DNA from: Somniosus microcephalus
Taxonomy: Eukaryota
Reading direction: 5' to 3'
Length of the DNA stretch: 64,000 bases
Assembly (NCBI GenBank): GCA_052327205.1
Contig: CM126203.1
Coordinates: forward strand, 341,620,001-341,684,000
Shown here: in pieces, positions 1-64,000 of the stretch
Layout of the letters: every line of letters starts with the position of its first letter
Position numbering within the stretch: the first letter of the stretch is position 1
Notes under the pieces: model-generated
Databases searched by the model: none
Told to the model about the DNA's origin: nothing
What the model saw: only the letters and a program-made list of their open reading frames with translations
Program-made: the position numbers and the translations under genes

Positions 1-86
1 AGCTTATATACAGGTGTGGTCACTGCCGGTACTACAGTATACAGGAGCTGTAAAAGTAGTTCTGACTTAAAGGCACATACACTACA
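1..86 (-). repeat. 3' LTR of Gypsy A (partial)
   Basis: Matches 4914-4998 except for a 1-nt indel; abuts the PPT. Confidence 0.95.
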
Positions 87-172
87 ATTCCTCCCCTTTT
101 AGATTAGTAGTACCCCTAATATTCAAATAACAATTAACACTTTAACATGTACATTAAACAACAATAGTCCAT

Positions 173-2797
173 TTATAGATTCAGTCTTTGGGATGGCTTC
201 CTGACCCTTTCGGGATAGCGCCTTTCCAGAGGTTCTTGTTCTTGGTGCAGGGGCGATTCTGACCCCTTTTCATTGGGTAGTTCATCGGGTTCCACTGCTA
301 CTGGTTCTGAGGTAGATGCTACCGGTATGTCGGGTTCATCCCCAGGTACTCGAGACATGGGGTTGACGCGTTCCTGTGACGCTAAGATCTGATCGACGTG
401 GCGTCTAACAATGTTCTCCCCGACATCCACTGTGTACATTAATGGCCCCTGCCTTGTGCATATCATTCCGGGTTGCCATTTCTCTGTTCGATAGTCATGG
501 GCCAAGACTGGTTGCCCTACATTAAAGCTCCTTGTCGGCTTCTCATTGATGTGCTGGAATTGTTTGTCCTCAACATTTCTTCGCACATTTGGTCTGAGCA
601 AGTCCAGACGAGATCTCAACCTTCGGTTAAAGAACATCATGGCCGGGGTCTGGTTGGTAACTGCATGTGTCGCATTTCGGTAGGCTAATAATAAATTGTC
701 CATCTTATGCTGTAGTGGAATTTCATCATCGCACATGGCCTTTATCGCCTTCTTAAAGGTTTGTACGAACCTCTCAGCCAATCCATTTGTGGCTAGATGA
801 TACGGGACGGATGTGTAATGCCTTACCCCATTCCTTCTCATAAATTTTTGAAACTCGTCGGACACAAACTGTGGTCCATTATCAGAGCAAATCTGCTCTG
901 GCAAACCGTTTCTGGCAAATATGGTCCGTAGGACTGCAATCGTTTTCTCTGTAGTGGTTGAAGACATTTTTATCACCTCAGGCCACTTGGAATGAGCATC
1001 CACTGCTATTAAGAACATTGAGTCCATGAATGGACCAGCGAAATCAATATGCACCCGTTGCCATGGAGAGGAGGGCCACTCCCATGGGTGTAGAGGGGCA
1101 TGTGGTGGTGCATTTTGGACCCTCTGGCATCCCAAGCAGCTCTTAGTTAGGTCTTCGATTTGTTGATCGATTCCCGGCCACCACACATAAGCCCTAGCAA
1201 GGCTTTTCATTTTCACTCCCCCCAGATGACCTTTATGTAGCTCGTTTAGCACTCTCTCCCTTAACTTGGGTGGAATCACCACTCTGGATCCACACATCAC
1301 TGTCCCCTGGCATACTGACAGCTGTTCTCTTCTGGATGAGAATGCTGGCAACAGTAAGTCGCCATGTGTTGGCCATCCCCTCACCGTCAAATCATATACC
1401 CGAGACAGCGTCGGATCATTGCGGGTCTCCTTCTCTATATCCGCGTTCGTTACTGGCAATCGTTCAATTATTGACGAATAAAATATCTCGATAGGGTCCA
1501 CTGCTGGTGCTTCCTCCACAGTAGGTAGTGGCAGGCACGATAGCCCATCAGCGTTCCCATGCTGTTTCGTGCCTTTATATTCTATTTCATATTGATTCGC
1601 CCCTAGAAACAGGGACCATCTTTGTAACCGCTGTGCAGTCATCACTGGAACGCCCTTCTTAGGATTAAAGATGGAGACAAGTGGTTGGTGGTCAGTCAGC
1701 AAGGTGAACTTCTGCCCATGCAGATAGTGGTTGAATTTTTTTACTCCCCATACGAGGCTGAGGGCCTCCCTGTCAATCTGGGCGTAGTTGCGCTCGGCTG
1801 AGGTTAGTGACCGAGACGCAAAGGCTAATGGCCTCTCCAACCCGCCTGGGAATTTGTGCGACAGCACCGCTCCAATACCATAGGGTGATGCATCACATGC
1901 CAAACGAATTGGTAGTGCTGGGTTGAAATGGGCCAGCACCTCTTTTGATGTGATCAATTCTTTACACTTCTGGAAAGCTCGTCTACGTTCGTCACCCCAC
2001 TTCCATGGTACCCCTGTTTGCAGACGGGTGTTCAGTGGGTGTAATACCGTGGACAAATTTGGTAAGAACTTGTGGTAGTAGTTTACCAGCCCGAGGAACG
2101 ACCTCAGTTGTGACACATTTTCCGGTGCTGGAGCCTTGACTACTGCCTCAATCTTGTCAGGGGACTTATGTAACCCCTCTTCATCGATGACGTGGCCACA
2201 ATACGAGATCTGTTTCTGGAAAAACTCGCACTTGTGGCGATTAGCTCGTAGCCCATACTCCTTTAATCTGGTGAGCACCTTCTCCAATTTGGCGAGGTGA
2301 TCACCGTCATTTTCACCCGTGACCAAGATGTCGTCCAAATAACACTGGGTCCCTGGAATCCCTTGCAGGACCTGATCCATCGCCCTTTGCCAGATAGCCA
2401 GAGCCGAGGCTACTCCGAACACCAGCTGGTTGTATTGATAGAGACCTTTATGATTGTTAATCGTAAGGTATTGTTTCGAAGCTTCTTCTACCTCCATTTG
2501 CAAGTACGCCTGGGCTAGATCAATTTTGGTGAAGCGTTTACCACCAGATAGCGAGGCGAAAATATCCTCAATTCGTGGAAGCGGATATTGTACCGTGTGA
2601 AGGACTGGGTTCACTGTCACCTTAAAATCCCCACAGATGCGGACCTTCTTTGGTTCCCCAGGCATATTACTCAACGACCTCTTCATTACAGGAACGATGG
2701 GTGTAGCCCACTCGCTCCAGTCCACTTTGGACAGTACTCCTGAATGTTCCAACCCTTCCAGCTCTGCTTCAACAGCTAGTCTGATCGCATAAGGCAC
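173..2797 (-). CDS. pol: Gypsy A pol (RT-RNase H-integrase), open 874-aa portion
   Basis: Motifs WATPIVPV, YPLPRIED, YLDD, LACDAS..ERNYAQIDRE, H..H..C..C zinc finger, VHIDFAGP..SDNG..NGLAERFV. Confidence 0.95.
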   Translation of the reverse strand: MPYAIRLAVEAELEGLEHSGVLSKVDWSEWATPIVPVMKRSLSNMPGEPKKVRICGDFKVTVNPVLHTVQYPLPRIEDIFASLSGGKRFTKIDLAQAYLQMEVEEASKQYLTINNHKGLYQYNQLVFGVASALAIWQRAMDQVLQGIPGTQCYLDDILVTGENDGDHLAKLEKVLTRLKEYGLRANRHKCEFFQKQISYCGHVIDEEGLHKSPDKIEAVVKAPAPENVSQLRSFLGLVNYYHKFLPNLSTVLHPLNTRLQTGVPWKWGDERRRAFQKCKELITSKEVLAHFNPALPIRLACDASPYGIGAVLSHKFPGGLERPLAFASRSLTSAERNYAQIDREALSLVWGVKKFNHYLHGQKFTLLTDHQPLVSIFNPKKGVPVMTAQRLQRWSLFLGANQYEIEYKGTKQHGNADGLSCLPLPTVEEAPAVDPIEIFYSSIIERLPVTNADIEKETRNDPTLSRVYDLTVRGWPTHGDLLLPAFSSRREQLSVCQGTVMCGSRVVIPPKLRERVLNELHKGHLGGVKMKSLARAYVWWPGIDQQIEDLTKSCLGCQRVQNAPPHAPLHPWEWPSSPWQRVHIDFAGPFMDSMFLIAVDAHSKWPEVIKMSSTTTEKTIAVLRTIFARNGLPEQICSDNGPQFVSDEFQKFMRRNGVRHYTSVPYHLATNGLAERFVQTFKKAIKAMCDDEIPLQHKMDNLLLAYRNATHAVTNQTPAMMFFNRRLRSRLDLLRPNVRRNVEDKQFQHINEKPTRSFNVGQPVLAHDYRTEKWQPGMICTRQGPLMYTVDVGENIVRRHVDQILASQERVNPMSRVPGDEPDIPVASTSEPVAVEPDELPNEKGSESPLHQEQEPLERRYPERVRKPSQRLNL

Positions 2798-4119
2798 TGG
2801 CTGGCCTTAAGAAACTTTGGGCTTGCATTTTTCTCTATTTTAATCATTGCTGTTATGCCTTTTAGTGTTCCTAGTCCCTCCTGGAACACTTATTTTGCGT
2901 CAGTTAACATTTTTGACAGTCGTCCAGGTGTGACGTCATCATCCTTTTTGGCCTCAACCTTCAGTGCCTGTATGGAATGCCAATCTAATTGTATCTTCCG
3001 GATCAATTCACGTCCTAGCAGTGGTGGTCCTCCATCTGGCAATACATATATAACCATCTTAGGTATTTCCTGGCCTTTATATATCACTTTCACCCTTATT
3101 TTTCCTTTGGGGTAGACTTTTTGCCCCGTATACGTCTTCAAGACAATCTCTGTAGCTTTCAAGGGTATATGTGAAAATAGCCGCTTGTAGTCCCTTTGAT
3201 TTATGACTGTTAGGGCTGATCCTGTGTCCTATTCCATTTTCACTTGGACTCCGTCTATCTTGAGTGTAACCCAGATAGCCTGGTGATCCTCCATTTCGGT
3301 TACCTTATGTAGTTTCAGACAACCCAGCTCCTTGCTTCCGGAGTCTGTGTCAATTTTCTGTTCGTCTGAACCACTGTCCATCACCTGGTGTACCTTTTTG
3401 TACTTCTCCTGTGGAGATTTCTTACTGTTGGTTTTCTTCCCAGACCTGCAAACTCTTGCTATGTGTCCTGCTTTCCCACACTGTCTGCACACTTGGTCCT
3501 TGAACCAACAATCTTTCTGGTCATGTGTTGTTCTGCCGCAGCGATAGCACTTCCCTGTTCCATAGGACATTTCATTGGTGCCATATTTTTGCGGTCTCCG
3601 TTGTATCTCTGCAGCGCCCCTTGCGGCTGCTTCGTGTGATACTGCCATACTGAAAGCTTTGTCCAGCATAAGATCCTTTTCTGATAGAAGCCATTTCTGG
3701 GTTCCTTAACTTTGTAGCCCACACACAAACTTGTTCCTTAACATATCTGCTAGTCCCGCTCCAAACTGGCAGTGTTTTGATAGCTTGCGCAGTTCCGTTA
3801 GGTACTCAGCATTGCTTTTGTCTTTGTGTTGGTTCCTTTTATGGAACTTAAATCGTTCTGCTATCAGCAGCGGTGTGGGGTTTAAGTGGCCCTGTAGGAT
3901 TTCTACTATGCTTTCGAAATTCTTGTTCACCGGCTTCTCTGGGGTTATTAGATTTCGCAGTAACCCATAAGTTTTTGCACCCATGGGATTTAACAAAACC
4001 AGTGCTTTATTAGCATCTGGCACTTCATTCGCCCTGCAGTACACCTCAATGCGTTCCACATATGTCGCCCAATCTTCGACTTCATTGTCGAACGTAGAGA
4101 TACTGCCACTCTTCGGCAT
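2798..4119 (-). pseudogene. gag: Gypsy A gag-protease, disrupted
   Basis: ORFs 3706-4143, 3229-3669 and 2890-3162 share one frame and are separated by stops; 1-nt frameshift near 2805. Knuckles CYRCGRTTHDQKDC and CRQCGKAGHIARVC; protease site ME*DTGS. Confidence 0.9.
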
Positions 4120-4142
4120 CCCTGGGTGTGAGTTAACTGTCA

Positions 4143-4320
4143 AAAATGGCGTCTCCCGCGCTTCCCCTTCTTCTCAGCTGGCACAAAATGGCGTCTCCCG
4201 CGCTTTCCTTCCTTCCCGCGCTCGCCCTTCTTCTCCGCTGCGGTTTCTAAAAATGGCGTCTCCCAGGCTCTTCCTTCTTCTCCGTGGCTCAATGGCGTCT
4301 CCCGCACTCTCCCTTCTTCT
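4143..4320. repeat. Four imperfect ~45-60 bp repeats in the Gypsy A leader
   Basis: Core AATGGCGTCTCCC..CCTTCTTCTC recurs near 4143, 4186, 4250 and 4291. Confidence 0.85.
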
Positions 4321-4776
4321 CCCCGTGGACCCTGTTCAGCCCTTGAGCCCTGGCTGTGCTCTGCGCGTTCTTCTTTTTTTTTAAATTTTATTTATTTTTT
4401 CACGACGCCGCTCGGTCTTGAACCCGGCTGTTTCTTTACCCTCTCTCTCTCTCCGGTTTGTTTTCTTTTTCTCGACGCCACTTGGTGTTCAACCCCGGCT
4501 GCGCCCTGCGCGCTTCAACCTCTGTCTTACCCCGTCGACGCTGCTCGGCTTTCTCTCCGCCGTCGGTCGGCTCCAGCCACCGCTGCTCGGGAAGGGTCTG
4601 CGCTGGACCTGTCGTCAGTCTCTTGCTGATCGTCGTGGCTGGGGAACCAAGCCCGGCTCTCCACAGCCTCCCCTGCGATGTTCACTCTCTGCCTGACGAC
4701 TGGGCGGTTGCTCGTGGTCGACGCCCGTGCTCCTGGCCTCGACTTTTTTTTTGTTGCAGGTAGATTCGAATCGACA

Positions 4777-4786
4777 CTCGTCGCCA
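4777..4786 (-). promoter_or_regulatory. Primer-binding site, tRNA-Ser(GCU)-like
   Basis: Minus strand reads TGGCGACGAG 1 nt after the LTR, complementary to the 3' end of vertebrate tRNA-Ser(GCU) (..CTCGTCGCCA). Confidence 0.8.
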
Positions 4787-4787
4787 C

Positions 4788-4998
4788 TGTTAGATCCGTG
4801 ATTCTGAGGATATGCTGTTATTCAATAATCACACGGATGCTGTAAATTAACAATAAACAGGTCTTTACTGGAGGAGGGTAGTCTCAAGACTGGGGATACA
4901 GAGGCATGCGCAAAGCTTATATACAGGTGTGGTCACTGCCGGTACTACAGTATACAGGAGCTGTAAAGTAGTTCTGACTTAAAGGCACATACACTACA
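4788..4998 (-). repeat. 5' LTR of Gypsy A (211 bp)
   Basis: Minus strand runs TGTAGTGT..TCTAACA and contains a TATATAA box. Confidence 0.95.
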
Positions 4999-6014
4999 TC
5001 GCCCACATCTGAAGAACAACAAATAAAGGTACTGTTTGAATCTTCTCTTTATTTAATTGACACATCTAGGTTAAAGGCCAGCCAAGTCCTATAGTACAGG
5101 GGCTAAAACCAAGCTTCAAAAGAGTAGGTGAGAAGACTGGATAAACAAGAAAGTAGTGTTTACCCCGATATCCTGGTTCCTACTCTCTCTGATCTTTCTC
5201 ATGTTGTCTTCTTACATTTCTTTATCCCTGTTGGTTTTTCTTACCTGAATTTTATGGGCTTAGTGGGTTGGGAGGCCATCTCAGAGCTACTTAAGCTATT
5301 GGTGGATTTAGAAATTACCCACTAACGAGACAGCATTACTGAGAAAGCCTTTTCAAATTGTGAAATTGAAGTGGGAGAAATCATTGGCGTATGAAAAATG
5401 AACGCAAATGGAGACTGTAGGGGGTTATGTCCACCTAACTCGCTGGGCGAGAAACCCATGGGATCGAGTGGAACGATGATGGCTTTACACCCCACTCAGT
5501 GTTACCCTCCATTGACTTCAGCGGAAAGAAAAATCGGGCGGGATGCGAAATCAACGTTGTACCCGATCCCGTCAGTTTCCCGATGGTTAAGATTGCCCCT
5601 GTGTCTCTGTGCATTCACTTGCCGGACAGCTAGGGCTTATGGGCTGCATTTGGACTGCAGGCCATAGTTTGAACCCTGCTCCAGATTGTAGGAAGAATGG
5701 AAAACTAAGGGAGTGTCTTGTTACATGGAGACTACCTGCAGCTAGTTAGTGCCTTTATCATTGCTGCAGGTCACATTCCTGAGGAAAGAAAATAACACTA
5801 CCACCCATATAATAAACAATTATAATACTGATCAGTTCGATTAAATTAATTGCACTTTACATTTTACAGCTTGATAGACAGATTCCACAATGTTTGGATT
5901 CCAAGTACAAATCAAAGCGTCAGACTGTACAGCCTGTCAGGAGGGCTTAGAGAAATGTACTAACAGGGGGAGGTCTGGTTTGCAGGAGCCAAGTAATAAT
6001 GGAACTTGGGACAA

Positions 6015-6363
6015 TATTGGTGAAAGATTGGGGAATGCAGATGTTCAAAGGGACCTGGGTTTCCTTGTCCTTGTCCATGAATCACTGAAAGTGAATGTGC
6101 AGGTGCAGCAAGTCATTAGGAAGGCAAATGGTATGCTGGCCTTCATTACAAGAGGATTGGAGTACTGGAGTAAAGAAGTCTTACTCCAATTATATAGGGC
6201 CTTGGTGAGACCACACCTGGAGTACTGTGTAGAATTTTGGTCTCCTTCCCTAAGGAAGGATATACTTGCCATAGAGGGTGTGCAACGAAGGTTCATGAGA
6301 TTGATTCCTGGGATGGCGGGACTGTCGTATGAGAAGAGATTGAGTAAACTAGGCCTGTATTCT
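6015..6363 (+). mobile_element. CR1 LINE 3' fragment, left part (split by Gypsy B)
   Basis: ORF2 C-terminus RDLG..KANGMLAFI..LVRPHLEYC..LGLYS; continues at 10423. Confidence 0.9.
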
Positions 6364-6593
6364 TGTGATGAAATAACTGTGTTCTGATATTTGTACTTGT
6401 ACTTGTAATGTCTGGAATGTTCCACCGGGGGAAATCACTAATGCTCCTCCCTGGCCCCGCCCCTCTTCTGGTATGTTCTACCAAGGGCTCGGTCGATGAT
6501 GAACTCTGTTAACTCTGCCATGATTCTTACTTAATAAAAGCCTTCAGTCTTAAACTTTAACTTCACGGATTCGGGCAGTTATTTGGCACATCA
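6364..6593 (+). repeat. 5' LTR of Gypsy B (230 bp)
   Basis: TGTGATG..CACATCA; AATAAA at 6533-6538. Confidence 0.97.
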
Positions 6594-6620
6594 ATTTTAT
6601 TAAGTAACAACTTTTGGAAG

Positions 6621-9600
6621 ATGGATCGATTTTTGAAACCAGAGCGTCTGGATATCGATCCGCATTCGGCAGACGCGTCGAAGAAATTTACGCATTGGCT
6701 ACGATGTTTTGAACACTTCATCGCATCGTTCGATTCGCCGGTTAACAAGTTGGGTCTTCTAACCAACTTGGTAAGTCATCAAACTTACTCTATAATTGAA
6801 GATATTACTACATATGAAGAGGCCCTCGCAGCTCTTAAAGCCCAGTACCTTAAGTCGGTTAACGAAGTATACGCCAGGTATCTCCTGTCTACTCGCAGGC
6901 AGTTACCCGAGGAATCTCTGGACGATTTCCTGCAGGTCCTTAAGGCTTTGGCTAAGGGTTGCAACTACAAGGCTGTCTCTGCCATAGTGTATCAGGAAGA
7001 AGCCATCCGCGATTCTTTCGTATCTGGCCTCCGATCTAATTATATTAGACAGAGACTCCTCGAGAACGACTCGTTAGTTTTAAAAACGGTCGTCGCTGCT
7101 GCTCGATCGTTAGATGTAGCCCAGAAGAATTCAGAAGTGTATGCATCAGCCCATGCATCTCTCTCAGCCTCGTGTGTTCCGAGTATGGAGGCATCCATAA
7201 CACCAATGGAGCCCCCACTTAATCCTATTGTTGCGGCTGTGCCCCATGGGTCTAAGTGTTATTTTTGTGGCCAATCTAAACACCCCAGGCAAAGTTGCCC
7301 AGCCAGAGAGGCTACCTGTTTTAAATGTAAGAAACGGGGACATTTTAGTAAAGTGTGTAAGGGTAATCCTGTACCCGAGGTCTTCTCTGCTGCCGCCTAT
7401 CGTTTTACTTTAGCCTCGGCTACGGTTGACCAGACCATACCGTGTTCCTTGTCAAAATCTATGATGGACATCAAGATTAATGGTCGTCCTACTGGGTGTT
7501 TGATAGACTGTGGCAGTACTGAAAGTTTTATACACCCTAACCTTGTTAACTCCTGTTCATTGAAGGTGTATCCTACTCGAAGTGAAATTGTGATGGCGTC
7601 CAAATCCTTTACTTCGAAGGTAACTGGATATTGTAAAGTCACATATACTCCGTATCCTTAATGGTCAAAGGACTTTAAACTCCTCATATTACCTCAGTTG
7701 TGTGTGAACTTAATATTAGGCTTGGACTTCCAGTGTCAGCATGAGAGCGTTACCCTTAAGTATGGTGGATCTCAGCCTCCACTCACAGTCTGCGGCCTTT
7801 CTACTTTAAACGTAAGTCCGCCTTCTTTGTTTGCGAACCTTGCTCCTAATTGTAGACCTATAGCGACTAAGAGTCGACGGTATAGTTCAGAAGATAAAAC
7901 ATTTATAAAAGAGGAAGTGGAAAGGCTTCAACGGGAGGGAATCATCGAACACAGTGGTAGCCCGTGGCGTGCCCAGGTGGTGGTGGTTAAAACTAATGAG
8001 AAGAAAAGACTTGTGGTCGATTATAGCCAGACTATAAACTTGTATACCCAATTAGACGCCTATCCTTTGCCTCGTATTTCTGAGATGGTGAACCAGATAA
8101 CTCAGTACCGCGTGTTCTCCACCATTGATTTAAAGTCTGCCTACCATCAACTCCCCATCAAAATAGAAGACCGACCTTATACGGCCTTCGAAGCTAATGG
8201 GCGCCTGTACCAATTCCTTCGGGTGCCCTTTGGAGTGACGAATGGGGTATCCGTCTTCCAACGGGAGATGGATCGTATGGTGGATGAATACGTGTTGGAA
8301 GCAACATTCCTGTACCTGGACAATGTTACCATCTGTGGGCGTGACCAACGGGAGCATGATCAAAATCTCGCGAAGTTCCTAGAGACTGCAAAGAGGTTAA
8401 ACCTGACCTACAACGAAAACAAGTGTACCTTCAATACTACACGTTTGTGTATCCTTGGTTGCGTTGTGGAGAATGGGGTAATTGGGCCAGATCCTGAAAG
8501 ATTACGCTCACTTAAGGAATTACCTTTACCTCACACTGTAAAAGCTTTAAGAAGGTGTCTGGGATTCTTCTCGTACTATGCCCAGTGGGTGGCTAGCTAC
8601 TCAGATAAAGTCCGACCTCTTAGTAAGTCGACGTCTTTTCCGCTATCGGCGGAAGCTCAGGAGGCTTTCCTTAATATCAAACGGGACATTAAGAAGGCAG
8701 TGGTATGTGCTGTGGATGAGAAGATCCCTTTTCAAGTGGAAAGTGATGCATCTGATTTTGCGTTGGCAGCAACTCTTAACCAAGCTGGTAGACCAGTAGC
8801 TTTCTTCTCTCGTACATTGCAAGGACCAGAAGTTCGACATTCTTCAGTGGAAAAGGAGGCACAGGCGATCATCGAAGCAGTCAGGTATTGGAGACATTAT
8901 CTCGCTGGCCAACGTTTTACGCTCATTACTGACCAGCGATCCGTGGCCTTTATGTTCAACACTAAGCAGAGAGGCAAGATCAAAAATGATAAGATTTTAA
9001 GATGGCGAATAGAACTGTCAACATATGACTATAATATTCAGTACAGGCCTGGAGTATTTAATGAGCCATCGGATGCTTTGTCACGAGGAGTATGTGCTAG
9101 TCTAGGTGCAGATAAGCTTCAAAGTCTCCATGACGCACTCTGCCACCCTGGGGTTACCAGAATGAACCACTTCATTAAGTCCCACAATCTACCCTACTCT
9201 ATTGAGGAGGTCCGGACAATGACCAGAACCTGTCATGTTTGTGCTGAATGCAAACCCCGCTTCTATAAGCCGTCCGAGCCAGCTCATCTTATTAAAGCAA
9301 CTCGACCATTTGAGCGTTTGAGTCTCGATTTTAAAGGTCCCCTTCCATCGAGCGACCGTAATGTCTATTTTCTTAATATTATAGACGAGTACTCTCGGTT
9401 CCCTTTTGTTATCCCCTGTCCGGATGTGACTAGTGCTGTTGTAATTAAATGCCTCTGCCAACTGTTTTCCTTGTTCGGCATGCCTAACTATATACATAGT
9501 GATGGGGTTCTTCCTTTATGAGCGAAGAATTACGACAGTTTTTGCTATCGAAGGGGATTGCAACGAGTAGAACTACCAGCTATAACCCTCATGGTAATGG

Positions 9601-10177
9601 GCAGGTCGAGAAAGAAAATGCAACAGTGTGGAAGGCTATCGTACTGTCTCTGAAGTCACGAGGCCTGCCGACCTCTCGCTGGCAGGATGTCCTGCCAGAT
9701 GTGCTGCATTCCATAAGGTCTCTTTTGTGTACAGCGACGAATGCCACCCCTCATGAAAGGATGTTTAGTTTTCCTAGAAAAGCTACTAATGGAGTATCGT
9801 TACCCACATGGTTGGCGACCACGGGCCCTGTGTTGTTGCGCAGACATGTGAGAGGCCACAAGACTGATCCACTGGTGGAGGAAGTACAACTCCTCCATGC
9901 TAATCCCCAGTATGCGTATATTCAATATTCGGATGGGCGAGAGGATACGGTCTCTATTAAAGATCTTGCACCTGCTGGAGCTCGAAAAGAGTTCGACTCT
10001 GAGAGTAGAGTTTTCAATCATGGTATTGGGCCTTCAGAGACACAAACCCTCAGTGTGGAAAATACTGATGATTCTGGGAATTCGAATGAACCGGAGTTAG
10101 TACTCCGGGAGGAGCCTCAGCAAGAGTTACCTCATTCCCAGAGGATTATCAGACCTCCTGACAGACTGAATCTATAG
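6621..10177 (+). pseudogene. gag-pol: Gypsy B gag-pol with lesions near 7650 and 9503
   Basis: Two CCHC knuckles, protease LIDCGS, RT YLDN, RNase H ESDASD, integrase SLDFKGP..HSD..NGQVE. Stop at 7659-7661; 1-nt deletion in D(R)GSSF. Confidence 0.93.
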
Positions 10178-10188
10178 CAGGGGGTGAA

Positions 10189-10417
10189 TGTGATGAAATA
10201 ACTGTGTTCTGATATTTGTACTTGTACTTGTAATGTCTGGAATGTTCCACCGGGGGAATCACTAATGCTCCTCCCTGGCCCCGCCCCTCTTCTGGTATGT
10301 TCTACCAAGGGCTCGGTCGATGATGAACTCTGTTAACTCTGCCATGATTCTTACTTAATAAAAGCCTTCAGTCTTAAACTTTAACTTCACGGATTCGGGC
10401 AGTTATTTGGCACATCA
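10189..10417 (+). repeat. 3' LTR of Gypsy B (229 bp)
   Basis: Direct repeat of 6364-6593. Confidence 0.97.
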
Positions 10418-10422
10418 ATTCT

Positions 10423-10832
10423 CTTGAATTCAGAAGAATGAGAGGGGATCTCATTGAAGCATACAAAATTATTATAGGGCTTGATAGGGTGGATGCTGGG
10501 AGAATGTTTCCCTTGGCTGGGGAGTCTAGAACCGGGGCCACAGCCTCAGGATAAAGGGTAGTCCATTCAGGACTGAGATGAGAAGAAATTTCTTCACACA
10601 GAGGATGGTGAATCTTTGGAATTCTCTACCCCAGAGGGCTGTGGAGGCTCAGTCATTGGTTATATGCAAAACCAAAGTCAATAGATTTCTGACTAGTAAG
10701 GGCATCAAGGGATATGGCGATAGGGCTGGTGAATGGAGTTGAGGCAGAAGATCAGCCATGATCTCATTGAATGGCGGAGCAGGCTCGAAGGGCCGAATGG
10801 CCTATTCCTGCTCCTATTTTTTATGTTCTTAT
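10423..10832 (+). mobile_element. CR1 LINE 3' fragment, right part with 3' tail
   Basis: [12 protein letters not shown].. continues the frame from 6363; tail GGCTCGAAGGGCCGAATGGCCTATTCCTGCTCC. Confidence 0.9.
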
Positions 10833-11216
10833 TTTCTAATATCACAGATGCACAGGGTACCAAAGGATACTAGACAAGGGTTTCAGTTTGTGCAAGACCG
10901 TGGCAAGTTAACACTTTCTATTTTGGTTTGCATTATATTTAAGCTTGTGAGCAATTGTCACCTTGCTTGACTTAAACAGAATAATATCTCTGCACCCTCT
11001 CCTACAGCCAAGGGCAGATCGTCTGTCCCTACAGTCTTCAGACTTATCAGCCTTCCCACAGAACTTTGCTGCCTGACTACCTGTGCGTTGTCATTTCCCC
11101 AAAAACAGACGGCCTTTTCCTGTCTGTGTCTATTCTTTTAAAAGCCTCACTGCAGTGGCAGCTTTTTAGACAGAACTTACTACCACCTCCAAAAGCACAG
11201 TCCACCAGCCTAACTT

Positions 11217-11347
11217 GGTCCTGACAAAGAGTTTCGACCTGAAACGTTGACTCTATTTCTCTTTCCACGGATGCTGCCTGGCCTGCTGAGTTTTTCCAGC
11301 ATTTTCTGTTGTTATTTTGGATTTCCAGCATCCGCAGTATTTTGCTA
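11217..11347 (+). mobile_element. Penelope-like terminal repeat fragment with degenerate minimal hammerhead motif
   Basis: GGTC-CTGACAA-..TTCGACCT-GAAACGTT-GACT; near-identical to 58741-58870 and related to 17087-17265. Confidence 0.6.
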
Positions 11348-11788
11348 TCGTAGGGGAGTGGGGCTAATTGGTTAGCTCTTTCAAAGAGCCGGCACAGGCA
11401 CGATGGGCCGAATGGCCTCTTTCTGTGCGGTATCATTCTATGATTGTATGAATAGGACTGTCACAACAGTAATGTGCATGGACAGTCGCTGGTATGTCTA
11501 ACTAGCCTTCATTGTCTTCAGGATGCTAGTTTCAGACACCCCATCTGAAACCCAATACAATACACACCTGCCAGCCATGCTGCCCTGTAAATTTAACCCC
11601 TTTAATGCAAACTTTAAATTAAAAGTACATTTTAACATAACTCCTACATAGATCCTCTCTGTGGGAACTGAGTCAAACACCCCAGAAACGCGACAACCAC
11701 CATACGGGCAAAGGGTGCCAAGTTGTTCATTTCTCATGTAAAGCTTTTCATCAAAGATGTGTGATCCAAGTACTGCAGAGGATTGCTA

Positions 11789-13525
11789 AGGCTGGAATTC
11801 TGGCTACCTGGGCGGGTCCGGTGCGGGCGGCGTCCCTGGCGGGTCACGACCCCTCTGCTGGCTCCATCCCGCTGTTGAAAATGAACCTACCTTAACGGGG
11901 CCTAATAAGCCCGCCCTGCGCGTTACCCGGCCCAATTAGTTGGAGCGGGTCTGGTGAGGTCATTCATGACGCGTTTTCAGCTGGGATCTTTAAAGGGACC
12001 AGGGCCACATTAGATTTGAAGTTTAATCTAACATAGTGCTGTCAGTACAGTACAGCATTGGAGTGCTGCAAAAATGACAATGACTGCACAGAGGCAGAGG
12101 GTTGCACCCAGGTTCTCCGATGACTCTCTCCATATGCTTATGGAGGGAGTCACAGCACACAGGGATGTTCTCTTCCCTTCCGATGGGCGGAAGAGACCTC
12201 CCCAGGAGACCAGGACAGCCTGGTTGCAGATTGCAGAGGAGGTCACAAGCAGGGATGTGGTCAGGAGGGCCTGGGTGCAGTGCCGCAAACATTTCAATGA
12301 TCTCATTAGATCAGGAAATGTTAGTACAAAGCCACACTCAACTTCATCCTGCTGTGCCTCTCATCACATCCCCATCACTCTGCCTTCCCTACCCTACTCC
12401 TGCACTTCCTTACTCACACCAACATACCTTGCACCTCCACCCATCCCTCTCTCTCTATCTACATTATCACATCCCCATCTCACTAGCCACCCCTCACACT
12501 CACCCTAATCATAGTGCAATCATACCAACTAACAACACACAAGCCACTTGGATGCTTTATCCAATGTTTGTATAAAATTTCAGTTACTGTGGTGTCAAAC
12601 ATATAAATCTTTATTTTCAACACTTTCCAGTCTTGGACAGATTTGTGTGCACCTTTGGAAGTGGCTTAGTGAGTTGCAGTGAATGGTGAGACATAATGGT
12701 ACCCCCCACAATGGTGATGAGTGTGAAAGGAATGGCTTGGGCATTGTAGGGATGCTTTATGGTGTTGGTGTGGGGTGGTGCCAATCTGGCGCATCCTGTG
12801 ACAGCCAGGGTGTACAGCGTAAAGGTAACTATATCTGACCATGATGAGGCCATCCCTGGCCTCCCGGGCAGCAATGTGCTCTGGTGCTGATGCCCTCTGT
12901 CCTGTGCAGCATCAGGTGATTGCGGAGAAAGTTGATGTTGTTGTTGGTGCTGCTGGTGTGCCTGGTGCTGCTGGTGTTGGGACTGATCATGGTCCGATTC
13001 TGAGGTCCAAGGTGAGACAGTATAAACAGCACCCATGTTGATGGAATAGATGGCAGGTGAAGTACAGATGACAGAAGCATTCTGTCAATGGTGAGAGAGT
13101 TCTTCCAATGATGGAGACTTTGCTGCAAAGATTTGCAGCCTGCAGAATCTGTGCTGGAAATGGACTGAGCAACAGCTTCTGCCTGAGGAACGTGTGCATT
13201 TGATTCTAACAAGTAATCAGCTGCAGCAATAGCCAAGGAACTCCTACCTCAGGTTGACAAATGTGGTTCCCGAGCTGCATGAATCCCGTGGCCATGCAGG
13301 GAAATTTAAAAAGTAAGTGATAAAAGGCTCTTAAGCGCCTGTAGGCAACCTGATAATGATTTCAATTGGGTCGCCCGCCACTGCCGGTCGGGTCTGCTCA
13401 GCGACGACAGGCGTGCCTGTGGGAAAGGCGCATGGGGGCGGGATGACAGCGGGTTCCCAACCCGCTGTCAAAAATAACAAATTTCTCACCTGGCCCACCA
13501 CCGATTGCGCTGAAAGATTCTGCTC
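11789..13525 (+). mobile_element. Internally deleted PIF/Harbinger transposon
   Basis: Degenerate ends GGCTGGAATTCT / AAGATTCTGCTC next to TAA. Myb/SANT exon on +. On -, the transposase 5' end MGAVYTVSPWTSESD matches the start at 50741. Confidence 0.75.
12080..12319 (+). pseudogene. Harbinger Myb/SANT-like DNA-binding protein, exon 1
   Basis: APRFSDDSLHMLMEGV..HRDVLFPSDGRKRP..AWLQIAEEVTS..RAWVQCRKHFNDL (NAIF1/Myb_DNA-bind_5-like). Confidence 0.8.
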
Positions 13526-14775
13526 TAAATGTCTCTTGATTTTTATTTTATTCAGAAGATACAACTTGCTGGAAAATCAGACGGTTTCTATAACGTGCGC
13601 TCGACCCTCAAGGCCAATTTTACACTCCAGTGCTAAGTTGAAAATGACTTGCCATGAGTTATCTGAAGTATTACAATCGAGCTAATGTCTGTTTTTTGTT
13701 TGTATACAGAAAATAGTTTCTGTTAATATACAGCTTGATGGACAGATTCTACAATTATTGGATTGTATATAAAGAGAAACTATTTCCTCTGGTAGGGGAG
13801 TCCAGAACAAAGAGGCATACCCGCAAAATTAGGGCTAAGCTGTTCAGTGGTGATGTCAGGAAGCAATTCTTCACACAAGGGTAGTGGAAATCTGGAACTC
13901 ACGCCCTCAAAAGGCCTGGCACCCAGCTCTTCTCTGAACTGCAGCCAAACAGGTTAGCCCCTTTTCTGCTTTTCAGAGACGTTGGGCTAGGGAGCAGCTG
14001 GAGGCATTCTGGCTGCAGCGTTGGACAGCAGCTAGAAACCTCTGACCATGGCAGCCATTGCAGCTGACTTTCCCCCACCCATTTCCAGGCGCTTTGTCCT
14101 GCCAGGTGGCGGGTCTGTATCGGGATGTGATCGGACCATTCAAATGACCCGGCCCACCAAATGTGGGTGTACTGAGGCCCGGACAGCTGCAATGTCATTT
14201 GGGTGTGCTGTGCATATCCAAGGCCTAGGCAGAAGGTGGCGGGGGTTGGTGGGGGGGGGGGAGGGGACAGGAAAATCAGCTGATTCGTCTTTCCCAAAGT
14301 AACGTGCATGTGTAAGCTTATCCCATTGTCTCATGGCGAGTCATTGTGTCCCCTCAGGAGACATTCCAGGACTAAATATGGCTCTTATGTAACTATACAC
14401 CACATATATATAAAACTCTTTCTGCTATCCTGCTGAAGGGAGAGCATCTTACCTGCTGTACAGTAAACTAAATGCCAATTTTGCAGACTTCACCAATTGA
14501 GAACTCCTTCAAATGGTCCAATATTGTATTTTTAGGTTTTACTTGCAAACCCTTCTGGGAATTTTAATTGTTTTTCATGCAGTTCAAGTGAAGGCAATTT
14601 TCTATATCTGTTCGTACAACAACAATTGGTGGAAATTGGCTTGTAAATAAATGCCAGAATGTTGTGTTCCTTACAACATTGTGATGTTGTGATTATCTGA
14701 GATACAAATAATTCTTGCATCATCCATTGTGTGCGCAGCCAACACATACACTGAACTGAGCTAAGTAAAACACCT

Positions 14776-15738
14776 GGGGTTAGAAATTGCTCTTCATTGC
14801 GTCTGTTTTACGGGAATAATACGAGCTCGACAAGGGTCAGTTTCGGGGACCAAAGTCCAGCGCCCCAAGGATGCCTGAAAGAAGTCCAACCTGATAATGG
14901 GTCGGGCCACTTTTCAGGCATCCCCGGGTAGCTGCCTAAAGCAGATGTTAGGCGTTAGGCCTCTTACACGTACAGGCGAGGGGCCCAATGCCTGGTTTAG
15001 GCCCTCTTGCAGAAATTGGATTATGATGAGCTGAGCAGGCACCAGAACTGATTCTTCAGGGGCCACTGTAGCCTAAACAGCACCACCAACGAAAGGCCAT
15101 TTTTTAACAAAATGTTTCAAAAAGCATTGCTGTGTAGCCAAGAGGAGCAGAAGTATTACCTCCCAACTCCACACTACTTGCGATCGATCCTTCCTCTGTT
15201 GCCACGCCCCCCCACCAGGACTTACCTTAGGGCTGTTGTTGGCGAGGCAAGCAGCCTTGACATTTATCTATTTAAAATGGACGAGCTGCCTGTGGAGGAG
15301 CAACAGGAGGTCCCGATATCCAACCTTGCGTCAGTTAGCTCGCCATGGGAGACAAATTACACGCTAGAATCTTTGTTGGAATATGTAATTAGATCCGATC
15401 CCAGAAGATTTGTTAGGATCTGATTTAGGCCATTTAGATGGAGGCCAGACCCATACTGTCGCTGAGTCAATGAGCTCTCTGTGAGTGGTGAATTAAACAC
15501 AAGAAGCTTGACTGTAATTAGGTGCCATCCCCGAAGATTTGTTGGAATCGGATGTGCTGCGTCAGATGGACGCCCAATCTTGCACGGTCCCTGAATCAGT
15601 GAGCTCCTTATATGTGGCAAACACTACACTGGGAGCTTACTTTGAATATGTAATTAGATCTGACCCTGGAAGATACATTGGGGTCAAGAGTGCATCGCTC
15701 TGGCAGGGCGCAAATCCTGCAATGCAACTTTCCCCACC
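14776..15738. mobile_element. Probable Harbinger-type non-autonomous element with internal ~130-bp repeats
   Basis: Left end GGGGTTAGAAATTGC, weak right end GCAACTTTCCCCACC; three copies of TGTAATTAG..GAAGAT. Confidence 0.4.
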
Positions 15739-17086
15739 ATCCATGACCATCACCAAAAATTAATACCTTAAATCTAATACCTGTATTACTATCTAGTTTT
15801 CACAGGACCTCAAAACCTTGAAACCTCGCAGTCCACCCTCTCCCAACAATCAATTAGTTTGGTCCTAATCATGGTTTCCTGGTTTAGTTTATTTTCTCTT
15901 TCACTCTTTTCAGTCTTGATGATGTCTTGTACTATGTACCTCGGCCATTCTCTTTGGTTTTCTCAATAAGATAAATAAATTAAAATTATAATCTACATTG
16001 CATTGCACATGAACATTCTGTCGAAACTTGGTAATGAAAGAAGTTGTGCGACCAACATGTGCCAGGGACTTGGGGTAGAGCCCGTGTTATACACATAGCA
16101 CGCCTGTATCTGTCACCAACTAAATTCTTCATACATTAGGAACATGGTTGAAGTACGGGACCTTGACATTTTCTATACTTTCGATGGATGAAAACTACTG
16201 AAGTAAAACACACAAGTACAAAATGAACCTGATGGCAATCAATTCAAGGATAAATGTAGAGGTCAGAGTTCAATTATTCTTTGTGCAGTCAGCAGCACTG
16301 ACATGTTGTGCTTGGTGTCATCTAACCAAGCTAGTCCCTAATTTGCCTCATCTTTTTATGCTGGTAATGAGTGTCCAAAGTGACATGATTATCATTGACT
16401 TTTGGTGCTGCTGGGAGAAGTAATTTGGATGTTTTGTTTGCTAATTAATTCAGAATATTGATCTTCTGGACAAAAACAATTTTCTGATCATTAAATCTCC
16501 CACTGGAGAAATAAACTTTTCAATTTTCATTCATGTGTCAGTGATGGATAATATAGGCGGAAATAGGCCACTCTCCAATGGGTTAGGTACAGATTGGCAA
16601 TCACCTTAGTTTCAGTCATTATTTGTTTAAGTTCAACCCAGCAATTTTGTTATTGAGAGCTCAGATTCACAAGCAACAGACACTTGGTGGCACAGTTAAT
16701 AACAAATAACTGTGGTTTTATCCCTGTGACCAAGGCTTTAATCCACCTCAGACAGATGGAGTGGCAGGTTATCCTATCTGTTGGTTGTTTAGTCAAACCT
16801 GAAGTGAAATGATTTTTTTATAATCTCTCTCAATCTCAATCCATTTGACATTAATCAACGGGCTAAAACTGCCGATAATTTGGCATCAATTGGACTGAAT
16901 CCTTCAGAGAAGGTTGCTGATAAATAGTGTAGGAAATGGGGATGTCATTTGGTGGCATTGCTCTAATGGATATGAAGTTGAGGCAGCTTTTTGGGGGTCG
17001 TACAGGAAAAGCTGTACCATGTGTTTAATGCTATACCTGATCACAAAGCTAAAACTAGCATCAGCCTATCCTAGAAATCGACACAA

Positions 17087-17265
17087 TAGCAAAATACTAC
17101 GGATGCTAGAAATCTGAAATAACACCAGAAAATGCTGGAAACACTCAGCAGGTCAGGCAGCATCCGTGGAGAAAGAAAAACAGAGTTAACGTTCGCAGAC
17201 CTGAAACGTTAACTCTGTTTTTCACTCTCCACGGATGCTGCCTGACCTGCTGAGTGTTTCTAGAA
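17087..17265. mobile_element. Penelope-like terminal repeats in inverted arrangement (long hairpin)
   Basis: GAAACACTCAGCAGGTCAGGCAGCATCCGTGGAGA..AAAAACAGAGTTAACGTT is followed by its reverse complement. Confidence 0.65.
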
Positions 17266-17348
17266 CGCAACACCTGGTTTGATAGCATTGCCTCTGAGTA
17301 ACCCAGGAATGAAAGTGATCGAGTAGGTTAGATTTGAGAATTGTTATA

Positions 17349-17682
17349 CAGGTTGAGCGTCCCAAACCCAGAGTTCCAGAATCCGGAGTGTTCCAGAGTC
17401 CGGACTCCGGGACGATTGGTGACAGGGGTCTGGAATCCGTAAAATGTTCTGAAATCCGGACACCCTGAGGGAGGCTTACCAAAAATTGGAAATAGCGCAA
17501 CCTGGGCCCAGGCATTTCCAGACTCGGCACGTGCTTCTGATGTCCGAAGTCCAGAAATATCGCAACCTGGGCTCGGGCGTTTCTGGACTTCAGACATCAG
17601 AAACACGTTCCGAAGTCTGGAAAACTCCAAAATCCGACTCCGTCTCGGTCCCGAGGTTGTCAAATTCGGGATGTTCTACCTG
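17349..17682. mobile_element. Tc1/mariner (Tigger/pogo-like) MITE
   Basis: TA-flanked; TIRs CAGGTTGAGCGTCCC / GGGATGTTCTACCTG; internal hairpin at ~17535-17602. Confidence 0.75.
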
Positions 17683-18487
17683 TACCAGTCTAGTGAGTCC
17701 TATGATTGTGGGTGAATTGTGGTATATATAATACAACAATTCTTGTTACTATAATGATTGCAAAGTTAGAAATCTTCTATTAATCCTCACCATTAATAAG
17801 AACAATCGGAAAGGATTGGTTGAGGATTAAGAATGATTGCAGTTTTAGACCTTCAGTACCCAACAGCCGCCTTAGTTCAGGTGATGTGTCACCAGTACTG
17901 GCAGTAGACAGGATTAGATCTTTTCTATCTTTTTTTGTTAGATTAAACTTAATGTTAGAATAAGAGAAACAATTCTAATTCTGCAGTATGTTGTACCATC
18001 GAGATCTACAATACTGAGTTGAAACTGTACTTCAACGAGCTAACTATAGTGTAGAAATAACTGATGCCGATAAGAGTGGATGAACACTTGGAGCATTCAT
18101 ATAACATTCCTATGTGTGCTATTTTTAAGAGGCATTAACCTGCCTAAAAGAAATGGGTTAATGAATCTTTCAAAATAGAGGAATGTCTAAGAAACCACAT
18201 TAAGCATTAGTCCACTATCATCGCAAACAGTAATTGCTACCTTCTGTCTAATGAGGTGTTCATTTTTAGTCAACCAATTGGATGCAGTCTTCAATCTTCA
18301 CTCAGTAGTATAGATGCCAGAAGTTGATGCAGTATAAAAAGATACAAAAGAGTCTGTGGCCCTGGGTGAAAACATGGGTGAAAACTGTTAAATGCTTCAA
18401 GGTCAGACTACAATGCTTCATGCTAGGCTTGGTGGAAACCAACTACTGTAAATGACAAGTTAGAATATAGATATTAAAGAACACTAG

Positions 18488-19332
18488 GGGGGAAAAATTC
18501 AGTATCGCCCCGTTTGGGGCGCCATTATCGGCCGTGCGCAATGTTTAGTGCCTGCCGCTAATTATCGCCTCCGACTGCAAACTTGGCTTTCATCACCCCT
18601 GGAGGTGATTGGAGCGCTAAATCAGGCAATATACACCTGTCTTAAGGCGCAAAGGCCGAGGAGCGAGGCGCTAATTCAGAGCGTGGGCGCAGCGTCAGTT
18701 AGCGATGGAACACAGACACACTGGCGCCGGACAGTTCTTAAAGGGGAGGGTCGATCTTGCTCTCCAGCCACACCCTGCTCATTGGAGCCTTGAATCTCGG
18801 CCTGCAGAGACCTGTGCCTAAATCTTGCAGCCAAGGACTATGGAGAGGGTGAGAGAACGAGCACAGCGCATCAGCGAGCGGGCCTTGGAGGCTCTGGTTG
18901 GCGCAGTGGAGCGCAGAAGATCAATACTGTACCCAGAGAGTGGCAGGAGGCCTTTGCCGCGCGACTACAGAAGAGTGTGGAGAGAGGTGGCTCAGAGCAT
19001 GGTGCCCAGGACCCATATATACTGTCGTTAAAAGCCAGGAAGAGGCCGCCTTTAAATAGCGCCCCCCTAGCCCCACAGCGACTGGGAAGCGTTCCAGTCT
19101 ACCTGTCGTTGCTTGCGTTCCGGGGCGCCACAAGGCCGTTGCACGCTCGAATGACGTCAAGATCTGTTTGCGCAAGAGATCAGGGCGGTATTGTTTAGCG
19201 CCGCTGCAAAATGTCTGGTCAATTTCGCGAGAGGCGCAGATATCGCCGCGCCCGGGCGCTAGTTGCTTGGCGCCCCATTAGCGCCCTCTTAAGGCACTAA
19301 CGGGAGGTGCAAACCAACTGAATTTTTCCCCC
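18488..19332 (+). mobile_element. Non-autonomous Harbinger element keeping a Myb/SANT fragment
   Basis: Perfect 16-bp TIR GGGGGAAAAATTCAGT; 3-bp TSD TAG; peptide MERVRERAQRISERALEALVGAVERRRSILYPESGRRP..VWREVA. Confidence 0.85.
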
Positions 19333-19342
19333 TAGGTCTATT

Positions 19343-20097
19343 GGCCCAGAAATTCGGGTCGGGGGCTTCCAGCCCCCGACCTGCACTTACCTTGCACGCC
19401 GGCAGTTGAGCTCTGGGCTCCCGTGGAATTCCGCTCCGGAGCCTGGCCCAGTTGCCGGCGCGCTGTGCTTGCGTGTCCCAGGGGCGTAGTTAGTGCAATG
19501 CGTCCCCTGGGATCACGTGAGCCACGGGCAGCCAATCGGAGGAGGGAAAAGCCCATTCATAAGATTGACAGGAAGACCTGTCTAAACTTATGAATAGTCC
19601 GGCTCCAAAATAGTAGTAAACCTTCAAACACATTTAAAAAAATCATCACACTTTTTAAATAAACTATAAATTACATTAAATAACTATTTTAAACAATAAT
19701 TTAAATTTTTGAAAAAAATAATTTTATAAAAAAACGGGGCTAAAAATAAACTTACCTTGCTTTAAAGTATTTAAAAATAATAAACCTGTGGAAAAAATGT
19801 TTTAATTTTAATTAATTGACCACTTACCTATTAAAATGCAGGCCTTACGCCTGGTTTTTACATTTCTAAAATCTAAAGACTTACCCTCACGGAAAAACCT
19901 GTAAAAAAAACGTAAATTCAAAGCGCACGCGCAAACTCCCGCGCGCACGCATTCGACCTCTGAACCCCTTCGTTCAGAGGAACGGAAGTGCCAGTTTCCC
20001 GCGCATGCGTAGTGCATCCAAGAAACCGGCACTTCCATCGGGTCCACGCGTGAGTACCCCGTGCGTACTCACGCGTTGGGACCCAAATTTCTGGGCC
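19343..20097. mobile_element. Harbinger-type MITE
   Basis: TIR GGCCCAGAAATT(C/T)GGGTC (17/18 match); TSD ATT; GC-rich arms and AT-rich core. Confidence 0.85.
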
Positions 20098-20349
20098 ATT
20101 ATTTCCAATTTAAGGATGGCAAGAATAAATTAGACCATATAAACTATGCTTGTGCAGAATTATCTTACAATCAATTTGCATGGTTCTTTTCTCTTATACC
20201 CAGATACATAAACTTTCCTCAGTGCATATATAAGACGTGCCCTTTTTTATTGAGATTTACCTCATTCAAGCAATTTCGAGGAAACTGATAATCATCTCTC
20301 CACCTGTACAACTTTTCTTTGATAACTCTGCTTCAGCCTTCATAAAAAT

Positions 20350-20628
20350 AGGACAAGGGCAGCAGGCGCATAGGAACACAGCCATCTGTAAGTTCCCCTC
20401 CAAGCCACACACCATCCTGACTTGGAAATATATTGCTGTTCCTTCATCGTCACTGGGTCAAAATCCTGGAAATCCCTACCTAACAGCACTGTGGGAGCAC
20501 CTTCACCACACGGACTGCAGCGGTTCAAGAAGGCGGCTCACCACCACCTTCTCAACGGCAATTACAGGCGGGCAATAAATGCTGGCGTTGCCAGCGATGC
20601 CCACATCCCGTGAATGAATTTAAAAAAT
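20350..20628 (+). mobile_element. 3' end of a second CR1-clade LINE family
   Basis: ..GSKSWKSLP..FKKAAHHHLL and tail GGGCAATAAATGCTGG..TGAATGAAT; same family as 23569-25235 and 28860-29467. Confidence 0.8.
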
Positions 20629-20757
20629 CATAAACATGCTATTTCATATAACCCACTTTTGTTTTGTGCCAACTCAGCTCTTTTCTCAAACAAATTAATA
20701 TATTAAATGCTGGTATACCTTTTGCACAACAAAATTGCAGCAATGTATAATTTGAAT

Positions 20758-21852
20758 TACAAGAATGGTGCCAGGGATGCGGGACTTCAGTTATGTGGAG
20801 AGACTGGAGAAGCTGGGATTGTTCTCCTTAGCGCAGAGAAGGTTAGAATCATAGAATGGTTACAGCACAGAAGGAGGCCATTCGGCCTGTTGAGCCCGTG
20901 CCGGCTCTCTGCAAGAGCACTTCAGCTAGTCCCACTCCCCCGCCCTTCCCCCGTAGCCCTGCAAATTGTTTTCCTTCAGGTACTTATCCAATTACCTTTT
21001 GAAAGCTACAATTAAGTCTGCCTCCACCACCTTTTCAGTCAGTGAATTCCAGATCCTAACCACTCGCTGCGTAAAAAAGTTTTTCCTCATGTCGCCTTTG
21101 GTTCTTCTGCCAATCACCTTAAATCTGTGTCCTCTGGTTCTCGACCGTTCCACCAATGGGAACAGTTTCTCTCTCTCTACTCTGTCTAGACCCCACATGA
21201 TTTTGAATACCTCTATCAAATCTCCTCCCAACCTGAAGGGAGATTTGATGGAGGTGTTTAAAATCATGAAGGGTTTTGAGAGTAAATAATGAGAAACTGT
21301 TTGACATGAATCAGTCATTCATGAAAGAAAGACTTATGAAATAATACTGAGCGGCCTACGGGTGGCGCTGTCCAGGGAGAGTATAAATACTCGTGCACGG
21401 GCCCAGTTTGCGCAGGACATTCTTAACAGGAACTAGTGAAGGACACAACTAGACCTCCATGTTGTAAAACAGTTGATTAATGCTTTGTTTAACGCTTAGA
21501 CCAAGTGCCTAGTCGTTTTCTTACGTCACTGTTTCCAGTGGCAGTGGTGTCAGTAACCAGGCGACACGGATTTAAGGTAATTGGTAAAAGAACCAGAGGC
21601 GAGATGAGGAGAATTTTTTTACGGAGCGAGTTGTTATGATCTGGAATGCATAGCCTGAAAGGCTGGTGGAAGCAGATTCACTAATAACTTTCAAAAGGGA
21701 ATTTAAAAAAAGCTTGATGGGGAAAATTCTGCAGGGCAATGGGAAAAGAGCAGGGGAATGGCACTAATTGGACAGCTTTTTCAAAGAGCCGACACAGGCA
21801 CAGTGGGCCGAATGGCCTCCTTCTGTGCTGTATCATTCTATGATTCTATGAT
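20758..21852 (+). mobile_element. CR1 3' fragment containing an inverted CR1 fragment (~20845-21230) and a solo LTR
   Basis: The host CR1 frame (GLFSL..RR..GDLMEVFKIMKG..EKLFP) resumes after each insertion; ATTCTATG tails. Confidence 0.8.
21302..21528 (+). mobile_element. Solo LTR (227 bp)
   Basis: TGACATGA..TTACGTCA; 5-bp TSD CTGTT (21297-21301 / 21529-21533); TATAAAT box. Confidence 0.85.
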
Positions 21853-22061
21853 TACACCACGCATGTTCGTGTACAATGCTCTAGTAATTTGTGCTTCCTG
21901 TAGGATAATTAAACATAGGCAAGAAGTAAAACAATTGTTTAAAGTAGATGTTTTTGACAAGCAAAACCTGTGAAACTTCAGAGAATTTCACTGGCTTGAC
22001 TTCATTAATTGATGTGAGTGGTAACTCCTTGGCCTCCTGCCTGGTGGCCCAGTTAAAACAA

Positions 22062-22532
22062 AAGAAAAACTTGCATTTATATAGCATCTTTCCCAACTTC
22101 AGGACGTCCCAAAGCGATTTACAGCCAATGAAGTACACTTTTGAAGTGTAGTCATTGTTGTAATGTAGGTAAAGCAGAAGCTAATTTTGCGCACAGTAAG
22201 GTCCCAGAAACAGCAATGTGATAATGACCAGATAATCTGTTTTAAAGATGTTGGTTGAGGGATAAATATTGGCCAGAAGAACTCCTAATTGAAGACTCCC
22301 CTGCTCTTCTACAAAATAATGTCTTGGGATCCTTTACGCCCACCTGAGAGGGCAGACAAGGCCTCGGTTTAACATCTCATACAAAATACAGCATTTATGA
22401 CAGTGCAGCAGTCCCTCAGTACGACACTGAAGTGCCAGCTTAGATTACGTGCTTAAGTGTCTTGGACTGGGGTTTGAACCCACAACCATTTAACTCAAAA
22501 GCGAGCATGTTACCACTGAGCCAAGGCTGACA
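22062..22532 (-). mobile_element. tRNA-derived Deu-type SINE (SacSINE1-like)
   Basis: Minus strand begins TGTCAGCCTTGGCTCAGTGGTAAC (A box), has GGTTCAAACC (B box) and ends GCTATATAAATGCAAG; homologous to 51310-51690. Confidence 0.75.
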
Positions 22533-23568
22533 GCTCCTGTACTGGTTTGTTGTGCCCTCAGCACACACAAACCTTTTTGCCTGAAATACCAATGTGTAAT
22601 TTGAATCCTCAGCTCATCAGTTGGCATTACTTAGAGCGTTGACAAAGACATTGATGGTAATATTACAGCACTGACATTTTAGCACCCTAAGCTCGAGAGA
22701 TAAAACCATCCATCTTGCATACAACAGGGCAACATGTTCTGGCTCTATTGGAGAAAGTTTCTTATCAATTGTTTGATCACTTTGTAGCTTCCTGACAGAT
22801 TGATGACACCATCAAGAGTGTGCATGAGAGTTAAAAGAAGATCTCATTATGTGGGTGGAAAATCTTTGATGTTCCATTCAGCTCAAATACTCTATAAAGG
22901 ATACTAACGGGAACAAATTCCTTTAAACGCAAATTGTTCTTATTAAACCACGAGCAACTGTATAAACTTTAGGCATGGCTTAAAGCCTTTAATTAAATCA
23001 ACAATTTCAATTTGAAAGAAGAAAGTGGTAAAGAATAAATAAAGAGGAAGGAGAAATAAAGGACTACTGTGAAAGAATAAGAGAAATTATACTATAATTC
23101 TGCATGATCGTGACAGCATGAGGGCATTTATTTTGTGCATACAGCCAGTCAGAGACAGGGCCTTCCATTCAGATAGAAATAGCAGAGAAGTTAAAAGAAA
23201 AAAATTGCATTGTCAAAAAGTCAAGTTTTTACAGAGACTGACTAGCCCTGAATTTGCGGTCGGAGGCGTAACTCTGGAATACGCCACGCCTCCGACCCGC
23301 GAAAGACCTATGAACTTACCTCCTGGCTCCACAGCTATGGAGAGTTCGGGTCTCAGGCCTGCAGGCATATGTCTGCATAAAGGCCCACCGATCCCAGGGA
23401 TGCAGACGGTTGTGTGACTTTTTGACTATGCAATTTTTTACTTTCAACTTTGCAGCTGTTTCTATATAAATGGAAGGCACTGTTTTGATTACAGATATAT
23501 ACATATCTATATATGTGTGTGTATTCATGTGCTTATTGCAATTATTTTTATATTCGCTTCTGGGATGC

Positions 23569-25235
23569 GTTGCCCATCCTTAATTGCCCTTGAGAAGGTG
23601 GTGGTGAGCCGCCTTCTTGAACCGCTGCAGTCCGTGTGGTGAAGGTACTCCCACAGTGCTGTTAGGTAGGGAGTTCCAGGATTTTGACCCAGTGACGATG
23701 AAGGATCGGCGATATATTTCCAAGTCAGGATGGTGTGTGACTTGGAGGGGAACTTGGAGGTGGTGGTGTTCCCATGCACCTGCTGCCCTTGTCCTTCTAG
23801 GTGATAGAGGTCGTGGGTTTGGGAGGTGCTGTCGAAGAAGCCTTGGCGAGTTGCTGCAGTGCATCTTGCAGATGGTACACACTGCCACCATGGTACGCTG
23901 GTGGTGGAGGTAGTGAATGTTTAAGGTGGTAGAGGGAGTGCCAATCAAACGGATTGCTTTGTCCTGGATGGCGTCGAGCTCTTGAGCGTTGTTGGAGCTG
24001 CACTCATCCAGGCAAGTGGAGATTATTCCATCACACTCCTGACTTGGGCCTTGTAGATGGTGGAAAGGCTTTGGGGAGTCAGGAGGTGAGACACTCGCTG
24101 CAGAATACCCAGCCTCTGACCTGCTCTTGTAGCTACAGTATTTTTGTGGCTGGTCCAGTAAAGTTTCTGGTCAATGGTGACTCCCAAGATGTTGATATTG
24201 GGGGATTCGACGATGGTAATGCTGTTGAATGTCAAGGAGGGGTGGTTAGATGCTCTCTTGTTGGAGATAGTCATTGCCTGGCACTTGTGTGGCACGAATG
24301 TTACCTGCCATTTATCAGCCCAAGCCTGAATGTCGTCCAGGTCTTGCTGCATGCGGGTATAGACTGCTTCATTATCTGAGGAGTTTTGAACGGAACTGAA
24401 CAGTGGGCAATCATCAGCGAACATCCCCACTTCTGACCTTATGACGGAGGTAAGGTCATTGATGAAGGAGCTGACGATGGTTGGGCCTAGGACACTGCCC
24501 TGAGGAGCTCCTGCAGTGATGTCCTGGGGCTGAGATGATTGGCCTCGAAGAACCACAACCATCTTCCTTTGTGCTCGGTATGACTCCAACCAGTGGAGAG
24601 TTTTCCCCCCGATTCCCATTGACTTCAATTTTACTAGGGCTCCTTGATGCCACACTCGGTCAAAGTTGCCTTGAAGTCAAGGGTAGTCACTCTCACCTCA
24701 CCTCTGGAGTTCAGCTCTTCTATCTATGTTTGGACCAAGGCTGTAGTGAGTTCTGGAGCCGAGTGGTCCTGGTGGAGCCCAAACTGAGCATCGGTGAGCA
24801 GGTTACTGGTGAGTAAGTGCCGCTTGATAGCACTGTCGATGATAACTTCCATCAATTTGCTGATGATTAAGAGCAGACTGATGGGGTGGTAACTGGCCGG
24901 ATTGGATTTGTCCTGCTTTTTGTAGACAGGACATACCTGGGCAGTTTTTCACATTATCGGGTAGCTGCCAGTGTTGTAGCTGTACTGGAACTGCTTGGGT
25001 AGTGGCACGGCTAGTTCTGGAGCACACGTCTTCAGCATGACAGCAAGGATGTTGTCAGGACCCATAGCTTTTGGTGTATCCAGTGTGCTCAGCCATTTCT
25101 TGATATCACGTGGAGTGAATCGAATTGGCTGAAGACTAACTTCTATGATGGTGGGGACCTCAGGAGGAGGCCGATATGGATCATCCACTCTGCACTTCTG
25201 GCTGAAGATGGTTGCAAACACTTCAGCCATGTCTT
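23569..25235 (-). mobile_element. CR1-clade LINE (second family), 5'-truncated ORF2 RT with frameshifts
   Basis: KAMGPDNI..LKTCAPEL, PQGSVLGP, MFADD, LGVTID, WNSLP. Confidence 0.9.
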
Positions 25236-25901
25236 TTTCAGGACCTGTTCTTACTTTTTAATTATTTACACATTTTTAAGTGATGCATTTAAGATGTACT
25301 GAAGATGTCTTACTTCATCACCTGGTCAATTCCCTTGCAACTTTTTTTGCCGATGAAAATAAACCAATAAGACAGCTCAATACCCTCTTTTTTGAACATC
25401 GACTGTATTTTTTTTTATCTTTCTCACTTTATTTTCTCCCCTCTTCGAAATGCTGGTATATGGTGCCGTGGTTGTTGGCTCCCCTATGATACCTCCCCTA
25501 AATGGCTATGCTTCATATATACCCCAAACAGCATGGTTCCTAACAGACTTGGGAAATGGAGAGGTCTATAAGTCGAAATATATAGATCTTTAAAAGTGGG
25601 AGTGCAGATCGAAAAGACAAATTAGATTCTGGATTTTTTAAGTGGTGCTGAATTATATGTGATGCTGAATTTGCGCAAGGCATTGGCCTGGATTTTGCTG
25701 TAATAATAACGGTGAGGCTATCAGCGCTCACCATTATTACAGGGTAAATCTGACTGCAACTTATCTTGTCCACACATGCGCAGTTAAATGCAGAAATCCA
25801 GAAGTTATTGTCAGGGATGCCCCGCTCCTCCAGAGGGTGCACTGTTGCACTCTTCACCGATAGACTCAACACTGAAATGAACGCAACGGCCTGAACTTAC
25901 T

Positions 25902-27591
25902 GGGCTGGACTTTGTCAGCCCCGAGGAGGCGGGTATGGAGGCGGGACTGCCGGTAAAGTTGCAGAATTTGGGGGCGGGTGGCAAACCCACGCCCAGCCCG
26001 CCTCTGTGTCCTTTTGCCAGGAGGCAGGAAGCCGTCCTGCCCCGGGTCCCATCTCCTCCAGGCGGGAAAGGGATTAAAGCCTATTAACTGCCTGTTAACA
26101 TGTAGTTAACAGGCAGAAAATACAATTATCCCCATTTTATGCTTCGAAACCCGCTAGGGTGTAGGAGGCGAGCAGTGGGTCTGTGGGGGTCGGAGGAGTC
26201 TGAAAGTGCAATGTAGAGGTGAGTGATGGGTGCAAGTGTGGAGTGGTAAGTATGTAAGGTGAGTGTAAAGTGTTAGAAAATTTTCACTTACCTTTGTTTC
26301 TGCCTACAGCCTTCAGCCGCTGTGGAGCCGGAGTTCCGATATCTCCATTGTAGATACAAAGCTGGGTGGGCGTGTGTGCTGTGAGGAGGATGCCGAGAAA
26401 CTCCAGTATGATTTGGACAGGTTGGGTGATTGGGCAGATGCAGTATAATGTGGATAAATGCGAGGTTATCCACTTTGGTGGCAAAAACAGGAAGGCAGAT
26501 TATTATCTGAATGGCAATAGATTGGGAGAAGGGGAAGTGCAACGAGACCTGGGTGTCCTTGTGCACCAGTCGCTGAAGGTAAGCATGCAGGTGCAGCAGG
26601 CGGTTAAGAAGGCAAATGGTATGTTGGCCTTCATAGCAAGAGGATTCGAGTACAGGAGCAAGGATGTCTTGCTGCAGTTGTACAGGGCCTTGGTGAGACC
26701 ACACCTTGAGTATTGTATACAGTTTTGGTCGCCTTATTTGAGGAAGAATGTTCTTGCCATGGAGTGAGTGCAGCGAAGATTCACCAGACTGATACCTGGG
26801 ATGGCAGGAATGACGTATGAGGAGAGATTGGGTCGATTGGGCTTATACTCGCTAGAGTTTAGAAGAATGAGAGGGGATCTCATTGAAACATAAAATTCTA
26901 ACAGGGCTAGACAGACTAGATGCAGGAAGGATGTTCCCGATGGCGAGGCAGTCCAGAACCAGGGGTCACAGTCCAAAGATAAGGGGTAAGCCATTTAGGA
27001 CAGAGATGAGGAGGAATTTCTTCACCCAGAGAGTAGTGAACCTGTGGAATTCTCTACCACAAAAGGCAGTTGAGGCCAATTCATTAAATATATTCAAGAA
27101 GGAGTTAGATATATTTCTTAAGGCTAAAGGGATCAAGGGATATGGGGAGAAAGCAGGGACAGGGTACTGAATTTGGATGATCAGCCATGATCTCATTAAA
27201 TGGTGGAGCAGGCTCGAGGGGCCGAATGGTCTACTCCTGCTCCTATCTTCTATGTGTCTATGTCTCTATATCACAGACTGGCTGTTGGATCCCCTGATCC
27301 AACAGCCAGGTGATTTCTGCAAAGTTGAAAGATTTGATGAGTCCTGAACACAAGGACTCATCAAACTATATAGAATGTCAGTGTTTGACAGCTTCACAGA
27401 TGGCACATCATACGTTGACGTGGTCTGTCACTGACTGCCCCCTAATTGGCCTGCTGAGCCCGCTGGGAGGGCTCAACAAGTTCAATCAGAGGAAAATCTC
27501 GCTGGTTGGCCAGAAGCTGATGGAGGCGGGATTGAAAGCCGGCAAGCAGCAGTCCCGCCTCCAAAAGCTTCCCATTGACAAAATCCAGCCC
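25902..27591. mobile_element. Harbinger-type MITE (inner), interrupted by a CR1
   Basis: TIR GGGCTGGA(C/T)TTTGTCA; TSD ACT. Confidence 0.8.
26352..27270 (+). mobile_element. CR1 LINE 3' fragment
   Basis: KCEVIHFG..RDLGVLV..LVRPHLEYC..WNSLP plus tail; very similar to 55064-55990. Confidence 0.92.
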
Positions 27592-28594
27592 ACTGTATTT
27601 GCCCATCAGTTCTGCACTGAAGATGGCTGGAAAAGTTAGGGCTGGTGCATTCAGGAGTCATGAGTTTTTAACGGCGTGATATGAGATAATTCCTACTGAA
27701 CAACCTCTCTGGCCCTGAAAAATTAATTTTATAAGTGTGGAGTCTCATTCCCTCAGAAGGAAATTCGCATTGGAGAGTTAAAAAACATTTGAATAATTTT
27801 TTTTTAGCTTTTTCTGTCTATCTCTTTTAGCTCTCTCCTTTAGTCCCATCTGCATTTCCCAATCATTATTTTGCTTTCTGTACATCATTTAAATCTAATT
27901 TATATTCCCTGATTTATACTTCCTGGTTTGGACTCTGCCTGACTCAGTGAGGATTCTTCAATCTGAGCCTCGCTGTTTCTTGTCCTGCTCACAGATGCCA
28001 CAACTCCCCTGTAGACGGCTTCACGTTAGAATAGCCGCCGGATTAGAGCAAGTCTCTAAAGCCAGTCAAAACTTTGTGGGCTGTTGTCAGCAAGGTGAAT
28101 GGCGATCGCTGTTACTTCGCCGCTGACTGCAAAATCCGGGCCAATAGCTACAGCCTTGTATACAGTTCTGGGCATTCCAATGCAGGAAGGATATTGGAGC
28201 CTTGGAAGGGTTTAGTCAAGGATAACAAGAATGGTACCAGAAAGGAGACATTGTAATTATAAAGGAAGCCTTGAAAAAAATGGGTCTTTTTTCATCAGGA
28301 CAGAAAAGGTTAAGGGGGAATCTAATAGAGGTTTTCAAAAGTCTGAAAGGTTTTGATAGGGCAAATAATGAAAGACTTTGTTCCACTCATTTGCAAATTT
28401 ATAACAAGAGGACATAGCCTCATAAATAAATAAATAAAAACCTTGCATTCATACAGCACTATACATGTCCTCAGGATATTGGTGAGCAAGTGCTGCTTGA
28501 TAGCACTGACAACGACACCTTCCATCACTTTGCTGATGATTGAGAGTAGACTGATGGGGTGGTAATTGGCCAGATTGAATTTGTTCTGCTATTT

Positions 28595-28853
28595 GAGATG
28601 AGAGGAGGAGGAATTTCTTCACTCAGAGGGTTGTGAATCTTTGGAATTCTCTGCCCCAGAAGGCTGTGAATGCTGAGTCTTTGAGTATATTCAAGGCTGA
28701 GATAGATAGATTTTGGGACTCTAGGGGAATCAAGGGATATGGAGATTGGGCGGGAAAGTGGAGTTGAGGTTGATGATCAGCCATGATCTTATTGAATGGC
28801 AGAGCAGGCTTGAGGGGCCATATGGCCTACTCCTGCTCTTATTTCTTATGTTC
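28595..28853 (+). mobile_element. CR1 3' tail fragment
   Basis: RNFFTQRVVNLWNSLP and HER1-like 3' UTR. Confidence 0.8.
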
Positions 28854-28859
28854 TTAAGA

Positions 28860-29467
28860 TCAGGTCAGAGGCTGGGTATTCTGCGGTGAGTGTCTCACCT
28901 CCTGACTCCCCAAAGCCTTTCCACTATCTGCAAGGCACAAGTCAGGAGTGTGATGGAATAATCTCCACTTGCCTGGATGAGTGCAGCTCCAACAACACTC
29001 AAGAAGCTCGACACCATCCAGGACAAAGCAGCCCGCTTGATTGGCCCCCCATCCACCACCTTAAACATTCACTCCCTCCACCACCGGTGTACCGTGACTC
29101 CAGTGTGTACCATCTACAAGATGCACTGCAGCAACCCGCCAAGGCTTCTTCGGCAGCACTTCCCAAACCCGCGACCTCTACCATCTAGAAGAACCAAGGG
29201 CAGCTGGTGCATGGGAACACCATCACCTGCAAGTTCTCCTCCAAGTCACACACCATCCTGATTTGAAAGTATATCATCAATCCTTCATCGTCGCTGGGTC
29301 AAAATCCTGGAAATCGCTCCCCAACTGCACTGTGGGAGTACCTTCACCACACAGACTGCAGCAGTTCAAGAAGGTGGCTCACCACCACCTTCTCAAGGGT
29401 AACTAGGGATGGGCAATAAATGCTGGCCTTGCCAGCGACGCCCACATTCCATGAATGAATAAAAAAA
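28860..29467 (+). mobile_element. CR1-clade LINE (second family) 3' fragment
   Basis: LDTIQDKAARLI..LHHR..; tail TGAATGAATAAAAAAA. Confidence 0.85.
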
Positions 29468-29914
29468 TGTCCTAAATGGCTGACCCCTTATCTTGAGACT
29501 ATGCCGCCTAGTTCTAGACTCTCCAGCTATGGAAAACAGCTTCTCAGCATCCACCTTGTCAAGCCCTCTAAGAATTTTATATGTTTCAATGAAAAACAGG
29601 AGAAACATATAATGAGAACATCTGCTGAGTGTTTCCAGCATTTTCTGTTTTTATTAGACCAGGAATGCTTTAGCATAAGTGGCAATTGCTGCAGAGAGTA
29701 TAGGGGAGATTTACCTGGGCCGCTGCCCGGGTGCGTTTGATCGCCTCGGCAGCGAATATTGAAAAATCAGGCGGGTGGAAGAAAGCCCCTGTAAAGGAAA
29801 CTGCCCCATTTTCCGATATTCACTGTGCCCACTCGATGCAGTGCACCTGGGAACAGATCCAGGAAAATCTTCCCTTATAACATGATTTGGAAGGGAATTT
29901 AAGAAAAGTGAGAG

Positions 29915-31164
29915 AGAGAAAAAACAGGAAATTATAGACCTGTTAGGCTAACATCTGTTGTGGGGAAGTTGTTGGAATCTATAGTTAAGGACAGAGTGAC
30001 TGAGCACTTAGAGAAATTTGAGCTGATTAGAGAGAGCCAACATGGATTTGTAAAGGGTAGGTTATGTCTAATGAACTTCATTGAATTTTTTGAAGAAGTA
30101 ACTAAAGTAATAGGGGAATGTCTATGGATGTAGTTTATATGGACTTTCAGAAGGCATTTGATAAGGTTCCACATAGACTTAGCTAAAATTAAAGCTCATG
30201 GAATTAGGAGATTGCTTAGGTGGTAGAAGATAAAGAATAGCGATAATGGGTATGTAGTTGAATTGGAAGGAAGTGGATAGTGGTGTCCAACAATGATCTG
30301 TGCTGGGCCCTCAACTATTCACTATATTTATTAATCACTTAGATACCGCAATAGGGAGCCATATATCCAAGTTTTCTGATGAAACAAAGATTGGTGGCGT
30401 GATAAGTAGTGTAGATAGGAGCATAAAATTATAAAGAGACGTTGATAGATTAAGTGAGTGGGTAAAACTGTAGCAGATGGATTTCAATGCAGGCAAGTGC
30501 GAGGTCAGCCATTTTGGACCAAAAAGGATAGATCCAAGTATTCATTAAATGGTGAAAAGTTAGGAACAGTGGAGGTCCAAAGAGATTTAGGGGTCCATGT
30601 ACACAGATCACTAAAATGTAGTGGTCAGGTGCAAAAATAATCAAAAAGGCTAATGGAATGTTAGCCTTTATAATGAGAGAGCTGGAATATAAAGGGGAGG
30701 AAGTTTTGCTACAGCTATACAAAGCCCTGCTTAGACCGCATCTAGAGTACTGAGTATAGTTCTGGGCACTGCACCTTAGAAAGGATGTACTGGAAGGTGT
30801 GCAGCGTAGGTTCACCAGAATGTTACCAGGGCCCCAAGGGTTAGATTATGAGGAGAGATTACATAAACTGGCCTTGTATTCCCTGGAATATAGAAGGTTA
30901 AGGGGTGATTTGATGGGTGTTCTTAGGATTTTGAAAGGAATTGATAGAGTAAATAGAGAGAAACTATTTCCACTGGTGGGGGAGTCCAGGACAAGGGGAC
31001 AGAACCTTAAAATCAGAGCCAGGCCATTCAGAAGAGATGTTAGGAAGCACTTCTGCACGCAAAGGGTGGTAGAAGTGTGGAACTCTCTCCTACAAAAAGC
31101 AGTAGATGCTAGCTCAATTAAAAATATTAAATCTGAGAACAGGGGAGTGGAACTAATTGGATAG
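29915..31164 (+). mobile_element. Degraded CR1 ORF2 fragment (tail continues at 34716-34775 after Gypsy C)
   Basis: NYRPV.LTSVVGK, QHGF, DFQKAFDKVPH, SVLGP, WNSL. Confidence 0.88.
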
Positions 31165-34100
31165 TGTTGTGTATTTTGAATGTGTATTTTGAATGTGTAT
31201 TAGAATTGTCCCACATGGGATACCGTAGTGGTGATTTGCAATGCACTATGGGAAATGTAGTGCATTGAGTGAAGAAGCACATTGTAAATAAAATGGCCGT
31301 TAACTAAACTCTCCACCCCGGAGTCCTTCTTAATTGTTATATAGGTAAGGGTATAAAACCCCTTGAGACACAACAAAACTGGCGACGAGGACGACGGACT
31401 TGCGCATCACTTTGCACTGGAATCGGCGATGTTTAAAGTAAGAAGTTCCTGTCTTTTCTTAATGGCGCGCCCGCAGTTTCGTGCTGATGCAATCGCCTCG
31501 TAAAGGTGGCGGTTCGTGTGTTACACAAATAAGAAGGGGGAGAGTAACAATACAGTGAAACGAAGTGGAGGAAAAGGACTGTAAAAAAAAAAGTGAATGC
31601 GGCGTCAGTCGAAGAGGCGGGGCTAGCGGCAGTGTTGACAAAGCATGCGGCTGTCTTTGACAGAGAATTGGGGAGTATGAAGGGGATTACGGTCAAACTC
31701 AAGGTGAAGCCTGAAAGCCAGCCATGATTCCTGAAGGCCAGGAACGTTCCCTACGCCCTCAGACCAAAGGTGGAGGTTGACCTGGAGCGTCTGGTCAAGA
31801 TAGGGGTCCTGGTGCCGGTTTCGCACAGTGAGTGGGCCACGCCCATGGTACCAGTGATGAAGAGTGATGGCACGGTTCGCTTATGTGGAGATTTTAAAGT
31901 AACAGTGAATCCTGTGCTCTCAGCTGAACAGTACCCCCTCCCCATCATTGAAGATCTTTTCGCGGGTCTAGCAGGCGGTCAGAAGTTTAGCAAGATTGAT
32001 CTATGCCAAGCCTACTTGCAGATGCATGTAGAAGAGGACTCACAGAAGTACCTCACCATCACCACCCACAAGGGCCTCTACAGGTACTGCCGCCTACCCT
32101 TTGGTATAACGTCAGCACCAGCATTGTTTCAGCGGGCTATGGACCAGATCTTAAGCGGCATTCCAGGGGTACAATGTTATCTCGATGATATCCTTGTCAC
32201 AGGAAAGGACAACAACGAGCATCTGCAGAACCTGACGAAGACACTGGGACGACTTGAAGAATATGGCTTACGCGTTCGCAAGGACAAATGCGAATTTTTC
32301 AAGCCATCAGTGGAGGCCATGTCATCGACGCGGACAGCCTACACACAGCACCGTCGAAAGTGAAAGCCATTGCCGATGCTCCTGCAACTACAAATGTCGG
32401 CCAGCTGCGGTCATTCTTAGGTCTCCTAAACTATTACGGAAAGTTTATTCCACAGCTGGCATCACTGTTGAAGCCATTACATGAGTTGCTGTGTCAGGGC
32501 AAGGCCTGGGCGTGGACGAAGGAGTGCGAAGCTGCATTCAAGAAAGCCAAAGCAGCTTTGACTGACCCCAGAGTGTTGACGCACTTTGACCCGTCGTTGC
32601 AGATTCAGCTGGCCTGTGACGCGTCGCCTTATGGCGTCGGCGCGGTCGTGTCCCACATCTTTCCCTCAGGCGAAGAGAAGCCGATTGCATTCGCGTCAAG
32701 GTCCCTGAGCAAGGCGGAGGTGAAATACCCGCAGATCGAAAAAGAGGCTTTGGGCATCATCTTTGGAATCAAAAAGTTCCATCACTACTTGTTCAGAAGG
32801 AAATTCACCTTGCTGACGGATCATCGTCCTCTGACATCGATCTTTGGTCCACACACAGGAATACCCTCCCTGGCAGCGTGCAGGATGCAGCGCTGGGCGC
32901 TGATGTTAAGCGCTCACAATTACAACATCAAATACCGGAGGTCAGCAGCACATGGCAATGCGGACGGATTGTCAAGACTTCTGCTGCCTGTGCCCTCTGA
33001 AGGCTGTGAGCAGAAGATTTTCTACTTTGACATGGTGAGCAATGCCCCTGTCACGGCCCGGCAGGTCAAGAAAGAGACCAGAGTGGACCCTACGCTATCC
33101 AAGGTGCTGGATCGGGTGATGTGAGGAGACGGATCACGGGTGTCAGATGCACCACCTGAGCTCCTACCTTACCTGTCAAGAGGGAAGGAGTTGTCTGTCT
33201 TGTCAGGATGCCTCCTTTGGGACATGCGAGTGATCATACCACCAAAGCTGCGGAAACATGTCCTCAACGAGCTGCACTCAGGACATTGTGGTATTGTCCG
33301 GATGAAGGAGCTGGCACGAAGCTACTTCTGGTGGCCCGGTCTGGATCATGAAATTGAAGTTGAAGCGAAATCATGCCCATCATGCAAGACAACCAGGGAT
33401 ACGCCAAGAGCAGCGCCACTGCATCCATGGGAATGGCCGGCGACACCGTGGCAACGGATCCATCTGGACTTCGCGGGACCAGTGGAAGGAGCGATGTTCC
33501 TGGTCGCGGTGGACTCCCATTCCAAATGGCCGGAGGTTGCAATAATGTCCACTACCACTACGGAGAAAACCATCGAGACTCTGAGAGAGATGTTCGGGCG
33601 ATTTGGTCTGCCGGAGCATATCGTAACCGACAATGGAACACAGTTCACATCCCAGGAGATGGAAGAGTTCCTCAAGAGCAATGGAATCCAGCACACGTTC
33701 TCCGCGCCTTGTCATCCATCCACGAATGGATTGGCGGAGAGATTTGTCAGAACGCTGAAACGCGCGTTGAAAGCGGCAAGAAGTGATGCTCCTCTAAAGC
33801 AGCGCCTGAATGCTTTCTTGCTGAAATACCGAAACACGCCTCATGCTACGACTGGAGCATCTCCTGCTTCCCTACTCATGGGAAGGCAGCTACGGGCACG
33901 CCTTGACCTGCTGAGGCCAACGTCCACAGAAGCAGTGGTGCACGCCAATCAGCAGGATCAAGTCAGCAGACGAGCTCAGAGGTCCAAAGAACGACACTTT
34001 GTGGTGGGCGGCAAAGTCCTCACGCGTAACTACACCACCCCGGAGCGGTGGGTCCCGGCTACGGTCATTCAAAAGACGGGCCCCGTTTCATACTGAGTCC

Positions 34101-34710
34101 GCACCGGAGACAACCGAACATGGAGATGGCATGTAGACCAGTTACTGCCAAGACAGTCGCCACAGGTAACCCAAGAAACAGAGGATCAAGGACCTGCTGG
34201 GGGCTCCCGCAGGGACTGGTCGTCCGACCCTGAGACGGTGGCACCATCCACTCTTGTGCCATCGAGGGAGGAAGCCACGCCTGCAGGGTCACGGGAGAGC
34301 CAGCCAGAGCCTGTTCCTGAGACTAGGCGTTACCCCCAAAGAGAAAGGCAGCCTCCAGAGCGCCTTAGTTACAGTTAGTGCTAACCTGTGTGCATGGGCA
34401 GAATAACCCCAGGGTTAGCGGAATGTAAAGGCAGTCTACCCTCTCTTCCAAAGTTATAGTCATTTTCAGTTATTCTGTTTTGTGGACATTCTATTTTAAG
34501 GGGGAGGAAATATGTTGTGTATTTTGAATGTGTATTAGAATTGTCCCACATGGGATACCGTAGTTGTAATTTGCAATGCACTATGGGAAATGTAGTGCAT
34601 TGAGTGAAGAAGCACATTGTAAATAAAATGGCCATTAACTAAACTCTCCACCCCAGAGTCCTTCTTAATTGTTATATAGGTAAGGGTATAAAACCCCTTG
34701 AGACACAACA
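31165..34710 (+). mobile_element. Ty3/Gypsy LTR retrotransposon C (Mag-like), gag-protease deleted
   Basis: LTRs 31165-31375 and 34513-34710 (4 substitutions plus a 13-bp duplication). TSD GATAG. PBS TGGCGACGAGGA at 31380. PPT AAGGGGGAGGAAA. Confidence 0.96.
31596..34378 (+). pseudogene. pol: Gypsy C pol (RT-RNase H-integrase) with several stops and a frameshift
   Basis: WATPMVPV, YLDD, LACDAS, IHLDFAGP, TDNG, NGLAERFV. TGA near 31725, 33122 and 34094; frameshift near 32315. Confidence 0.93.
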
Positions 34711-35449
34711 GATAGCTCTTTAGGCATGATGGGCTGAATGGTCTCCTCGGTGTTGTATCATTCTATGATTCTATGATTGTTAGCCCTAGATTTGTTATGT
34801 GCCGCTTTTTTCATTTTCATTTTAGTTTCTCTACTAATCCAAGGAACTCCAAGTTTTGTTACATCCCCTTTATTTCTTCTGGGAATATATCTGGCCTGTA
34901 CATTAATCATCTCTTTGAACATTTCCAATTATTTGTATTATGTTTTATTTGCCAATTTTTCTTTCTACTTTATCTGGGCTGGTTCCCTTTTTATCTCATT
35001 AAAGTTGTTTATTTTTTAATTATCTTTGACTGTTCCCTTTCCCTTGCAGTGTTTATATCCTGTTGCCTAGATGTTCCCTTCCCCTTACATTTCCTACTTA
35101 CCCCACTTCATTTCCTAAGACTTGATCCAGCGCTACCTCTTTCCTTGTTGGACTGAAAACATACTGGTCTCCTGCTCCTCCTGGCCACAAAAATCATTAA
35201 AAACTATGAGGAAGGCAACGGGAGACTACCTCAGCTATCCTTCCCTAGTAAGTGGCTCAAGAATCTCATGTGTGACATGAGATAGGATCTACCCTAGGGC
35301 AGAACACAACAGACAGACAGAGGGACTACATTTCTGCATTTCATTTCACCCCTCTTTTGCATCCAGTTGCTCCACAGTTTTGCTTATGTTTGCCCCCAAT
35401 CTGAGTTCTGGTCATTGTCACATGTATTTGGTACTGAATGCATGTTTGT

Positions 35450-35647
35450 CAATTCAACACTCTCAAGAGATCCCTTCACTACATCCTATTTCCTCTTCCT
35501 GTTCAATCTGCATCCTCTGGTGAACACCTCCTGGAACGTGTATTTAAAGAATCCTTCAGCCTCTTGGAAGGGATGGAGTGCAGTCAGTTGCTTCTCAAGC
35601 TCAGCAATCTTGAGCTTGAATGCAAGATGTCAGAGAAACCTCTCACT
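35450..35647 (-). pseudogene. Possible old CR1 ORF1 remnant
   Basis: Minus-strand peptide LKIAELEKQLTALHPFQEAEGFFKYTFQEVFT resembles the CR1 ORF1 coiled-coil region. Confidence 0.45.
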
Positions 35648-35824
35648 TGTAGTGTATGTGCCTTTAAGAGCCCCAGGTGTACTGTAATGCCGGTAATGGC
35701 CACTCGGGCTATATAAGCCTGTATATTGTGTTGTATCAGTTAGTTGCCCTCCAGACTTTGTTTAGCAAACACCTATGAAACCAACTCCTGTCTTCAGTGT
35801 CTCTATCAACACACAGACACAACA
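35648..35824 (+). mobile_element. Solo LTR (177 bp) related to the Gypsy A LTR
   Basis: TGTAGTGTATGTGCCTTTAAG..ACAACA; TSD TCACT (35643-35647 / 35825-35829); TATATAA box. Confidence 0.9.
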
Positions 35825-35842
35825 TCACTTGTGTGGCCAACG

Positions 35843-36305
35843 GAGATGAAGGGGTTGTCTTATGAAGAAAGGTTGAGCCTATACTCATTGGAGTTTAGAA
35901 GAATGAGAGGGGATCTTATTGAAGCATATAAGATTCTGAAGGAGCTTGACAGGGTAGATGCAGAGAGGATGTTTCCCCTTGTGGGGGAATCTAGAACTAG
36001 TGAGTATAATTTCAGAATAAGGGGAAACCCTTTTAAATCGGAAATGAGGAGGAACTTCTTCTCTCAGAGGGTCATGATTCTTTGGAACTCTCTTCCCCAG
36101 AGAGCTGTGGAGGCGGAGTCATTGAATATATTTAAGGGGGAGATAGACAGATTTTTGAATGATAAGGGAGTCAAGGGTTATGGGGAACGGGCAGGGAAGT
36201 GGAGTTGAAGCCAAGATCAGATCAGCCTTGATCTTATTGAATGGTGGAGCAGGCTCAAGGGGCCAAATGACCTACTCCTGCTCCTATGTTTTATGTTCTT
36301 ATGTT
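35843..36305 (+). mobile_element. CR1 3' fragment
   Basis: [29 protein letters not shown] plus tail. Confidence 0.9.
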
Positions 36306-37548
36306 CACATAAGTACCACACATTATGGGCTTCTGGTATCTTTCCCTCCCACCTCCACCTCCCACCCCACCATGATGAACCAAACTGTTTTCTTTAAAAA
36401 ATTTAATAAAATCAAATAAAATTACTGACTGGTTTACCCCTTAAGTATAATTTTCGGCCTATTGCACTTCAGGACAGAATCTCTGCTGAAACTAAACTCT
36501 TTTTGACTTTTACACTACACTGCCCTCTCACGGCTCAAGAGAAGATTTGAGGATCAATCCAGGCTTTAAAACTCTTAGCAATGAGGACCAACTGATGGAA
36601 TTGTTCTCACTTAAGAGAAGACTGAGAGAGCACGTGATCCAAGTTTGAAGATGATGTAGACTGAGAGCTCAAGATTGCTAAATTTAATGTATCGCACTAA
36701 TGGAGATGCTATTTGCAGATTATTACTGGTCAGGAATGTATAACATTGACTGCAATTTTAGAGTAATATTCTGGAGTTCCTTCTCATCAATTGAATTTGG
36801 GGGCCAGAGAGGCATTATTGGAGTGTTTTATCTTTTGGAAGTTTTGTCTATATCTATTCATCTCCTTGAGGCCATTATCTAATAAGATTATACACCGATT
36901 GCTGGAGGGTGCAGCCTTAATGGGCTACATGGCCTTTCCTTGTTCCATACTTTTTATGTTCTTAAGTATATATCTGAACTACTTAGTAATCAGGTCATTG
37001 CTTCTATGGTAGAATATGAAAGCTGCTGTTTTAAATAGACTGGATGATGAGGGCTGCATGAAATGATTGAGATCTGCTGCAGAAAAAATGTTATCTTTAT
37101 TGGCCTTAGACAAATAATTGGATTCAAATCACTTGCTTTCCTGCAACACACATTCGATGGAAAAACCTGCCCCTATAATTATAACTGAAGCCAATCTCCA
37201 TTAGCAACAATTCTTAAGGTCAACATTTTCAAAGTCTCTTCCTATGTACAGAAAAACAGGATATTACTGTGAAAAACACATTTTGATGATATTGAAAGCT
37301 TTGTCCCGGTAACACTCCCCAGGCAGTTCCATGTATTTATTATCCTCTGTGTAAAGCAACTAAAGGTAAACTATCTATTCACCTTTCTTCTTTAGAACTT
37401 GTCCTCTTGTTGTGTAAATTGTGGTTCCGCCAGACATATTAGGATTTGTTTAACCTCTGCTCCTTAAGATCTTGAATACCTCAGTAAAACCTCTTTTCGG
37501 ACAGTTTCTCTCCCCTCCCCTCACAGCTCAGCTTTCCAATCCAAGGTA

Positions 37549-37903
37549 CAGGAAACTCTCTTTTAACCGGCACCCAAATAACCGGAAATCTCTCTTAACT
37601 GGCAAAATTCAGGAGTAGGTTCAGGTAAGTTTTACTATATATTTGTGGCTGTGTAACCGGGGTTCCTGGATCTGTGGCTGTGTAACTGGGGTTCCTGTAC
37701 CTGTGGCCGTGCAACAGGGACTCCTGGATCTGTGGCCGTGTAACCGGGACTCCTGCACAAGTGCCGTGTAACCGGGGCTCCTGCACCTGTGGCCGTGTAC
37801 GGGGCTCTCATACCTTTTAACTATACCTCTCTGTAATCCGGACTTTTTGATCAACTGGCACCACGCCGGTCCCATCGGTGCCGGATAAAAAAAGAGTTTC
37901 CTG
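37549..37903. mobile_element. Tc1/mariner (Tigger-like) MITE containing a 29-bp minisatellite
   Basis: TA-flanked; TIR CAGGAAACTCT..TTT(A/T)A.CCGGCA; about 5.5 copies of TGTGGC(T/C)GTGTAACCGGGG.TCCTG..C at 37644-37807. Confidence 0.8.
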
Positions 37904-38314
37904 TACTCATTTAGCTGCCTTTCACTGTACCCTCTCCAGTGCCAAGATGCACACACTCTAGTATAGTGACTTTTATTATACGCAGTACACCAGGTGGAGC
38001 TGGACCAGCTCTTTACACGGGTTCATTATCACTTCCTGGGATTATGCTTTATTCCTTTGGCTATAGGGTCACGTTTGCTTTCTTTACTGCTCAATACTTC
38101 AGTTAGTTATCCGTGAGTTGTCCTAATCAGTCTTTTGCATCTTTCAGACTATTATTGTTCTTTTCATATTCTCCCTGCTTATTCCCCTTCCCAGTCTCCT
38201 CACGTTGCATTGATCAACATTAAATGACATCTACCACGTGTCAGCCCAAGTTGCTAATCTTTCCAAATCCGTCTTTCTTTGTTATTCAGCTCCCCGCCCC
38301 ATCCAGTTTGGTAT

Positions 38315-41300
38315 TGTGATGAAATATTCATCATCATCACTGCCTGTGACTGAGATCAGTTTCAGTGCCATTTCCCTTCCCCCAGACCTCATTGTATTGT
38401 GTACTGGAATGTGCTGTATTGTATACTGGAATGTGCTGGAATGTGCTGTGTGTAGGGCTCCGCCCATACCTGGCCCCGTTTGTAGGCTGGCTCAGTCTGG
38501 CCTCAGCCTCCAGAAGGAAGACATCTCTCTCGCTTACGTGTTATGTTCTAAGTTAATAAAAGCCTTGTTTTGTTCTGCTAACTTCGAGACTCGGAATTAT
38601 TGAGGCACATCAATTTTATTAACTTATTTTTCAACACTATGGATCAACTCCTGAAACCCGAACGTTTGGATTTGGATCAACATGCTCCGGACGCATCAGC
38701 ACGCTTCGGACACTGGTTTGAGTGTATGGAATTCTTCCTGGACAATTCCGCAGCTGTCAAAGACGCTACGGACGCTGCGAGGATGAGACTCGGAATTCTG
38801 CGGAATTGGGTAAGCCACCGGGTTTACCCCCTCATCCAAGACGCCGAGACGTACCTGGCCGCCTGCGACATCTTAAAGGCGCATTACCAGCAGCCTACGA
38901 ATGAGGTGTATGCTAGGCACCTGCTCGCTACCCGCGCACAGCGACCTGGGGAATCGGTGGAGGAGTTCCTAAGCACCCTGAAAATGCTTGGCAAAGACTG
39001 CAAGTGCCGAGATGTAAAAGCCGCAGTGTACACTGACGAGCTTGTTCGCGATGCCTTCATCACAGGGCTCAGCTCCACTTACATCCGGCAAAGACTGCTG
39101 GAAAAAACGGGGTTGGACCTGAAACAGGCTGCGGACACCGCGCGATCCCTGGATGTGGCCCAGAGAAACTCGGACGCCTACTCTTCAGCCCGCGCCATCC
39201 ACGCCGCCACGTGTGCACCGAGGGCGCCGCCATCTTGGAAGGCATCTTCCCCGCCTGACAGCCCGACACTGGCTGGGCCCCGCTCTCCCCCCAGAAGCCC
39301 TACGACAGCCGCGACGTGTCAGGGACCCAACTGCTACTTCTGCGGGCAGCCAAAGCACACCAGAAACCTGTGCCCGGCGAAAGGCACCACCTGCTTTAAG
39401 TGCGGTAATTAGGGGCACTTCGGGAAGGTGTGCAGAGGGAACTCCGCCGGAAAACCAACCGCCGGAAAACCCGCCACCGCCGCGTGTGCGCCGTGGGAGC
39501 GGCCATCTTGGACGCCATCTTGCCCGACCTCGTGGGGTCCGCCATCTTGTGAGCAGACAGCGTGGACGCCATCTTGTATCGATCAGGGCCCTACAGTGGC
39601 ATCGGTCACAGTGGACCAGACCAGGCCGCACCCGCTATCCAGATCAATGGTGGACATCGAGGTAAACGGGTGCCGGGTTAAATGCTTAATTGACAGTGGA
39701 AGCACGGAGAGCTTTATCCACCCAGAACTGGCACAACAACTCTCCCTAAAGGTGGTCCCTACTCAGGGTACCATCTCTATGGCTGACAAAACCCAGACAT
39801 CGACCATTCTGGGTTACTGCACGGTACAATTGTGCGTTAACGGAACTGTATATGATAATTTTAAAGTATTAATCATGAAGAACCTATGTGCGAGCGTGAT
39901 CTTGGGCCTGGATTTCCAGTGCAACCACCAAAGCATCACGCTCAAGTACGGTGGGTCCCAGCCGCCCCTCACAGTGTGCGGTCTGGCTACCCTGAAGGTA
40001 AAGCCGCCTTCGCTATTCGCGAACCTTACCCCTAACTGCCGGCCAATAGCGACCAAAAGCAGGAGGTACAGCTGGGAGGACAGGCGGTTTATTGCGACCG
40101 AGGTAGACAGGCTCCTGAAAGAGCGCATTATTGAACGCAGCAACAGCCCGTGGCGTGCCCAAGTGGTAGTGGTAAGGGGTAGCGAGAAGAGACGGATGGT
40201 GATCGACTATAGTCAAATGATCAACAGGTACACCCTACTAGACGCCTACCCACTACCCCGCATATCAGAAATGGTGAACCAAATCGCCCAATACCGGGTG
40301 TTCTCCACCATCGACCTCAAGTCAGCGTACCACCAGCTCCCTATCAGACCAGAGGACCGCCCGTACACCGCCTTCGAGGCGAACGGACGCCTCTACCAAT
40401 TCCTCAGAGTCCCCTTTGGGGTGACGAATGGGGTCTCGGTCTTCCAGAGGGAGATGGACCTCATGGTCGATGACCACCACTTGCAGGCAACCTTCCCCTA
40501 CCTCGACAACGTCACCATCTGCGGCCACAATCAGCAGGATCACGACTCGAACCTCGAGAGGTTCCTGGAAACCGCACAAAAACTCAACCTCACCTACAAC
40601 GAGGACAAGTGCGTTTACAACACCACGCGCCTCTGCATACTAGGCAGCGTGGTGGAGAATGGGGAAATCGGACCAGACCCCGACCGATTGCGCCCCCTAC
40701 GGGAGCTGCCCCTGCCCAACACTCCCAAAGCCCCGAAAAGGTGCCTGGGGTTATTTTCTTATTATTCCCAATGGGTCCCCAACTACTCCGACAAAGCCCG
40801 CCCCCTCTTGAAAGCATCCTCTTTCCCGCTCTCTGCTGAGGCCCACGCCGCCTTCAAAAGCATTAAGCAGGATATTGAGCGGGCCACGCTACAGGCAGTG
40901 GACGAGAACACTCCATTTCAAGTGGAAAGTGATGCGTCTGACTTTGCCTTGGCGGCCACCCTCAACCAGGCGGGGCGGCCCGTAGCTTTCTTCTCGAGGA
41001 CCCTCCAAGGGCCCGAGATCAGACACTCCTCCGTGGAAAAGGAGGCCCAAGCCATCGTGGAGGCAGTGCGCCACTGGCGCCACTACCTAGCCGGCAAACG
41101 CTTCACCCTACTTACTGACCAGCGGTCGGTAGCGTTTATGTTCAATAATAAACAGAGGGGGAAGATTAAAAATGATAAGATTCTTAGGTGGCGGATCGAG
41201 CTCTCCACCTTCGAGTACGACATCATTTACCGGCCAGGGGCCCTTAACGAATCCCCTGACGCCCTCTCACGAGGGATGTGTGCCAGCGCCACCGGGGATC

Positions 41301-42720
41301 GGCTACAGACCCTCCACAACAACCTCTGCCACCCAGGGGTCACGCGGCTGTTCCACTTCATAAAGTCCCGTAACTTACCCTACTTGATTGAGGAAGTTCG
41401 GTCCCTGACCAGGAACTGCCGCACTTGCGCTGAGTGCAAGCCTCAGTTCTACCGCCCAGATAGAGCCCACTTAATCAAAGCTACACGGCCCTTTGAGCGG
41501 CTCAGCTTAGATTTCAAGGGCCCCCTCCCGTCCGTCGACCGCAATGTTTACTTCCTGAACATTGTGGACGAATACTCCCGGTTCCCATTCGCCTTCCCCT
41601 GCCCAGACATGACCAGCGCCACGGTCATTAAATGCCTCAACAGCCTGTTCTGCCTGTTCAGTATGCCGAGCTACATCCATACGGATAGGGGGGCGTCCTT
41701 CATGAGTGAAGAGCTACGCCAGTACATGCTGTCCAGGGGGATCGCCACGAGCCGTACCACCAGCTACAACCCCCGGGGTAACGGCCAAGTGGAACGAGAG
41801 AACGGGACAGTATGGAAAGCAGTCACTCTAGCTCTAAGGACCAAGGGCCTCCCTATCTCCCGCTGGCAGGAAGTCCTCTCGGATGTGCTCCATTCGATAC
41901 GGTCGCTATTGTGTACGGCCACTAATACCACGCCCCATGAACGAATGTTTGTCTTCCCCCGGAAATCCACCTCAGGCGTATCCATGCCGTCATGGCTCTC
42001 CACCCCAGGTCCGGTACTCGTGCGAAGGCATGTGAGGGGCCACAAGATGGACCCTCTCGTGGAGCCAGTACACCTACTCCACGCCAACCCCCAATACGCA
42101 TATGTCCGGCACGCCGACGGAAGGGAGGACACCGTGTCCATAAAAGACGTCGCCCCAGCCGGCATCGACAACAACCACGGCAATAGCGGCAACGACGATC
42201 ACAGCAACTCTTACCCACCCATTACTTTTTCATCACCCCCGGAAGAACACCGACCAACGGCACCCCCACCAACTACCCTTTCAACAACCCTGGCGGCACC
42301 CCCGGCAGAGACCCAGGAGGCTACCGGGGACACCCAGCCGACACCCGCGGCACCGCAACAGCCACGTCGGTCGCAGAGGACTATCAAACCCCCGAACAGA
42401 CTAAATCTATAGAAGGGGTGAATGTGATGAAATATTCATCATCATCACTGCCTGTGACTGAGATCGGTTTCAGTGCCATTTCCCTTCCCCCAGACCTCAT
42501 TGTATTGTGTACTGGAATGTGCTGTATTGTATACTGGAATGTGCTGGAATGTGCTGTGTGTAGGGCTCCGCCCATACCTGGCCCCGTTTGTAGGCTGGCT
42601 CAGTCTGGCCTCAGCCTCCAGAAGGAAGACATCTCTCTCGCTTACGTGTTACGTTCTAAGTTAACAAAAGCCTTGTTTTGTTCTGCTAACTTCGAGACTC
42701 GGAATTATTGAGGCACATCA
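38315..42720 (+). mobile_element. Ty3/Gypsy LTR retrotransposon D (same lineage as B; no tRNA PBS)
   Basis: 298-bp LTRs 38315-38612 and 42423-42720 with 3 substitutions. TSD GGTAT. PPT AGAAGGGGTGAA. Confidence 0.98.
38639..42412 (+). pseudogene. gag-pol: Gypsy D single-frame gag-pol with one nonsense codon (39410-39412)
   Basis: ORFs 38600-39412 and 39428-42412 are in frame; the stop lies inside the knuckle CFKCGN*GHFGKVC. LIDSGS, YLDN, ESDASD and integrase DDE motifs are intact. Confidence 0.95.
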
Positions 42721-43108
42721 GGTATTACTAACAAACAGCTTTGTTTCCGTTGCCACTTCCCAATCATTTATATATATTGGGCTGAATTTTTACCTTAACT
42801 TTGGATTGGGCGCAGGGGGGCTGTGCAGCGGGTCGCTATCCTGAGCGTTTCATCAGCGCGCTCTGCAGTCTCTTTTTAACTTAAGTACTGCAATTGAGTT
42901 AGTCATGCGGGTTTCCTGGCCAATTAACTGGAGCGGGTATGATGACGTCACAGATGACTCGACTTCAGCTCACCTATTTAAAGGGGCAGTGGACAGGTGA
43001 GAGTTGAAGGTTGTTGGAGGCGGTCCAGAGGTTGGTCTGAGAGTTAGCTGTTGCTGTGAGATGGACCAATTAGTTTGACTGTGAAGGTTTAACCATTTCT
43101 AAGCAAAG

Positions 43109-44888
43109 ATGCAGGCTCACCGCCAATAAGGCTGCACCCAAATATACTGATTCCTCCCTGGAAATCCTGCTCCAGGGAGTTCGAGCCCACAAGGAGGTCC
43201 TCTTCCCTGGTGACGGGAGGAAGAGGCCAGCAGCTGAAACAAAGAGGGCATGGCTGGAGATCGTCGAGGAAGTGAGCAGCGGGACTGCTGTCAGCTGCTC
43301 CTGGATCCAGTGCAGGCAGGATAGGTGAGTGCAATGCCACATTCAACTACATCCTGATGTGTGTGTCACCCCAACCCCATCACTATACCTTCCCACGCCT
43401 ACTCCTGCACGTCACTCCTCACACCAACCTACCTTGCAAGGTGCACCCATCCTTCTCTGTCTATGCACCTACTCACATCCACCACTGATACTCACCCTCA
43501 TCCTAATGCAATCATAGAATCATAGAAATTAACGCCACAGAAGGCCGCCATTTGGCAATGTCACGCCACTCCCTCATAGGCACCCTCTACAGGTGTAGCC
43601 CATCCATTCCTTATAATCATTCCATCACTCTCACTGAAAGTTCCCTTGTTTCCCTCCTTGCAGGAGAAGAGAGCCCACAACAACAGGGAGAGGCTCAGAA
43701 ACGGAGGTGGACCTCCAATCACCACTGCATTGATGCCAGAGGAGGAGGTGCTCAACATAAGCAGAGTTGCGGAGCTGCTGACAGTGGAAGACGGAGAGAG
43801 GGATCCTCCCAGCAACCTGGTGACAGAACTACCGATCGTAGAGCCACATGGCATACAACAGTCACTCACAGTGACATGTCAGCAGCCAGTGAAATATGGC
43901 CATGCGCATAATGGTAACTTACAACATTCTTATCATAAGAGTTCTAATTCATGTCTTTAGTCTCCCGCAGGTCCATCAAGGGCCCCCACCACGGTCCAGC
44001 CAGAGGAGGAAGGCAATTCCTCAGAGGAAGCTGCAGTCTCTGAGGGTGCAGCATCACCAGACCCATGCGCACCCAGCCCCAGCACAGATGCGCACACGTC
44101 AGTGGGTCCTGTGAGAGATAGAGTAGTGTTGTCACCTGGTGTCTCATGGCTCACAAGTGAGCAAGAGCAGATGGTGGAGACAGGGACAGCAGTGGAGAGT
44201 CCTCGCTGGAGGGCACAGGGGCCGTCGACAAAGAGGATGATCTTGGAGGAGCAGCAACAAATGCGCGAGGATCTGGCAGCTTTCCCAGCCGCGATGTGTG
44301 CAACTGTGCAGAGAATGGAGGAGTCCATCTCCAACATGAGCAGCACCATGTCACAGGCAATGGTGACGATGTGCTGTTCCATGGAAAGGATGGCCACCTG
44401 CATGGAGCAGCAAATGTGCCAGTCAAACGAGAACATGCTTGCTGTGAACAACAGCTTGCAGACTCTTACTGCAGTCATATCAAGAGGGATACCAACCTAG
44501 ATTTGGGTGTTCATCGCCCCACTGATGTGCAGCAAGCTGCTCTCTAGCTCCTTGCTAGCAGGGAAATGAGGGTGGCCCATGAGAGGGGTAATGGTGAGAG
44601 GGGACATGGAAGTGGGGGCTCTGATCAAAGCACTCCCACTTGTCCCCCATTGCCTCCCCCTCAGTTAGAGAACCACATCGGATCCCGATGGCCGAGCCTG
44701 CCCCTGCACAGTTGCAGGAGGAGCAGTCTTTGGCGGGGCCCTCACAGGCTCCAAAACCCAGAGGACATCCGCCAAAAGTGTCTAAGCAGTCAGAGCAGGG
44801 AAGTGAGCAGCCTGCCTCTACCTCTGCTGAAGCCATCGGAGGTGCATGTCATAGAAGTGTTAGGAAAAGAAACATGCCACAATTGTAG
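43109..44888 (+). pseudogene. Harbinger Myb/SANT protein gene, three predicted exons (43109-43324, 43664-43819, 43971-44888)
   Basis: AAPKYTDSSLEILLQGV..HKEVLFPGDGRKRP..AWLEIVEEVS..WIQCR; donor GTGAGT; polypyrimidine-CAG acceptors; EKRAHNNRERLRNGGGPP; frameshifted. Confidence 0.75.
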
Positions 44889-45053
44889 ATGCACAAGGGT
44901 ATGCACATGGGTGTGTTTCAACATTTTACACTGTTATGTTTCAGTTGTATTTATGACCCACATAAATTCATGTATTTGCACGACTTTCCCATCTTGTCAA
45001 TTTTTGCCTGCTACCTGGGAAATGGCCTTGTCACTTGAAGTGAATGGTAAGAC

Positions 45054-48000
45054 TGTTGAGATACCGCGGCAAACGTGGGAGTCGAGACCAGAGCTATTGA
45101 AAACACAACTACTTTATTCCAACCACATGACAAACAGGAACGAGAAAAGCCCGCGCGTCCACTTAAATACTTCCCAGACAGGAAGTGCTCCCGGCAGCCT
45201 GTCCCTGCGGGAAACAAGTTGCTGGAGGAAAGGGCCCCCGGCTGGGGGCTTCTGCTTAGACTGTCTGTGCCGCCGTGAGCGGATTATGTCCAGTGGTGGC
45301 GTGTCGCCACAGAGCTCCCCCCAGAATCCGCTTAGGAGGAGTGGACGAGTCGTGACGGTGGTCTAATGGTTCTGCCGCAGCGGCTCTGAGTGGTCACCGG
45401 TCTGGTTGGTTGGGTCGGGCGGTTCGCCACCGGCTGTGCTGGCTTGCCGGGGGGACGGCCTCTAGTTGGAGGCTGGGCCACGGGGACCTGTTCCCCTGGT
45501 TCTGTGTGCGCTGGTTTGAGCCGGTCGATGGAGACTGTCTCGACCCTGTCGCCGAGTCGCAGCTTGAAGACCTTGTCCCCGGTTTGTAGTACCTCATACG
45601 GACCGTCGTACGGGGGTCGCAGGGGCCCGCGGTGCGCGTCGTGTCGCACGAAGACGAAGCGCGCCTGCTGTAAATTTGGCGGGACGTGAGGTGCGAGTTC
45701 GCCGTGTCGGTTGACCGGAAGTGGGGCGAACTGCTGAGCGGAAGAGAAAGAGTCGAGCTGCTGCTGTTCGGCCGACCAAGGCTTGGTAGGCTCCGGAAGG
45801 AATTCGCCTGGGACGCGCAGCGGTTGTCCGTAGACTAACTCCGCTGCCGAGGACTGGAGGTCTTCCTTGACCGCGGTGCGTAGGCCGAGTAGCACCCACG
45901 GTAGGCGGTCAGTCCAGGTACTGTCCTGCAGGCCGGCGCGGAGTGAGGCCTTGCGTGACCTGTGGAAGCGTTCACAAAGTCCGTTGGCCTGCGGGTGGTA
46001 CGCCGTGGTGCGGTGGAGCATCACCCCGAGGTTGCGTGCTGTGGCCGTCCAGAGTTCGGAGGTGAACTGGGCGCCTCTGTCGGAGGTTATGTCGGCCGGT
46101 ACACCGAACCTCGCAACCCAGGTGTTAACGAACGCCCTGGCGATGTGGGCTGTGGTGGTGGAGGTCAGCGGCACTGCCTCAGGCCAGCGTGTGTAGCGGT
46201 CGACCATCGTGAGGAGATAAGTTTGGCCTTGCGATGGCGGCAGGGGACCGACGATGTCGACGTGTACGTGGTCGAAGCGGCGGCTGGGTACCTCGAAGTC
46301 TCCCAGGGGTGCTTTGGTGTGCAGCTGTACCTTAGCCCGTTGGCAGGCGAGGCAGGAGGTGGCCCAAGTCCGAACATCTCTGCTGAGGCCGCGCCAGACG
46401 AAGCGCTTGAAGAGGAGTTTGACGGATGCGCGGGAACCCGGGTGAGAGAGCCCGTGGAGCGCATCGAAGACGCGGCGGCGCCAGGTCTCAGGGACGACCG
46501 GCCTGGGTTGGCCGAGTGAGACGTCGCACGTGACTGCCGTGGCTTCGGGCCCGTGCGCAACCTTGGCTAGGCGTAGCCCTGGCAGGCTGGTAGCCGCCGA
46601 GAGGAGGTCTGGGTCCGTGAGCTGGGCCGCTGCTAGTTGTGCGTAGTCGACCGCGAGGTGATTCGCACAGACGGCGGGACGGGAAAGGCAGTCGGCGACC
46701 ACGTTGTCTCTACCGGAGACGTGCTGAATGTTTTTAGTAAACTCGGAGACGGCCGCGAGCTGGCGTTGCTGCCTAGCGGACCAGGGTTTGGTGTGCTTGG
46801 CCATCGCGTATGTGAGTGGCTTGTGGTCCACATACGCAGTGAAGGGGCGGCCTTCCAGGAGGAACCTGAAATGGCGGACCGACAGGTGGAGTGCGAGAAG
46901 CTCGCGGTCGAAAGTGGAGTATTTGACCTCGGGGGGCGCAGTTGGCGGCTGTAGAAGGCAAGTGGCTGCCACGCGCCATTGACCCACTGCTCGAACACGG
47001 CCCCGACCGCGTGGTCGGAGGCGTCGGTGGTGAGCGCGACCCGGGCATCGGCCCTCGGGTGCGCGAGCAGAGTGGCGTCGGCGAGCGCGTTTTTGGTGGC
47101 GTCGAAGGCGGCTGCTGTGTCAGTGGTCCAGGCTACGTCCATCTTGCCGGATTTTCCTCGGAGGGAGTCGTATAGGGGCTTCATGAGGGCTGCGGCTCTG
47201 GGGATGAACCTGTTGTAGAAGTTCACCATCCCGAGGAACTCCTGGAGGCCCTTGATGGTTGTGGGGCGGGGGAATTGCTGGACGGCCTGCACCTTGTTGG
47301 GCAGGGGGACGGCCCCAGCAGGGGTGATGTGGTGACCGAGAAAATCGATCTCGGTTAGGCCGAATTGGCACTTCGCCGGGCTGAGGATGAGCCCGTGTTG
47401 GGCTAGGCGCCCGAACAGGATGCGAAGGTGTTCGAGGTGTTCCTGTTTGGAGGAGCTGGCCACGAGAATGTCGTCTAGATAGACGAATAGGAAGTTCAGG
47501 TCCCGGAGGACTGAGTCCATAAGGCGCTGGAAAGCCTGTGCTGCATTCTTGAGGCCGAAGGGCATCCTCAGGAACTCGAACAGGCCGAATGGGGTGATGA
47601 CGGCCGTTTTGGGGATGTCCGCGGGGTGTACGCGGACTTGGTGGTAACCGCGCACCAGGTCGACTTTGGAAAAGACGGTTCGTCCGGCCAGTCGGGCCGA
47701 GAAGTCCTGGATGTGTGGCACCGGGTATCGATCGGGGGTGGTGGCGTCGTTGAGGCGGCGGTAGTCCCCGCAAGGGCGCCAGCCTCCGCCGGGCTTGGGG
47801 GCGATGTGGAGGGGCGAGGCCCAAGGGCTGCTGGAGCGGCGGATGATGCCGAGTTGTTCCATGTTGGTGAACTCGGCCCGCGCGATTTCCAGCTTGGCCG
47901 GGTTGAGTCTGCGGGCGTGGGCAGAAACTGGGGGGCCGGTGGTGGGGATATAGTGTTCCACACCGTGCTTGGCAGCTTTGGCCGAAAAGGTCGGGTTAGT

Positions 48001-49409
48001 GAGGGCAGGAAACTCAGCTAGGAGTGCCGAGTAGTCGTCCGTGGCTCTGGCGAGGCAGTAGGTCGTCAGGCCAGCCGAACGGGCCGGGGTAAAGGCGCCG
48101 GGGATGGGGGCCATAGTGTTGATGTCAACGAGGCAGTGCCTCGGAATGTCGACAAGGAGGCCGTGGGCACGTAGGAAGTCGGCGCCGATGAGTGGGCAGA
48201 GGACCTTGGCTGTGAGGAACTCCCAGCGGTAGCGGCGGCCCGCGAGGTCGAGCGTGACCATGCGGGTGCCATATGTGCGGATTTCAGAGCCGTTGGCTGC
48301 AGCCAGTGTGATACCCCGTGTGCCGTGTTGGATCTCGAGGGCGGAGGCGGGGGTGATGCTGTGCTGGGCCCCTGTGTCGCACAGAAATCGGCGGTTGGTT
48401 CTGTCGTCAGTGACGTACAGTATGGGCTCCTTCTGCCCCGCGGCCATCGCGGGGGCCGGTGCGGGGGGGGGGGGGGGTTTGAAGGAACACGGTGGCGTGC
48501 AGCGTTGAGCCCTAGCGCCAAAACGGGTGTGGTAGTAGCAGTGACCCGGAGTGGTAGGGCGGTCGGGCCTAGCGGCCCGGGAAGACCGCGTGGTCGTTGC
48601 CGTGAGGTCGGGCGCGACGTCGCGAGCGGCCTGTGCAGAGAGCAGCCGGTCGGCCTTTTCGGCTATATCATTCAGGTCCGTGGAGTCAGACTCCACAATG
48701 AGCGGGCGGATGCTGGCGGGGAGCTGCCGAATGAAAAGCGTGCGAAAAAGGGCGCCGGGATTTTTGTCGTCTGAGAGGGACAGCATGTGGGAAAGCAGGT
48801 CTGATGGTGAAGCGTCACCAAGGCCGGGGAGGTCCAGGAGTTGGCAGTGGCGCTGGTAAGAGGACGTTTGAAATTTTTTAAGTAGCGCAGCCTTCAGATG
48901 TTCGTACTTGCCCTCCGTTGGTGGATTCTGCAGCGCTGCCCAAACCTTGGGGACTGTAGCGTAGGTGAGCGAGGCGACGAGGTAGTCGTACTTCGTGGCG
49001 TCGACTGTAATGCCTTTCAGCCGGAATCGGGACTCAGCTTGAACGAACCAGGCTTCGGCGAGGTTCTCCCAAAAGTCTGGTAATTTAACCGTGACTGCGT
49101 TTGTATCCGCCATGCTAGCTTAGGATTCGTCCTGAGCGTCGGGGTCACCAGTGTTGAGATACCGCGGCAAACGTGGGAGTCGAGACCAGAGCTATTGAAA
49201 ACACAACTACTTTATTCCAACCACATGACAAACAGGAACTAGAAAAGCCCGCGCATCCACTTAAATACTTCCCAGACAGGAAGTGCTCCCGGCAGCCTGT
49301 CCCTGTGGGAAACAAGTTGCTGGAGGAAAGGGCCCCCGGCTGGGGGCTTCTGCTTAGACTGTCTGTGCCGCCGTGAGCGGATTATGTCCAGTGGTGGCGT
49401 GTCGCCACA
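45054..49409 (-). mobile_element. Ty3/Gypsy LTR retrotransposon E, CsRn1 clade
   Basis: 258-bp LTRs 45054-45311 and 49152-49409 with 3 substitutions. 4-bp TSD AGAC. PBS TGGTGACCCCGACG (tRNA-Trp) at 49137-49150. CHCC gag motif CYYH..C...C. PPT at ~45312-45323. Confidence 0.97.
45332..49113 (-). CDS. gag-pol: CsRn1 gag-pol, intact except for a 1-nt frameshift at the G6 run 46931-46936
   Basis: LCDTGA protease, WASPLH..RPCGDYR, YLDD, TTDASD, HVDIVGP..TSDRG..ANGLCERFHR. Adding one C restores RQLRPPEVKYSTFDRELL. Confidence 0.93.
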
Positions 49410-49539
49410 AGACATTACTTAACATCTAGCAATGTGTGTGTGTGTGACAGGAATTGTTTGTTCATTTTAGGGCTGCTTTGTGCTTTTGGTAGGGAATTTG
49501 TTTGAGCATCTGGGTGCCATATGGGTGCACTGGTGCAAC

Positions 49540-50741
49540 TTAACTAAATTGTGCATTTATGATTCCATCCCGAGCCGCGCAGCAATGTGTGCCACTGCTG
49601 GTGCCATCTGCACCTCAGGTTCCTTCCTCCTCCTCATGTTCAATCCGCTCCTCCTCCTCATCCTCCTCCGAGGCTCTGCGCTTTGTGCCTTGCTCCTCGT
49701 CTAGCTCCGATCCTCACTGCTGTGCTATGTTGTGCAGTCTGCAGCATACGACAATCATTCTGGAGACCCTGGCTGGTGCATAGTGAAGGGCTCCTCCAGA
49801 TCTGTTCAGGCATCTGAAGTGCATCTTCAGCATGCTGATTGCTTGCTCTATGACACATCTGGTGGACATGTGGCTTTCATTTTATCGCCCATTGGCCTCA
49901 TTGCTTGACCTCCTCAAGGGTATCATTAGCCATGTCTTCAGTGGATAGCCCTTGTCTCCAAGCAGCCAGCCAATAAGTCTGTTTGGAGGTGTAAAGAGCT
50001 GAGGGGGGGTGGACTGGCGCAGGACAAAAGAGTCATGACAGCTCCCTGGGAATCTGGCTCACGCATGCATGATGATCTTTTTATGGTTGCAGATGAGCTG
50101 TACATTGAGGGAGTGGACGCCCTTGCAGTTCACGAACACTCCTGGGTGATGTGGGGGTGCCTTGATGGGCACATATGTGCAGTTGATGACGCCCTGCATC
50201 TGTGGGAAGCCAGCCAGAGCCGCAAAGCCGAGTGCTCGTTCAGTCACACTGGCTTCATCAGTGGCAAAGTGCACATAAGTGCCTGACTTGTGAAACATGG
50301 CATCAGTCACCTGGGTGATGCTTTTGTGGGCGGCCGACTGCGAGATCCTGGAAATGTCTGCTGCAGATCCCATGGAAGGAGCCTGAGGCAAAGAAGTTGA
50401 GGATGGTGGTGACTTTGACAGCCACTGTTAAGGTGTGTCCACCAGGTCCACTTGGCTGTAGGTCTTCTGCCAGCAAGCTACAAATATCTGCCATGACCTG
50501 ACATGATGGTCTGAGCCTCCTGAGATACTGCTGTTCAGTCATGACCAGGAAGCTGCCTATATACCCTGTGTTGGGGGTGTTGCCTCCAGTGAGCTGCACC
50601 CCTGTGCTCATCCTCTCTCTTCTGTTGAGTAGGAGGTCGACGAGGAGAAGGCTCCTGCTGGTGTTGCTGATGTTGTTGCTGCTGGGGCTCATCTTGGTCC
50701 GAATCTGAGGTCCAAGGTGAAACAGCATAAGCGGCACCCAT
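49540..50741 (-). pseudogene. Harbinger (HARBI1-like) DDE transposase, frameshifted
   Basis: [60 protein letters not shown], and the end ..IINAQFS*. Confidence 0.9.
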
Positions 50742-51309
50742 ACTGATCTGATAGATGCCAGGTAAAGTGGAGATCAGAGGCACAATCCTCCAATGTAATG
50801 AGAGTGACTTCCAATGTAGGGAGGGTGGCTTCCGAGGTTGTAGAAATCATCTGCAAACTCCTGAAAGAAAATTCTTGGCACCAATGATGTCAGCAAGAGC
50901 CTTTCCCTTAGGCAAGGAAGCAGGTGTAAGGTGTGAGTATTTATGTGATTATTTCAATTGTCAATTGTTTAACTCACAAAATGGCCGCTCAGCTCTCGCC
51001 TTGCTTTGACAGGCGAGTTTCAGGAATCCCGTGAATCCCATGCACAACCAATAAAAGCTGAAACCTTAGGTTAAAAAGCATGTTAATAGGCTGTTAACGA
51101 CCTCTTAAATACTTGAATGAGGTCACCCACCTCTCCCGAGCGGGTCTCCAGTGCGCTGAGAAATGTGCTGGAGTAAAAGGCGCAATTCAGCAGGATGAAG
51201 GCGGGTTCCCGACGCACTGTCAATTTCAGTGCTTTTAACAGCCTACCGACTTGCAAATCCACATTCATTTCAAAGGGAAAATTTCGGCCATTGTGTTAAC
51301 TTGATACAG

Positions 51310-51690
51310 TGACCTCTGAATCAAGAATGTAGTGGGTTCAAGCCCCACAATTCACAAGTGTGGGAGTGCTGCTTTGTTAGAGATGCTGTCTTTTGGATGA
51401 GATGTTAAACAGATGTCTGTTTGTTGGGGTGGGTGTAAAAGATCCCACGGCACTACTTGAAGATAGTGGGCAAGTTCCCTGGTGTGCTGGCCAAGACTCA
51501 TCCTTCAATGAATGCAACCAAAAATAGGTTAAGTGGTGATTCATCTAATTTGCTGTTTTTGGGACTATGTTGTGTCCAAATTGGCTGCGACGGTTGCTTA
51601 AATCACAACGTAAGTGTTTCCTTTGTTGTGAAGTACTTTGGGGCATCCTGAGAATGTGAAAGGTGCTATATAAATGCAACTATTTCTATT
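51310..51690 (+). mobile_element. Degraded Deu-type SINE
   Basis: GGTTCAAGCC B box; Deu-like core GATGAGATGTTAAAC..AAAAGATCCCACGGCAC; tail GCTATATAAATGCAA. Confidence 0.65.
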
Positions 51691-52964
51691 GCGCACAGTA
51701 CTAGCCTGAGCACTGCTTCTTGAGGTACACTGCTGGCCACCTCCTGATACACCTCCATATGTTTCCTCTGGTTCAGCCAATTCCCGATCCACTTCAGTCG
51801 CTTATGTAACATCCGCTGAGATCCCTTATCCACATTATTTCTGTCAGGTATGACCTGCTTCCCATAAAGCCCTATTGACTCCCTCTTATCATTCCACATT
51901 TGTCTAGGTACTTCCCTATCCCTTTTTTTTTAAACCTTCTGATGCTGTGCCTACAAAAATAGTCACAAAAGTGCCCAGAAATTTAACTTAAAATTAGCCC
52001 CTCAAGAATTTGGCCTTTGGCATATTGTAAAATGGTAATATCTCCAGCTTGCCACAGGTTCATTTCAGCTGGCAGTCAACGCAAAGTTTAGCTAATCAGA
52101 CAATGAAGCGTAATATTAAAGGTAACCATTAATACTTTGAACATAGTGCACAAACTACTGTTAACATCAGATCAGCACACAGGAAGGGAATTAATAACCA
52201 TTTTAATGTCAGCAAGAAGTGAGTTCACTCATCCTATCTGACATGTTTACATGCTTTAAGGCAGAGGTCACTATTGTTAAAAACTTGAGTATTTTTTAAT
52301 CCGACTCGGCTTGGGTTGACCAGTGTGAATTGGTCTGCCGATGGTTGTGTGGAAATTTGACATTTCGTTTGGTGGTCCAGTTTGATTTGAACGTGGTTAA
52401 AACCATCAAATTCAGCACTGCACCAGAACAGTACAAATATCCTGCTAGATTGATACTGGAATAAAGCTGCAATTAACTCCAATTTAGTATGAAGTTTGCA
52501 GTGTAAACCCACCCTTTTCTCATGAGTATATTGGTATGAAAATATACCCATCCAGTCATCAGCTTAATGATACTATCAGTACAGTGCAAGTGGTGGTGGC
52601 GCCCTTCATTTTTGTGTTCAACTGCAGTCAACAAGGGACCCCATGGTGGTGGCACAAAGTTTTTAAAGTGATGCCTATTTTCATTATTTGTAAAAGCCTG
52701 AGCTTTACAGCAATGTAAACTAAAGATAAATATGTGGATTTATATTAACCCCGGATCGGTATGTTCATAAGTGGATAGAACCTACACAGTATTGCCAGTG
52801 AATCGGATGCATTCCCTCCACTAGGATACATAACCATTCGAACATTGCAAAAGGGTTGTATACAAACTGACTGAAAAGGGATCAGACAAATTCTTAGACA
52901 TGGAACCTAGATAAAAACAGACATGCAATGCCAACAGGAAAAATGGACATATAATTCAATGTAC

Positions 52965-53558
52965 TGTGGCGGTACCACTGGTTGTCCCTTACATTGAGAC
53001 ACATAATTCCCTTTAACTTACCTTACTGTATGTTTAACTTACCTTTTGGGGCCGTTGCCCTTTTAACTTATCTGTTGGGGCCATTGCCCCTTTAAGACGC
53101 GCCCTAGCGCGCTGACGTCACGTCACGTACAACGTGATGTGCGTGCGCCGGCACAGCCCGGCCTAGCGTCTTCGGCCTCAACGGCCAGCCGACGGGAACG
53201 ACGCTATCGTCCGCTCCCGCGGCAAGCACCGGCACAGCCCGGCCTCCCGACTTCGGCCTCAGCGGCCAGCGACGCAACGACGCGCATCACGTAACGCCCT
53301 AAGCGCGGGAAACACGAACAACGTGATGACGCCACAACACAAATGCAATGACGTCATCACGCTCCCCACAGGACTGCAAACTCAGTCCTCGTGGAGTCCC
53401 CGCTGGGATAAGACCTACACCACGGTGCTCCTACAGTCAGCCATCTTACCTGCTATCTTACCTGCTGTAATTAGCCTGTTCCTGTAAATAAACAACTTAT
53501 TTATAGTTCGTCGAAGTCAAACTCTCTTATTTAGTGGCAATCTACACGAACCGCTACA
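52965..53558 (+). mobile_element. CpG-rich solo LTR (594 bp)
   Basis: TGTGGCGGT..ACCGCTACA (8/9 inverted match); flanks GTAC / ATAC; AATAAA near 53487; internal direct repeats. Confidence 0.8.
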
Positions 53559-55063
53559 ATACCATCAGGTCCATTGTGTCCAATGTGTAACATCTGCATG
53601 GACGGGGGCAGATGCAAGAAGCACCTGCTGCTATTTCTGGCGTAATTTTGAACACGCCCAAAAAGTTGGAGGAGGACCGTCCTGCCTCAGATTCCTCCCA
53701 TACCTGCCCAGATAATGGGTGGCTTTGCAGCATCAAAACCTAGGAATTTTGCAGTTTCTCTGATTGCTGGAGGTTACTAAAGGGTTTACACTCTTACTGG
53801 CAATAGTACTTGATGCAAATTTCCCCACCGAGTTTACAATGACATTCGCACATAGGGATGATTTTTATGATTTAGCGCTCCCAGCTTTGGATGACGGTAG
53901 TGCATATTGGGAATAGGATGGAAAATCATCCCAGCTGTAAAACTGGTCTCAGCACCCAAGTTCCCTAATATGCACTCCCACCGCACAAAGGTCCACACTA
54001 ACGCAGAAAATGTAACACACAATGACCTGAGGAAATCGTTTCCGAATAATTTAGTGCACCACCCATGCCTCACATTCCTTTTTGAATCTGAAATCTTGGC
54101 AGGTACGTGAAATGGAGGAGTCAAAAAGGGAGCAGTAAAAAGATAAAATAAGCATAACAATGGGTGACTGTTTTGTTGCGAAGCTCAGCTCTCATTTCTG
54201 TTTCCAAGCCCTGCCCAGCTTGATTGTTATCAGCGGGTCCTCCTCCGAATGATACTCTAAAATCTCTGATCGATGGAACTTCGCTTACGCAAGTTGTTCC
54301 TTCACCTAAAAATAACCTTTTGATTGTTGCCTTCAAGTGTGTGCATTGCGTTGCTCATATCCACCCTACGTGTACACTGATGGAGCACATCCTTTTCATC
54401 TAAATTATGTTTTTGTTCTTGAGAAGGTTGACATCTTCCTGAAGTGCAGTTCCTGTTTTGAAATACCCTGAAATCAGTTTCTAAAACTGAAGCTAAAGAA
54501 AACAGCAAAGCAGAAATATATGTCTGCACAGCTAATTGTGTTCATATTAACACACACTGTACGTGTGGATAACAAGTCTCCTTGTATTTGCAAGAAAATT
54601 ATTTTTCATTATGAAAAAAAGGACATCATTCAAATGTCTGGAACATATATTTGAAGTAGAAACACAGTATTGGGTTAGCCAATAGAATTTTTTTCTGTAA
54701 GTTACAGATTAAGAGCCAGCGCTTAGAATTGACTGAAGATTTATCAAATGAATGTTTAAATCATTTGTGTGACATTCTTCTGTTCACCTTGGATACTGTG
54801 ACATGTTGGAAGATTTCTACAGCATCAAGATGCCAGGAAGAGCTTCTAAGAACATGGCTGACTTCCAGAGTGGCAGCTACCAATGCTTCAGTAGATGACT
54901 CGAAGGCCAGCATGAATATCACACTTAAACTGAGTTTCCAAAAACCTGATTGGGACTATTCAGTCTGTGATGACACTGACAAGTAGCAACTCTGAACCTG
55001 TGCCAAGCACCAATGGACTGCAAGGGTGGGTTCAGATGTCTCTGCCTTTCTGGAGAGTGGCAA

Positions 55064-57875
55064 TGAAACATAGAAGATAGGAGCAGGAGTAGGCCATTCG
55101 GCCCCTCGAGCCTGCACCGCCATTCAATGTGATCATGGCTGATCATCCAAATTCAGTACCCCGTCCCTGCTTTCTCCCCATACCCCTTGATCCCTTTAGC
55201 CTTAAGAAATATATCCAACTCCTTCTTGAATATATTTCATGAATTGGCCTCTACTGCCTTCTGTGGTAGAGAATTCCACAGGTTCACCACTCTCTGGGTG
55301 AAGAAATTCCCCCTCATTTCTGTCCTAAATGGCATACCCTTTATCCTTAGACTGTGACCCCTGGTTCTGGACTCCCCGACCATCAGGAACATCCTTCCTG
55401 CATCTAGCCTGTCCAGTCCTGTCAGAATTTTATAAGTTTCAATGAGATCCCCTCTCATTCTTCTAAACTCCAGCGAGTACAAACCCAATCGACCCCATCT
55501 CTCCTCATACGTCATTCCTGCCATCCCAGGTATCAGCCTGGTGAATCTTCGCTGAACACCTTCCATGGCAAGAACATCCTTCCTCAGATAAGGTGACCAA
55601 AACTGCACACAATACTCAAGATGTGGTCTCACCAAGGCCCTGTACAACTGCAGCAAGACATCCCTGTTCCTGTACTCAAAGCCTCTCGCTACGAAGGCCA
55701 ACATACCATTTGCCTTCTTAACCACCTGCTGCACCTGCATGCTTACCTTCAGCGACTGGTGCACAAGGACACCCAGGTCTCGTTGCACTTCCCCTTCGCC
55801 CAATCTATTGCCATTCAGATAATAATCTGCCTTCCTGTTTTTGCAACCAAAGTCGATAACCGCACATTTATCCATGTTATATTGCATCTGCCATGCTTCT
55901 GCCCAATCACCCAACCTGTCCAAATCATCCTGGAGTTTCTCGGCATCCTCCTCACAGCACACACGCCCACCCAGCTTTGTGTCGTCTGCAAATTTGGAGA
56001 TATTACATCTAGTTCCCTCGTCTAGATCATTAATATATATTGTGAATAGCTAGGGTCCAAGGACCGATCCCTGCGGTACCCCACTAGTCACTGCCTGCCA
56101 CTTGGAAAAGGACCCATTTATTCCAACTCTTTGCTTTCTGTCTGCCAACCAGTTTTCTATCCAATTCAATACCTTGCCCCCAATCCCATGTGCCTTAACT
56201 TTACACGCTAACCTCTTATGCGGGACCTTATTGAAAGCCTTCTGAACGTCCAAATATACCACATCCACTGGTTCTCCCTTATCTATTTTACCAGTTACAT
56301 CCTCAAAAAATTGCAGTAGCTTAGTCAAGCACGATTTACCCTTTGTAAATCCATGTTGACTTTGTCCGATCCTGTCACTGTTTTCCAAGTGCTCAGCTAT
56401 TACATCCTTTATAATGGACTCTAGCATTTTCCCCACTACCAATGTTAGGCTTACCGGTCTGTAATTCCCCGTTTTCTCCCTACCACCGTTTTTGAATAGT
56501 GGGGTAACATTAGCTACCTTCCAATCCATGGGTACTGTTCCAGATTCCATCGAATGTTGGAAGATGATCAGCAATGCATCTACTATTTCTAGGGCCACTT
56601 CCTTAAGTACCCTAGGATGTAGATTATTAGGCCCTGGGGATTTATGGGCCTTCAGTCCCATCAATTTCCTTAACACCATTTCCTTACAAATACGGATTTC
56701 TTTCAGTTCCTCCCCTTCATCAGACCCTATGTTCCCCGACATCTCTGGGAGGTTATTTGTGTCCTCCTTTGTGAAGACAGAACCAAAATATGTATTTAAT
56801 TGGACTGCCATTTCTTTGTTACCCATTATAAATTCCCCTGATTCTGACTACAAGGGACCTACATTTGACTTCACCAATCTTTTTCTCTTCACATATCTAT
56901 AAAAGCTTTTACAGTCAGTTTTTATGTTCCCTGAAAGCGTACTCTCATATTCTATTTTCCCCTTCTTAATTAATCCCTTTGTCCTCCTTTGTTGAATCCT
57001 AAACTGCTCCCAATCCTCAGGTTTACTGCTTTTTCTGGCCAATTTATATGTCCTCTCCTTGGATCTTATGCTATCCCTAATTTCCCTTATTATCCATGGT
57101 TGAGTCACCTTTTTTTGTTTTATTTTTATGCCAAACTGGAATGAACAATTTCTGTAGTTCATCCATGCAGTTTTTGAATGCTTGCCATTGCCTATCCACC
57201 GTCAACCCTTTGAGTGACATTCCCCAATCAATCCTACCCAACTCGTGCCACAGACCATCATAGTTTCCTTTATTTAAATTCAGGACCCTAGTCTGAGTCA
57301 ACTACTTCATTCTCCATCTTAATGAAGAATTCTATCATATTATGATCGCTCTGACCCAAGGGGCCTCGTACAACAAGATTGCTAATTAATTCTTTCTCAT
57401 TACATAATACCCAGTCTAAGATGGCCTGATCTCTGGTTGGTTCCTCGACATATTGGCCCAGGAAACCATCCCGTAAACACTCCAGGAATTCCTCCTCCAC
57501 AGTATTGTTACTAATTTGGTTAGCCCAATCTATATATAGATTAAAGTCACCCATGATGACTGCTGTGCCCTTATTGCACGCTTCTCTAATTTCCCTTTTA
57601 GTGCCATACCCAACCTCCGCCTTACTGTTTGGAGGTCTATATACCACTCCCACTAACGTTTTCTGCCCCTTGGTATTTCTCAGTTCTACCCATACAGATT
57701 CCACATCATCAGAGCTAATATCCTTCCTTACAATTGTGTTAATCCCTTCTTTAACCAGCAATGCTACCCCACCTCCCTTTCCTTTGTGCCTATCTTTCCT
57801 GAATATTGAATATCCCTGGATGTTGAGTTCCCAGCCTTGGCCACCCTGGAGCCATGTTTCCATAATCCCAAACAA
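55064..57875 (-). mobile_element. CR1 LINE with near-complete ORF2 (APE endonuclease + RT), several lesions
   Basis: ETW..GGGVAL..VYRPP..MGDFN..SDH; NYRPVSL, QHGF, PQGSVLGP, FADD; 3' tail. Confidence 0.95.
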
Positions 57876-58056
57876 ATCATGAACCTGCTTCCTTAATTGC
57901 TCCCCCGTTTCCTTCACGAGGGAGCTTTAGACAGAGGCTCGGCATCCCTTGCTACTGCAAGCACCAGGCTGCTTCCTCTGACACAGCAGCCATCCTGAGA
58001 CAAGGGTCACCTGAGGTCTATAAGGCTCCAGGGAACCATCTCAGCCTTCCACCATT

Positions 58057-58738
58057 CATAGAAACATAGAAGATAGGAGCAGGAGTAGGCCATTTGGCCC
58101 CTCGCACCTGCTCTGCCATTCAATGCGATCATGGCTGATCATCCAAATTCAGTACCCCGTCCCTGCTTTCTCCCCATACCCCTTGATCCCTTTAGCCTTA
58201 AGAAATATATCCAACTCCTTCTTGAATATATTTCATGAATTGGCCTCTACTGCCTTCTGTGGTAGAGAATTCCATAGGTTCACCACTCTCTGGGTGAAGA
58301 AATTCCTCCTCATTTCTGTCCGAAATGGCTTACCCCTTATCCTTAGACTGTGACCCCTGGTTCTGGATGCCCCCGCCATCGGGAACATCCTTCCTGCATC
58401 TAGTCTGTCCAGTCCTGTCAGAATTTTAAGTTTCAATGAGATCCCCTCTCATTCTTCTAAACTCCAGCGAGTATAAGCCAAATCGACCCAATCTCTCCTG
58501 ATACGTCATTCCTGCCATCCCAGGTATCAGCCTGGTGAATCTTCACTGAACTCCTTCCATGGCAAGAACATCCTTCCTCAGATAAGGCGACCAAAACTGC
58601 ACACAATACTCGGATGTGGTCTCACCAAGGCCCTGTACAACTGCAGCAAGACATCCTTGTTCCTGTACTCAAAGCCTCTCGCTACGAAGGCCAACATACC
58701 ATTTGCCTTCTTAACCGCCTGCTGCACCTGCATGCTTA
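58057..58738 (-). mobile_element. CR1 3' fragment, same subfamily as 55064-57875
   Basis: Near-identical to 55064-55748. Confidence 0.92.
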
Positions 58739-58740
58739 CC

Positions 58741-58870
58741 AGTCCTGACGAAAGGTTTCGACCTGAAACATTGACTCTATTTCTCTCTCCATGGATGTTG
58801 TCTGGCCTGCTGAGTTTTTCCAGCATTTTCTGTTGTTAATTCGGATTTCCAGCATCCGCAGTATTTTGCT
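58741..58870 (+). mobile_element. Penelope-like terminal repeat with minimal type I hammerhead motif (58741-58776)
   Basis: AGTC-CTGACGA-A-AGGT(TTCG)ACCT-GAAAC-ATT-GACT. Confidence 0.65.
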
Positions 58871-59877
58871 ATCCTTCATTGAAAGTTCTCCTTGCTCTGG
58901 ATGCTGGCTTTCCTTTATCAATTCCTCTCCTTCTTATGCACCTTCCCCATGCTGGGCAGATGCCTAAGTAAGTCCTTCTTGGTCTGTAGACCCTGGCAGG
59001 TGTGTCTATGTGTAAGGAAGAGTTACCTTTGGTGATATCTGACTCTAAGAACCTCCAACCTATCCTCCTCCTCCTCTTCACAACATGAAAGTACAGGTAT
59101 TCCCCTTGAGAAATCCAAGTCGAGAGTGTAAATTAGTACATTGAGCACAGCTGATTGAAAGTAACAGCAAGTATCCTGGCTTAACTCTTAACGATTGTTA
59201 TGCAAATAGAGAAACACCAGCCTTCAAGCAGCTCTTACCAACCACCATTGATTTATTGCTGGTAATTATTTGAGGCGGTTTGAAGCAGAAATGGAGGGGA
59301 ATGAGATGGAGGGGTTAATTACGTCCCCTTCGCCCCATTTAAATGAGGGTATGCAGGCTTTTGCAAGCCTTAAAGGGAACTGGTAGTTTTTTGGAGAGAG
59401 ATGAAGGTGCAGTCTTTTTGTGGCAGATATGAGGCGGTAGTCTTTAAAAGGCACATTTTACTCTGTCTACTGCCCCAAATTCACATCAGATTGGGCGGTA
59501 ATTCAGAGGAGAATCCAGGCCTTCATGTCAATGCCACCAATGAGCAAGTGGCATCAGCCTTTAAGACTATAAGAAAGCATGAAATGAGAAGACTTCTATT
59601 GTCCATTAAGCCCATTGTTTTCACAGATCATGTACAGTTTAGTCTATCATGCACTGTACCTAACCCATTTAATCTTTGAGGAAAAGTTCTGAAAAGTTCC
59701 TCACACTCTTCCTCAAAAGTAGATCAGGCAAATCGCCAGAATATCCATCATACCCGGCGCTTGCAGTAGCATAATGTATATTAATGTCGTTGATTAGCTG
59801 ATTTCATTGACATAATATTTTCTGGCTAGGCTGATAAATGCTTGGTATCAGTTGTGATCTAACACTATGTGATCAGC

Positions 59878-61045
59878 GGTTGATAAAGTGCCACATAATA
59901 GGCTTGCCAGCAAAGTTGAAGCCCATGGAATAAAAGGGACGAGTGGCAACATGGATACGAAATTGGCTAAGTGACAGGAAACAGAGAGTAATGGTGAACA
60001 GTTGTTTTTCGGACTGGAGGAAAGTATACAGTGGTGTTCCCCAGGGGTCGGTTCTAGGACCACTGCTTTTCTTGATATATATTAATGACTTGGACTTGGG
60101 AGTACAGGGCACAACTTCAAAATGTGCAGATGACACAAAACTTGGAAGTATAGCAAACAGTGAGAAGGATAGTGATAGACTTCAAGAAGACATAGATAGG
60201 CTGGTGAAATGGGTGGACACGTGGCAGATGAAATTTAATGCAGAAAAGTGCGAAGTGATACATTTTGGTAGGAAGAATGAAGAGAGGCAATATAAACTAA
60301 AGGGTACAATTCTAAAGTGGGTGCATGAACAGAGAGACCTGGGGGTGTATGTGCACAAATCGTTGAAAGTGGCAGGGCAGGTTGACAAAGTGGTTAAAAA
60401 AAGCATACGGGATCCTGGGCTTCATAAATAGAGGCATAGATTACAAAAGCAGGGAAGTTATGATGAACCGTTATAAAACACTGGTTTGGCCTCAACTGGA
60501 GCATTGTGTCCAATTCTGGCCACTGCACTTTAGGGAGGATGTGAAGGCCTTAGAGAGGGTGCAGAAAAGATTTACAAGAATGGTTCCATGGAAGGGGGAC
60601 TTCAGTTACGAGGATAGACTGGAGAAGCTGGGGTTGTTTTCATTAGAGCAGAGAAGGTTGAGAGGAGATTTGATAGAGGTGTTCAAAATCATGAGGGGTC
60701 TAGACAGAGTAGATAGAGAGAAACTGTTCCCATTGGCGGAAGGGTCGAGAGCCAGAGAGCACAGATTTAAGGTGTTTGGCAGAAGAACCAAAAGCAACAT
60801 GAGGAAATACTTTTTTACGCAGTGAGTGGTTCGGATCTGGAATGCACTGCCTGAAAGGGTGGTGGAGGCAGATTCAATTGTGGCTTTCAAAAGGGAATTA
60901 GATAAGTACCTGAAGGAAAAAAATTTGCAGGGCTACAGGGAAAGGGCGGGGGAGTGAGACTAGTTGAAGTGCTCTTGTAGAGAGCAGGCATGGGCTAGAC
61001 GGGCCGAATGGTCTCCTTCTGTGCTGTAACCATTCTATGATTCTA
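59878..61045 (+). mobile_element. CR1 ORF2 3' fragment with tail
   Basis: FDKVPH, PQGSVLGPLLF, ADD, KCEVIHFG, WNALP. Confidence 0.92.
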
Positions 61046-61126
61046 TCTATCTCAAGGGACGGGAAAGGTTGCCAGTAACTACATGTTCCAGTATTGAAGC
61101 ATTCTGTAATATTCATGGTATGTAGA

Positions 61127-61400
61127 ATCATAAAATCATACAACACAGACGGGGCCCATTCGGCCCATTGTGCCTGCTCTTTGAAAGAGCTTTCGAATTA
61201 GTCCCACTCCCCTGCTCTTTCCCCCATGGCCCTGCAATTTTCCCCTTTAAGTATTTATCCAATTCCCTTTTGAAAGTTACTATTGAATCTCCTTCCACCG
61301 CCCTTTCAGGCAGTGCATTCCAGATCAAAACAACTTGCTGTGTAAAAAACAATTCTCCTCATCTCCCCTCTGGTTCTTTTACCAATTATCTTAAATTTGT
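61127..61400 (-). mobile_element. CR1 3' tail fragment
   Basis: FFTQQVVLIWNALPE..FKRELDKYL plus tail. Confidence 0.8.
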
Positions 61401-63764
61401 ATTCTAAGATAACTCTTTTTGTCAAAAATATAGCCCATGTCTACATTTGCTACTGTTCCTTGAATCAAAATATAGCAACCCCCAAAATAGGTTCAAACAT
61501 TGGCGTGTTTCAGTTGAATTTTTCAAGCTTTAAAATCAAAACACAAATGGGGTCCCTCAGCTTCAGTTAAAAATCGTTCTTTTTTTCTAGGTCTGCTGAG
61601 GCTGCAGACAGACTCAGCAAATAATTCAGCAAAACTTACCAGACTGTTAGAGCTATTTACTAACAAGCAACAAAAATACATTGCTGGAGAAATGATGTTA
61701 AAATTGTTATTCTAACCATCACCGACTGAACTCGCCAACAGTGATATAAAACAGAAAACACAGCAGATCCCTCAGCATCGAAAAATAGAAAAGACAGGTA
61801 GAAATCCTCAGGATCACAGAATGATACAGCACTGAAGGAGGCCATTCGGCCCATGATGCCTGTGCCAGCTCTTTGAAAGAGCCGTCCAATTAGTCCCTGC
61901 TCTTTCCCTGTAGCCCTGAATTTTTTTCCTTTTTCAAATGTCTGTCATTTTTTGATCTTGTGCTCCTGGCAGGGAGTCCTGGCTACCAGGAGCACTTATT
62001 GGAAATTCAGATAGGCCCTGCCCATGATTAAAATCATTTAACCATTTAAAATAACAGTTGAAAAATTGTGAATTTCTGATATGCACTCGGTGAATGAGGA
62101 TTCCCAAAGAGGAACGAAGCAGAAGAATTACTCCTCCTTTATCAGAACTGAGGCTGTTTCTGTCCGTCTCATATCTGACGTAGGGTGGGGCGGGGGGATT
62201 GGGTGGGATGGGAGGAGAGAAGGTCAATTTTAACTTCTACTGCAGCCATAGCCTCAAAATGGGTTCGGTAGCCTTACAGCCCCGCCGACACCGAAAAAGA
62301 CCTTTTGAAAAAGGGCTTACCGCTGTGTGCCTGACGTGCCCGCCTGTCTCAGGCGGTAGGCCCCTTTTAATATACAAATTGGGCAGAACTGCTCCTCCGG
62401 GCCGTACAAAAACAGTATGGACCACTGCTGCCCTTGATCCCCACCCCCGCACGTACCTCGCTGGTGGCTGAAGCAGCCCGATATCGGTAGGCCTCAATCC
62501 GGTGAGTTGCATCGCGTCTCCGCCGCTCGCCGGCTCGATGTTAATGAGGCCGCTGCCTCAAAAATGGCGGCTGCCCTGTCGCCATGGCGATCGGCCCTCA
62601 TGCTCTGCCATTCGGTCGCCCAAGCGTCAAGATCGAGCTCAGGTTGCTTACTCAGAACACTAACCCATCTTTTCTCTTTACAGGTGCTGACAGACCTGCT
62701 GTGTACTTCTGGAATTTTATTTCCAGCATTTACAGATCTTTCTTATTAGTTCTAATTGTGATTTTATTTTTCCAGCATTGCCATTTTTATGGTCAACAAA
62801 GTCATGAACAATTAACCTCAAGTCGTTTGATTTAATTGACATCTACTTTGAAAAACATTCTTGTGCTGCAGAATCGAGGCATGTGATTCCTTCTGGAATT
62901 ATGCATTACATCAGTTTCCTTTTCCAGCTAAATTACATCATTCAGGCCCCATGATACTCGAGCATGCAGTTCTGCAAGATGCCTAATAGCTTTAACCTAG
63001 ATGTGACCAGGCTGTTGTGGAGCTCGTTTCACACAGAATGTTTCCGAAATGATTTTTCCAATACCTATTAGGCGGCACTAGAGATTTGTGTGTTAAGTTG
63101 ATATTCAGACATATTAGCCACACAAAAAAAAATCACGTCAGGGATTTTCCACTTCTGTGCTTGATTTTCCACTCATCAAAGGTTAAACTCGGAACCTGCA
63201 GGAAGAAAGCGGGACCTCGGCGGGCAAGTCCCGCGGGCGATTTAACTGCCCACCCACTCGGTTTCCACTAGGCGAGTAGGGCTAAAATCGTCTCTCTTAT
63301 TGTTGTGGGCCTAGGAGTTAGCAGGGCCCACAAAATAAACTCTGGCTCATTGCTGATGTATTGCAGACCCTCCCTGGGATCACCTCCCCGACTCAGACCG
63401 CACCCTTTGACCCCCACCACTCGCTGTCAGCATTTAAATGAAGCCCGAAGCCGAATTTGGCTCAGGCCTCAAGTTGGCAATGACCATCGTATGAAACCGT
63501 CCCTCCAATGACTTTGCACCCATTTTGGGCGCAAGTTGAGTTTCTTAGCCAATAATACTAGGCCACTCTATGGGCAGGAAGCCCTGTCCACTGGTAGTGC
63601 ATATTGGAAATTTGAGCATTAAGATTAACAGTTGGAAATTTGTGTATAACCTGCGGCCAAATTTCCAGAATACACAGCAATATAAAGTCCTGAAGGCAGC
63701 AAATTGAGAGTGCTGACCTCTGCACCTGAATCCCTGATATGCACTCCCATTGCATGAAGCTCTA

Positions 63765-64000
63765 CCCTTTATTGCAAGGGGGTTGGAGTATAAAAGCAGG
63801 GAAGTCCTGCTACAACTGTACAGGGCGTTGGTGAGACCACACCTGGAGTGCTGCGTACAGTTTTGGTCTCATTATTTAAGGAAGGATATACTTACATTGG
63901 AGGCAGTTCAGAGAAGGTTCACGAGGTTGATTCCTGAGATGAAGGGGTTGACTTATGAAGAAAGATTGAGCAGGCTGGGCCTATACTCATTGGAGTTTGG
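63765..64000 (+). mobile_element. CR1 fragment running off the window
   Basis: [30 protein letters not shown]. Confidence 0.88.

Follow-up and report, generated by a model that had tools for sequence, protein, structure and literature searches.

A Ty3/Gypsy element of Somniosus microcephalus with a primer-binding site complementary to its own LTR points to self-priming

Element B is a Ty3/Gypsy LTR retrotransposon at positions 6364-10417 of the window, i.e. the 64-kb stretch of Somniosus microcephalus DNA analysed here. Our data are best explained if B is a recent copy from a lineage of Ty3/Gypsy elements that is widespread in animals and whose primer-binding site (PBS) pairs with the element's own LTR and not with a tRNA. 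This pairing is a real trait of the whole clade. We consider it highly probable that B, and likely its clade, self-primes in some form; the best reading for B, which we hold to be probable, is a Tf1-like priming with the 5' end of its RNA.

Structure of element B and complementarity between LTR and leader

B combines the traits of a Ty3/Gypsy element, i.e. TG...CA LTRs, a flanking 5-bp target-site duplication (TSD), a polypurine tract and the order gag-PR-RT-RH-IN (Table 1), and its best match in the PDB is Ty3 Gag-Pol (E 2e-53). The insertion is young, as its LTRs differ by a single 1-nt indel. Near-identical copies are numerous, the best 40 LTR-gag matches being 99% identical. This copy is broken: a stop within the protease (7659-7661) ends the gag frame, and the integrase reading frame shifts at about 9503-9521; many relatives have one ORF of about 1180-1230 aa. 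The catalytic residues D-E-D-D of RNase H are present.

The RT catalytic motif reads YLDN both in B and in D, which represents another family of B's clade within the window (D frame 39413-42412). Among 145 homologs the motif is YxDN in 104 and YxDD in 32, with another motif or none found in 9, and the Tf1-type controls of the same genome have YLDD. As reported in PMC2148107, Ty1 with the same substitution (D211N) no longer transposes, and kpol is 223-fold lower; the YxDN families are young and abundant despite this effect.

The leader segment 6595-6607 of B is the perfect reverse complement of 6527-6539 within the 5' LTR, hereafter the arm, and this is the longest complement between LTR and leader. 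None of 5000 dinucleotide shuffles of the B LTR reaches 12 nt or more, the best being 11 nt (in 5 shuffles). The whole leader measures 27 nt (6594-6620), and its sole TGG lies at 6615-6617, with none adjoining the LTR. The earlier note, which had described a self-complementary 13-mer in place of a tRNA PBS, is thus borne out. RNA folding predicts a pairing probability of 0.94 for the arm. The published criterion for self-priming in PMC6317226 is an LTR complementarity of at least 10 bp that begins 0-5 bp behind the LTR; B has 13 nt at offset 1. The 1-nt offset recurs in most relatives with both LTRs and in a chromovirus control.

At the same place D carries a 13-bp duplex with two compensatory changes relative to B. 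The LTRs of D are 99% identical, with one substitution in the arm of the 3' LTR; the element has one stop at 39410-39412, and its RT-RH segment is 80% identical to that of B.

Ordinary tRNA PBSs had also been claimed for elements A, C and E of the window. This holds for C and E, which have TGG-initiated sites 0-4 nt beyond their LTRs; A has a TGG site at 4786 (-), but our script found no LTR pair for it. Element C (31181-34710, +) and element A (about 173-4800, -) have a TGG-type PBS in common, which we take to be of tRNA-Ser type, and both are presumably Mag-like. In element E (45054-49409, -) the gag carries DUF7041 and the PBS is of TGG type, presumably for tRNA-Trp; we take this element to be CsRn1-like. 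The region 55065-58611 is a duplicated LINE-like RT region and no LTR element with a PBS.

Table 1. Features of elements B and D, in coordinates of the window
Feature	Position	Strand	Remark
Left target-site duplication of B, ATTCT	6359-6363	+	
5' LTR of B, TG...CA, 230 bp	6364-6593	+	matches 3' LTR except one 1-nt indel
Predicted RNA 5' end of B	6526-6529	+	inferred start site
LTR arm of B, 13 nt, predicted self-primer	6527-6539	+	exact complement of 6595-6607; covariation
AATAAA inside B arm, likely poly(A) signal (candidate)	6533-6538	+	sequence
Remaining R plus U5 of B, putative fold-back loop	6540-6593	+	inference; predicted fold
Spacer A, 1 nt, between LTR end of B and paired site	6594	+	
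Predicted PBS of B, self-complementary, without TGG	6595-6607	+	sequence
gag of B, two CCHC knuckles, plus protease start	6621-7661	+	ORF, Pfam
Protease remainder, RT, RNase H, first part of integrase of B	7662-9521	+	
RT catalytic motif of B, YLDN in place of YxDD	8313-8324	+	
Integrase remainder of B, other frame	9503-10177	+	frameshift in this copy; no Pfam match
Polypurine tract of B	10176-10188	+	
3' LTR of B	10189-10417	+	second arm copy at 10351-10363
Right target-site duplication of B, ATTCT	10418-10422	+	
Element D, second family of B's clade	38315-42720		LTRs 38315-38612 and 42423-42720
LTR arm of D	38549-38561	+	2/13 positions differ from B arm
Predicted self-complementary PBS of D	38614-38626	+	both differences from B compensated

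Conservation and covariation of the pairing

The 6.4-Gb genome of origin was searched by exact patterns. At the pair 6530/6604, C occurs with G in 831 matches and with A in 8, while T occurs with A or G in 317, the partner being A in 94 of the 100 listed (read by eye). Mismatched forms thus amount to about 1%, which fits decay after insertion. The two B/D-type partner changes are also seen in reads and contigs of related samples; for a minor PBS variant at 6605 (5 reads of one run) there is no partner change among the variants listed.

Two gag-start patterns matched 11,655 and 5,173 places in the genome, which overlap, and a reversed control matched none. From the start of contig C1 we analysed 58 distinct loci, picked by their gag start and blind to LTR and PBS. 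With the register taken as the best of 40 positions, 46 of the 58 copies pair at 13/13 positions; position 14 pairs in 6, and no copy has a TGG at up to 8 nt from the LTR end. Pairing is perfect in each of the 10 haplotypes present in at least two of these copies, and the 12 imperfect ones are all single-copy.

We then characterized the pairing across families. A metagenome scan gave 80 loci, of which 29 with a gag start were inspected and 23 were used; added to elements B and D and to the 58 loci of the genome, they give a set of 83 candidates. Because automatic LTR ends are unreliable in several loci (wrong or absent in L046, L047, L051, L056, L062, L078, L080, L081, L102, L208 and L250), a motif anchor was used, and the register in the family analysis was fixed by the A/T run alone. 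The anchor rule removed 13 of the 83 candidates, including L070, L079, L081, L101 and L102, whose pairing is broken or imperfect. The remaining 70 fall into 21 families at 85% gag identity, 13 from the genome itself and 8 from metagenome contigs.

Watson-Crick pairing in the 21 families lies between 0.90 and 1.00 at positions 1-13 and is 0.38 at position 14. At positions 5-13, 182 of 189 cells pair, compared with a mean of 122 and a maximum of 148 in 20000 permutations of arms and sites, although the families share ancestry and some share one arm, so that the cells are not independent and do not represent 21 separate tests. Seven D-family copies were mis-anchored in this analysis and pair 13/13 in direct checks. 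Transversion-type compensation is found between close subfamilies (L058 vs L060). The earlier note had held that a pairing absent from the family consensus would speak against its proposal; the pairing is kept across the family.

In every one of the 21 families the arm closes with a run of A. In 15 of them, B included, it contains AATAAA or ATTAAA as read by eye; one of the six arms without a hexamer (L179) belongs to a degenerate copy. Arm positions 11-8 are best conserved (A in 18, G in 20, T in 17 and T in 15 of 21). These positions, 6529-6532 in the window, resemble an initiator element, and only the B family has C at position 10. Many arms of the genome itself are preceded by TC, which presumably resembles a TCT-type start.

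Seven loci of the genome (L211, L213, L214, L215, L226, L239 and L247), which belong to a single branch of the clade, have a leader of about 80-100 nt compared with the usual length of about 25 nt, and keep the 13-bp duplex. Matches that recur at constant intervals of 3751 and 4110 bases (G000:C2:130917189-130928522; G000:C1:101244406-101252657), suggest tandem arrays of clade elements that share LTRs.

Proposed priming mechanism and rival explanations

Minus-strand synthesis begins next to the end of U5, which fixes the position of the primer (PMC5006619). In B a primer must thus anneal at about 6595, and across the families only the element's own arm tracks this site, which makes self-priming the best reading. 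The earlier proposal that B self-primes is thereby supported indirectly, by a pairing that is kept, covaries, lies at the primer site and stops sharply at 13 bp.

In Tf1-like priming of B, the RNA would start at or just before the arm (6526-6529, with priming-competent RNAs at about 6527), and its first 13 nt would fold back to pair with the site that follows U5 after a 1-nt spacer. The RNase H of the element would, by analogy with Tf1, cut near 6539|6540 at the 3' end of the arm, and the RT would extend the freed 3'-OH through U5 and the remaining R, with 6540-6593 as the predicted template of minus-strand strong-stop DNA. The AATAAA in the arm would be hidden by the fold-back in the 5' copy and active in the 3' copy. 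Poly(A) sites lie about 10-30 nt beyond the hexamer, and an RNA that ends there would retain a short R overlap for strand transfer. Plus-strand synthesis would then copy the primer into a new PBS. Such copying would explain how arm and PBS can change at once, with no mismatched intermediate being replicated. It fits the missing mismatched haplotypes better than two selected mutations do, though selection alone is a possible explanation as well. The overlap with a putative poly(A) signal in 15 of 21 families suggests a second function that could help to hold the pairing.

The sharp edge of the pairing at 13 bp argues, indirectly, for an RNA 5' end at the arm. Pol II transcripts do not usually start with a U, and the A at 6529, shared by 18 of 21 arms, resembles an initiator more closely; positions 12-13 pair nonetheless. 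We considered an 11-nt primer from A6529, as in Tf1, and rejected it as the leading interpretation, since covariation extends to position 12 (0.90 for own and 0.38 for crossed partners). In two raw RNA runs of a related sample, reads map to both strands and the best-supported rows contain no start cluster at 6526-6529; RNA libraries of that kind need not show one. The matches listed from the same two runs include no poly(A) loose ends, and a search for retroposed poly(A)-ended copies gave one place, which was not recognised as a family member.

The main rival keeps the arm as the primer and changes its source: the self-primer would come from the arm of the 3' LTR (10351-10363), in cis or on a second packaged RNA, or would be cut from a longer RNA started upstream. 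The arm indeed occurs in both LTRs, its A-run end is found in 21 of 21 families, and it adjoins the poly(A) signal near the 3' end of the RNA; all covariation data are compatible with this source. However, an internal or 3' primer gives no evident reason for a fixed 5' edge, and the pairing stops sharply at 13 bp (from 0.90 to 0.38 in the families, with 6 of 58 copies pairing at position 14). Moreover, no retroposed poly(A)-ended family member was found to locate the 3' end. We therefore regard this origin of the primer as rather improbable. Retroviral poly(A) hairpins mask the signal of the 5' LTR, and the duplex of B might do the same while something else primes. The hexamers within 15 of 21 arms, that of B included, favour such masking, but the six arms without either hexamer (L179 among them being degenerate) are anchored alike, and the 3' strand always begins 1 nt past the LTR end, where any primer binds. 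Furthermore, there is no alternative PBS (0 of 58 copies with a TGG), and masking alone offers no route to the transversion-type compensations between L058 and L060. Masking is thus more likely a second job of the duplex than its sole one, and as a complete explanation it is unlikely.

Annealing of a host tRNA fragment or another small RNA to 6595-6607, with an incidental match in the LTR, has a precedent in the half-tRNA primers of Ty1/copia lineages described in PMC6317226. Yet the site varies among families and subfamilies (10 repeated haplotypes among the 58 copies), always tracks its own LTR rather than a fixed host sequence, and offers no TGG for a CCA end. Covariation in the sequences thus appears to disfavour a host RNA strongly, and we consider it very unlikely. 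A chance AT-rich inverted repeat or a quirk of a single copy might be suspected from the composition of the B arm, in which 12 of 13 positions are A or T. This explanation is refuted by the shuffles, the whole-genome counts and the covariation in 21 families and 58 copies, and its probability is negligible. Self-priming with the RNA 5' end remains our preferred reading.

Relation to chromoviruses and other lineages, and implications

The earlier note had stated that B does not look like a sushi chromovirus, and domains and trees agree with it. No Chromo or SH3_Tf2-1 Pfam match (E<=0.01) was found in B, D or the homologs P0006, P0033 and P0016, and as the integrase remainder of B has no Pfam match it holds no recognisable chromodomain or SH3_Tf2-1. 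The control L159 matches SH3_Tf2-1 with E 1.5e-22 and Chromo with E 7e-5, under its cut-off. RT-RH segments were obtained from 91 rows, of which 37 were used for an LG+G4 tree and 18 for a mixture-model tree, chosen to span the diversity. Both trees, which are unrooted and have Tf1, sushi, SURL and Cigr-1 outside them (with a long-branch warning on the 37-row tree), recover three groups: B's clade (100/100), the self-complementary chromodomain elements together with the tRNA-primed element E (99/96), and the Mag-like rows. Monophyly of B's clade with the chromodomain elements is rejected with p-AU 0.021 (18 rows, unrooted; the hypothesis stems from the earlier note, and the LG+G4 tree had been seen beforehand). 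RT-RH identity to B is 29-30% for chromovirus controls and 27-31% for tRNA-primed elements.

By sequence criteria B would work like Tf1, yet it appears to be no member of the Tf1/sushi chromoviruses. Of the independent origin considered in the earlier note, the separation from the chromodomain elements is upheld (AU p 0.021); the tree is unrooted and without Tf1, sushi and Cigr-1, and so is compatible either with two gains or with an ancient self-priming state followed by repeated losses. Hairpin priming has been proposed as ancestral in PMC3601003. A separate origin of the sequence-predicted self-priming in B's clade is plausible but unproven.

Tf1 and Tf2 of Schizosaccharomyces pombe and Tj1 of S. 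japonicus resemble B in that they have no tRNA PBS, in the site behind the 5' LTR that matches, as its complement, a part of the LTR preceding U5, and in an RT with RNase H catalytic residues (PMC7175516, PMC4600332, PMC5341516). Tf1 pairs its first 11 bases with the PBS, and the RNase H cut falls between bases 11 and 12 (PMC7175516). In contrast to these elements, the duplex of B has 13 bp compared with 11, the arm in its clade usually holds a poly(A) hexamer, and B has no chromodomain or SH3_Tf2-1 match. A conserved second helix directly past the arm was tried as a candidate and rejected: in 12 of 21 families, B not among them, it scores above their own shuffles, and B's clade thus differs from Tf1/Tf2/Tj1 in having no such general helix. 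Start, cut and priming are demonstrated for Tf1, while those of B are predicted from sequence.

Five of eight SH3_Tf2-1 elements of the same genome (L159, L161, L162, L164 and L165, e.g. L159:2113-7767) have an 11-nt self-complementary site with a 1-nt spacer. Of the other three, two are without an LTR pair, and one, for which the LTR end was misplaced, has 6 nt. From their domains we infer that the five are of the vertebrate Tf1/sushi type. They share with B the self-complementary PBS and the spacer, whereas their arm is 11 nt long and lies about 160 nt from the LTR end, compared with 13 nt and 54 nt in B. Thus two seemingly unrelated self-complementary lineages appear to coexist in the Somniosus microcephalus genome.

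The closest named proteins to B come from rays and sharks. Named homologs, known from protein alone and not from their PBS, occur in Hypanus, Narcine, Scyliorhinus, Mobula, Actinostola and Oculina, and further in Trichuris, Trichinella, Penaeus, Pycnogonum and Ischnura. Viral contigs gave no match to the gag queries and one distant Mag-like element (L126). Judged by marker description and sizes, B's clade may be the Cigr-1 clade. The LTRs of Cigr-1 presumably measure 245 bp, its single ORF about 1210 aa, and its gag is SURL-like, all of which resembles B's clade. The markers in the GyDB row of PMC2774666 are two CCHC arrays, ILG, a lost GPY/F, no chromodomain and no env; B fits them, but the set is shared by Osvaldo and is thus not unique to the Cigr-1 clade. 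The clade, founded by Cigr-1 of Ciona intestinalis, is also described from molluscs and annelids (PMC6238403, PMC8556966). Searches for clade-naming motifs in the supplements of PMC6238403, PMC2774666 and PMC8556966 found no sequence.

Like B, the Mag lineage has short LTRs; the gag of B weakly matches Mag-like (K02A2.6-type) proteins, and the central branch of the trees does not separate the Mag-like rows from B's clade. However, the A, B and C clades of Mag are described with tRNA-Leu or tRNA-Ser primers (PMC3286476) while 0 of 58 copies of B's clade have a TGG, and B's clade is a separate 100/100 group with 27-31% RT-RH identity to the Mag-like rows. In plants, self-priming is predicted in PMC6317226 for the Ty1/copia TAR lineage (Houba, Osr-1) and for Tcn1 chromoviruses, which belong to another lineage or superfamily than B; with TAR, self-priming outside chromoviruses has thus already been proposed (PMC6317226). 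The full-text literature searched, which did not extend to Repbase, Dfam and GyDB pages, contains no description of self-priming or of the PBS in B's clade.

Self-priming has been shown for Tf1 of fission yeast, and its chromovirus relatives and a copia lineage of plants are the other predicted cases. If B's clade self-primes as well, the mechanism would operate in a separate lineage that occurs in cartilaginous fishes, cnidarians, nematodes and arthropods and accounts for at least 11,655 gag starts in the Somniosus microcephalus genome alone. Tentatively, we can picture a large and old, animal-wide Gypsy lineage, mostly with a YxDN RT, that may have invented self-priming apart from Tf1/sushi; one 13-nt segment might act as start, primer and masked poly(A) signal, and the PBS might be rewritten in each cycle, its two strands drifting together near-neutrally. 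Natural matched variants of arm and PBS make the mechanism directly testable. Annotation tools that require a tRNA PBS would under-call the clade. tRNA fragments that target the PBS silence elements (PMC7472051), and such silencing would miss B's clade. More generally, the finding bears on whether tRNA priming or self-priming arose first in LTR elements.

Follow-up and report, generated by a model that had tools for sequence, protein, structure and literature searches.

When LTR elements replicate, the primer is copied into the primer site as the plus strand is made. To our knowledge, self-priming of reverse transcription has been demonstrated only for the Tf1 chromoviruses of fission yeast. 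In the corresponding reports, the first 11 bases of Tf1 are described as pairing with the primer-binding site, with an RNase H cut between bases 11 and 12 (PMC7175516), the fold as a three-duplex "pretzel" (bioRxiv 2022.12.06.519325), and approximately half of the cDNA as still carrying, at the 3′ end, the site copied in single-stranded form (PMC11042837). Self-priming has further been described for Tf1/sushi and Tcn1, and predicted for plant TAR Copia elements (PMC6317226; PMC3601003), the prediction for this TAR lineage of plant Ty1/copia (Houba, Osr-1) being made from sequence (PMC6317226); with self-priming thus predicted outside yeast, recurrence of the mechanism has already been proposed. 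Other departures from tRNA-type sites include Skipper of dictyostelids, in which a pyrimidine-rich stretch replaces the TGG site and in whose LTR no complementary region was found (PMC5006619), and the bivalve TRIMs, with unexplained non-tRNA sites (PMC6934838). In the parts of the literature covered by targeted searches, a metazoan Gypsy survey (PMC13524379) among them, no self-priming clade of animal non-chromovirus Gypsy elements was found.

Here, we present the analysis of a 64,000-nt stretch of the Somniosus microcephalus genome (hereafter the window), which contains a Gypsy element, D, whose features are gathered in Table 1. The 13 nt following its left LTR are likely (probability of about 0.7) the primer-binding site of a self-primed, Tf1-like reverse transcription. 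An arm within this LTR (38549-38561, TAAGTTAATAAAA) matches the reverse complement of the site at 38614-38626 at every base, as a sequence-only reading of the window had pointed out, and the 1-nt spacer and 26-nt leader (ATG at 38639) that it described for D were recovered as well, the spacer also in the sister element B, whose 230-bp LTR (6364-6593) has the same layout. The same reading had remarked that the bodies of the D and B LTRs (298 and 230 bp) could not be aligned by eye, and only the arm region and short stretches, mainly at the two ends, did align; the two arm/site positions that it saw changed on both strands with pairing kept are indeed so, both being transversions. The two LTRs of D (298 bp each) differ from each other at 3 positions, the arm copy of the 3′ LTR (42657-42669) has one private change, and the gag-pol frame is interrupted by one in-frame stop (39410-39412). 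A tandem array of ~29-nt units (37644-37816) lies 500 nt to the left of the element.

Table 1. Features of element D and position of its sister element B, in window coordinates.
Feature	Position	Strand	Basis
Left target site duplication (TSD), GGTAT	38310..38314	+	sequence
D 5′ LTR, 298 bp, TG...CA	38315..38612	+	sequence
13-nt arm, putative self-primer and putative R start; AATAAA at 38555-38560	38549..38561	+	putative role
Second stem, 38562-38567 pairing with 38601-38606, stacked on the arm helix	38562..38606	+	predicted fold
Putative cleavage point	38561/38562	+	putative
1-nt spacer between LTR and site	38613	+	sequence
Candidate primer-binding site, without TGG, exact complement of the arm	38614..38626	+	sequence
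Base 14 (directly after the site), variable between copies	38627	+	copy comparison
gag-pol, single frame: two CCHC arrays, protease, RT, RNase H, integrase; without chromodomain	38639..42412	+	domain search and translation
Purine-rich tract, likely PPT, 5′ of the 3′ LTR	42411..42422	+	sequence
D 3′ LTR	42423..42720	+	sequence
Right TSD, GGTAT	42721..42725	+	sequence
Sister element B, same clade: arm 6527-6539, site 6595-6607, TSD ATTCT	6364..10417	+	sequence

The TG...CA LTRs, the TSD, the purine tract and the pol order (protease-RT-RNase H-integrase) are those of Ty3/Gypsy elements. No chromodomain (PF00385) was found in D, B or two relatives with a profile that does detect other elements of the same genome. 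Against the Ty3 RT, the RT-RNase H region scored 168 bits, compared with 279 for an own-genome chromovirus and 182 for another Gypsy of the window, and it is ~30% identical to the own-genome chromoviruses. In an unrooted 33-sequence tree, which held three chromoviruses, all from the own genome, and no named reference sequence (Mag and Cigr-1 included), and for which the pol at window 173-2806 was used as outgroup, the D clade was separated from the chromoviruses and from its nearest outside animal Gypsy matches by a long branch (0.74, SH-aLRT 100), FastTree and IQ-TREE being in agreement. By these sequence features, the D clade is Ty3/Gypsy and neither a chromovirus nor a member of Tf1/sushi.

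Like Tf1 and Tf2 of Schizosaccharomyces pombe and Tf1/sushi in general, the D clade has no tRNA site and carries after its LTR a site that complements this LTR, and the predicted second stem beside the arm helix of D resembles one of the Tf1 flanking duplexes. However, it differs from Tf1/sushi by the lack of a chromodomain, a separate RT branch and two CCHC arrays, and from Tf1 by a match of 13 bp instead of 11, a loop of only 21-66 nt and an arm that usually holds a poly(A) hexamer. The TAR and Tcn1 elements belong to another superfamily or clade and to plant hosts, and Skipper carries a chromodomain, whereas the D clade consists of animal non-chromovirus Gypsy elements. Within the own genome, an 11-bp fold-back was present in two of the five chromoviruses read, the other three matching over 0-7 bp, which provides a useful positive control with a different geometry. 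These two chromodomain Gypsy elements, L208 and L210 (G000 C12:63.74-63.75 Mb and C5:280.30-280.31 Mb), display the classic Tf1/sushi layout, the site after the LTR matching a stretch 155-161 nt upstream.

D also resembles Mag in its short length, its single frame and the two CCHC arrays of its Gag; such arrays are described for both Mag and Micropia/Mdg3 (PMC2577118) and are thus not diagnostic for Mag. The nearest outside gag matches include a 1313-aa Xiphophorus element. The D clade may already carry a published name, one candidate being Cigr-1, which is similar in size to D. It may also belong to a MolGy clade (PMC6238403). Saci2, considered when a name for the clade was sought, was dropped, as it uses tRNA sites (PMC12471100).

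Exact pairing extends far beyond these two elements. A gag-start pattern gave at least 12,606 matches in the 6.4 Gb of the own genome, from which 86 distinct copies were chosen by gag and not by pairing (30 restricted to the D family, further sets of 30, 21 and 3, and B and D themselves). Two had no LTR junction, and 71 of the 84 scored copies paired perfectly, 11 had one mismatch and 2 were degraded. A distant sample of 93 loci from metagenome and genome contigs comprised 29 with a gag start, two of them too short and two without junction motif; among the 25 scored, 20 paired perfectly, 2 had one mismatch and 3 paired poorly. Since several distant copies share one assembly, the type, defined by its site sequence, is the fair counting unit. 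There are 32 distinct site sequences, 24 of which have a perfectly paired copy (10 own-genome, 14 distant), and when the site of one type was placed on the LTR of another, none of the 552 combinations matched perfectly. As these 24 sequences each fit their own LTR, a single fixed outside primer is ruled out, and exact pairing is a clade-wide trait. Site positions 1-3 are TTT in every type, while positions 4-13 each vary; judged by this start (internal tRNA matches may exist), 24 of 24 types do not begin with the TGG of a tRNA-type site, whereas the sites of window elements C and E do. No other primer site was found in leaders of 14-37 nt, that of D offering too little room for a further one, and no tRNA gene in the 64-kb window.

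Protein relatives, known here from protein matches alone, were detected in Trichuris, Trichinella, Actinostola, Penaeus and Pycnogonum, the closest matches including sharks and rays, and no relative was found in the viral contigs scanned. Gypsy pol matches also occur in contigs filed under bacterial genomes or MAGs (L141-L153), some of them complete elements of the D/B clade, and most likely represent eukaryotic contamination. At G000 C1:22.69-22.86 Mb, seven copies of the same family (L158-L164) are clustered, some 3.8 kb apart, in a tandem-array-like arrangement; three of them (L160, L162 and L163), with a common G-U change in the site and less than 150 kb between them, were regarded as local duplicates.

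A fold is predicted for the D RNA at its 5′ end: the 93 nt reach -18.4 kcal/mol (z -3.1), with the 13-bp helix stacked on a 6-bp helix, a 7-nt bulge and no helix beyond base 13, whereas the same stretch at the 3′ LTR gives no fold (z +0.6). In 23 of the 24 types, a second stem could form from the nucleotide that directly follows the arm. An Rfam search returned 0 matches.

By analogy with Tf1, transcription would start at the arm's first base, the RNA would fold at its 5′ end so that the arm pairs with the site, RNase H would cut directly 3′ of the arm (AAA^GCC), and the released 13-nt piece would prime minus-strand DNA across the LTR end. Plus-strand synthesis would then copy the primer into the site, so that arm and site would change together. 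In two RNA runs from a related organism, reads cross the arm on both strands with no visible start, and no poly(A) tails appear among the loose ends listed. Against the arm as transcription start, no TATA-like box is evident upstream and the arm begins with a pyrimidine; if R starts at the arm, only ~15-25 nt would be left for the first strand transfer, which also counts against it. Indirect support for the arm as the transcript 5′ end comes from the edge of the helix and from the base that follows it. Each of the 71 perfect helices of the own genome stops after 13 bp, with a chance of ~25% for pairing at base 14; however, 10 of the 20 perfect distant helices extend to 14-19 bp, so that the 13-bp edge is not universal. 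On a gag tree (106 copies, after exclusion of 8 of 114 as broken, distant or duplicate), base 14 changed 9 times and bases 15-17 never, and genome-wide, 320 variants were counted for base 14, compared with 3, 11 and 13 for bases 15, 16 and 17 (in slightly different pattern contexts), although this signal is inflated, most of the 320 being inherited and 30 such variants having been placed on the tree deliberately. Base 15 is also variable in some subfamilies. Among 100 base-14 variants listed, 77 were C, 23 A and none G. MMLV-type RT is described as adding first C when the RNA end is capped and A when it is uncapped (PMC6885630), and the variation at base 14 fits the addition of untemplated nucleotides where an RNA 5′ end has been copied; the C bias also corresponds to the commonest transition (T to C), which weakens this interpretation.

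Covariation between arm and site is pronounced across the family. In 11 own-genome types, picked as perfectly paired, helix 1 is Watson-Crick in 143 of 143 cells, with double changes at 6 of its 13 pairs and neither one-sided nor G-U changes, whereas helix 2 of the same types is 76% paired and uses G-U. From such double changes, the sequence-only reading had concluded that selection acts on the pairing rather than on the sequence. What holds of this conclusion is that the match is neither an AT-rich accident, given the shuffles reported below, nor the imprint of a single fixed outside primer, given the 24 site sequences; the double changes themselves are no proof of selection, and self-priming as the likely function was not named in that reading. 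When a self-primer is copied into its site, one mutation yields a "compensatory" pair, so perfect covariation between primer and site can arise by copying, and covariation tests there do not by themselves demonstrate selection.

The covariation data lean toward copying. Transversions outnumber transitions between types (794 vs 419, as pairwise and hence not independent counts). On the inner branches of the gag tree, a noisy tree with recombination on which rates were obtained by parsimony, pairs change at a rate similar to that of single sites (0.46 per site, vs 0.48 in the loop and 0.28 at third positions of gag), and arm and site change on the same branches. At site position 10, 47 variant copies stand against 5596 normal ones; among 30 variants read, 12 represent one young subfamily whose arm is changed to match (a double transversion), the other 18 being unpaired singles scattered over several backgrounds. 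Selection must still act, because no unpaired variant was seen spreading, and it probably removes unpaired lineages; the second, G-U-containing stem is better explained by selection. One copy with both LTR arms one G-U off the site (L221) was considered as a replication intermediate and set aside, as the change lies within a CpG.

A further record of the meeting of arm and site is provided by rearranged copies, in which the leader folds back into the element. The direct pattern gave 66 fold-back junctions against 5596 normal ones, i.e. ~1% of D-type 5′ junctions (some being local duplicates), and 153 junctions leave the leader after base 14, 9 of the 30 read running into antisense U3. Twenty fold-back copies were retrieved, 15 with both outer ends mapped, and 13 of these 15 are flanked by a perfect 5-bp TSD. 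In most cases, the inverted part reproduces the U3 of the same element almost exactly, 19 to 250 nt beyond the arm, and two copies are clean loop inversions. In L359 and L361, a terminal inverted U3 is joined directly to the TSD, so in these copies the rearrangement preceded integration. The fold-back copies show that arm and site meet during reverse transcription, and they fit either a snap-back of plus-strand DNA that ends in the site, or a primer that carries additional RNA from upstream. The normal primer is not revealed by them: template switching at any inverted repeat could yield similar products, and most of them could also form after insertion. Nonetheless, intermediates of reverse transcription are naturally recorded in these 66 copies and can be studied there even if no live element is at hand.

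Two observations on these copies deserve mention. At L362 (G000 C3:297,001,900-297,011,899), two complete elements of different subfamilies meet in head-to-head orientation, the junction falling exactly on the site/arm match and no TSD being shared, which recalls Tf1 insertion via the single-stranded site copy. In L358, L367, L369, L371 and L374, U3 copying stops ~46-54 nt beyond the arm (equivalent to window ~38495-38503), near a small inverted repeat in U3, which might reflect a pause site or an upstream start site.

The same copies bear on an unlikely variant of self-priming, in which the primer would have another source than the capped 5′ end: an arm in the 3′ R, or one in a partner RNA within the particle, would be trimmed after AAA and pair with the site. 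Copies of the L361 type read internal-U3-arm and then antisense LTR, as such a primer would predict, L362 joins two subfamilies at arm and site, and the presence of AATAAA or ATTAAA in the arm of 18 of the 24 types ties the arm to the 3′ end of the RNA. However, snap-back of plus-strand DNA yields the same fold-back structures, and the stop at 13 bp in all perfect own-genome copies, together with the variable base 14, is simpler with a natural RNA 5′ end.

The hexamer is also at the center of a quite improbable explanation, according to which the helix mainly hides the poly(A) signal of the left LTR (or gates translation) and is kept by selection on RNA structure, reverse transcription being primed otherwise. 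In each of the 10 own-genome types, the arm retains either AATAAA or ATTAAA, with no other change than from one of these hexamers to the other, and the fold forms only at the 5′ LTR. Yet 6 of the 14 distant types carry neither hexamer in the arm and pair perfectly, the short leaders show no other primer site, and a helix maintained by selection alone should tolerate G-U pairs and bulges, as helix 2 does. Pairing would hide the signal in the left LTR only, likely as a side benefit in the own genome, and the distant types without hexamer make masking a plausible lineage-specific extra rather than the core function in the clade.

Equally low, or slightly lower, is the standing of a third possibility, in which the match would be kept at the DNA level, through repeated snap-back or conversion during reverse transcription, while another element-derived small RNA acts as primer. 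Fold-back products, at ~1% of junctions, do indicate that the two segments meet during copying; however, those observed run past base 13 and wreck the element instead of leaving a clean 13-nt match. Finally, arm and site are both AT-rich, but a chance complement around AATAAA is virtually discounted by dinucleotide shuffles of the D LTR, none of which (0/5000) gave a match above 10 bp, by the six further pairs beyond the AATAAAA/TTTTATT core (p ~3.5e-4), by the own-LTR matches of only 3 and 5 bp in the two tRNA-type elements of the window, and by the 24 distinct sites that each fit their own LTR.

Self-priming of the Tf1 type thus being the preferred reading for D, a wider and more tentative one, to which we give somewhat less than an even chance, would extend it to an animal-wide Gypsy clade with tRNA-free priming independent of Tf1/sushi. 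Its primer would be a 13-base piece bearing the poly(A) signal, possibly taken from the RNA 3′ end, with priming tied to 3′-end processing; the site would be rewritten at each round, the pair would drift at the speed of a single site, and the fold-back intermediates would be fossilised in the genome. Self-priming in a second Gypsy clade, unrelated to Tf1, would mean that tRNA-free priming has more than one origin in Gypsy elements, or is older than assumed. Self-primed elements would also escape annotation of primer-binding sites based on tRNAs and would evade control by tRNA fragments.

The window hosts several other elements. At its edge (173-2806, minus strand) lies a Gypsy pol frame that belongs to another clade and is open over 877 aa. 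In a shorter Gypsy (31181-34710, plus strand), the LTRs measure 195 bp, a TGG-type site follows the LTR at a distance of 4 nt, and pol is broken, its frames starting at most ~350 nt from the LTR, with gag and protease seemingly missing. Another Gypsy (45054-49409, minus strand) combines 258-bp LTRs, a DUF7041 domain at the start of gag, a TGG-type site and a pol spread over two frames. Lastly, at 55065-58740, two 683-nt stretches, 95% identical and 3 kb apart, flank fragments of the endonuclease and RT of a LINE-like element on the minus strand.
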